DNA from: an uncultured virus (IMG/VR IMGVR_UViG_3300003690_000004) | Taxonomy: Duplodnaviria > Heunggongvirae > Uroviricota > Caudoviricetes | DNA length: 20,000 nucleotides | IMG/VR virus record: IMGVR_UViG_3300003690_000004 | Direction: 5' to 3' (one strand) | Shown: one piece after another, positions 1 through 20,000 of the stretch | How positions within the stretch are numbered: position 1 is the stretch's first letter | Layout of the letters: each line of letters starts with the position of its first letter | Notes under the pieces: generated by a model | Databases searched by the model: none | Told to the model about the DNA's origin: nothing | What the model saw: the letters and a program-made list of their open reading frames with translations, nothing else | Made by a program: the position numbers and the translations under genes

Positions 1-3
1 GTT

Positions 4-189
4 TCAATCATCATCCATAGAAAGAAACATCGCTGAGTCAATAAACGAGGCATCTCCCCCCTGCTGGTTGACGCCTCGTGAAATGATGGGAGGACCGTAC
101 ATTTTCGTGAGAACCCATACGATGATTCCCACCACTATAAATGGAGAAGCCATACAGAGGCCGACTGCTAATGCCTCACTCACACCCAT
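4..189 (-). CDS. Small membrane protein
   Basis: N-terminal hydrophobic stretch (ALAVGLCMASPFIVVGIIVWVLT); overlaps the stop of the upstream ORF; start could be GTG at 183. Confidence 0.7.
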   Translation of the reverse strand: MGVSEALAVGLCMASPFIVVGIIVWVLTKMYGPPIISRGVNQQGGDASFIDSAMFLSMDDD

Positions 190-584
190 TCACTCACTGC
201 CTCCTTCCGTTTCTTGATACCCTTCGGTATTGTGTCTGCCTGTTCCCTTATCTGATTGGCAACGCGCGGCTCCCTTTCAGTAATTTCACGCCAATATTCA
301 TCTCGTGCAGTGAACGGTAGTGGAGGTGGGTCGCTCCCCGGTTTCTTCGGGAAGATAACTTCCTCCTGCATCGGTTTAATCCCGAATGCGAGAGCAGAGC
401 GAACAAAATCAGCAGGTATAGTGTACGGGTTGTTCACAATAAGCCTCAATAAGTTCAAATCCTCGGGACGGTTCGCTTGAGTGAAAGAAATCAGAAGGGG
501 AATTGGGACACACGAAATCTGATGAAAGACTCGTTGCCTGTCCTTCCAAAGGAAAACAGATTTCAATGCCTGTGCAAACTTCAT
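180..584 (-). CDS. Hypothetical protein (134 aa)
   Basis: ATGA overlap with 581..826; GGTGAG RBS-like sequence. Confidence 0.75.
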   Translation of the reverse strand: MKFAQALKSVFLWKDRQRVFHQISCVPIPLLISFTQANRPEDLNLLRLIVNNPYTIPADFVRSALAFGIKPMQEEVIFPKKPGSDPPPLPFTARDEYWREITEREPRVANQIREQADTIPKGIKKRKEAVSEWV

Positions 585-826
585 TCACTCACCAACACAT
601 AATCCACCAAGCGCCGGTACTGATGGGGCGTTAGACCCCACACTTCACGGACTATCTTCGGGGCTATCCGATACTCACCGAGAAACCACGCGACCCCAGC
701 ACTCTCCAACACCGTACTCAATCCGTCCTCCGCCATAGCCTGAAACAGAACCGGGAAGTCCTTCTCGTAGATAGGCTGAGTGTAGATTCCGCGCCCCCGC
801 TTGCGCCATATTTTCCCACGACTCAT
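581..826 (-). CDS. Hypothetical protein, possible C-terminal HTH-like segment
   Basis: ATGA coupling on both sides; IAPKIVREVWGLTPHQYRRLV is HTH-like. Confidence 0.7.
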   Translation of the reverse strand: MSRGKIWRKRGRGIYTQPIYEKDFPVLFQAMAEDGLSTVLESAGVAWFLGEYRIAPKIVREVWGLTPHQYRRLVDYVLVSE

Positions 827-948
827 AAACTACGCACCGCATTTCTCATCCATCTAGCGCCGCAAGCATCCCACTCACGAAATCCTCGGTGAATCCTATC
901 ACAGAAAGGACACGCCTCATTCCAAATGATTTCATGGAAAGTGGTCAT
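823..948 (-). CDS. Small CxxC protein (41 aa, MTTFHEIIWNEACPFCDRIH...)
   Basis: ATG at 948 overlaps the TGA of 945..1187 (ATGA); the longer 1128 start would overlap another gene. Confidence 0.6.
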   Translation of the reverse strand: MTTFHEIIWNEACPFCDRIHRGFREWDACGARWMRNAVRSL

Positions 949-1187
949 AGACCCCGAGCCCCCTCCGGCCAATCCATCCCTCGGGTTCGCATCAATTTCC
1001 ATCCGCAATAAACATCTGACTTGTGGTTTCGTCGCCACAGCGCACCCTTGATTATTTGGTTGTTGAAAAACTGAACAGCGCCGTTCTCGCCGGGGAAAAA
1101 TCGTGGGGTGATTCTCGCAAGTTCCCACTCCGCATTGTCGTGGTCGTAGCGTCCGTTACGGATAAGGCCGGTGACTTTGTACTCCAT
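945..1187 (-). CDS. Hypothetical protein (80 aa)
   Basis: TAATG coupling with 1187..1819; GGAG upstream. Confidence 0.7.
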   Translation of the reverse strand: MEYKVTGLIRNGRYDHDNAEWELARITPRFFPGENGAVQFFNNQIIKGALWRRNHKSDVYCGWKLMRTRGMDWPEGARGL

Positions 1188-1819
1188 TAGTTATCACTCT
1201 CCTTGAATTCCACATCAATGACCGGCGCTCTCAGTGCGGACATTCTCAATTCAACCTCGTCCAATAACTCGGGATGGGGGCGCAAGATATCCACGAGCAA
1301 TTGACTCATTTGGGTCATACGCGCTTCCTGCAACAGCAATTGACTATCAACCCCTATCTCCTTCTTCAATTGACCAATCATACGGAGGGAGGTGTTCGCC
1401 TGTCCCATGAGTTTAGTTACATCGGCGACCCACTCAGAAGATATGCCCCCTTGTGCCTGCTTCTGTTCCTCCAATTCATCCATCCACACAATCAGTCGGC
1501 CGAACAGATGATTAGCCATGTCGAGCGTATCAATGGATTGGGTTCGCATTTGCTCCACATGACGCGCCTCCGCGGGGTCATACTCGATGTGGTTCTCCGT
1601 GTGGTTCATCACGGTGCCATCGGGCCACCCATGTTTGTTCTCAAGATAAACGGGACTGTATTCCTCATTCCGCAGACCCATTTCGTACTCCTTCCGGTCC
1701 TTATGCTCACAGAAGGTACAGCCTCCATCAAGGACCCAACGCAGGACCTCGATAGCGAAGGCATCATTCTCAGCCGCCAAACGCTTCTGAATTTCACTCT
1801 TGGATTTCATGTACCCCAC
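1187..1819 (-). CDS. Putative Zn-binding HTH plus coiled-coil protein (terminase-small-subunit-like architecture)
   Basis: CTFCEH...LENKHGWPDGTVMNHTENH resembles the CxxCxH-HTH-HxxxH module, followed by helical/coiled-coil segments; GAGGTGG RBS. Confidence 0.6.
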   Translation of the reverse strand: MGYMKSKSEIQKRLAAENDAFAIEVLRWVLDGGCTFCEHKDRKEYEMGLRNEEYSPVYLENKHGWPDGTVMNHTENHIEYDPAEARHVEQMRTQSIDTLDMANHLFGRLIVWMDELEEQKQAQGGISSEWVADVTKLMGQANTSLRMIGQLKKEIGVDSQLLLQEARMTQMSQLLVDILRPHPELLDEVELRMSALRAPVIDVEFKESDN

Positions 1820-3129
1820 CTCTTGAAATCGCTCTTGTTATTCTGCAACCCGATACGACAGACGACACCCTTTCGCCCGCGCCTTGTAACCTCCGGCTCG
1901 TACTCATCATAAAAGTCCTGTCCCTCCAAGTTTTCGATAATCCACCGCTTCGCGGACTGATAATCACCGCTCGTTATCATGCGGGAAACCTCCTTCACCA
2001 ATTGGGACTTAGCAAGGTCCCGCATCCAAAATGTGCTTCTGATTAATTCAAGGTCCGCGTCCATGACTCGGCGACGCATAGCGAGGGAGTCATCGAGCAA
2101 TTTCCTCAGTTTATCATCGAGTGTGACGATTAGGGGGGACCCTCCGTGATACTCGCTACTCATCATGTGATAGCCTATGCACAGACGGCGAAACAGGTCG
2201 GCTTCATAGGAGCGCACACTTGGTTGGTCAATCCATTCGGCCACATCGTCATCGAAGATAACACCCGTGGGAGGATTAGACACGGCTTCAAGCATCCGGT
2301 CACGAAACCACTTCTTAATCCCGAGGCTCTTATCGGCGAGGACGACCCGTTCCTCCCTCGACATATTGGCCTGCGCGTGTTGTGCCGACTTGTACTGTGC
2401 CTCCTTCTCGGGGGTCATCTCGATATCAATTATGAAAAATCGCCGGTCAAGTCCTGAATCCAATTCAAAGCGGGCAGGCTGAGTCCCGGCCCATAGGGTC
2501 GCGCGTGTAGTGTACTTCACCCATCCCGCCTTCATAGCCTTCTGTACCCTCCCGTTATCGAGAGCGGTCAGCAATTGGTTCTTCATGTCGAGGCTGTGGT
2601 CCTTCTTGGAGGCATCAGACATCGAAGAAAATTCTTCAAAACCAAGAAAACCACCACAGACTTCACGAACAAGCGGGCGCCCCATGATGTCCCCGAATTC
2701 ATCCACAGAGCCGAACATTCCTGCCTCTGTTACACTGTTGGGTCCCATCATGGTCAAGTAACCCTCTCCCATGTCCGCGTTCTGATTGTGAAGGAATCCT
2801 GTCCCTTCCGCGAGGAACATGAGAATGAGAATGGACTTCCCGCTCCCCTTCGGACCACGCAGAAGGATATGAATGCGCGTGTCGGGTAACTGCATCATGG
2901 GAGTGTAGAAGGGTGGGTTAGGGTGCCTCAAGGGGCAGTGAGGAATCACGAAGTCCCCGCCTTCTTCATCAACGAAGGGGCTAAGGGGGTCGAAGTCACA
3001 CCGAGAGCATTTATTGAGGGTGTTGAACAGATGACCCCCGATGCTACATACGAAGATATCAATTTTGTCCTGTACATCCACGAAATGACTTCTATCGGTG
3101 AATTTCAATATTTCATCGAATATATTCAA
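1807..3129 (-). CDS. MCM-like AAA+ ATPase/helicase (AAA+ domain only, with a Cys/His insert)
   Basis: Walker A GPKGSGKS; SVTEAGMFG (MCM STxAGL-like); GGFLGFEEFSSM Walker B region; LLTALDNGRVQKAMKAG...TTRATLWAGTQP (cf. MCM AMEQQTISIAKAG...LNARTSVLAAANP); LDRRF arginine finger. Confidence 0.8.
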   Translation of the reverse strand: MNIFDEILKFTDRSHFVDVQDKIDIFVCSIGGHLFNTLNKCSRCDFDPLSPFVDEEGGDFVIPHCPLRHPNPPFYTPMMQLPDTRIHILLRGPKGSGKSILILMFLAEGTGFLHNQNADMGEGYLTMMGPNSVTEAGMFGSVDEFGDIMGRPLVREVCGGFLGFEEFSSMSDASKKDHSLDMKNQLLTALDNGRVQKAMKAGWVKYTTRATLWAGTQPARFELDSGLDRRFFIIDIEMTPEKEAQYKSAQHAQANMSREERVVLADKSLGIKKWFRDRMLEAVSNPPTGVIFDDDVAEWIDQPSVRSYEADLFRRLCIGYHMMSSEYHGGSPLIVTLDDKLRKLLDDSLAMRRRVMDADLELIRSTFWMRDLAKSQLVKEVSRMITSGDYQSAKRWIIENLEGQDFYDEYEPEVTRRGRKGVVCRIGLQNNKSDFKRWGT

Positions 3130-3962
3130 CCGAACATACCCCCCTCTTCTTCCCCGAAGCCGGAGGCCATAAACCTGTCGAGCGAAAGGTCATCTCCCAT
3201 CCCTTCCAGCGTGGAGAGACTGTCTATTGCATTGAAGAATGCGCTCTCACTGTACGATAGACCCAACACCCCATCGGCATAATCTAAGAGCCCATCCATA
3301 CCATCTCGGTCTAAGAAATTTTCGGGGCATTGTGTGAACACTATCCACACCCCCCTATCTTCATTCATGCAGAAATTCTTGAAGACACACGACCACATCC
3401 ACGCGGGCGGGGTACACACGATATCTCCCTCCACGGGAATACCGGCCAACGATAGAGGCTCTTCCTCTGTATTCATGTAGTCAAATACTGCCAAGCCGGT
3501 CAAGTCATGGGTAGTGTGGGGGGTGAAGATGCTCATAGTATCGCTCGTGAAAAATGTGGACTGATGAACGCCACATTCGTTCAGTGATAGGGTAATGTCG
3601 CGCAGGATTGGGTAACAATACAGCCACACATAATTGTTGGCGGCAGGGTCGGCATCTATCATAGTGGGAGCAAAGTGGATAATTCTGAGGATGAATACCC
3701 GCTCTCCCTCGTCGCTTTTTCGCTCGTACAAACGCCACTCGGGGAAAAGAGGGTCAGGTATCTCGTTGAATGCCGGAACAGCGAACAGTTTTGAGAAGAT
3801 TCTCGCAATCGGTTTTTCATCCCCGATTAGACCCATGCCCGCACCGAACGAGGCAAACCCCTGCTCCCCTTGATTGAAGATGAGAATATGGGTGGGCTCC
3901 CTTTCGGGCTTCCCGTCAATCCACACTATCTCAGTGTCCTTCATGTCTTCAATGAATTTCAT
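3126..3962 (-). CDS. PAC2-family (proteasome assembly chaperone-like) protein
   Basis: Order and spacing of GEQGFASFGAGMGLI / IARIFS / PEWRLYE / LNECGVHQSTFF / DRDGMDGLLDYADGVLGLSYS and an acidic tail match the archaeal PAC2 pattern by eye; 278 aa; coupled to the MCM-like gene. Confidence 0.65.
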   Translation of the reverse strand: MKFIEDMKDTEIVWIDGKPEREPTHILIFNQGEQGFASFGAGMGLIGDEKPIARIFSKLFAVPAFNEIPDPLFPEWRLYERKSDEGERVFILRIIHFAPTMIDADPAANNYVWLYCYPILRDITLSLNECGVHQSTFFTSDTMSIFTPHTTHDLTGLAVFDYMNTEEEPLSLAGIPVEGDIVCTPPAWMWSCVFKNFCMNEDRGVWIVFTQCPENFLDRDGMDGLLDYADGVLGLSYSESAFFNAIDSLSTLEGMGDDLSLDRFMASGFGEEEGGMFG

Positions 3963-4396
3963 GTTGACTCCTGTTGTTGGTACTCTTCTAACGCATCACG
4001 AAGGAATTTTGGGTGTGATTTCACCGCAGTTCTAACATGAGTCTTGGACGCCAAAGACCTCACCACTTCCCCCAACGGGTGAATGAACCACAGTGGGTTC
4101 CGTCGCTCCCGCTTTCCGTCGGGACGCAAGTACGGGTCACACTCAGGGTCGGGATAGAAGAGCGGGCTCCGATAGAGAAACTGTACTACCTGCGCGGGGG
4201 ACCAAGTGTGCTTGAGGCGAGCCCCGGACACGGTTTCCCGACTGTTGATGTGGCCGGAAATTTCTTTGGCCGTCATGGGACCCCCTTCCAAGATGAGCCG
4301 CCACGCCAATTTGCATACGGTTCTGCTTCCTGTATCGGCACCCATGCTCCGTCGTGCCTGCAAACGCATATAACCTTCATTGATTCGACCCGCCAC
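3959..4396 (-). CDS. Winged-helix DNA-binding protein
   Basis: LAWRLILEGGPMTAKEISGHI...SPAQVVQFLYRSPLF...WFI wHTH pattern; start codon uncertain. Confidence 0.6.
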   Translation of the reverse strand: MAGRINEGYMRLQARRSMGADTGSRTVCKLAWRLILEGGPMTAKEISGHINSRETVSGARLKHTWSPAQVVQFLYRSPLFYPDPECDPYLRPDGKRERRNPLWFIHPLGEVVRSLASKTHVRTAVKSHPKFLRDALEEYQQQEST

Positions 4397-4441
4397 AGAA
4401 TAATTGATTCGTGGTACTGCGTCCCAATATCCTTTTTCGTC

Positions 4442-4496
4442 AATTCCTTCAAAGATATGTAAGAGTCAGTTATCAATATACCTCTTTGAAGGAATT
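4442..4496. repeat. 14-bp perfect inverted repeat with 27-nt spacer
   Basis: AATTCCTTCAAAGA (4442-4455) and TCTTTGAAGGAATT (4483-4496), upstream of the wHTH gene. Confidence 0.8.
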
Positions 4497-4508
4497 CACA
4501 AAATAAGG

Positions 4509-4530
4509 AAACCGTGGGACTGCGAGCCTG
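4509..4530. repeat. Motif B copy 1 (AAACCG-N4-ACTGCGAGCCTG)
   Basis: Same motif at 18434-18455 and 19937-19958; all intergenic. Confidence 0.75.
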
Positions 4531-4562
4531 TTATTTATTCGGTGGGGGTAATCAAAACAAAA

Positions 4563-5435
4563 TTAATTACTTATTTCTAGCCAGCGTTCGTGTTCAAGAC
4601 GATTTCTGTCCTTGAAAGGAAGGGTGCCTGTGAGGGGAGCGTAATCAAACTTGTTGGGGTCGTTTTGTTCCAACCAATAACAGACCTTGTTTGCCTCGTA
4701 CAATGCCTCGATACATGAGGTCAATAAATCCACCAGCGTTTCTCCGGAGAGGGTAGCGACAGAACCCTTCATTTCGACAGCCTTCATCGGTTGGACGATG
4801 TGGCTTGTGTGATAGTATCGCGTACAGACCACAAACTTCACCTTGAAATCCTTAATCTCGATTTCCTTTCGACCCCATGTGAAGAGGGAGGTATCGTTGT
4901 TGAAGAATCTCGCTGTAACTGTGGGCTCAATCCAAGAGAAGGTGTCGGAGTAGTCCGTGACCACACCTTGAACGAGAGCCCGTATTTCTTCAAAGTTAGG
5001 GAGAACAGTGAGATATTTTTCGACGCCTGTTGCTATCCATTCATCGTGGGTGTTCTGTTGGGCTTTTATTGAGATGGTGTGCGATGATTCTGAAACTATT
5101 GCCTGAAAAAACTCAAGGGGCAGAAACATTTCTATTATTCCCTTGAAATCTGTGAACGAATACCTCTCCGGATAAATCACAGCGTTCGTGAATCTCCATA
5201 GGGTTCCGATATCCAAGAAACTTAGTCGGTGTTTTCCCGCTTGAATAATCACGGTGGGTTTCCATTGAATATTGTAATCTTCGGAGGGCCCTGCGACTCT
5301 GCTAACCCGCCGAAAGGTGTCCGCGTGGAGTACCGTGATATCCTCGATGCTGGTTTCAAATACACGCCACGGGATGCCTTCTTTGAGTGGGTGGTCGGAG
5401 CCTGTGGGGTCGTGGAGGTTCGATACAGCGGTCAT
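4563..5435 (-). CDS. Hypothetical protein (290 aa)
   Basis: Long ORF with AAGGTGGG RBS and a T-rich tract after the stop. Confidence 0.8.
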   Translation of the reverse strand: MTAVSNLHDPTGSDHPLKEGIPWRVFETSIEDITVLHADTFRRVSRVAGPSEDYNIQWKPTVIIQAGKHRLSFLDIGTLWRFTNAVIYPERYSFTDFKGIIEMFLPLEFFQAIVSESSHTISIKAQQNTHDEWIATGVEKYLTVLPNFEEIRALVQGVVTDYSDTFSWIEPTVTARFFNNDTSLFTWGRKEIEIKDFKVKFVVCTRYYHTSHIVQPMKAVEMKGSVATLSGETLVDLLTSCIEALYEANKVCYWLEQNDPNKFDYAPLTGTLPFKDRNRLEHERWLEISN

Positions 5436-5447
5436 TTTTTTCCCACC

Positions 5448-5786
5448 TTATTCTTCACCTGTGTTTATATTGTTGAATCCTCGGGAGCCACCGTCATAAA
5501 CGGGATGAGGCACGACTCTAACGATTAGGACGGTGCCGTAGTTAACGAGAATCCACCCTCCGTTTTCTGAGGCGTCGAGAGCCGCAAATTTAGTCTTGTC
5601 TTCATCCGACAAATTCAGCATCCCTTTTTCGACATACTCCGCCGATAAAAACTGCCTCTCCATTTCGGTGACTTGAACCTTGACTTCTCCGCTCTCATCT
5701 GTGTGACTCATCTCGATTGGGAAAAAAATATCGTAGATTGCGTTTTCATTAGTGTCGTCATCCATACTCGTCACCTGCTGTTGCAT
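5448..5786 (-). CDS. Acidic hypothetical protein (112 aa)
   Basis: Operon-packed ORF. Confidence 0.75.
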   Translation of the reverse strand: MQQQVTSMDDDTNENAIYDIFFPIEMSHTDESGEVKVQVTEMERQFLSAEYVEKGMLNLSDEDKTKFAALDASENGGWILVNYGTVLIVRVVPHPVYDGGSRGFNNINTGEE

Positions 5787-5789
5787 CTT

Positions 5790-5975
5790 TCAGAGTTTGA
5801 TGACTCCACCACACTCTGTACAAATCAATTCGTCGTCGGGCGTGACCGCGACGCAATAAAAATTAGACGGCGACATCCGAGCATCCCGCGGCGTCATCCC
5901 TTTCTTAGCGTGGGCCAAACCACAGGCCCCATGTGCGGAAATAATCGCTCGGTAAATCGTCCCCATAAAAATCAC
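5790..5975 (-). CDS. Small Zn-ribbon protein
   Basis: HGAC...C...CTECG; GTGA overlap with the upstream gene. Confidence 0.65.
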   Translation of the reverse strand: MIFMGTIYRAIISAHGACGLAHAKKGMTPRDARMSPSNFYCVAVTPDDELICTECGGVIKL

Positions 5976-6181
5976 CGTCTAACACTACAAATCTCATTTC
6001 CACAGATGTTACAGAACAGAATCATTCCACCCTGTTCTTCTGAATTTAACCGTAAATCAAGATGGCCGGAGAACCCGGAGGACGCATCCATTCTTCCGTT
6101 TCTTGATACCATAACACATTCTGAATGGTCTTTCATCAAGGTAGCCCATGATGGAAGACTCATGTTCCACTCGTACTGCAT
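5972..6181 (-). CDS. Small Zn-binding protein (MQYEWN...)
   Basis: HSEC...CNICG; ATG at 6181 follows GGGAGGG and the stop of the preceding gene. Confidence 0.65.
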   Translation of the reverse strand: MQYEWNMSLPSWATLMKDHSECVMVSRNGRMDASSGFSGHLDLRLNSEEQGGMILFCNICGNEICSVRR

Positions 6182-6182
6182 C

Positions 6183-6488
6183 TTAGACCCTCCCGTGCCA
6201 CTTGTTTTCTTTGAGGTGTTTCTCCCCACGCGCCCATGTGATAAAAGCGTCATGGTCCTTCATGCGGTACAGGACGCGCCTTCCCGACTTATCCTTATCC
6301 ACACCCACAGAGCCACGGAGCATATTGGAAATGCTCGTGGGTCCGTTGAGAAGGCGACGACTTCGGCGCCTCTCGCATAGGATATCACAAATTTGCTGGG
6401 CGCTTAACCATCGAGGGTTTTCAGCGAGTGCTTTACCGATGTACACGCGCGGAGTGTACTTCCGGTTGCTGTGTTTGGCGTTAGTCAT
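6183..6488 (-). CDS. Winged-helix DNA-binding protein (MTNAKH...)
   Basis: IGKALAENPRWLSAQQICDIL...TSISNMLRG..GVDKDKSGRRVLYRM wHTH pattern; TGATG coupling at 6488. Confidence 0.7.
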   Translation of the reverse strand: MTNAKHSNRKYTPRVYIGKALAENPRWLSAQQICDILCERRRSRRLLNGPTSISNMLRGSVGVDKDKSGRRVLYRMKDHDAFITWARGEKHLKENKWHGRV

Positions 6489-6895
6489 CAGAGGTCCCTC
6501 CGTGGGGCGAAGTCTGAGTCCTTTTCTATTGATGGCATACAGTCGGGGGCCCGCGCCTCTTTGCAGTACGGCTGGTCCCATTCACCCCCGAGAAAGAACA
6601 TATCGCGGGCGGTTGCCACAGCCCCGCATGATAGACATACGAAGGTTCCGTGGGCGCGACCCTCCAACCATTCCTCCGGGCGATTGTTTGCGACAATCCC
6701 TTGAAAAACACCCATGACTTTCTCAACGAATTCTTCTGAATTATTTTCCATCCACTGTTCGATATCAATTTTGAGGTCTTCGTCCATCTCAATATCCTCG
6801 TGGATTTCATCTTCACATACGCACAGGATATCCTCTGCGGTGAAAGTCATCTTCCACAGTAGCCACTTGGGGGGTCGGAAGTCGTTTGGTAGCAT
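6488..6895 (-). CDS. Acidic protein with C-terminal Cys cluster (MLPNDF...)
   Basis: AGGAGG RBS before ATG at 6895; CLSC...C...C. Confidence 0.7.
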   Translation of the reverse strand: MLPNDFRPPKWLLWKMTFTAEDILCVCEDEIHEDIEMDEDLKIDIEQWMENNSEEFVEKVMGVFQGIVANNRPEEWLEGRAHGTFVCLSCGAVATARDMFFLGGEWDQPYCKEARAPDCMPSIEKDSDFAPRRDL

Positions 6896-6896
6896 T

Positions 6897-7049
6897 CTAT
6901 TCTTCCTCCTGATTGTGCGGACAGACATGAATTGGGTTTGTCTTATCCAAGTGTTCGCGGCAGGTATGCGTCGGCAATTCGTTACCGCACTTGCGGCATA
7001 TTACACCACGGAGTACCGTCATATCAAGGTTTATCATGTCGGTCGCCAT
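6897..7049 (-). CDS. Small Zn-finger protein missed by the ORF track (50 aa, MATDMINLDMTVLRGVICRKCGNELPTHTCREHLDKTNPIHVCPHNQEEE)
   Basis: Manual translation; GGAG RBS; TATAAA at 7091-7086; stop abuts the next ATG. Confidence 0.7.
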   Translation of the reverse strand: MATDMINLDMTVLRGVICRKCGNELPTHTCREHLDKTNPIHVCPHNQEEE

Positions 7050-7197
7050 CGCCGCTCTCCGCTAATCTGAACAGACCTTCGGTAGTTTATAGTCTTAGTG
7101 ATATTGGCGTTTAACTACCATTGGTAATCAAAAGAAAGGGCTTCGCTATGGTCGGAATTTGTTACGGCCAAAATTTCTGCCTCCGTGTTTATACAGT

Positions 7198-7530
7198 TTA
7201 GGATGACTCTGCGCGCTCAACGGACCAACCCATCTCGGACGCCTTCTCTCCGAGAACCTGTTGGTGGACGCTTGAAGTGCAGTCGTTGACCCACGCCTCC
7301 GCCTCTTTGAGCCACGCCTCCGCCTCCCCCCCGGTGGCCGAGCCCGCGTAGTAGTTAAGGTGGAGGCCGAGGTTTGGAATCTTGATTCGGACGGCGATAT
7401 ACCGGTTCTTTCCGGGTTCGGGGTTGTCCCAATTCCATAGTCGGATTGTCCCGCACTTGAATGTGTCTAACACACGCGCGAGATTAGGTAGGTCGCAACG
7501 GTGTATGTCGTATTGATTTGTGGTATTCAT
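7198..7530 (-). CDS. Hypothetical protein (110 aa)
   Basis: GGAGAGAG before ATG; T-tract downstream. Confidence 0.75.
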   Translation of the reverse strand: MNTTNQYDIHRCDLPNLARVLDTFKCGTIRLWNWDNPEPGKNRYIAVRIKIPNLGLHLNYYAGSATGGEAEAWLKEAEAWVNDCTSSVHQQVLGEKASEMGWSVERAESS

Positions 7531-7545
7531 CTCTCTCTCTCCGCT

Positions 7546-7638
7546 CTAATCTGACGATTGAATAACCTCGCTATTAACCTTGCCGGTCAACCCATTAGTG
7601 GTCCACGAGTAGTCCGGGGGATTTTTCTCTTCCGTCAT
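7546..7638 (-). CDS. Putative leaderless 30-aa peptide (MTEEKNPPDYSWTTNGLTGKVNSEVIQSSD)
   Basis: ATG 21 nt after the TATA 10-mer of the promoter cassette at 7660-7703. Confidence 0.4.
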   Translation of the reverse strand: MTEEKNPPDYSWTTNGLTGKVNSEVIQSSD

Positions 7639-7659
7639 TACTCTGAGCAGAGCGTTGGC

Positions 7660-7703
7660 GATTTATAATCATATTGATGGCGTGATTTATTAAAATTGTA
7701 ACC
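7660..7703 (-). promoter_or_regulatory. Promoter cassette A copy 1
   Basis: GGTTACAATTTTAATAAATCACG-N11-ATTATAAATC. Confidence 0.8.
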
Positions 7704-7716
7704 TCGGTCAACACTT

Positions 7717-7724
7717 AAAAAAAA
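7717..7724 (-). terminator. Oligo-T terminator (archaeal type)
   Basis: T8 run after the last gene of the upstream operon, just before the promoter cassette. Confidence 0.55.
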
Positions 7725-7748
7725 CGGCGGGCGTCTTAGTCGTGGTGG

Positions 7749-7868
7749 TCACTGCTTCGTCCCCCATATCCCACCGTGGCGGTGATGCTCGATACAGAAG
7801 ACCTTCGGTAGTTTGTCGGAAGTCGAAAACCATGAGCGAATGCTTTTTCCACAAGTGGCGCACTTCAC
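7749..7868 (-). CDS. Small Zn-finger protein missed by the ORF track (39 aa, MKCATCGKSIRSWFSTSDKLPKVFCIEHHRHGGIWGTKQ)
   Basis: GAGGTGA RBS, GTG start, CxxC...CxxH. Confidence 0.65.
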   Translation of the reverse strand: MKCATCGKSIRSWFSTSDKLPKVFCIEHHRHGGIWGTKQ

Positions 7869-7879
7869 TCTTTCACCTC

Positions 7880-8014
7880 TCAATCCAACCACCCCATGAC
7901 CTTCACCAAGATGAGAATAGCAACAAGGAGATTAGCGAAGCCGACGAGCGTTCTCGTCAATTGCATTTGGCCGACATGATGGTTTGACCAATCCTCGATT
8001 TCATCACCCGTCAT
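7880..8014 (-). CDS. Small membrane protein missed by the ORF track (44 aa, MTGDEIEDWSNHH...LVGFANLLVAILILVKVMGWLD)
   Basis: GAGGTGA RBS; hydrophobic C-terminal helix. Confidence 0.7.
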   Translation of the reverse strand: MTGDEIEDWSNHHVGQMQLTRTLVGFANLLVAILILVKVMGWLD

Positions 8015-8020
8015 GTTTTT

Positions 8021-8257
8021 TCACCTCTTCTTTTCTAACCTCATCCAAAATATGTTGTCGCTTCGGCGGTTCTGCTCAAAGGTCCCTTCGGGCCAACCAG
8101 CATAAGGATTATCTTGCCAAAGACTCCCAAACTCAACATTTCCAAAGGCGTCTTGTGCGTCGTTGAGGAAACGGAAGTAGCGACTCATCACTCTTTTCCC
8201 CTCAAAATCCACACCTGTTACCTTGTAAATTATACAGCAATTCATCCGGTGTACCAT
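8021..8257 (-). CDS. Hypothetical protein (MVHRMN...)
   Basis: ATG at 8257 directly after the stop of 8263..8811. Confidence 0.65.
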   Translation of the reverse strand: MVHRMNCCIIYKVTGVDFEGKRVMSRYFRFLNDAQDAFGNVEFGSLWQDNPYAGWPEGTFEQNRRSDNIFWMRLEKKR

Positions 8258-8262
8258 CGGAC

Positions 8263-8811
8263 TCACTCTTCCTCGTCGCACCCACACCAACAGTTTTGGC
8301 AGAAGGCATTCGCGCAACCGTCGCAGTCCTCTAAGTCACTTTCTTCGGAGTAGTCGGAACAGCCCGCGCATTGACCGTAACCGTCGCAGGGCGTATTATT
8401 GATGATAACCGGAGCCGCTTGACGGGTGCCCCAGCGGTCGTCATCGGCCGTGTCTAACTGTGGGTATTCCATGAAAAACAGACCCTCCTGTTCTGAGGGT
8501 TCTCGCTTCAACATATAGCGGGGGATGATGGCTATAAGCCCACTATCAACACCTATCTCTTCGCCGCCGACGCACTCTGAGGGTTTTTGATGCTTGAATT
8601 CCCAACACCCATCACCGCCGGGTGATGAATGAATCTCGCAGAGGGCCCATTTGGCCGGAATTTCGTCAAAGGTGGTGGGGATGCTCACTGATACAGGGTA
8701 TGAAACTTTTCGCAGTTTGTTTTCCATGTGGCTGTACTGCTCTTTGGAGAGAACATAACAGGGGTCCCCCACGAAGTATTCCCAATCTGTTTTTATCTCT
8801 AAAATCGTCAT
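8263..8811 (-). CDS. Conserved viral hypothetical protein (GDPCY / GDG / VDSG motifs, DUF4241-like) with Cys-rich C-terminus
   Basis: YFVGDPCYVL, GGDGCW, IGVDSGLIAII; C-terminal CAGC..CDGC..CQNC; GAGGTGG RBS. Confidence 0.7.
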   Translation of the reverse strand: MTILEIKTDWEYFVGDPCYVLSKEQYSHMENKLRKVSYPVSVSIPTTFDEIPAKWALCEIHSSPGGDGCWEFKHQKPSECVGGEEIGVDSGLIAIIPRYMLKREPSEQEGLFFMEYPQLDTADDDRWGTRQAAPVIINNTPCDGYGQCAGCSDYSEESDLEDCDGCANAFCQNCWCGCDEEE

Positions 8812-8823
8812 GTTTTTCCACCT

Positions 8824-9057
8824 CTAAACTATGTTCCCACACCATGCACAGAAAGGGGCCCGATTATCATAGACGGCACGGCCTCCGCGGGTATAGCGGA
8901 TATGGCCGTGGGACCCGTTGCCTGCGTTGCACCACTGCCACTCGCCCTCTAGGAAATAAACAGGACTGCATCGGGATTGGTCGTAGTCATCTCTGTCGGC
9001 CTTGCTTATGCCAATGCACGCAGGGGGCCACGGGTGAATCTCAGTAATCGTCGTCAT
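8824..9057 (-). CDS. Small Cys/His protein (MTTITE...)
   Basis: GGAG RBS; C...H...CAWC. Confidence 0.6.
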   Translation of the reverse strand: MTTITEIHPWPPACIGISKADRDDYDQSRCSPVYFLEGEWQWCNAGNGSHGHIRYTRGGRAVYDNRAPFCAWCGNIV

Positions 9058-9328
9058 CTTCTTTCTCCACGGGCAGATTGACGCAATCGTCAATACAATA
9101 GAGCAGGTGTCCGAGCCAAATTTGGAAGTTTATGTTTCTCTCTCCGATTTCATCCAATTCGGTGACTTTGCTCTGGATTAACCTTTTGAGACTCTCTTTA
9201 TTGACTGCGCCAAACTCAGCAAAATCTAAGTCTGTTCTTACGACTTGGGTTCGGTGTCCTTCAAGGCACGAAAAGTCAGCGGGACCGAGATTACCACCAC
9301 ACTCTGCACAGTAGCCGATATCAGTCAT
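9041..9328 (-). CDS. Hypothetical protein with N-terminal Zn ribbon
   Basis: CAECGG...CLEGH; GGAGG RBS. Confidence 0.7.
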   Translation of the reverse strand: MTDIGYCAECGGNLGPADFSCLEGHRTQVVRTDLDFAEFGAVNKESLKRLIQSKVTELDEIGERNINFQIWLGHLLYCIDDCVNLPVEKEDDDDY

Positions 9329-9542
9329 TTTTTCGCCTCCCGTGTTTCATGCCGCGTGTCGTGATAGTACGGTTCCGGCAGGTGATGGAGCAGAACATAC
9401 GAGCGTTCCACTGCTTATCGCTGACGCCGTGTCGTCCGCGCGGACGATAGAATTCCTCTGCACAGCATTTGCACACCTTTGAGAGGAAATAGAAGTAGTC
9501 GCGCCCGTCGTACCGCGGGTCGAAAGGTGGTCCCGTCCGCAT
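9321..9542 (-). CDS. Small Zn-finger protein (CxxC...FCSxxC)
   Basis: KVCKCCAEEF...FCSITC; GGAG RBS. Confidence 0.7.
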   Translation of the reverse strand: MRTGPPFDPRYDGRDYFYFLSKVCKCCAEEFYRPRGRHGVSDKQWNARMFCSITCRNRTITTRGMKHGRRKND

Positions 9543-9545
9543 ATT

Positions 9546-9803
9546 TTACTCTCCGTTCAATTCCTCTTCCGCGAGGGTCATGTTATCTTTGAAGGTGCCA
9601 ATGTGCGTGTCGCACTGAAAACAAGCGAGGGTCTTAACCTCATCCTCGTCCTTATTAAGAAAATGAATCATCCATCCGAGGCTCAGAGAGGTTTCTCCAC
9701 AGGAGCGGAAATTCGGACATTTAATTGCATGGGTGATTCCATCGTACCCGTACTCTTTGGTGGTCCCGTCCGCATAGGTGATTAGTCCGATATGCTCCAT
9801 CAC
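9546..9803 (-). CDS. Small Zn-ribbon protein
   Basis: CPNFRSCG...CFQCD; AGGTGA RBS. Confidence 0.7.
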   Translation of the reverse strand: MMEHIGLITYADGTTKEYGYDGITHAIKCPNFRSCGETSLSLGWMIHFLNKDEDEVKTLACFQCDTHIGTFKDNMTLAEEELNGE

Positions 9804-9806
9804 TCA

Positions 9807-10037
9807 TCACCTATTAATTTTCCACGCCTCTTTTGCCTGTCTGTATCTGCGGACTATCTCGTCGTATGAGCGGGCGATGAAACTGAGCCACACGCCGATG
9901 AGGGCTCCGAATAGGAAGGTCGTGAAGGGATGATGTGATAATTCATAAAAATCACCACTGAAATATGCTAAGGCGACCGGTGCGCCAACAACAAGCGGCA
10001 TGGCGATAAGACAAGCCTCTGCGTCGTTATCAATCAT
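9807..10037 (-). CDS. Small membrane protein (2 TM)
   Basis: Two hydrophobic segments; GGTGA RBS. Confidence 0.7.
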   Translation of the reverse strand: MIDNDAEACLIAMPLVVGAPVALAYFSGDFYELSHHPFTTFLFGALIGVWLSFIARSYDEIVRRYRQAKEAWKINR

Positions 10038-10377
10038 CCGGCATCACCGTGTCTCTGATATCAATTACGAAGGGGGCATGGTCATCATGCGAGCGGACAC
10101 CCTTCCAATCAACCTCGCCCGCGGCCATCTCGCCGGCGTCTATGATTAACTGCCTTTGATATCCTATGAGGTCCCACAGCACTTGGCAGTCATCATTTGC
10201 CATGTGCGCTTCGACGCTATCCGTGGGATTCAATTCAAGGTATTTCTCTTTCAGAAATTCCATCGTTTTCTCTGCGATACTTCGGATTCTCTCGTGGCGA
10301 TGCTGGAAGCGTATCGTGAATTCGTAGCCGCGCTCTTCGTCTTCGCCACCGGTAACGGGGTTGTACTTCGTCATCAA
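10030..10377 (-). CDS. Hypothetical protein
   Basis: GGAGGGGTGA RBS; operon-packed. Confidence 0.75.
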   Translation of the reverse strand: MMTKYNPVTGGEDEERGYEFTIRFQHRHERIRSIAEKTMEFLKEKYLELNPTDSVEAHMANDDCQVLWDLIGYQRQLIIDAGEMAAGEVDWKGVRSHDDHAPFVIDIRDTVMPDD

Positions 10378-10782
10378 TCACCCCTCCAAGTCATCCCTAT
10401 TAACCCTGACGGTTTGCTCATCTAAGGTCTTGCTGATATCCTCTGCCACGATGTCGTTCGGGTCCCCGCGTGGTATGATATCCCATGCGTCTGATTGACT
10501 CTGTTCAACCTCGACCGTAGCCTTTCCGGCCTCGCTCATGTGCTTGAGCGCGAGCAGAGCGAATTTGCAGTTTTGAACGGAGCCATCCTCTAGGACCGTA
10601 AGAATTTTACGGGCACTCTTTTCCTCAATGATACATCTGTACACGAGAGCATTTCTATGCCTGTTTGCTTGAGCGCGTTGGTGCATTACACTCTGCATGG
10701 CGGACGCGCAGGGGATGAAGCACTCAAGGCCCATGTCGTCGGCGATACCCATGTAGCATCTGCGCTGTCCTTCATCGCTCAT
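10378..10782 (-). CDS. Hypothetical protein (MSDEGQRR...)
   Basis: GGAGGG RBS; ATGA coupling at 10782. Confidence 0.75.
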   Translation of the reverse strand: MSDEGQRRCYMGIADDMGLECFIPCASAMQSVMHQRAQANRHRNALVYRCIIEEKSARKILTVLEDGSVQNCKFALLALKHMSEAGKATVEVEQSQSDAWDIIPRGDPNDIVAEDISKTLDEQTVRVNRDDLEG

Positions 10783-10937
10783 GTTCGGGTCCCTCCGAAG
10801 AAACACTTCATCGAGCAGAAGACCTTCGCATCTAAGGCGTTTTGAAGGGCGGGGCCATCGCCACGCATCCCGAAGTCACAAGTCTGCCCACAGCGACAGC
10901 ATACGCTGGGTACCTCTTGGTTAACTACTCCGCTCAT
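10779..10937 (-). CDS. Leaderless small Zn-finger protein missed by the ORF track (52 aa, MSGVVNQEVPSVCCRCGQTCDFG...VFCSMKCFFGGTRT)
   Basis: ATG exactly 19 nt after GTTAAATACT; CxxC...FCSxxC; stop overlaps the next ATG. Confidence 0.75.
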   Translation of the reverse strand: MSGVVNQEVPSVCCRCGQTCDFGMRGDGPALQNALDAKVFCSMKCFFGGTRT

Positions 10938-10956
10938 AATTAACCATTATCTTCCA

Positions 10957-11000
10957 AGTATTTAACTGTTGTGATTTCGTGATTTATTAAAATTGTAACC
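10957..11000 (-). promoter_or_regulatory. Promoter cassette A copy 2
   Basis: GGTTACAATTTTAATAAATCACG-N11-GTTAAATACT. Confidence 0.85.
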
Positions 11001-11037
11001 ACGGGGGGCCGCTTTGCACACACGAGCCATCAAGATT

Positions 11038-11322
11038 TCAGCCCTTCTTTTTGAGGCCCAATTGAGAGAGAAAGACCCGATAGGATTTCTTGATGAAATC
11101 GAATCCTGAATTGGTTTGGAATTTCACACAAGGCACCCAGCGGCCGCGAATGAGCCTACCCCGAAAATCGTTGTGAGATGATTCCGAGTATGGTTCATAG
11201 TGAGATTTCTCCCAGCGATATTCGACCAACATGAGGTACATTTTCTGCGGTGGAGCGCCTGCTCTCTTTGGACGCCGGGTGCGATAGTGTGGTAGTGATA
11301 CCCTGAATTTCTTATCACGCAT
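11038..11322 (-). CDS. Basic hypothetical protein
   Basis: Overlaps the stop of the upstream gene; last gene of the unit. Confidence 0.65.
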   Translation of the reverse strand: MRDKKFRVSLPHYRTRRPKRAGAPPQKMYLMLVEYRWEKSHYEPYSESSHNDFRGRLIRGRWVPCVKFQTNSGFDFIKKSYRVFLSQLGLKKKG

Positions 11323-11602
11323 AGCCGAGCGCCTTCCTGACGATTAGGATTTCAAAGGGTAATTGTTCTATCATTTTCCACCGTAGGTATTCACAGGTCA
11401 AGAACAGGTGGAATTCCGGTGGGTACTGCTCGTGGTCGAATACGGCAGGCCCGAAGGGCGGAATGAATTCGTGGAGCGTTAACGCCCCGTTCATCCTCTG
11501 AATCCAAGCAATTTTCTTTCTCATTTGCTTTTTCCACAAGTGGAATCCGATGACCTTCTGTTCTGCCTCTTTCATGCGGGCCAGCGCCTCCATTTTGGTC
11601 AT
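11315..11602 (-). CDS. Hypothetical protein (MTKMEA...)
   Basis: ATGA coupling at 11602; GGTGA RBS. Confidence 0.7.
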   Translation of the reverse strand: MTKMEALARMKEAEQKVIGFHLWKKQMRKKIAWIQRMNGALTLHEFIPPFGPAVFDHEQYPPEFHLFLTCEYLRWKMIEQLPFEILIVRKALGYA

Positions 11603-11781
11603 AGCAATATCACCGCCACAGCCATGCCGGTGAAACCGGCAAGAAAACAAATCCCGATTTTGAGTAAGAATAACAATTCCCGAATTTCTTCGTCGTACAC
11701 CGCCTGCGAGAAACCCGAAGGGTGCGGCGGTCCTGTTCCGACCGGTGGGGCAGGGGAGAAACGCTCAGGCTTCAATTTCAT
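11599..11781 (-). CDS. Small membrane protein (MKLKPE...)
   Basis: C-terminal hydrophobic segment; ATGA coupling. Confidence 0.65.
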   Translation of the reverse strand: MKLKPERFSPAPPVGTGPPHPSGFSQAVYDEEIRELLFLLKIGICFLAGFTGMAVAVILL

Positions 11782-12248
11782 CGCCCCACCGAATCCCAAT
11801 TAATCCAGCCCTCGCCGTCGTAGTCGCGGAGGCACTCAGTCGCCCACGCATCAACGGAGGTGTATTCGTCCAGCATTAGGAAGGTCGCCACCGTTGCGCT
11901 CTCGGCTCGGTCAAGGGTTCGGCTCGCGCCGTCATACCAATCTAAGAACCAAAACTCAATCGAGCCGTCGGCGTATATCCTGACTTCTTCGGACGGGCCA
12001 CCCCAAGAGAATTGAAACCTAACGAAGCCGCGACGCTGTTCGTTGAAGGTTCCAGCCCCCACGAAATCTAGCGATAGGCCGTAGTCGTATGGCTCGCCGT
12101 CCTCGTCGGGCTTGTAGCCGTCGGGGTTGTCGTCTGCGTCGTACTCCCCTTGATTGAATCTCTCAAGGTCAGCAAGGCGCGAGTCCCGCGCAGGGCATAC
12201 CCTATCTGCGCACTTATCGCTGATGGGGGCGTTATCACTCATATTCAT
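11778..12248 (-). CDS. Conserved viral hypothetical protein (YGLS..SWGGPSEE..LDWYDGA)
   Basis: Aromatic/acidic motif pattern I recognise from uncharacterised virus proteins; ATGA coupling. Confidence 0.75.
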   Translation of the reverse strand: MNMSDNAPISDKCADRVCPARDSRLADLERFNQGEYDADDNPDGYKPDEDGEPYDYGLSLDFVGAGTFNEQRRGFVRFQFSWGGPSEEVRIYADGSIEFWFLDWYDGASRTLDRAESATVATFLMLDEYTSVDAWATECLRDYDGEGWINWDSVGR

Positions 12249-12553
12249 CGCCCCCTAAGTTTCCGGAATGACTTGAGGCACGACGGACACATTTCAGCGT
12301 CCGTTGGTTTTCCCTTTCGGAATCCCCTTCCGCACATCAAGCACTTGAAATGAAGTCGCTCTTCCTTTTTAATAATGAGGCGCCGCTTCTGACCTTCCGG
12401 AGTCCAATCATGCAGGCGCGTGATGTTGTTCTTGTGACGAATGCTTTTTCCCGTGTTGATAGTTTTTATGACTTCATCCAAGCCATCACCCTTTCTAATG
12501 GATTTATCACTCATACGACATTTCACCTTCCAAAACTCCTTCCCACGGTCCAC
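12245..12553 (-). CDS. Basic protein with C-terminal Zn ribbon
   Basis: CLMCGRGF...CPSC. Confidence 0.65.
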   Translation of the reverse strand: MDRGKEFWKVKCRMSDKSIRKGDGLDEVIKTINTGKSIRHKNNITRLHDWTPEGQKRRLIIKKEERLHFKCLMCGRGFRKGKPTDAEMCPSCLKSFRKLRGR

Positions 12554-12887
12554 CCCTTTCTGAGTTTTTCTGCCGTAGTTTGGCTACGCACCCGCCGAGG
12601 CTGTGCGAGTCAATGTGGAGTATTTTGGTCCTGTTGCGAGACACGAGGCAGAGCCGGAAGGTCATGCCACCGGTTACAAGCGGGGACTCGTCGTGATTAT
12701 TATTCAGGGGAGAAATTGCTATGCTGACGCCGGAGTCTGCGAGTAATTTCATCTCTGTGTGACTGAGCCAATGGGTGATTCCGAGGTACCGCTCGCTCGC
12801 GGCATAGCCGTCATCCCGAGAAAAATCGGCCTCCGTACTTTTGAAATCGGTCGAAGGACACTGACTGAATCCGCTCCACTCATTCAT
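12507..12887 (-). CDS. Hypothetical protein (MNEWSG...)
   Basis: GGAGGGTGA RBS before ATG at 12887. Confidence 0.6.
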   Translation of the reverse strand: MNEWSGFSQCPSTDFKSTEADFSRDDGYAASERYLGITHWLSHTEMKLLADSGVSIAISPLNNNHDESPLVTGGMTFRLCLVSRNRTKILHIDSHSLGGCVAKLRQKNSERGGPWEGVLEGEMSYE

Positions 12888-13146
12888 CGCCGTCACCCTC
12901 CGCATTCGTTGGAATGATGATGCCGTCCTTGTGTCCGAGCCAATCCGAATCATACTTCTCTTGGTCCTTCGTGCGCTGATTCTTAGGCGTGAAGCCCAGC
13001 GGGTCTTCAAGCCACGATTGGAATGCCTCGTGGGTGACGATTCTTGGTCGGCGGATGAAAAACAAGAAATCGCCGTCCACTTTACCGGCGCGGAGCGTAT
13101 TGCTGTGGAGTTTGTGGCCTTCCCAGCCGCACTCGCAATCAGACAT
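12880..13146 (-). CDS. Hypothetical protein, N-terminal CxCGW
   Basis: GGAGGT RBS. Confidence 0.7.
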   Translation of the reverse strand: MSDCECGWEGHKLHSNTLRAGKVDGDFLFFIRRPRIVTHEAFQSWLEDPLGFTPKNQRTKDQEKYDSDWLGHKDGIIIPTNAEGDGDE

Positions 13147-13249
13147 GAATTATACCTCCGATGCCATCGCGTATAGCCTTATCGGGAAGGTATTCCTCAT
13201 AGGTCCACTCATCGGTTTCGACACGCAGTCTGAGAATCAAGGTAATCAT
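13139..13249 (-). CDS. Putative 36-aa protein missed by the ORF track (MITLILRLRVETDEWTYEEYLPDKAIRDGIGGIIHV)
   Basis: ATGA coupling with 13246 stop; GGAGGGG RBS; fills the gap exactly. Confidence 0.55.
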   Translation of the reverse strand: MITLILRLRVETDEWTYEEYLPDKAIRDGIGGIIHV

Positions 13250-13449
13250 GGTACCCCTCCGCAGGTGAGGCACACCCAAATGATTTGGCGACTAAAGCCC
13301 CATACCCGCGCCTCTGAGGTCGGGCATGGGCAGGTGCAATCGAACAGGTCATGGCCTAGAAGGTGAATCATACTACGCCTCCGCACCGCGTACACAGGGA
13401 CCATCGCCCGGGGCCGCGTCCGCTCAGAGTCAAAATCGGCAGGAAACAT
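13246..13449 (-). CDS. Small Cys-rich protein
   Basis: CTCPC...CLTCG; ATG abuts the upstream stop. Confidence 0.55.
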   Translation of the reverse strand: MFPADFDSERTRPRAMVPVYAVRRRSMIHLLGHDLFDCTCPCPTSEARVWGFSRQIIWVCLTCGGVP

Positions 13450-13617
13450 TCACACTTCTGTTGAGTCAAATTCTTCACCACCGTTTTCCATCTCATCTAA
13501 GCAATCTTGGGAGCATATTCGGGGGCCGAATTTGTACTCCCCGTTCGCATCCGTGTGAACATCTGCGCAACAGCAGTCACAGCGCCCGTCACGCTCAAAG
13601 CGTCGCTCAAGCCCCAT
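13450..13617 (-). CDS. Small Zn-finger protein (MGLERRFE...)
   Basis: GGGAGGGG RBS; CDCCC...ICSQDC. Confidence 0.6.
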   Translation of the reverse strand: MGLERRFERDGRCDCCCADVHTDANGEYKFGPRICSQDCLDEMENGGEEFDSTEV

Positions 13618-13960
13618 CGGACCCCTCCCTGCCGATTTTGACGCTGTGACTGCTCGCGCCCAATTTGAGAATCGTATCAACGGTCGCGCTTCGGAATCGT
13701 TCGCATCCATCCATCATGGCCTTGATATCATCGTCGGTGAGTCTAATCATCGCGCCGATGCGCGTCCCCGTTGAGCCGATTATCTCGATGTGCGGGGATA
13801 TGGTACCGAGTACGATACGGGCCCTGACGGTGCCCTTCTTGAAGGGCAGTCCCCTCTCGGGAAGGTCAATCATTATCGGGGGTACATCCGAAAAGGTCAT
13901 AGGGCCCCGATAAGGATGGAGCCTGCCTGCTTCGCGGTGTTCTTTCTGTGAATCAACCAT
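13607..13960 (-). CDS. Hypothetical protein (MVDSQK...)
   Basis: GGGGAGGG RBS before ATG at 13960. Confidence 0.65.
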   Translation of the reverse strand: MVDSQKEHREAGRLHPYRGPMTFSDVPPIMIDLPERGLPFKKGTVRARIVLGTISPHIEIIGSTGTRIGAMIRLTDDDIKAMMDGCERFRSATVDTILKLGASSHSVKIGREGSDGA

Positions 13961-14339
13961 TATAAATTCCCTCCCCAATTAAATCCTTTCGGATATCTCG
14001 GAATGGTTTTTCAGTGAATGAAGTGTCGCGCTCAATCGGGAGCATCATGGAGCCCGGGGACCGCGCTACTGCATTGAATTCTGCCATTGAAAAGTAACCC
14101 CACTCACCGAAGGTGCCGTCCACGAATCCGAACCATGTTTGATTTTCTTCATCCCACTCGGTCGCGTACCAAGTCCAAGAAGACCACGGATGGAAATACT
14201 TGGCAACGATGATAGTCCCGTCAGGAAATCGTTCGGAGGAATCCTTGAGTCGTGGGTCCTGCCCGCCTGCTCTCCAATCCTGCGAGCCGTGCCTGTCGAA
14301 GCGTTGCTTTAGGTACTTCGGCATCAATTTTGCTTGCAT
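13953..14339 (-). CDS. DUF2958 family protein
   Basis: VAKYFHPWSSWTWYATEWD...FGFVDG..EWGYFSMAEF...PIERDTSF is the characteristic pattern; AAAGGAGG RBS. Confidence 0.85.
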   Translation of the reverse strand: MQAKLMPKYLKQRFDRHGSQDWRAGGQDPRLKDSSERFPDGTIIVAKYFHPWSSWTWYATEWDEENQTWFGFVDGTFGEWGYFSMAEFNAVARSPGSMMLPIERDTSFTEKPFRDIRKDLIGEGIYNG

Positions 14340-14687
14340 AATTTTTCCTCCTTTGGGTTTCCGGCGACCCCCCCGCCGCCGAGCGGAGGACGCCTATTCC
14401 GGCCCTTGAGAAGCAGGCGGGCCGCTCCCTCTCTCCCCGCCGGAGTGCAATCGGGGACCCACGCCCGCCGTCCGGGCTGTGCGGGATTTGCACCCGCGGT
14501 GATGGGCCCCGAGCCTGTAACTCCGAGATTGCGCCACGCTCCAAACGCTCGCATAACCCGGCTGTCGGGGAGAGGTGAAGCGGGTACTCCCGCATTCCCG
14601 ACACCACACAGAATCACATCTGCTCTCACGGAATTAACCGGAGTATGGCTATCGGTTCGGGAGGGAGCCACCCCTCCTTCTGCCTCT
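14340..14687 (-). ncRNA. Candidate structured RNA or 5' leader (~350 nt)
   Basis: Starts at the predicted TSS of cassette copy 3 without ATG; many nested stems with G-U pairs; T-loop-like hairpin GCGGG-TGCAAAT-CCCGC. Confidence 0.6.
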
Positions 14688-14706
14688 AATTAACCATATA
14701 TGTTCA

Positions 14707-14750
14707 AGTATTTAACTGTTCCGATTTCATGATTTATTAAAATTGTAACC
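14707..14750 (-). promoter_or_regulatory. Promoter cassette A copy 3
   Basis: GGTTACAATTTTAATAAATCATG-N11-GTTAAATACT; 14687-14750 closely resembles 10937-11000. Confidence 0.85.
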
Positions 14751-14882
14751 CGGGCCCCGCTCCCCCGTGTGCGCCCGCAGGCACACACTTTTTCCACGAC
14801 CGTTTATCTGTCGCAGGCCACGCAGATGTAAGAGGAAATCAGGTCCGAATTTGTCCCGAGGGGGAGGCCGCCTCCACAGACC

Positions 14883-15149
14883 CTACAAACCAGCATTGAT
14901 TTTTCCCTCCCGAATTTCTTCATCTCGTGCGCGTGCTTGAATGAATGCTACGCGGTCGCGCGTCACCCACACGCGGGGGTTACGGGTCCCACATTTTCTG
15001 CATCTGCTTTCCTCGGTGCCGGGGCGCTGTGTGACCCACAGCCATAGATGACCGCAACAATTCGCCCGTCGCTTTTCGCAGGTCGGAGCAATTTTGATTG
15101 GGCCCACACGCGAGGACGCGGGGAAAACCCAAGTCAGTTTTTCTGCCAC
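14883..15149 (-). CDS. Small Zn-ribbon protein
   Basis: GAGGTGA RBS, GTG start; CCGH...CRKCG. Confidence 0.7.
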   Translation of the reverse strand: MAEKLTWVFPASSRVGPIKIAPTCEKRRANCCGHLWLWVTQRPGTEESRCRKCGTRNPRVWVTRDRVAFIQARARDEEIREGKINAGL

Positions 15150-15152
15150 GGT

Positions 15153-15293
15153 TCACCTCTCGGGCGGCCACGGGGTCGTCGGCGCCGAGAGAATTCGGCG
15201 GATGAAAAACATGGTGATGGCCCACTTGAAGCCGGGCGTACCCACGATGACGGGGGGGTCCATCCGCATGAGGATGAGAGCCTCAGTTTTCAT
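15153..15293 (-). CDS. Putative 46-aa protein missed by the ORF track (MKTEALILMRMDPPVIVGTPGFKWAITMFFIRRILSAPTTPWPPER)
   Basis: Fills the gap between neighbours; its stop lies in the RBS of the next gene. Confidence 0.5.
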   Translation of the reverse strand: MKTEALILMRMDPPVIVGTPGFKWAITMFFIRRILSAPTTPWPPER

Positions 15294-15558
15294 CGGAGTC
15301 CCCCGGCATGGTTAATTCCAACCACCGCTTTCTTGAGATGATTTCCCACTCCTTCGGGTCGAATCCGACCTTCGGAATCGCTTCCCAAGTCGGCTGTTTT
15401 CTGCCACGGAATTCTATGAAGCCTCGGAAGAGATAACCCGCCCGCGTCACGACTTCGCGCTTGAATTCGGCCTCCGTTTTATTCCAAAGGATGCTCGTTA
15501 CGGGCATTCGTGGTTGCCCCCACTTGGTCAAGTGGGCGACGGGAATCTCAGCCTTCAT
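15283..15558 (-). CDS. Hypothetical protein (MKAEIP...)
   Basis: GGAG RBS before ATG at 15558 (alternative ATG at 15570). Confidence 0.65.
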   Translation of the reverse strand: MKAEIPVAHLTKWGQPRMPVTSILWNKTEAEFKREVVTRAGYLFRGFIEFRGRKQPTWEAIPKVGFDPKEWEIISRKRWLELTMPGDSDEN

Positions 15559-15646
15559 TTTTCTCCGCATTTTCGGCCTCCGTTTTATTCCAAGCCTTAA
15601 GGCACGAGTGGCAGATAGCACGGTCTTGGCATAGGCACTCAGTCAT
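15548..15646 (-). CDS. Putative 32-aa Cys-rich peptide (MTECLCQDRAICHSCLKAWNKTEAENAEKNEG)
   Basis: GGAG RBS right after the predicted TSS of cassette copy 4. Confidence 0.55.
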   Translation of the reverse strand: MTECLCQDRAICHSCLKAWNKTEAENAEKNEG

Positions 15647-15676
15647 TTTCGGCTCCGAATATCCATGTTTTGTGCA

Positions 15677-15720
15677 AGTATTTAACGGTTCCGATATCGT
15701 GATTTATTAAAATTGTAACC
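15677..15720 (-). promoter_or_regulatory. Promoter cassette A copy 4
   Basis: GGTTACAATTTTAATAAATCACG-N11-GTTAAATACT. Confidence 0.85.
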
Positions 15721-15893
15721 GGCTGTCGGGGAGGAACCGAAAATTCGCCCGGGGGTCTGCGGACTCTCTCTTTTTTAACGGCTCCCGATTTCTTCCGAAG
15801 GAAATCTGTGCCTGATTTATTATACTTTTCTGCGGTGGTTTTTGTAACCCGGTAGGTGTAAGCCGCGAGGGCGCCGCGCGTGTGGGCTCCCCC

Positions 15894-15914
15894 GGTTACA
15901 ATTTTAATAAATCA
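15894..15914 (+). promoter_or_regulatory. Inverted copy of the cassette A upstream element, without TATA
   Basis: GGTTACAATTTTAATAAATCA on the plus strand; GC-rich where TATA should be. Confidence 0.7.
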
Positions 15915-15959
15915 GCCTGCGAATCTGCGGGCGCGGGTTACAAAAAACGAATCCACGAT

Positions 15960-16331
15960 AAAAAAAGGGGGGGTCGAGGGGGCTCACCGTGTCGGCTTTC
16001 CCCGGTTTCCCGGGCACCCCCCCGACCTTATGTGTCCGCTCATCACACGACCTCGCGCCGATGATTTCAGCCCCCGTAATCTCCCTCGGTTCCGTGCGCG
16101 ATTCCGGAGCCGTTGCCCGTGCATCTCAACCTTCGGATTTTCGCCCGGTGGATTCCTCCTGAGAATCCCAGCCTCATCTGATACAGGGGTTAAACGGTTT
16201 CCCATTCTCCCTCGCACACTTCGCCGACAGATTTTCGGGGATTGATTTCATCAACGGTCGCTCGTGTGGTGCGGCCTATTGCTCCGCTCTCGCGGAGGAC
16301 ACGCGTGTGACGGGCTCACGGACCTCGATAA
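15960..16331 (-). ncRNA. Candidate structured RNA 3' of DUF932 (~370 nt)
   Basis: GNRA-capped hairpins, long-range closing stem, terminal stem followed by T7. Confidence 0.6.
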
Positions 16332-17462
16332 TCAGAGGTACATTTCCGTGAGAATTCTCATCGCCTTTTCCTTGCGTTGCTTACCGTGCCTGAACACGGC
16401 CGATTCGTCGCGGCGAAGTTTTGCCTTCCCCGCATTCTTTCCGGACTTGATGATTCTTGCTTCGTGGTCAACCCACTCGGTCACGACATTGATTCCCTGC
16501 CATGCCGTGTCGTTCATCTGTCCGATTCGGTTTGACTTCCGCTTCTTGATGCTGTTCAATTCCTTGAGTCGCCTCTTGGATGAAGTCACCAATTGCCCGC
16601 GCTTGCTGTGTTTTTCGCCCGCGCTATCCTTCTCCGGATAGGTCGAAAGGTCGAAGACCTCGATGAAAAATTCGTCCATCGCTTTCTTCGTCATTTTGAC
16701 TTGGATTAGGTCGTTGGCAATTACGCCGAATTCCTCGTGCCATTTCATAGCCCAACCGAAAGCCTCTCGCACATCATCCACGCGGTTCATCATATTCCCC
16801 GTGTGCCTGATGTTGAAGATTTCTTCCCTCGATTTTGCCTCTCCCAGCGCCATGCTGAGAGTGTTTTGGCATACAACGCGAACGGTGGTCGGAAGGACCT
16901 TGACTGAGCCTGTGCCATCGTGACTGTTCGTGAGCAGAACATAGAGGTCTTGACGGTCATCGTCGCCGATGTTTATTGAATGTGGAATTTTCGCCAACAT
17001 CCAAACCTTTTCCCCCTGCCCTAGAGCCCCCGCACAGTCAAAATTTGCCTCCTGCGATTGTACTAATTCGTCCATGAAAGTGAAGGCGTCGTGATTTTGG
17101 AGCGGTACATAAACCCGCCCAACAGCCTTCCCCTTGCGCGAGAGGGCGCGGCGGTCGCCGCCACCCTTTGCCTCACGATAGGTCATATATGTCTCAGGTG
17201 CTTCCAAAATTTCGGTTCGCTTGATAACGGGCGTCCCGTCCTTCTTTCGCTTGATGCGTCCTGTTGGGGTCCGCGCATACACGGGGACCTTTGCCTCAAG
17301 CGGCACCTTATGGACCGTCCAATCGAGATGTGCTAATTCAAGGCATTCCTGAGAAGTCATCAAGCCCGGGGTCGTTACCCCGAGGCGGTGCCACGGGGTC
17401 TGTCCCGAGCCGGTGACTACTTCGTAATTCCCGTCTGCGTCAACGCTGATATTTGCTACCAT
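16332..17462 (-). CDS. DUF932 family phage/plasmid protein (TIGR03299-like)
   Basis: TPWHRLG, LDWTV, YVPLQNHDAF, GALGQGEKVWMLAK, YVLLTNSHDGTGS, RVVCQNTL, IRHTG, TAWQGINVVTEWVDH motifs; AGGAG RBS. Confidence 0.9.
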   Translation of the reverse strand: MVANISVDADGNYEVVTGSGQTPWHRLGVTTPGLMTSQECLELAHLDWTVHKVPLEAKVPVYARTPTGRIKRKKDGTPVIKRTEILEAPETYMTYREAKGGGDRRALSRKGKAVGRVYVPLQNHDAFTFMDELVQSQEANFDCAGALGQGEKVWMLAKIPHSINIGDDDRQDLYVLLTNSHDGTGSVKVLPTTVRVVCQNTLSMALGEAKSREEIFNIRHTGNMMNRVDDVREAFGWAMKWHEEFGVIANDLIQVKMTKKAMDEFFIEVFDLSTYPEKDSAGEKHSKRGQLVTSSKRRLKELNSIKKRKSNRIGQMNDTAWQGINVVTEWVDHEARIIKSGKNAGKAKLRRDESAVFRHGKQRKEKAMRILTEMYL

Positions 17463-17820
17463 TGTTTTCTCTCCTGTCGGTTTGACTAGCGGCCACTTGA
17501 TGCTCAGGCGAGGCTCCCGAGCCTCACACCTTTCGCGTCACCGTACCACGGCTTCGGATTGGCACCTTTGGGAATTCCAGCCCTCATTTTTCTCCCCTCG
17601 GAGGTTCGCCGGTGGTCCTGTACCGATTGCAGTCGGTACGCCACCGACGGCCCCCCTTTGAGTGTACGCAGTCCTGCCCGGCCCTCGCGGGTCCCGGGGT
17701 CCTTTGCCTCGTACCGGAAATCAGAAGAATTCGCTAGTCGGATTCGTTACTGCCTTAGACGCTAAGGTCGTAGGCAGGAGGGTTTCTGAGGGGGGTATTT
17801 CGCCGCCCTTTTTCGCCCTC
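17463..17820 (-). ncRNA. Candidate structured 5' leader/RNA upstream of DUF932 (~360 nt)
   Basis: Begins at the predicted TSS of cassette copy 5; multiple hairpins; 8-bp long-range pair GACTAGCG/CGCTAGTC. Confidence 0.55.
17504..17587 (-). CDS. Possible 27-aa leader peptide (MRAGIPKGANPKPWYGDAKGVRLGSLA)
   Basis: GGGGAG RBS; start region nearly identical to that of the gene at 15558. Confidence 0.3.
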   Translation of the reverse strand: MRAGIPKGANPKPWYGDAKGVRLGSLA

Positions 17821-17839
17821 AGTTATCCATCCCTCTACT

Positions 17840-17883
17840 ACTATTTAAGGCTTCCTATTTCATGATTTATTAAAATTGTAACC
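17840..17883 (-). promoter_or_regulatory. Promoter cassette A copy 5
   Basis: GGTTACAATTTTAATAAATCATG-N11-CTTAAATAGT. Confidence 0.85.
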
Positions 17884-18433
17884 TGCGCTTATGAATCCTG
17901 CGGTTGATTTTGTAACTGAGCCCCCCACGCGGGCGTGAGGGATTTGGACCTCTAATATCCTGTTATCCGGCCGCGTCACACGCTCACGCGCGAGAGGCTC
18001 ACCTAATGAACATTCTGTTACTTAGTGTGCCGGAGGTTACTTAGTATCTATTTGGAAGTCCACCCCACCTCCCTCCCTGTGGTCTGTTTTGAGTGGTGGA
18101 TTTTACCGAACCGGTTCGGTTTTGTAACTCCGATTTTGTAACCGGGGGTTTCGCCCGTGGGAAACCACAAAATGTAACCTAGAAATTGTAACTTAGGATT
18201 TCAGCCCCCGAAATTTGAAATTTAGCAGACGGCGTTTTTGTAACCTCTTTAAGGCCCGTCGAAAAGAGCGAAAAAATTGTAACCGCGATTTTGTAACCTC
18301 GGCGGGGGCGCGGAGCCGGTGGCGGGAGTTACAATTTTGTAACTTGGTATTTTTTGTAACCCAAAACTCTTTAAGCCCCGAAATCCTGAGTTACAAAATT
18401 GTAACCCACGCAGGTTACAAAATTGTATCTTCA

Positions 18434-18455
18434 AAACCGTTGTACTGCGAGCCTG
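18434..18455. repeat. Motif B copy 2
   Basis: AAACCG-TTGT-ACTGCGAGCCTG. Confidence 0.75.
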
Positions 18456-18638
18456 TTTTCAAAAATTGTAACTTGGGAGCGAGCCCCCCCTGTACTCCCC
18501 TACTCAGAGCCACCGGCGCCGTCGAAGTTACAATTGGGGCGCAGTACAACGGTTTTTTTTGTAACCCCGATTTAGCGTAAAAATAACAGCCTCCCATGCG
18601 CATAAAATCCGAAGGCGGGGGTTGTTCATCGGCGTCAC

Positions 18639-18682
18639 AGTATGTAAAGGTGCCGATATCGTGACTTATAAAAATTGTAACC
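18639..18682 (-). promoter_or_regulatory. Promoter cassette A variant, leftward
   Basis: GGTTACAATTTTTATAAGTCACG-N11-TTTACATACT. Confidence 0.65.
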
Positions 18683-18726
18683 CCGGAATTGTAACCGCGA
18701 CCCGAAGTACAAAATTGTAACCCCCA

Positions 18727-18770
18727 AGTTACAATAAGCATAAGTCACGATATCATCACAGTGATATACT
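18727..18770 (+). promoter_or_regulatory. Promoter cassette A variant, rightward
   Basis: AGTTACAATAAGCATAAGTCACG-N11-GTGATATACT, then 19 nt to ATG 18790. Confidence 0.75.
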
Positions 18771-18789
18771 ATGCCGACGAGTCCCAACC

Positions 18790-19020
18790 ATGCAAACAGG
18801 ACCACAAGACGAGCCGATGACCGGACAGAACCCGACAGTCGAGGCCAACGGCTACATCATGCGATGGGAGCCAATGGACCCGTACCTTCACGATAGACTG
18901 TCGCTCGGAGCGGGTCAAGGCGACCGCATCAGTACCCCGAACGCCACCACGACGAACGACCTCGGAGAGTGCCCCGATGAGAACGACGGGTGCCCCTCCG
19001 TACAGTGGGGGGTGGCATGA
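18790..19020 (+). CDS. Leaderless acidic hypothetical protein (76 aa)
   Basis: ATG at the same TATA distance (19 nt) as the gene at 10937. Confidence 0.65.
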   Translation: MQTGPQDEPMTGQNPTVEANGYIMRWEPMDPYLHDRLSLGAGQGDRISTPNATTTNDLGECPDENDGCPSVQWGVA

Positions 19021-19193
19021 TGGCGGCGATAGATGACGCGCTTCAAGTCGTGCTGTGCCATAACCTCGTGTGGCTGATGGCATACACGGCGCTTGACTTC
19101 GGGGGGTGGTTGTGACCGGCGTATTGTAACCTCGGCAAATTCGGCCTTTTGTAACCGGGGCCCCTCTTTTCCTATCGAAAATCGGCGATATTA

Positions 19194-19249
19194 ATTGTAA
19201 CCCGGGTATTGTAACCCGGGTATTGTAACCTCGGAATTGTAACCGGGGA
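19194..19249 (+). repeat. 4 x 14-bp tandem repeat ATTGTAACCNNGG(T/A)
   Basis: Units at 19194, 19208, 19222, 19236. Confidence 0.9.
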
Positions 19250-19337
19250 TGATGCGGGAATTACACGGGTTAATAGCAGGCAAGCCCCCGGTCCCGGCTA
19301 ACCTCCGGCGTGGTCGGAGGGGACGGAGAACGACAAT

Positions 19338-19715
19338 ATGAACGAAAAAAATGAAGCAGAAACGACGACCGAAATAGGCCAAGTGTGCCCCGAGAAGACA
19401 TGGGTATGCAAGGAGTCCATCATCGGGACCCCATTGGCCGAAGGTGAGTATGAAACCTACACCTACCCCCACACATGGCGAATTGTAAGGTTCGGCAAGC
19501 AGGCCCGTAAGGACCTCGTGGGGCGTATCAAGTGGTTCGGGGAGCCCTACATCCGGCAGACCCCCGACCGCTCACTGAGAATGCCCTCAGTCATAGGCTG
19601 GGAATTGGGAGAGCGCACCCCCGCAGTGATAGGAGAATTACTCCTTCGCTGTGATGAATGCGACGCGCTGGGATATGCGAGTCTCTCGGGAGATATCCGA
19701 CTGAACGAGTCGTGA
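19338..19715 (+). CDS. Hypothetical protein with CxxC (125 aa)
   Basis: GGAG RBS; pyrimidine/T-rich terminator-like tract after the stop. Confidence 0.7.
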   Translation: MNEKNEAETTTEIGQVCPEKTWVCKESIIGTPLAEGEYETYTYPHTWRIVRFGKQARKDLVGRIKWFGEPYIRQTPDRSLRMPSVIGWELGERTPAVIGELLLRCDECDALGYASLSGDIRLNES

Positions 19716-19809
19716 TTCTCTCTTTCCTCTTTTTGAGAGGGGGACCCTCTTTTGACGGGTCTTTTTCCCTCTGAGGCCGGATAGGCGGAGTGCTGAAAAT
19801 GGACCTTAA

Positions 19810-19863
19810 TGCAGAAATGTTACTTAGTGCAGAAATGTTACTAGGTGCAGAAATGTTACTTAG
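19810..19863 (+). repeat. 3 x 18-bp tandem repeat TGCAGAAATGTTACT(TA/AG)G
   Basis: Units at 19810, 19828, 19846. Confidence 0.9.
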
Positions 19864-19936
19864 TGTGCCCGGACTCACCTATTCCGGATTCCGGAAGCAA
19901 AGTCGAAAACACTTATCAATAAATCCGGATTGTGGA

Positions 19937-19968
19937 AAACCGCTTGACTGCGAGCCTGCGCGAGCCTG
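19937..19968. repeat. Motif B copy 3 with duplicated GCGAGCCTG
   Basis: AAACCG-CTTG-ACTGCGAGCCTG-C-GCGAGCCTG. Confidence 0.75.
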
Positions 19969-20000
19969 CGAAAATAAAAAGGGCGATTCCAGCCTAATTA

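Follow-up and report, generated by a model that had tools for sequence, protein, structure and literature searches.

A GC-rich non-coding leader between a repeated promoter and the DUF2958 gene of an uncultured tailed phage, with a predicted helix at the ribosome-binding site

Introduction

The leader of the N gene of phage lambda contains nutL and, over the ribosome-binding site of N, a hairpin sensitive to RNase III. In phage HK022, the putL and putR RNAs (about 70 nt) consist of two stem-loops and are alike at both sites. RNA thermometers (e.g., ROSE, fourU) are elements of 40-100 nt with characteristic mismatches, which sequester the Shine-Dalgarno sequence. In tRNA, the T-loop (consensus UUCRANY) is carried on a 5-bp stem and is followed by the 3' strand of the acceptor stem and CCA. 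Furthermore, genes of the DUF932/DUF2958 type accompany single-strand promoters in plasmid leading regions, and both genes are of a kind that we take to be found in the early-entry regions of mobile elements.

Here we describe a region of 348 nt upstream of a DUF2958 gene in a 20,000-nt stretch of DNA from an uncultured tailed phage (IMG/VR record IMGVR_UViG_3300003690_000004; this whole stretch is referred to below as the window). A first-pass annotation, made from the letters alone, had proposed that this region encodes a novel structured RNA or a regulatory leader, perhaps a tRNA mimic. Like the lambda N leader, the region is a long structured leader behind an early promoter, and its 3' part is predicted to pair with the ribosome-binding site of the first gene. 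Unlike that leader, it has no sequence or Rfam relation to it, no boxA/boxB-like repeat is seen between the two leaders of the phage, and leaders at this place are about 350-520 nt long with a variable central domain. What recalls HK022 put is that folded RNAs are predicted close to the promoter for more than one early transcript, whereas this phage's two leaders agree only in about 13 nt at their start, and no terminators were found downstream (minus strand, 13900-16400). As in RNA thermometers, a pyrimidine stretch complementary to the Shine-Dalgarno sequence is predicted to pair with it; however, the predicted melting is gradual and the helix is embedded in a large domain. One hairpin has the 5-bp stem and the 7-nt loop of a tRNA T-arm, but there is no cloverleaf, acceptor stem or CCA.

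The single-strand promoter concept (Frpo) of plasmid leading regions is described in passages of PMC11541004, in which neither DUF932 nor DUF2958 is named. With elements of the Frpo/ssi kind the region shares a structured, non-coding character, a length of a few hundred bases and a position ahead of early-entry genes of a mobile element; it differs in that there is no -35/-10 pair within a hairpin, the fold of the DNA is not significant and the element is a tailed phage.

The locus, the phage and its relative

The minus strand is the predicted direction of transcription for nearly the whole window, in which matches to known families are few. The DUF2958 gene heads a series of about 10 small ORFs on the minus strand, which reaches as far as the next promoter copy at 11000. 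The gene and the region before it are as follows:

13953..14339, minus strand: DUF2958 gene, 128 amino acids (Pfam PF11171, E 1.5e-10)
14340..14687, minus strand: non-coding GC-rich leader, 348 nt, 64.9% GC (codon scores, GC, fold statistics), no terminator-like site found on the minus strand

The Pfam scan of 54 window ORFs returned three matches below 1e-3 or near it, namely DUF2958, DUF932 (gene at 16332-17462) and a weak DUF7532 match; matches to PHROGs in the window were solely to families of unknown function. A DUF2958 profile found nothing credible among the PDB sequences (E of at least 0.036), and a full-text literature search for "DUF2958" returned nothing on function.

The DNA runs that contain sequence of the window are labelled as metagenomes of seawater, of marine sediment or of hydrothermal vents. 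Four of them, one of which may be the source of the window, contain at least half of the sampled window words, and the leader region is covered at 95-100% likeness by contigs of 4 runs from 4 studies. No RNA runs were listed among the sequencing runs with window sequence.

The promoter 21-mer described below was found at a single locus of the viral contigs searched, in a 37,865-base IMG/VR tailed-phage contig (hereafter the relative). It carries a phage portal protein as well as a 2009-amino-acid collagen-repeat protein, and it is because of this portal protein that the element is regarded as a tailed phage. A 19-mer of the promoter occurred in 70 stretches of metagenome contigs; those related by blastn were 4 loci from 2 contigs. 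As both contigs are 99-100% identical to the viral relative, there is one distinct relative. Among genome contigs, the 19-mer was found in 26 stretches, none of them related by blastn, and a 24-mer from the conserved element at 15960-16046 led only to the same relative in viral contigs. Another candidate with a 40-nt match (L055) was rejected as an unrelated AT-rich sequence. A blastn search of 14200-14900 against phage and plasmid collections gave no match, the DUF932 protein as a single query found nothing in viral contigs, and tblastn of the DUF2958 and DUF932 proteins against cultured phages returned only distant matches (<60% identity).

The order at the locus is the same in the relative, where the promoter element follows a small zinc-ribbon ORF and is separated from DUF2958 by 517 nt without genes. 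The DUF2958 proteins of the window and the relative are 74% identical in a protein alignment. An alignment-based scan revealed 47 viral DUF2958 loci, and the other 46 encode proteins with 35-54% identity. Collecting the regions upstream of these homologues, as the first-pass annotation had suggested, brought up a comparable long leader in the one relative and none at the other 46 loci, where the upstream gap is at most 291 nt and GC does not rise. The leader belongs to the phage lineage rather than to the DUF2958 family. Note that one distant DUF2958 locus has a plain promoter of the TTGACA/TATTATACT type 40 nt before the gene (read by eye).

The promoter element

The leader is preceded by a repeated element, whose parts at this locus are:

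14730..14750, minus strand: invariant 21-mer GGTTACAATTTTAATAAATCA, the upstream half of the repeated promoter/operator element, with 7 copies in the window (alignment A1)
14686..14729, minus strand: promoter-proximal conserved part with the box TTAAATA (14715-14709) and the motif ATGGWTAAYT (alignment A1)

Six of the seven copies of GGTTACAATTTTAATAAATCA are exact and one has 2 mismatches, whereas 200 shuffles contained none. The 21-mer opens with 8 nt that correspond, in reverse complement, to the TTGTAACC repeats at 18117-19247. The promoter copies align over about 64 nt, i.e., the 21-mer, the box TTAAATA and then ATGGWTAAYT; the last motif can be read as a 3-codon mini-ORF, ATG GTT AAT TAG (14697-14686). 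No sigma-70 consensus was found at the promoter copies. Further copies are located at 11000 (the next one after the DUF2958 operon) and at 17883 (before the DUF932 leader), and the 21-mer also precedes the DUF2958 leader of the relative.

It had been claimed from the sequence that the transcript would begin with AGAGG at 14687, where a sister promoter has the ATG at 10937. Indeed, alignment A1 places the two in the same column, and a gene ATG occupies this column at two sister promoters, the one at 10937 in the window and a copy in the relative (L001, ~2315). In both cases it is the start of a small zinc-ribbon-like ORF, which suggests that the messages made there are leaderless. Judged from this alignment, transcription of the DUF2958 leader probably starts near 14687, which would place the TTAAATA box 22-28 nt ahead of the start.

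Coding status of the leader

Four ORFs overlap the leader (14324-14671, 14394-14609 and 14221-14607 on the minus strand, 14334-14693 on the plus strand; 71-128 codons). None of them has a match in Pfam or PHROG, and their codon log-odds are all negative (-0.07 to -0.21); the 11 training genes range from 0.10 to 0.45, and 14 further small genes from -0.05 to 0.39. In the relative's leader every frame is interrupted by stops, and tblastx similarity is confined to the promoter; an ORF common to both leaders was not found. A natural variant also bears on the coding status:

14613..14632, minus strand: site of a 16-nt deletion (7+1+7+1) in a single contig of run X4, which also has SNPs at 14608 and 14633

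The length of this indel is not a multiple of 3, and the SNP at 14608 alters the GTG start of ORF 14394-14609. The deletion removes the small hairpin GCAGA-UGUGAU-UCUGU; with a contig depth of 2.87 it could be an assembly error. In the contigs of the 4 DNA runs, 14340-14607 contains 0 variants against about 1.6 expected from the flanks, which is too few for a test of selection.

That one of the four ORFs is a real gene is thus extremely improbable. Their frames are open, and AAGGAGG stands just upstream of the GTG at 14671; however, this Shine-Dalgarno core is merely 1-2 nt from the GTG, the codon scores are negative without any family match, in the relative each frame is broken by stops and tblastx gives no match, and one strain contig combines the 16-nt indel with an altered GTG at 14609. 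Codon-level conservation of ORFs 14394-14609 and 14324-14671, which would have spoken against an RNA, was looked for and is absent. The leader 14340-14687 is non-coding. No terminator-like site was found on the minus strand in 13900-16400, i.e., none lies before the ribosome-binding site of DUF2958. As the leader is non-coding, stands behind a repeated promoter and runs into the ribosome-binding site without a terminator, "regulatory leader" is the best reading among those originally offered.

Composition and predicted fold

The GC content of the leader is 0.649, compared with 0.518 for the window, and the GC maximum of the 20 kb is the 400-nt window 14201-14600 (0.635). The same trend holds for the leader of the relative (0.508, with 0.446 for the whole contig); in both phages the leaders before DUF2958 and DUF932, four in all, lie 6-13 GC points above their genomes. 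The motif GCCGGAA occurs 2 times in the leader and 8 times in the window overall.

On the minus strand, the minimum free energy (MFE) of the leader is -171.2 kcal/mol (z -2.61), reached by 0 of 100 shuffles; for the plus strand it is -152.4 (z -2.19), a value reached by 3 of 100 shuffles. Elsewhere in the same DNA, 31 windows of 348 nt have a mean z of -0.29 (sd 1.15), and none of them folds below -135.2. Since one of these 31 reaches z -2.6, the whole-leader fold is only mildly unusual. The 120-nt windows within the leader give minus-strand z values from -1.30 to +0.45; the single hairpins are what a sequence with 65% GC gives, and the excess stability comes from long-range pairing and GC content rather than from exceptional hairpins. 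The shuffling comparison is borderline significant for the leader as a whole, and the 120-nt folds inside it are no better than shuffles. The relative's leader has a z of -2.48.

All strings on which the proposed fold had been built were found at their minus-strand positions:

14660..14677, minus strand: 5' hairpin P1, GGAGGGG-TGGC-TCCCTCC (string check; MFE)
14593-14580, minus strand: hairpin GCGGG-AGTA-CCCGC (string check; centroid only)
14574-14566 with 14439-14431, minus strand: long-range complements CTCTCCCCG and CGGGGAGAG (string check)
14525-14520 with 14446-14441, minus strand: complements CGGAGT and ACTCCG (string check; not in MFE)
14512-14507 with 14456-14451, minus strand: enclosure TCGGGG with CCCCGA (string check)
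14497-14481, minus strand: T-loop-like hairpin GCGGG-TGCAAAT-CCCGC (string check; MFE)
14477-14463, minus strand: hairpin GCCCG-GACGG-CGGGC (string check; MFE)
14394-14363, minus strand: 3' hairpin (string check; MFE)

The fold as drawn in the first-pass annotation was recovered for the most part. The 5' hairpin, the T-like hairpin, the GCCCG hairpin, the G/C-rich enclosure, an 8-bp CUCUCCCC/GGGGAGAG pairing and the 3' hairpin are all present in the MFE structure, whereas the CGGAGT/ACTCCG pairing is absent from it and GCGGG-AGUA-CCCGC appears only in the centroid.

The many inverted repeats could also point to an element acting as DNA, i.e., a single-strand promoter of the Frpo/ssi kind, an origin or a packaging site, and genes of the DUF932/DUF2958 type are known to accompany such promoters in the leading regions of plasmids. 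We give this next to no credence. Folded as DNA, the plus strand has a z of only -1.67 with 7 of 100 shuffles as good, and the structure is branched instead of forming a single long hairpin; 14340-14687 contains no sigma-70-like -35/-10 pair, a conserved conventional promoter element is present upstream, the middle of the region is not conserved, and the portal protein of the relative indicates a tailed phage, which delivers double-stranded DNA. A Frpo/ssi single-strand promoter in particular, which would have a long DNA hairpin that rebuilds -35, -10 and UP elements, was rejected on the grounds of the missing sigma-70-like pair and the branched DNA fold.

Comparison with the leader of the relative

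The two DUF2958 leaders occupy the same place, from promoter to gene, and measure 348 nt in the window and 517 nt in the relative. Their nucleotide identity is 82% for the promoter with the first ~14 nt and 75% for the last ~60 nt. For the central ~300 nt, no counterpart in the relative was found by blastn, tblastx or MAFFT (alignment A3). The central domain and the helix that follows it are:

14409..14655, minus strand: variable central domain, which holds the T-loop-like hairpin, the GCCCG hairpin and the long-range CUCUCCCC/GGGGAGAG pairing
14346..14390, minus strand: predicted helix occluding the ribosome-binding site, in two parts (partition-function fold)

The two leaders have in common about 13 nt at the start, the base of a 5' hairpin and a predicted two-part helix in which the ribosome-binding site is paired. 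The base of P1 is GGAG/CUCC in the window and AGAG/CUCU in the relative, a single G-C to A-U double change that is weak evidence for pairing; the tip is replaced in the relative by a hairpin of ~57 nt. In the predicted helix of the window, UCCUCC (14390-14385) pairs with the Shine-Dalgarno sequence GGAGGA (14351-14346; P 0.84), and UCGGCGGC (14382-14375) pairs with GUCGCCGG (14368-14361; P 0.79), with a 6-nt loop between them. In the relative, ACUUCU is predicted to pair with AGGAGU at a probability of about 0.55 and UUUGGCGGU with GCCGCCGGA at one of about 1.0, ~275 nt being inserted where the window has the loop. Between these two sequences, the differences within the helix keep the predicted pairing: one G-C pair has become U-A, and the several single changes, of C to U and of U to C, stand opposite G.

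Statistical tests of this helix gave mixed results. A 5' strand fitting both halves occurred in 92 of 5000 dinucleotide shuffles for the window (1.8%) and in 174 of 5000 for the relative (3.5%), for a pattern defined after the data were seen. The best duplex between the Shine-Dalgarno region and the upstream leader was equalled by 465 of 1000 and 822 of 1000 shuffled leaders, so its energy is not unusual. Mean predicted pairing of the Shine-Dalgarno sequence is 0.90-0.93; in the comparison across genes it is 0.93, against a median of 0.56 for 16 other window genes, two of which reach at least 0.90. On heating, the predicted pairing declines gradually and without a switch, being 0.96 at 25 C and 0.42 at 80 C.

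The strings AUGCGGGA and ACCCGCUUC are present in both leaders. They form a local hairpin in the window and close a 230-nt domain in the relative, and their order relative to the Shine-Dalgarno helix differs, so that the architecture is not simply colinear. In the modelled folds, this placement hints at module shuffling rather than at a fixed fold. What is conserved between the two leaders is, according to the predicted structures, a scaffold occluding the ribosome-binding site and not the T-loop-like junction to which attention had first been drawn.

These data also bear on a simpler explanation, according to which the region has no function and is a spacer or the remnant of either a decayed gene or a GC-rich fragment that was acquired, with hairpins that are a by-product of 65% GC and selection on the promoter and the ribosome-binding region only. 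The unconserved middle, the local z-scores near 0, the non-significant duplex test and the strain contig with the 16-nt deletion are all consistent with it. However, the region is the GC maximum of the window, and all four leaders exceed their genomes in GC content; in both genomes, compact as they are, a gene-free stretch of several hundred bases persists at this position, the leaders as a whole have z values of -2.6 (window) and -2.5 (relative), and protein similarity was found in no frame. We consider a spacer unlikely.

The T-loop-like hairpin and known RNA families

The likeness to a T-arm holds for the 5-bp stem and for a 7-nt loop with U1, C3, R4 and A5, but fails at position 2, where the loop UGCAAAU has G and thereby departs from UUCRANY. 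The two strands of the window (40 kb) contain 2 hairpins with a relaxed UNCRANY loop on a 5-bp stem, and those of the relative (76 kb) contain 3; such hairpins arise by chance about once per 20-25 kb of strand. In the predicted structure, the hairpin sits together with a second one within a three-way junction, and no acceptor stem or CCA adjoins it. ARAGORN found 0 tRNAs or tmRNAs in the window and 0 in the contig of the relative, and Rfam 15 gave 0 matches at gathering score in either. With E values up to 10, no tRNA, tmRNA or riboswitch appeared; the best sub-threshold matches (E of at least 2) are noise, and the region belongs to no family found by this search. A riboswitch was rejected as a candidate, because the central domain is not alignable with the only relative and has no Rfam riboswitch match.

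A separate trans-acting structured RNA cut from the leader, e.g. a tRNA-like decoy built on the three-way junction, is accordingly very unlikely. The 5-bp stem with its UGCAAAU loop (14497-14481) does lie inside the junction in the MFE structure too, and the neighbouring genes DUF932 and DUF2958 are presumably of the early-entry kind. Nevertheless, ARAGORN and Rfam are negative, the loop deviates at position 2 and has chance counterparts, the acceptor stem and CCA are absent beside the T-like hairpin, no 3' end signal precedes the gene, and the domain is missing from the relative. The proposed tRNA mimic found no support in these comparisons. As a speculative and still less probable variant, the central domain (14409-14655) might be a fast-evolving RNA, either released or acting within the leader, that serves as a decoy or sensor for a host factor; such a factor would be, for example, a tRNA-directed defence or modification enzyme. 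If true, this would explain the place before early-entry genes, the GC enrichment and the replacement of the domain in the sister phage.

The leader before the DUF932 gene

A second leader of this kind follows the promoter copy at 17883:

17463..17823, minus strand: sister leader before DUF932, holding a 27-codon ORF (17504-17587)

It consists of about 355 nt that are gene-free save for this ORF, which has a Shine-Dalgarno sequence. Its GC content is 0.598 (0.538 for the DUF932 leader of the relative) and its whole-length z is -1.26. Unlike in the DUF2958 leader, the first ~235 nt can be aligned with the relative. In the RNAalifold consensus of the DUF932 leaders, 41 of 41 pairs are kept, 11 of them by double changes, compared with 0-3 for partners slid by 1-3 columns; this count is inflated, since the structure was predicted from the same two sequences. 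Even so, the modelled folds show that the lineage characteristically has long, putatively structured leaders behind this promoter. The DUF2958 and DUF932 leaders start alike (GAGGCAGAAGG and GAGGGCGAAAAAGG, respectively), each running into a hairpin; shared k-mers revealed no motif common to the window's two leaders beyond the first ~13 nt.

The similar starts might indicate a promoter-proximal RNA that modifies RNA polymerase (antitermination of the HK022 put kind) or protects the 5' end, acting on the whole operon and not on the translation of DUF2958. The position directly behind the promoter, the run of about 10 genes with no promoter copy until 11000 and the paired 5' end of the leader in the MFE structure are in line with such a role. 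On the other hand, the two leaders have nothing in common beyond ~13 nt, no minus-strand terminators to override were found in 13900-16400, and the central domain is not conserved; we find this explanation decidedly unlikely. An HK022 put-like antiterminator proper would show similar two-hairpin RNAs behind each early promoter and downstream terminators that are read through; it was rejected, as the window's leaders agree only in their first ~13 nt and no minus-strand terminator-like sites were found in 13900-16400.

Interpretation

The reading that we favour, with a probability of roughly one half, is that 14340-14687 is a cis-acting folded 5' leader of the DUF2958 mRNA, in which a predicted scaffold pairs the ribosome-binding site. 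The mRNA would start near 14687 at a phage-specific promoter (the 21-mer at 14750-14730 plus TTAAATA) and would continue into DUF2958 and about nine further small genes. The scaffold would be made up of the 5' end with the base of P1 and the two-part helix at the 3' end (UCCUCC/UCGGCGGC with GGAGGA/GUCGCCGG). With the ribosome-binding site of DUF2958 paired in this way, translation and/or stability of the early message may depend on the opening of the helix, for which temperature, a protein, an RNA or a ligand are candidate signals. The central domain including the "T-loop" junction would be a lineage-specific, fast-changing module, possibly a sensor or a stabiliser.

The region is real as a phage leader, being non-coding, rich in GC and moderately structured, and leaders of this kind are already known in outline. 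The value of the analysis is mainly negative, in that the tRNA-mimic idea is unsupported and the core flagged at first is not demonstrable as a conserved fold with the present data. The locus adds one case to the growing list of promoter-coupled phage leader RNAs, and it opens no long-standing question. If our reading is true, a clade of uncultured tailed phages from hydrothermal vents and marine sediments places long, GC-rich folded leaders behind the copies of one conserved promoter, and before genes typical of the first DNA to enter a cell (DUF932, DUF2958). Control of early gene expression would then take place on the RNA, through modules that differ rapidly from one relative to the next.

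A conserved non-coding element and a second long leader around the DUF932 gene

Three features lie around the DUF932 gene (16332-17462, minus strand); the first two align with a distinct related tailed-phage contig, hereafter the relative:

15953-16046, minus strand (12898-12991 of L101, a stretch of the relative): conserved non-coding element of ~95 nt
17463-17823, minus strand: second long leader, before DUF932 and behind the promoter copy at 17883
15894-15914, plus strand: oppositely oriented copy of the promoter 21-mer

The DUF932 stop codon lies ~290 nt upstream of the element, in which the two phages share 89% identity; their genes share only ~70% (DNA level). Folded on the minus strand, the element gives two hairpins enclosed by a 12-bp stem, with a run of C and seven T residues behind it, and the 120-nt segment from 15961 gave a z of -3.1 on the minus strand versus +0.05 on the plus strand. 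The element looks like a terminator; judged from the two sequences, its conservation is far above what a terminator would need.

The 21-mer copy at 15894-15914 diverges from the copy at 15720, and no convincing plus-strand gene follows it. A transcript started at this copy would be antisense to the conserved element and, further on, to the 3' end of DUF932.

The DUF932 leader can be aligned with the relative, and 11 of the 41 pairs in its predicted consensus fold carry double changes. As a conserved structured RNA, it is a better candidate than the GC-rich leader upstream of DUF2958 (14340-14687, minus strand), which the first-pass annotation had singled out as a structured RNA.

Promoter-proximal motif and repeats

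Further repeated or conserved features are as follows:

14686-14697, 17819-17830 and 15643-15666, and ~1457-1468 of L001 in the relative: conserved promoter-proximal motif, readable as a tiny ORF
1593-1621 and 2948-2976 of L001: exact inverted repeat of 29 nt
19797-19865: three tandem 18-nt repeats, AAATGTTACTTAGTGCAG-like, near the window's right end
18117-19247: TTGTAACC-type repeats in dense arrays, with families of 8, 4 and 4 copies

At four leaders, the promoter-proximal motif reads as ATG, two codons and a stop; at 15643-15666 there are seven codons, and the terminal ATGA overlaps the start of the next gene (15646). The motif could be a mini-ORF, or merely part of the promoter. The 29-nt inverted repeat flanks the stretch between the relative's two promoter copies, and 27 nt of its first copy are missing from one metagenome contig (L008).

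Reverse-complemented, the TTGTAACC-type motif reads as the 8 nt with which the promoter 21-mer begins. This suggests that the promoters and the iteron-like region 18117-19247 are recognised by one DNA-binding protein. This region may be an origin or control region.

What the first reader, a model, noticed from the sequence alone, without database searches (positions are those of the whole stretch)
14340..17883. Candidate system: early-promoter-driven structured RNAs clustered with DUF932 and DUF2958
Seen: within 3.5 kb of an otherwise gap-free gene array, three similar-sized (~350-370 nt) folded segments occur. Two start at predicted TSSs of cassette A and two bracket DUF932 in a single-gene unit (promoter - RNA - DUF932 - RNA - T7). 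Knowledge: DUF932 and DUF2958 are widespread, functionally uncharacterised proteins of phages and plasmids. Inference: an undescribed RNA-protein module (RNP, RNA decoys or processed ncRNAs) expressed first after entry. I could not see primary-sequence similarity among the three RNAs.
Basis: inference. Interest (0 to 1): 0.8.

Follow-up and report, generated by a model that had tools for sequence, protein, structure and literature searches.

The report
Long folded mRNA flanks, phage early genes
Three GC-rich non-coding stretches in the early region of an uncultured marine phage are real, but they look like long untranslated leaders and a trailer of two early messenger RNAs, not a separate RNA-protein machine.

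Summary
The window is the early region of an uncultured marine/vent tailed phage with genes on the minus strand. The three stretches exist: A 17463-17819 (357 nt, leader of DUF932), B 15958-16331 (374 nt, trailer of DUF932, ending in a branched GC stem plus T7) and C 14340-14686 (347 nt, leader of DUF2958). All lack coding signal and have 60-65% GC against 52% for the window. A and C follow copies of a repeated promoter-like cassette.

Folding excess is modest: z -0.6, -3.2 and -3.15, against a background of -0.44 +/- 1.35. No Rfam family matches.

The only relative with DNA (59% DUF932 identity) keeps long GC-rich gaps at all three places. Only A, the terminator and the cassette are conserved in sequence there. 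The fold predicted for A is not kept above chance.

None of 21 distant DUF932 loci has a comparable upstream gap, and 19 of 21 have a downstream gap of 45 nt or less. A small hairpin motif occurs only in the leader and the terminator of the DUF932 unit, in both phages.

My reading is cis-acting structured untranslated regions (about 0.5). The RNP or decoy idea is untested and unlikely (about 0.12).

The parts
17820..17883 (-). Promoter-like cassette in front of the DUF932 unit. It has a 21-nt invariant core starting GGTTACAA, then a second AT-rich block.
   Evidence: One of 6 minus-strand copies (family D1). The core is identical in relative G001.
17463..17819 (-). Segment A: 357-nt untranslated leader of DUF932, GC 0.60, T 0.14
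   Evidence: No coding signal. 74% mean column identity to G001 in the alignment. Fold z -0.60. The MFE pairs are not conserved above the null.
17750..17820 (-). Two adjacent hairpins at the 5' end of leader A
   Evidence: Independent folds of the window and G001 give the same two-hairpin layout. One stem pair shows a compensated change: GAGGG/CCCUC against GAGAG/CUCUC.
17504..17587 (-). Short upstream ORF (27 aa) with a Shine-Dalgarno-like GGAG 5 nt upstream. Its start region is 88% identical over 26 nt to 15541-15566 in the neighbouring gene.
   Evidence: family D12. The G001 counterpart is 15 codons, of which by my reading of alignment A1 7 encode the same residue and 3 of those differ only at the third base. 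This is thin evidence.
17538..17553 (-). Small hairpin motif A-GCCG-N5-CGGU-GA, leader copy
   Evidence: The pattern occurs exactly twice per phage, on the minus strand only, in the leader and in the terminator.
16332..17462 (-). DUF932 gene (376 aa)
   Evidence: Pfam 1.3e-51. PHROG 1221, 2.3e-68. AlphaFold2 model with pLDDT 87.
15958..16331 (-). Segment B: 374-nt 3' untranslated trailer of DUF932, GC 0.60
   Evidence: No coding signal. Fold z -3.22. Only the last ~80-90 nt are conserved in G001: 91% over 80 nt.
15960..16027 (-). Intrinsic terminator: a 12-bp GC-rich stem enclosing two small hairpins, then a C-run and seven U
   Evidence: All 12 stem pairs are identical in G001. The inner hairpin keeps its stem while its loop changes. 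The second inner hairpin (15984-15997) is the other copy of the motif.
15894..15914 (+). Inverted copy of the 21-nt cassette core, pointing back into the DUF932 unit
   Evidence: Not conserved in G001.
15657..15720 (-). Cassette copy in front of a block of small genes (15548-15646, 15283-15558, 15153-15293, 14883-15149, 14804-14896)
14687..14750 (-). Cassette copy in front of the DUF2958 operon
14340..14686 (-). Segment C: 347-nt untranslated leader of DUF2958, GC 0.65
   Evidence: No coding signal. Fold z -3.15. It cannot be aligned to the 516-nt G001 counterpart except at the two ends.
13953..14339 (-). DUF2958 gene (128 aa), first gene of a long minus-strand array
   Evidence: Pfam 1.5e-10. 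74% identical to the G001 protein.

Best explanation
The three stretches are the untranslated parts of two early phage messenger RNAs.

Layout:
- Each of the two units starts at a copy of the repeated cassette.
- The DUF932 unit is monocistronic. It runs cassette, 357-nt leader, gene, 374-nt trailer, then a very stable branched intrinsic terminator.
- The DUF2958 unit starts a longer operon behind a 347-nt leader.

Proposed mechanism (inferred, not shown): the GC-rich, U-poor, heavily paired leaders act in cis. They would partly mask the ribosome-binding site and keep a long untranslated RNA folded, which sets how much and when the two proteins are made. The folding would also protect the RNA from degradation or premature termination. 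The terminator structure closes and stabilises the 3' end.

What seems to be selected is mostly 'being folded and GC-rich'. A specific fold is not kept, except for three pieces that are conserved: the 5' two-hairpin element of leader A, the terminator, and a small hairpin found in both.
For: Shown by calls:
- The stretches are non-coding by codon usage and by Pfam.
- A and C sit between a cassette and a Shine-Dalgarno/ATG, and B between a stop codon and a terminator.
- They are GC-rich: 0.60, 0.60 and 0.65 against 0.518 for the window. In the relative they are 0.56, 0.56 and 0.51 against 0.446 for that contig. G exceeds C, and T is 0.14-0.16 in the window.
- All six stretches fold better than their shuffles: z -0.60, -3.22, -3.15, -1.87, -3.65 and -2.50. 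The background is -0.44 +/- 1.35.
- The minus-strand folds of B and C are 12-20 kcal/mol more stable than the plus-strand folds.
- The long gaps are kept at the same three places in the only relative with DNA.
- Leader A aligns at 74% and the terminator at 91%, where DUF932 coding DNA aligns at 68%.
- The Shine-Dalgarno is less accessible than with shuffled leaders in 4 of 4 leaders. Observed against shuffled mean: 0.43/0.51, 0.30/0.44, 0.18/0.58 and 0.16/0.41. The number of 25 shuffles at or below the observed value was 9, 5, 1 and 1.
- In contigs of two other metagenome runs, records lying on A, B and C carry 2 substitutions in 2277 nt. Records on coding DNA carry 25 in 3072 nt (naive Fisher p 1e-4).
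Against: - No transcript data exist: no listed run is on record as RNA, and only contigs could be laid. Transcription starts, ends and processing are therefore all inferred.
- Fold excess is modest, and absent for A in the window.
- The fold predicted for A is not conserved in the relative: 42 of 81 pairs against a null of 41.4.
- Shine-Dalgarno masking is weak in the window itself (9 of 25 and 5 of 25 shuffles do as well).
- Most of B and all of C are not alignable between the two phages, which also fits non-functional spacer.
- The strain-level count rests on low-depth contigs. Some differences are shared between the two runs, and they may be clustered by recombination.
- Only two independent sequences of this lineage could be read.
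Confidence: 0.5

Rival explanations
1. Spacer or gene debris. The stretches are leftovers of module shuffling between repeated cassettes (decayed or replaced genes). They have no function of their own beyond holding a promoter, a ribosome-binding site and a terminator.
For: - Most of B and all of C cannot be aligned between the two phages, and their lengths differ: 374 against 265 nt, and 347 against 516 nt.
- Gene content between cassettes differs between the two phages. The small ORFs between 15720 and 14750 differ from those between G001 12617 and 11760; only the Cys-rich and the zinc-ribbon mini-proteins are shared.
- Leader A holds a 26-nt stretch 88% identical to the start region of a neighbouring gene (family D12).
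- The fold of A is not conserved.
Against: - Decaying DNA in a phage should drift towards the genome's composition or be deleted. Here all six stretches are 6-13 points richer in GC than their genomes, and all fold better than their shuffles.
- The gaps persist at the same three places at a divergence where DUF932 is 59% identical.
- A is conserved about as well as coding DNA.
- Strain contigs show fewer changes in the stretches than in the genes.
Confidence: 0.25
2. The stretches are discrete non-coding RNAs (processed species, decoys or partners of DUF932/DUF2958) that form an early RNA-protein module.
For: - The flanks are kept around the same two genes in both phages.
- The same small hairpin motif occurs only in the leader and in the terminator of the DUF932 unit, in both phages. 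That is 4 matches against about 0.2 expected, with a pattern chosen after seeing the data.
- Few strain-level changes fall in the stretches.
- A conserved two-hairpin element lies at the 5' end of A.
Against: - No RNA family matches, and there is no conserved overall fold.
- No promoter or terminator pair isolates A or C from the downstream gene.
- Among 21 DUF932 loci at 33% identity or less, none has an upstream gap over 124 nt (measurable in 15), and 19 have a downstream gap of 45 nt or less (crude gene calls, many from one phage group).
- The 41%-identical DUF2958 locus has a tRNA gene upstream instead.
- The DUF932 model has no match to RNA-binding folds: no Foldseek match at E<=0.001, and best VIA Z of 6.2.
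Confidence: 0.12
3. DNA-level elements. The stretches act as DNA, for example as binding regions for the protein that recognises GTTACAA, as replication or packaging signals, or as single-strand promoters like those of plasmid leading regions.
For: - GTTACAA is highly enriched: 36 copies against 1.4 expected. It flanks the DUF932 unit at 17876-17916 and at 15842-15943.
- Plus-strand folds are also better than shuffles, at z -2.75 and -2.52.
Against: - The GTTACAA copies lie outside A, B and C, not inside them.
- The longest inverted repeats inside the stretches are 11-18 nt at 73-85% complementarity, so there is no long hairpin of the single-strand-promoter type.
- The composition is strand-asymmetric (G>C, T-poor on the transcribed strand), and the transcribed strand folds better.
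Confidence: 0.05

Closest known systems
PeSL (promoter-early stem-loop) cassettes of T4-type phages (PMC2839356, search listing only; PMC4122927, abstract read)
   Same: - A short composite regulatory motif is repeated many times in the variable early region of a phage: 6 copies in 11 kb here and 7 in the relative.
- Different small genes sit between copies in related phages.
- Some copies sit just after a hairpin or a T-run, for example upstream of 7703 and 14750.
   Different: - This is a different phage lineage: no DNA match to 50,697 GenBank phage records.
- The motif sequence is different.
- PeSLs are not described with 350-nt GC-rich leaders.
- A role in recombination was not tested here.
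Structured 5' untranslated leaders that mask the ribosome-binding site or stabilise the message (ompA-type 5' stem-loops, translational operators; recalled background, no paper read)
   Same: - The position between promoter and start codon.
- 5'-terminal hairpins.
- A Shine-Dalgarno predicted to be partly paired.
   Different: - They are far longer (about 350 nt) and GC-rich.
- There is no conserved overall fold.
- The effect on translation or stability is untested.
Intrinsic (Rho-independent) terminators
   Same: A GC-rich stem directly followed by a U-run at the end of the DUF932 unit.
   Different: - The stem encloses a three-way junction with two inner hairpins.
- It is far better conserved (91%) than the surrounding genome.
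- It shares a hairpin motif with the leader.
3'UTR-5'UTR pairing of one mRNA (icaR type, PMC3868564, as named in earlier finding e1-5703430 for another DUF932-like gene; paper not read)
   Same: A DUF932 gene bracketed by a long leader and a long trailer.
   Different: Tested here and not found. The best leader-trailer duplexes are no better than with a shuffled trailer. For the window, 5 of 30 (whole leader) and 94 of 100 (RBS window) shuffles did as well; for G001, 20 of 30 and 90 of 100.

Membership tests
Any Rfam RNA family | A covariance-model match at the family's gathering score | tested here: not met
   There were 0 matches at gathering score over the whole window. At E<=5 over 14000-18800, none of the 6 weak matches lies in A, B or C. 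At E<=1 on the relative there were 3 weak matches far below gathering score, including one at the terminator region and one inside its trailer.
PeSL cassettes | A short composite motif repeated in the variable early region | tested here: met
   There are 6 minus-strand copies plus 1 inverted core in the window, and 7 copies in G001.
PeSL cassettes | A terminator stem-loop joined directly to an early promoter in each copy | tested here: inconclusive
   A T8 run lies upstream of 7703 and GC hairpins lie upstream of 14750 and 17883, but there is no uniform stem-loop in all copies. The promoter elements themselves are not mapped.
PeSL cassettes | Membership of the T4-type phages, and indels bounded by the motif between close relatives | tested here: inconclusive
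   Terminase and portal are present in G001, but there is no T4-type evidence. Gene content between cassettes differs between the two phages, but the breakpoints were not mapped.
Intrinsic terminator | A GC-rich hairpin followed at once by a U-tract on the transcribed strand | tested here: met
   A 12-bp stem at 15972-16027, then a C-run and U7 at 15960-15966. It is conserved in G001.
DUF932 (PF06067) | A Pfam model match above the curated cut-off | tested here: met
   176 bits against a cut-off of 23, E 1.3e-51.
DUF2958 (PF11171) | A Pfam model match above the curated cut-off | tested here: met
   41.8 bits against a cut-off of 21, E 1.5e-10.
Single-strand DNA promoters of plasmid leading regions (Frpo/ssi type; recalled, no paper read) | A long, nearly perfect hairpin of about 300 nt whose stem recreates -35 and -10 boxes | tested here: not met
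   The longest inverted repeats inside A, B and C are 11-18 nt at 73-85%. The element is a tailed phage, not a conjugative element.
Self-pairing leader/trailer mRNA (icaR type) | A trailer complementary to the ribosome-binding region of the same mRNA | tested here: not met
   Duplex energies are no better than with shuffled trailers in either phage.

The most novel reading that the evidence does not exclude
The DUF932 unit may be an autoregulated RNA-protein unit.

- The same small hairpin (A-GCCG-loop-CGGU-GA) sits in its leader and inside its terminator, in both phages and nowhere else in 58 kb.
- It could be an operator bound by an early phage protein, possibly DUF932 itself.
- The flanks, which are unusually free of strain-level variation, could then be released as stable early RNAs.

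If so, this would give the first functional handle on the widespread DUF932 family.
Probability: 0.1. Interest if true: 0.7.

Novelty: new member of a known kind. Interest (0 to 1): 0.33.

Why it matters
DUF932 and DUF2958 are common in phages, plasmids and integrative elements, and their function is unknown. In this lineage both genes carry unusually long, GC-rich, folded untranslated regions, while neighbouring early genes do not. That suggests their dosage or timing is tightly controlled after infection.

The hairpin shared by the leader and the terminator gives a concrete, cheap test: does any phage protein bind it? As it stands the finding is a lineage-specific example of structured mRNA flanks plus a repeated early-promoter cassette, not a new class of system.

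Tried and rejected
- **Near and distant DNA searches.** The region found nothing in GenBank phages or PLSDB plasmids.
- **Whole genome.** None is held for this window.
- **Search for more relatives.**
  - The exact cassette core in viral and genome contigs gave one true relative, G001, and two chance hits.
  - The degenerate core gave 16 loci, of which only the 3 from G001 are related by multiple matches.
  - The DUF932 profile in metagenome contigs gave 2 loci: one is 99.95% identical to G001 and one is 28% identical.
  - The DUF932 profile found none in genome contigs.
  - The 82% and 75% identical proteins come from contigs whose DNA I could not fetch.
- **Sequencing runs.** No RNA holder is listed. 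One run labelled metatranscriptomic (flagged 'probably DNA') holds two short contigs, at 16210-16360 and 16899-17099. All runs laid were contigs, so there are no starts, ends or levels.
- **Read-through of DUF932 into its flanks.** With TGA read as sense, the DUF932 frame is open through A and B in the window. In G001 the gene ends in TAG and the flanks carry TAA and TAG in frame, and all close homologues end at the same residue. Rejected as chance in T-poor sequence.
- **Leader-trailer pairing.** Rejected (a first attempt timed out).
- **MITE-like terminal inverted repeats.** None found.
- **DUF932 fold search.** No Foldseek match at E<=0.001, VIA-align best Z 6.2, and a PDB sequence profile search with no hit below E 0.02. 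So there is no functional clue either way.
- **Literature.** 'DUF932' occurs in 13 papers and 'DUF2958' in 2. I read passages of one preprint (10.1101/2025.06.20.660599), which only reports mutations in a DUF932 gene of an integrated plasmid after phage exposure. I saw no paper on RNA elements next to these genes in those listings.


Full report
**What the window is.** Nearly all plausible genes lie on the minus strand, and 35 of 38 ORFs tested have no Pfam family. The region has no DNA match in GenBank phages or PLSDB plasmids, and no whole genome is held. The protein search lists the window's DUF932 on a 76-kb contig.

One relative with readable DNA was found through the cassette core: an IMG/VR contig of 37.9 kb, here called G001. 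G001 encodes a terminase-like protein, a portal and a collagen-repeat protein, so this is a tailed phage. G001 is collinear with the window at about 68-72% DNA identity in genes. Public runs that hold the stretch are labelled hydrothermal-vent, marine-sediment and seawater metagenomes.

**The observation.**
- DUF932 (16332-17462) and DUF2958 (13953-14339) are confirmed.
- A 64-nt cassette occurs six times on the minus strand, with an inverted copy of its 21-nt core at 15894. G001 has seven copies, and the core is identical in the two phages.
- Codon-usage log-odds trained on the window's long ORFs are positive in DUF932, DUF2958 and some small ORFs. They are about zero or negative in all frames of A (17463-17819), B (15958-16331) and C (14340-14686).
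- The 9 ORFs inside or overlapping these stretches hit no Pfam family.
- B ends in a 12-bp GC-rich stem that encloses two small hairpins, followed by a C-run and seven U.

**Is it folded more than chance?**
- As whole segments the z-scores are -0.60 (A), -3.22 (B) and -3.15 (C).
- Thirty-three 380-nt control windows from 1-13820 gave mean -0.44, sd 1.35, with one of 33 at or below -3.
- In 200-nt windows the stretches do not stand out: 15 of 199 windows reach -2.5.
- The three G001 counterparts give -1.87, -3.65 and -2.50.
- All six stretches therefore fold better than their shuffles and better than the background mean, but only moderately.
- Composition is more striking. GC is 0.60-0.65 against 0.518 in the window, and 0.51-0.56 against 0.446 in G001, with G above C and little T on the transcribed strand.
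- The minus strand of B and C folds 12-20 kcal/mol better than the plus strand.

**Comparison with relatives.**
- G001 keeps long gaps at the same three places (304, 265 and 516 nt), so the equal sizes in the window are a coincidence.
- Leader A aligns at 74%.
- Its first 90 nt fold independently into the same two hairpins in both phages, with one compensated stem change.
- The fold predicted for the whole of A in the window is not kept in G001: 42 of 81 scorable pairs remain pairs, against 41.4 +/- 3.9 under a column-matched null.
- Only the last 80-90 nt of B, the terminator, are conserved, at 91%.
- C aligns only at the cassette and at the ribosome-binding site.

**More distant homologues.** None of the 21 DUF932 loci at 33% identity or less has a comparable upstream gap.
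- Upstream gaps are 0-124 nt in the 15 loci where they could be measured.
- Downstream gaps are 45 nt or less in 19 of 21 loci and 262-273 nt in two.
- These are crude ORF-based calls, and many loci come from one phage group.
- A 41%-identical DUF2958 gene has a tRNA gene and AT-rich spacer upstream.
- The long flanks are thus a trait of this lineage, not of the protein families.

**Other cassette-driven genes.** These start much closer to their cassette. From the sequences shown, the ORFs after window 11000 and 15720 and after G001 12617 and 10084 begin within tens of bases of the cassette's second block. By the ORF list, the larger ORFs after 7703 and 11000 begin about 110-130 nt from the cassette.

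**Extra features.**
1. *Shared hairpin.* A small hairpin motif, A-GCCG-N3-5-CGGU-GA, occurs exactly twice in each phage, on the transcribed strand only. One copy lies about 90 nt before the DUF932 start and the other is an inner hairpin of the terminator. Shuffles of both sequences together give 0.2 matches, but the pattern was defined after seeing the data. In 23 other loci (162.6 kb) there are only two matches, both on the opposite strand of one GC-rich locus.
2. *Upstream ORF.* Leader A carries a short ORF with a GGAG five bases before its ATG. The G001 version shares 7 of 15 residues, three through third-base changes (my reading of alignment A1). Part of that conservation is the hairpin motif itself, and its start region is 88% identical to a stretch of the neighbouring gene.
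3. *Ribosome-binding site.* The Shine-Dalgarno of all four leaders is predicted to be less accessible than with shuffled leaders. The effect is clear in G001 (1 of 25 shuffles as low, twice) and weak in the window (9 and 5 of 25).
4. *Strain variation.* In contigs of two other runs, records lying on A, B and C carry 2 substitutions in 2277 nt. Records on coding DNA carry 25 in 3072 nt, a mix of synonymous and non-synonymous changes. This suggests constraint. It rests on low-depth contigs, some differences are shared between the runs, and they may be clustered by recombination.

**Interpretation.** The simplest account is that A and C are long 5' leaders and B is a long 3' trailer of two early mRNAs, acting in cis. 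Persistence at the same three sites, GC enrichment in both phages, consistent excess folding and low strain-level variation all argue against mere debris. The lack of a conserved overall fold and the turnover of B and C argue against specific trans-acting RNAs. They fit selection for a generally folded, G-rich, U-poor untranslated RNA, with a few specific elements: the 5' hairpins, the terminator and the shared hairpin. The idea that such RNA would resist Rho and nucleases is inference from general knowledge, not tested here.

**Other ideas tested.**
I tested it, and it does not hold here.
- Read-through of DUF932 into its flanks is excluded by G001.
- DUF932 itself gave a confident model (pLDDT 87) without any convincing solved relative, so nothing speaks for or against RNA binding.

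**Known relatives of the idea.**
- The cassette resembles in kind the PeSL promoter/terminator cassettes of T4-type phages (PMC4122927, abstract read; PMC2839356, listing only). It occurs in an unrelated phage and has a different sequence.
- The leaders belong to the broad class of structured mRNA leaders.
- No Rfam family matches.

**Verdict.** The RNP/decoy interpretation is unsupported but not excluded. The finding is of moderate interest, mainly because of the gene-specific long flanks and the hairpin shared by the leader and the terminator.

Noticed in passing
window 17876-19243 (and each cassette): GTTACAA occurs 36 times in the window against 1.4 expected, and 26 of the copies lie between 17876 and 19243. 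Four are in a 14-nt register at 19195-19243. Three more flank the DUF932 terminator (15842, 15895, 15937). This is probably the site of a phage DNA-binding protein: operators or origin iterons.
   Followed up: partly
window 4397-4562: An AT-rich 166-nt gap between genes gives the strongest fold excess among the 380-nt control windows (z -5.3 for 4201-4580). The 200-nt window 4401-4600 gives z -4.6 at GC 0.38. It also holds one of three copies of a 24-nt repeat (4509, 18434, 19937, family D7).
   Followed up: no
window 18601-18800: The strongest fold excess of all 200-nt windows (z -6.5) lies around the cassette copy at 18682, where GTTACAA copies sit in inverted orientation. The roughly 700 nt downstream of this cassette, to 17884, hold no convincing gene.
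   Followed up: no
window 15283-15646: A 32-aa Cys-rich ORF (15548-15646) matches the N-terminus of a 61-aa ORF of G001 (48% over 29 aa). The G001 protein continues with residues that the window encodes in the next ORF (15283-15558) in another frame, across a run of A. This points to a split gene, a frameshift or a homopolymer error.
   Followed up: partly
window 14804-14896: A 30-aa CxxC...CxxC mini-ORF overlaps the end of the 88-aa ORF. It is one of the few stretches between the two cassettes that is conserved in G001 (blastn hit 14810-14847).
   Followed up: partly
window 15894-15914 (+): An inverted copy of the 21-nt cassette core points into the 3' end of the DUF932 unit. If the core alone is a promoter, it would give an antisense RNA through the terminator. 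It is not conserved in G001.
   Followed up: partly
L054 2205-2282: In another viral contig, a tRNA gene (called tRNA-Ala by ARAGORN) sits directly upstream of a 41%-identical DUF2958 gene.
   Followed up: partly
L013 12640-18669: G001 encodes a 2009-aa protein with 13 collagen-repeat stretches and a weak carbohydrate-binding-module match. It is probably a fibre.
   Followed up: no

Follow-up and report, generated by a model that had tools for sequence, protein, structure and literature searches.

Organization of the DUF932 locus

The window (the whole 20,000-nucleotide stretch analyzed) comes from a 76-kb parent contig and is the early region of a tailed phage, since the 37.9-kb IMG/VR contig G001, which carries the related locus L081, is collinear with it from about 6900 to 18700 and encodes a large terminase, a portal, and a 2009-aa tail-fibre protein. 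The early region is organized by a 64-nt promoter/leader repeat that is present in six copies, all on the minus strand, and is conserved in L081; the repeat begins GGTTACAATTTTAATAAATCA and has TTAAATA about 35 nt in, and a standard -35/-10 spacing is not fitted. The octamer GGTTACAA occurs 27 times in the 20 kb (0.37 copies expected), with clusters at 18117-18301, 18670-18723, and 19105-19247 and single boxes at each early promoter; some copies form arrays at a 14-nt spacing (19190-19247), and others pair up as palindromes (GGTTACAAAATTGTAACC). In G001 the octamer is found 32 times at corresponding places, and the set resembles a genome-wide system of operators or iterons for a DNA-binding protein. 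Three tandem 18-nt units resembling AAATGTTACTTAGTGCAG lie at the window edge (19797-19865).

The DUF932 gene has an AGGAG-type ribosome-binding site before its ATG and ends with a TGA stop codon at 16334-16332. Its product has enzyme-like invariant motifs (N-x-H-D-G-T-G, R-V-V-C-x-N-T, and R-H-T) and no sequence relative in the PDB (best E 0.073); its AlphaFold model (mean pLDDT 71) has no clear fold match by Foldseek (best E 0.033), and the best VIA-align match (Z 6.5, rmsd 3.5 Å over 108 residues) lies below the background of 7-8. Neither the sequence comparisons nor the model comparisons give a hint that DUF932 uses an RNA, and a literature search on DUF932 listed no paper on an RNA, an RNA motif, or a leading region. 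The DUF932 leader (17463-17830, minus strand, ∼370 nt) lies between a promoter repeat and the Shine-Dalgarno/ATG and is identical with L081 in about 75% of aligned columns, with a fold z score of only -0.89; it holds a short open reading frame (ORF) start, GGAGAAAAATGAGGGC, which is repeated at 15541-15566.

The region of interest is the 372-nt spacer that follows, which runs on the minus strand from the DUF932 stop codon exactly to the end of a T-run (15960..16331) and contains no credible gene. Its parts and neighbors are as follows.

16332..17462, minus: DUF932 gene, 376 aa (Pfam PF06067, E 1.3e-51; phrog_1221, E 2.3e-68)
16275..16331, minus: 5' part of the spacer, lineage-specific, without an alignable counterpart in L081; holds hairpin CUCCGC-GAGA-GCGGAG (16297-16282)
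16262..16274, minus: motif A, CCGC-AC-CACACGA; 5' strands of candidate helices P1 (16274-16271) and P2 (16268-16262)
16051..16261, minus: variable domain, a predicted long irregular branched hairpin that includes AAUGG-GAAA-CCGUU (16206-16193) and GGAUUC/GAAUCC
16036..16050, minus: motif B, UCGUGUG-AUGA-GCGG; 3' strands of P2 (16050-16044) and P1 (16039-16036)
16028..16035, minus: linker ACACAUAA (AUUACAUAA in L081), conserved and predicted to be single-stranded
15972..16027, minus: Y-shaped hairpin with a three-way junction, the same minimum-energy fold in both phages
15960..15971, minus: C5 spacer (15971-15967) and U7 (15966-15960), the presumed transcript end
15657..15943: downstream control region, with GGTTACAA boxes, a sigma-70-like site, and a promoter repeat
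15936 (+), 15894 (+), and 15842 (-): GGTTACAA boxes of the control region
15848->15819, minus: sigma-70-like site
7640-7703, 10937-11000, 14687-14750, 15657-15720, 17820-17883, and 18619-18682, all minus: copies of the 64-nt promoter/leader repeat

Downstream of the T7 in both phages come GGTTACAA boxes and then the next 64-nt promoter repeat; the L081 layout is the same, with more boxes and a second, canonical terminator 40 nt further on. The box at 15894 (+) is extended to a full GGTTACAATTTTAATAAATCAG and is oriented back into the hairpin. At 15893-15914 (plus strand) the opening 22 nt of the promoter repeat occur once in inverted form, 46 nt past the T7 and facing the Y hairpin and DUF932; this copy may be an antisense promoter or simply an operator. 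No promoter-like site was found on the minus strand inside the spacer. Further along, a perfect 22-nt direct repeat (15466-15487 and 15572-15593, 106 nt apart) has one copy in a leader and one in the following ORF.

Composition and folding of the spacer

The initial annotation described the spacer as a compact, GNRA-rich RNA of about 370 nt, possibly ribozyme-like, with a long-range closure and a box D/C-like kink-turn candidate, and direct reading of the minus strand finds all of the listed hairpins and motifs in place. These are the GNRA hairpins CUCCGC-GAGA-GCGGAG and AAUGG-GAAA-CCGUU mapped above, the third one, CCCGG-GAAA-CCGGG (16014-16001), hairpins UUGA-UGAAA-UCAA and GGAUUC/GAAUCC, the closure strands CGUCACACG (16312-16304) and CGUGUGAUG (16049-16041), CUGA at 16070-16067, GUGAUGA at 16046-16040, and the final stem with its T7 (15966-15960). 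The richness in GNRA loops is borne out: three occur on stems of at least 5 bp where 0.17 are expected, a count reached in 1 of 2,000 dinucleotide shuffles, and every other 372-nt tile on both strands of the window has at most one; with stems of at least 4 bp, 21 of 2,000 shuffles reach three.

The whole spacer folds with -163.1 kcal/mol (z -3.43, equaled by none of 100 shuffles; opposite strand, z -2.56), and its 200-nt tiles have z scores from -1.9 to 0.0 and are not outliers against 165 tiles from positions 1-16600 (mean z -0.39, sd 1.26). Five 200-nt tiles outside the spacer, mostly in coding sequence, have z scores of -3.4 or lower. The stability of the whole spacer stems from long-range pairing, and with its tiles so ordinary, the observation is real, yet the thermodynamic signal alone is not exceptional. 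The most stable tile scanned is elsewhere, at 14401-14600 on the minus strand (-104.3 kcal/mol, z -4.1), in overlapping ORFs (14221-14671) just after a promoter repeat. As for the long-range closure, both strands are present, but the 3' strand is contested by helix 16268-16262/16050-16044, which the energy model prefers (pair probabilities 0.96-0.99) and whose 5' strand falls in the sole upstream motif common to the relative.

The spacer is non-coding, as had been supposed. The 77-aa frame at 15984..16217, whose conservation as a protein was to refute the annotation, has only a 22-aa counterpart in L081, the nine mechanical ORF translations of the region have no match in a collection of 15 billion proteins, the opposite-strand frames are unrelated by BLASTP (E 4.5), and Pfam and PHROG give no match. 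A protein-coding gene was rejected on the absence of a conserved frame and on indels of 1 and 5 nt in the block conserved between the two phages (see below).

The Rfam check that the annotation had called for was run with Rfam 15 over the whole window and returned no match at the gathering threshold, whether to ribozymes, group I or II introns, riboswitches, GOLLD, ROOL, OLE, raiA, or C4 RNA; the annotation had recognized no group I or group II intron core. With the cutoff relaxed to E values up to 10, four further scans give only noise-level scores far below those thresholds, and on the hairpin the highest are mir-4667 (19.4 bits, threshold 68) and RT-13 (13.8 to 15.7 bits, threshold 69.1). 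Several specific candidates were set aside. A hammerhead has the junction GAAA but no CUGANGA strand and no Rfam match, and GUGAUGA has G where the consensus core needs C. A kink-turn and group II domain V were considered and dropped; for the proposed box D/C-like pair, L081 has GUGACGA and lacks CUGA in its whole spacer, and in the preferred helix AC, without GA, stands opposite AUGA. No second copy was found for a diversity-generating retroelement (DGR) template repeat, and no reverse transcriptase was found among the ORFs scanned for a retron.

Conservation between the two phages

The only close relative with retrievable DNA is L081, whose DUF932 protein is 59 to 61% identical. Its spacer, from DUF932 stop codon to T-run, is 265 nt long and thus 107 nt shorter, and in BLAST and MAFFT alignments the two spacers match over no more than the final ∼90 nt, window positions 16046-15960 with L081 3818-3911 at 89% identity with gaps. 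Conservation ends exactly at the T-run, and the first ∼270 nt of the spacer are unalignable. In the block 78 of 85 ungapped columns (92%) are identical, compared with 686 of 1,126 (61%) in the DUF932 coding sequence, whose best 90-column window has 69 identical; the block has the highest percent identity among BLAST segments between the window and G001. Inside it are the two indels of 1 and 5 nt.

Upstream of the block, the best and only local match has motif A, CCGCACCAC(A/G)CGA, as its core, with 18 of 23 positions identical (score 13, reached by 26 of 1,000 shuffles). Between motifs A and B lies the variable insert, with a length of 211 nt in the window against 71 nt in L081. All three GNRA tetraloops are missing from L081, whose spacer lacks a GNRA hairpin even when stems as short as 2 bp are allowed. 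The description as a structured RNA is supported at the 3' end, where a strand-specific fold is conserved; the picture of a single compact, ribozyme-like RNA of ∼370 nt is not supported, and the part upstream of the 3' module is lineage-specific and evolves fast.

Structure of the conserved 3' module

The Y fold is the minimum-energy structure in both phages, with -37.4 kcal/mol and 59% of the ensemble in the window and -39.7 kcal/mol and 56% in L081. Its outer stem has 12 bp (16027-16016/15983-15972; 9 G-C, 1 A-U, and 2 G-U) with an A-rich stretch, ACAUAA, on its 5' side. Inner hairpin 1 is CCCGG-GAAA-CCGGG, followed by a GAAA junction (GAAAA in L081), and inner hairpin 2 is GCCG-ACA-CGGU (15996-15986), followed by a GA junction. 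In L081 hairpin 1 is CCCGGG-AAUUCG-CCCGGG, so that loop and stem extension are swapped and the hairpin is preserved; this is the only structural change in the module between the two phages. The 71- to 78-nt hairpin alone has z scores of -1.8 (window) and -2.0 (L081) compared with -0.34 and -0.31 for the opposite strands, and three G-U pairs, which the complementary strand would turn into C-A, assign the fold to the DUF932 strand; in these energy calculations the fold is specific to the DUF932 strand. Identity is found in 18 of 18 and 31 of 32 paired columns (49 of 50) of two independent sequences, and with strands so invariant in only two sequences, which cannot show covariation, the helices are predicted ones.

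Upstream of the Y hairpin, both phages share a motif B core, CGUG-AYGA-GCGG, followed by the unpaired 8- to 9-nt linker. Motifs A and B could pair as P1 (CCGC/GCGG) and P2 (CACG/CGUG, 7 bp in the window) around an internal loop of AC and AYGA, the latter strand being AUGA in the window and ACGA in L081. In the window P2 has pair probabilities of 0.96 to 0.99 and P1 of about 0.3, and forcing both costs 0.5 kcal/mol in the window and 6.3 kcal/mol in L081. Downstream of the Y hairpin, the favored fold leaves a C-rich gap of 5 nt (window) or 6 nt (L081) before U7, and slipping the stem up against the U-run is penalized by 4.7 kcal/mol in the window and 4.2 kcal/mol in L081. A scan for simple terminator patterns does not list the site, and because of the C-rich gap and the cost of slipping it is not filed as a canonical intrinsic terminator.

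Occurrence of the element

The element appears confined to a narrow lineage in the collections searched. In a collection of 5.8 billion protein clusters, only three DUF932 proteins exceed 41% identity, P0002 (82%), P0003 (75%), and P0004 (59%). DUF932-based searches covered the best 80 of 584 viral-contig loci, 80 of 592 metagenome-contig loci, and 80 of 239 genome-contig loci, and among the loci kept, those other than L081 are almost all at or below 41%, the exceptions being short partial matches (L004, 44%; L230, 51% over 92 residues). A single-protein DUF932 search of viral contigs gave no close relative, blastn of the 381-nt region against phage and plasmid collections gave no match, and DNA-pattern scans together with a scan for the DUF2958-like neighbor gene in viral contigs recovered only the L081 contig, the rest being chance matches (L162, L245, and L253-L261) or an unrelated phage (L251). 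Across 253 sources (∼1.26 Mb), a covariance model of the 105-nt block has credible matches only in the window and the L081 contig; the next best are L242 (E 0.0086) and L022 (E 0.072), and three more, with E values of about 0.03, contain the 16-mer that was used to fetch those sequences. Among 13 more distant DUF932 loci, 12 have a mechanical ORF of at least 60 aa that begins no further than 113 nt past the stop codon, the exception being L216 with a 288-nt gap, and the RNA is thus a trait of this phage lineage and not a partner of DUF932.

Three metagenome runs of separate studies (X2, X4, and X5), from marine sediment, marine, and hydrothermal-vent sources, contain near-identical pieces that have no informative variation. 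The marine-sediment copy (X2) differs from the window by one substitution and one insertion in 629 nt, the substitution at 15968 changing one C of the C5 spacer to give an L081-like CCCAC and the insertion at 16016 adding one G to the G-run of the outer stem. A run labeled metatranscriptomic (X20) has a single 151-nt contig (16210-16360) that crosses the stop codon, and as the run is flagged "probably DNA," it is not evidence of expression.

Interpretation of the conserved 3' end

With only the last ∼90 nt (Y hairpin and U-run) kept in L081, the spacer seems to carry a conserved element of the transcript's end rather than a large ribozyme-like RNA, and the block most likely works at that end. 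Our favored reading, at a probability of roughly 45%, is that the 3' end of the spacer acts in cis on the DUF932 mRNA, terminating or pausing transcription and shielding the 3' end. The position is in keeping with this, in that the spacer begins at the DUF932 stop codon and closes at the T7 on the gene's strand. So are the peak of conservation in the block and its stop at the T-run, the fold shared by both phages on the DUF932 strand, the hairpin-preserving indel, and the lack of a promoter-like minus-strand site in the spacer, whereas the C-rich gap before U7 and the modest z scores of the hairpin alone count against it. On this reading the spacer would be a long, folded 3' untranslated tail of an early mRNA, co-transcribed with DUF932, and the part under selection would be its last ∼90 to 110 nt. 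The module would comprise an A/B helix pair closing a freely evolving insert, the 8- to 9-nt linker, the sequence-invariant Y hairpin, C5-6, and U7; it would stop or strongly pause RNA polymerase before the operator and promoter array of the next operon, and its compact 3' end would resist 3'-to-5' exonucleases. A plain terminator requires structure, not sequence, and the near-invariance of the stem goes beyond such needs, which hints at an added role, for example with a binding partner, or at recent exchange.

The main rival to the cis-acting module is a released small RNA, with the conserved ∼110-nt 3' end processed from the DUF932 mRNA near motifs A and B and acting in trans, either by way of the conserved linker or by serving as a scaffold that a protein binds sequence-specifically, much as 3'UTR-derived small RNAs or phage immunity RNAs do. 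The conservation profile is the one expected of it, the 3' end being far better kept than the coding sequence or the upstream UTR, with 49 of 50 paired columns invariant, a conserved unpaired linker just 5' of the hairpin, and an operator-like box array adjoining the element. Against it, no target emerged: the best duplex with transcripts of the window (-36.6 kcal/mol) is within the range of 40 shuffled queries (mean -33.0, sd 2.4, best -40.6), and 9- to 10-mer complements are at chance level and not common to both phages. A regulator antisense to phage genes was accordingly rejected, since no in-phage target rises above the shuffled controls, and we regard the trans-acting RNA as a whole as unlikely. 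A bolder form, in which the Y domain, linker, and A/B helix make up a new class of phage regulatory RNA that is released from the DUF932 mRNA and recognized base-specifically by a phage or host protein, is speculative and in our estimate unlikely; such an RNA could, for example, work in immunity or antitermination in connection with the GGTTACAA operator network, and the A-B insert would be a tolerated expansion segment.

Phage genomes are mosaic, and the last 90 nt might look conserved only because a functionless block was recently exchanged between the two phages. Only two lineages are compared, and the third, near-identical copy (X2) differs only in homopolymer runs, both of which suit exchange; however, the limits of the block fall on structural ones, where motif B starts and where the U-run stops, with both flanks diverged, the indel preserves structure, and the other conserved non-coding pieces (the promoter repeats) are also functional-looking signals, so that we hold exchange alone to be a distinctly improbable account. 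Conservation at the level of sequence would also befit a DNA signal, such as a recombination (att) core or a hairpin for single-strand initiation or an origin near iteron-like boxes; three GGTTACAA boxes in the window and seven in L081 directly follow the block, and DNA parameters also predict the Y fold on this strand (-19.3 kcal/mol, z -2.0; other strand, z -0.85). Yet a T-run on the transcribed strand bounds the block, a scan of 42 window ORFs recognized no integrase or replication protein, tRNA and tmRNA are absent from the window, plasmid and phage collections gave no match, and larger, more origin-like box arrays are 2 to 3 kb away (18117-19247), all of which makes a DNA-level role quite improbable. 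Least probable is that the whole ∼370 nt is one compact functional RNA, a large ncRNA or ribozyme. The excess of GNRA hairpins, whole-region z scores of -3.43 (window) and -3.92 (L081 spacer), the purine-rich spacer RNA, and the sharing of motif A speak for it, but the 5' ∼270 nt cannot be aligned with the shorter L081 spacer, L081 lacks all of the GNRA loops, no Rfam family matches, the 200-nt tiles are ordinary, and the box C/D-like pair is not conserved; we think it very improbable.

Relationship to known systems

Intrinsic (Rho-independent) terminators have a G+C-rich hairpin with a U-run that starts 0 to 2 nt after the stem, and some are bidirectional. The module resembles them in having a G+C-rich hairpin directly after a gene on the transcribed strand and then a U-run, with A-rich ACAUAA 5' of the stem, at the end of an operon and before the next promoter, but this hairpin is branched, with two inner hairpins in place of a simple stem-loop, its U7 is 5 to 6 C-rich nt from the stem, and the stem sequence is invariant and not merely complementary. 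The 3'UTR-derived bacterial small RNAs CpxQ, DapZ, and SroC share the terminator of their mRNA, and the element is similar to them in location, in a last ∼100 nt better kept than the coding sequence, and in an unpaired conserved stretch upstream of the terminal hairpin; it differs in being phage encoded, known from sequence alone, and lacking a target found in the phage. The C4, CI, and CA immunity RNAs of phages P1, P4, and N15 are cut from the leaders of the operons that they control, and the element resembles them as a small, compact phage RNA whose early or immunity region has many scattered operator boxes, although it lies at the 3' end, has no Rfam match at any threshold tried, and has no complementary target found. 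GOLLD and ROOL share with the spacer the phage context, a length of hundreds of nucleotides, and GNRA loops (in the window copy), but there is no family match and most of the length is not conserved in L081.

Should the cis reading hold, the module would be an ordinary if uncommonly elaborate signal at the end of an operon in an uncultured marine or vent phage, of value mainly for annotation. If the Y domain binds a protein or acts in trans it would matter more, as to our knowledge very few regulatory RNAs of uncultured marine phages have been described, and it would do so beside a dense, genome-wide operator system. The GGTTACAA operator system itself looks like an undescribed phage control circuit.
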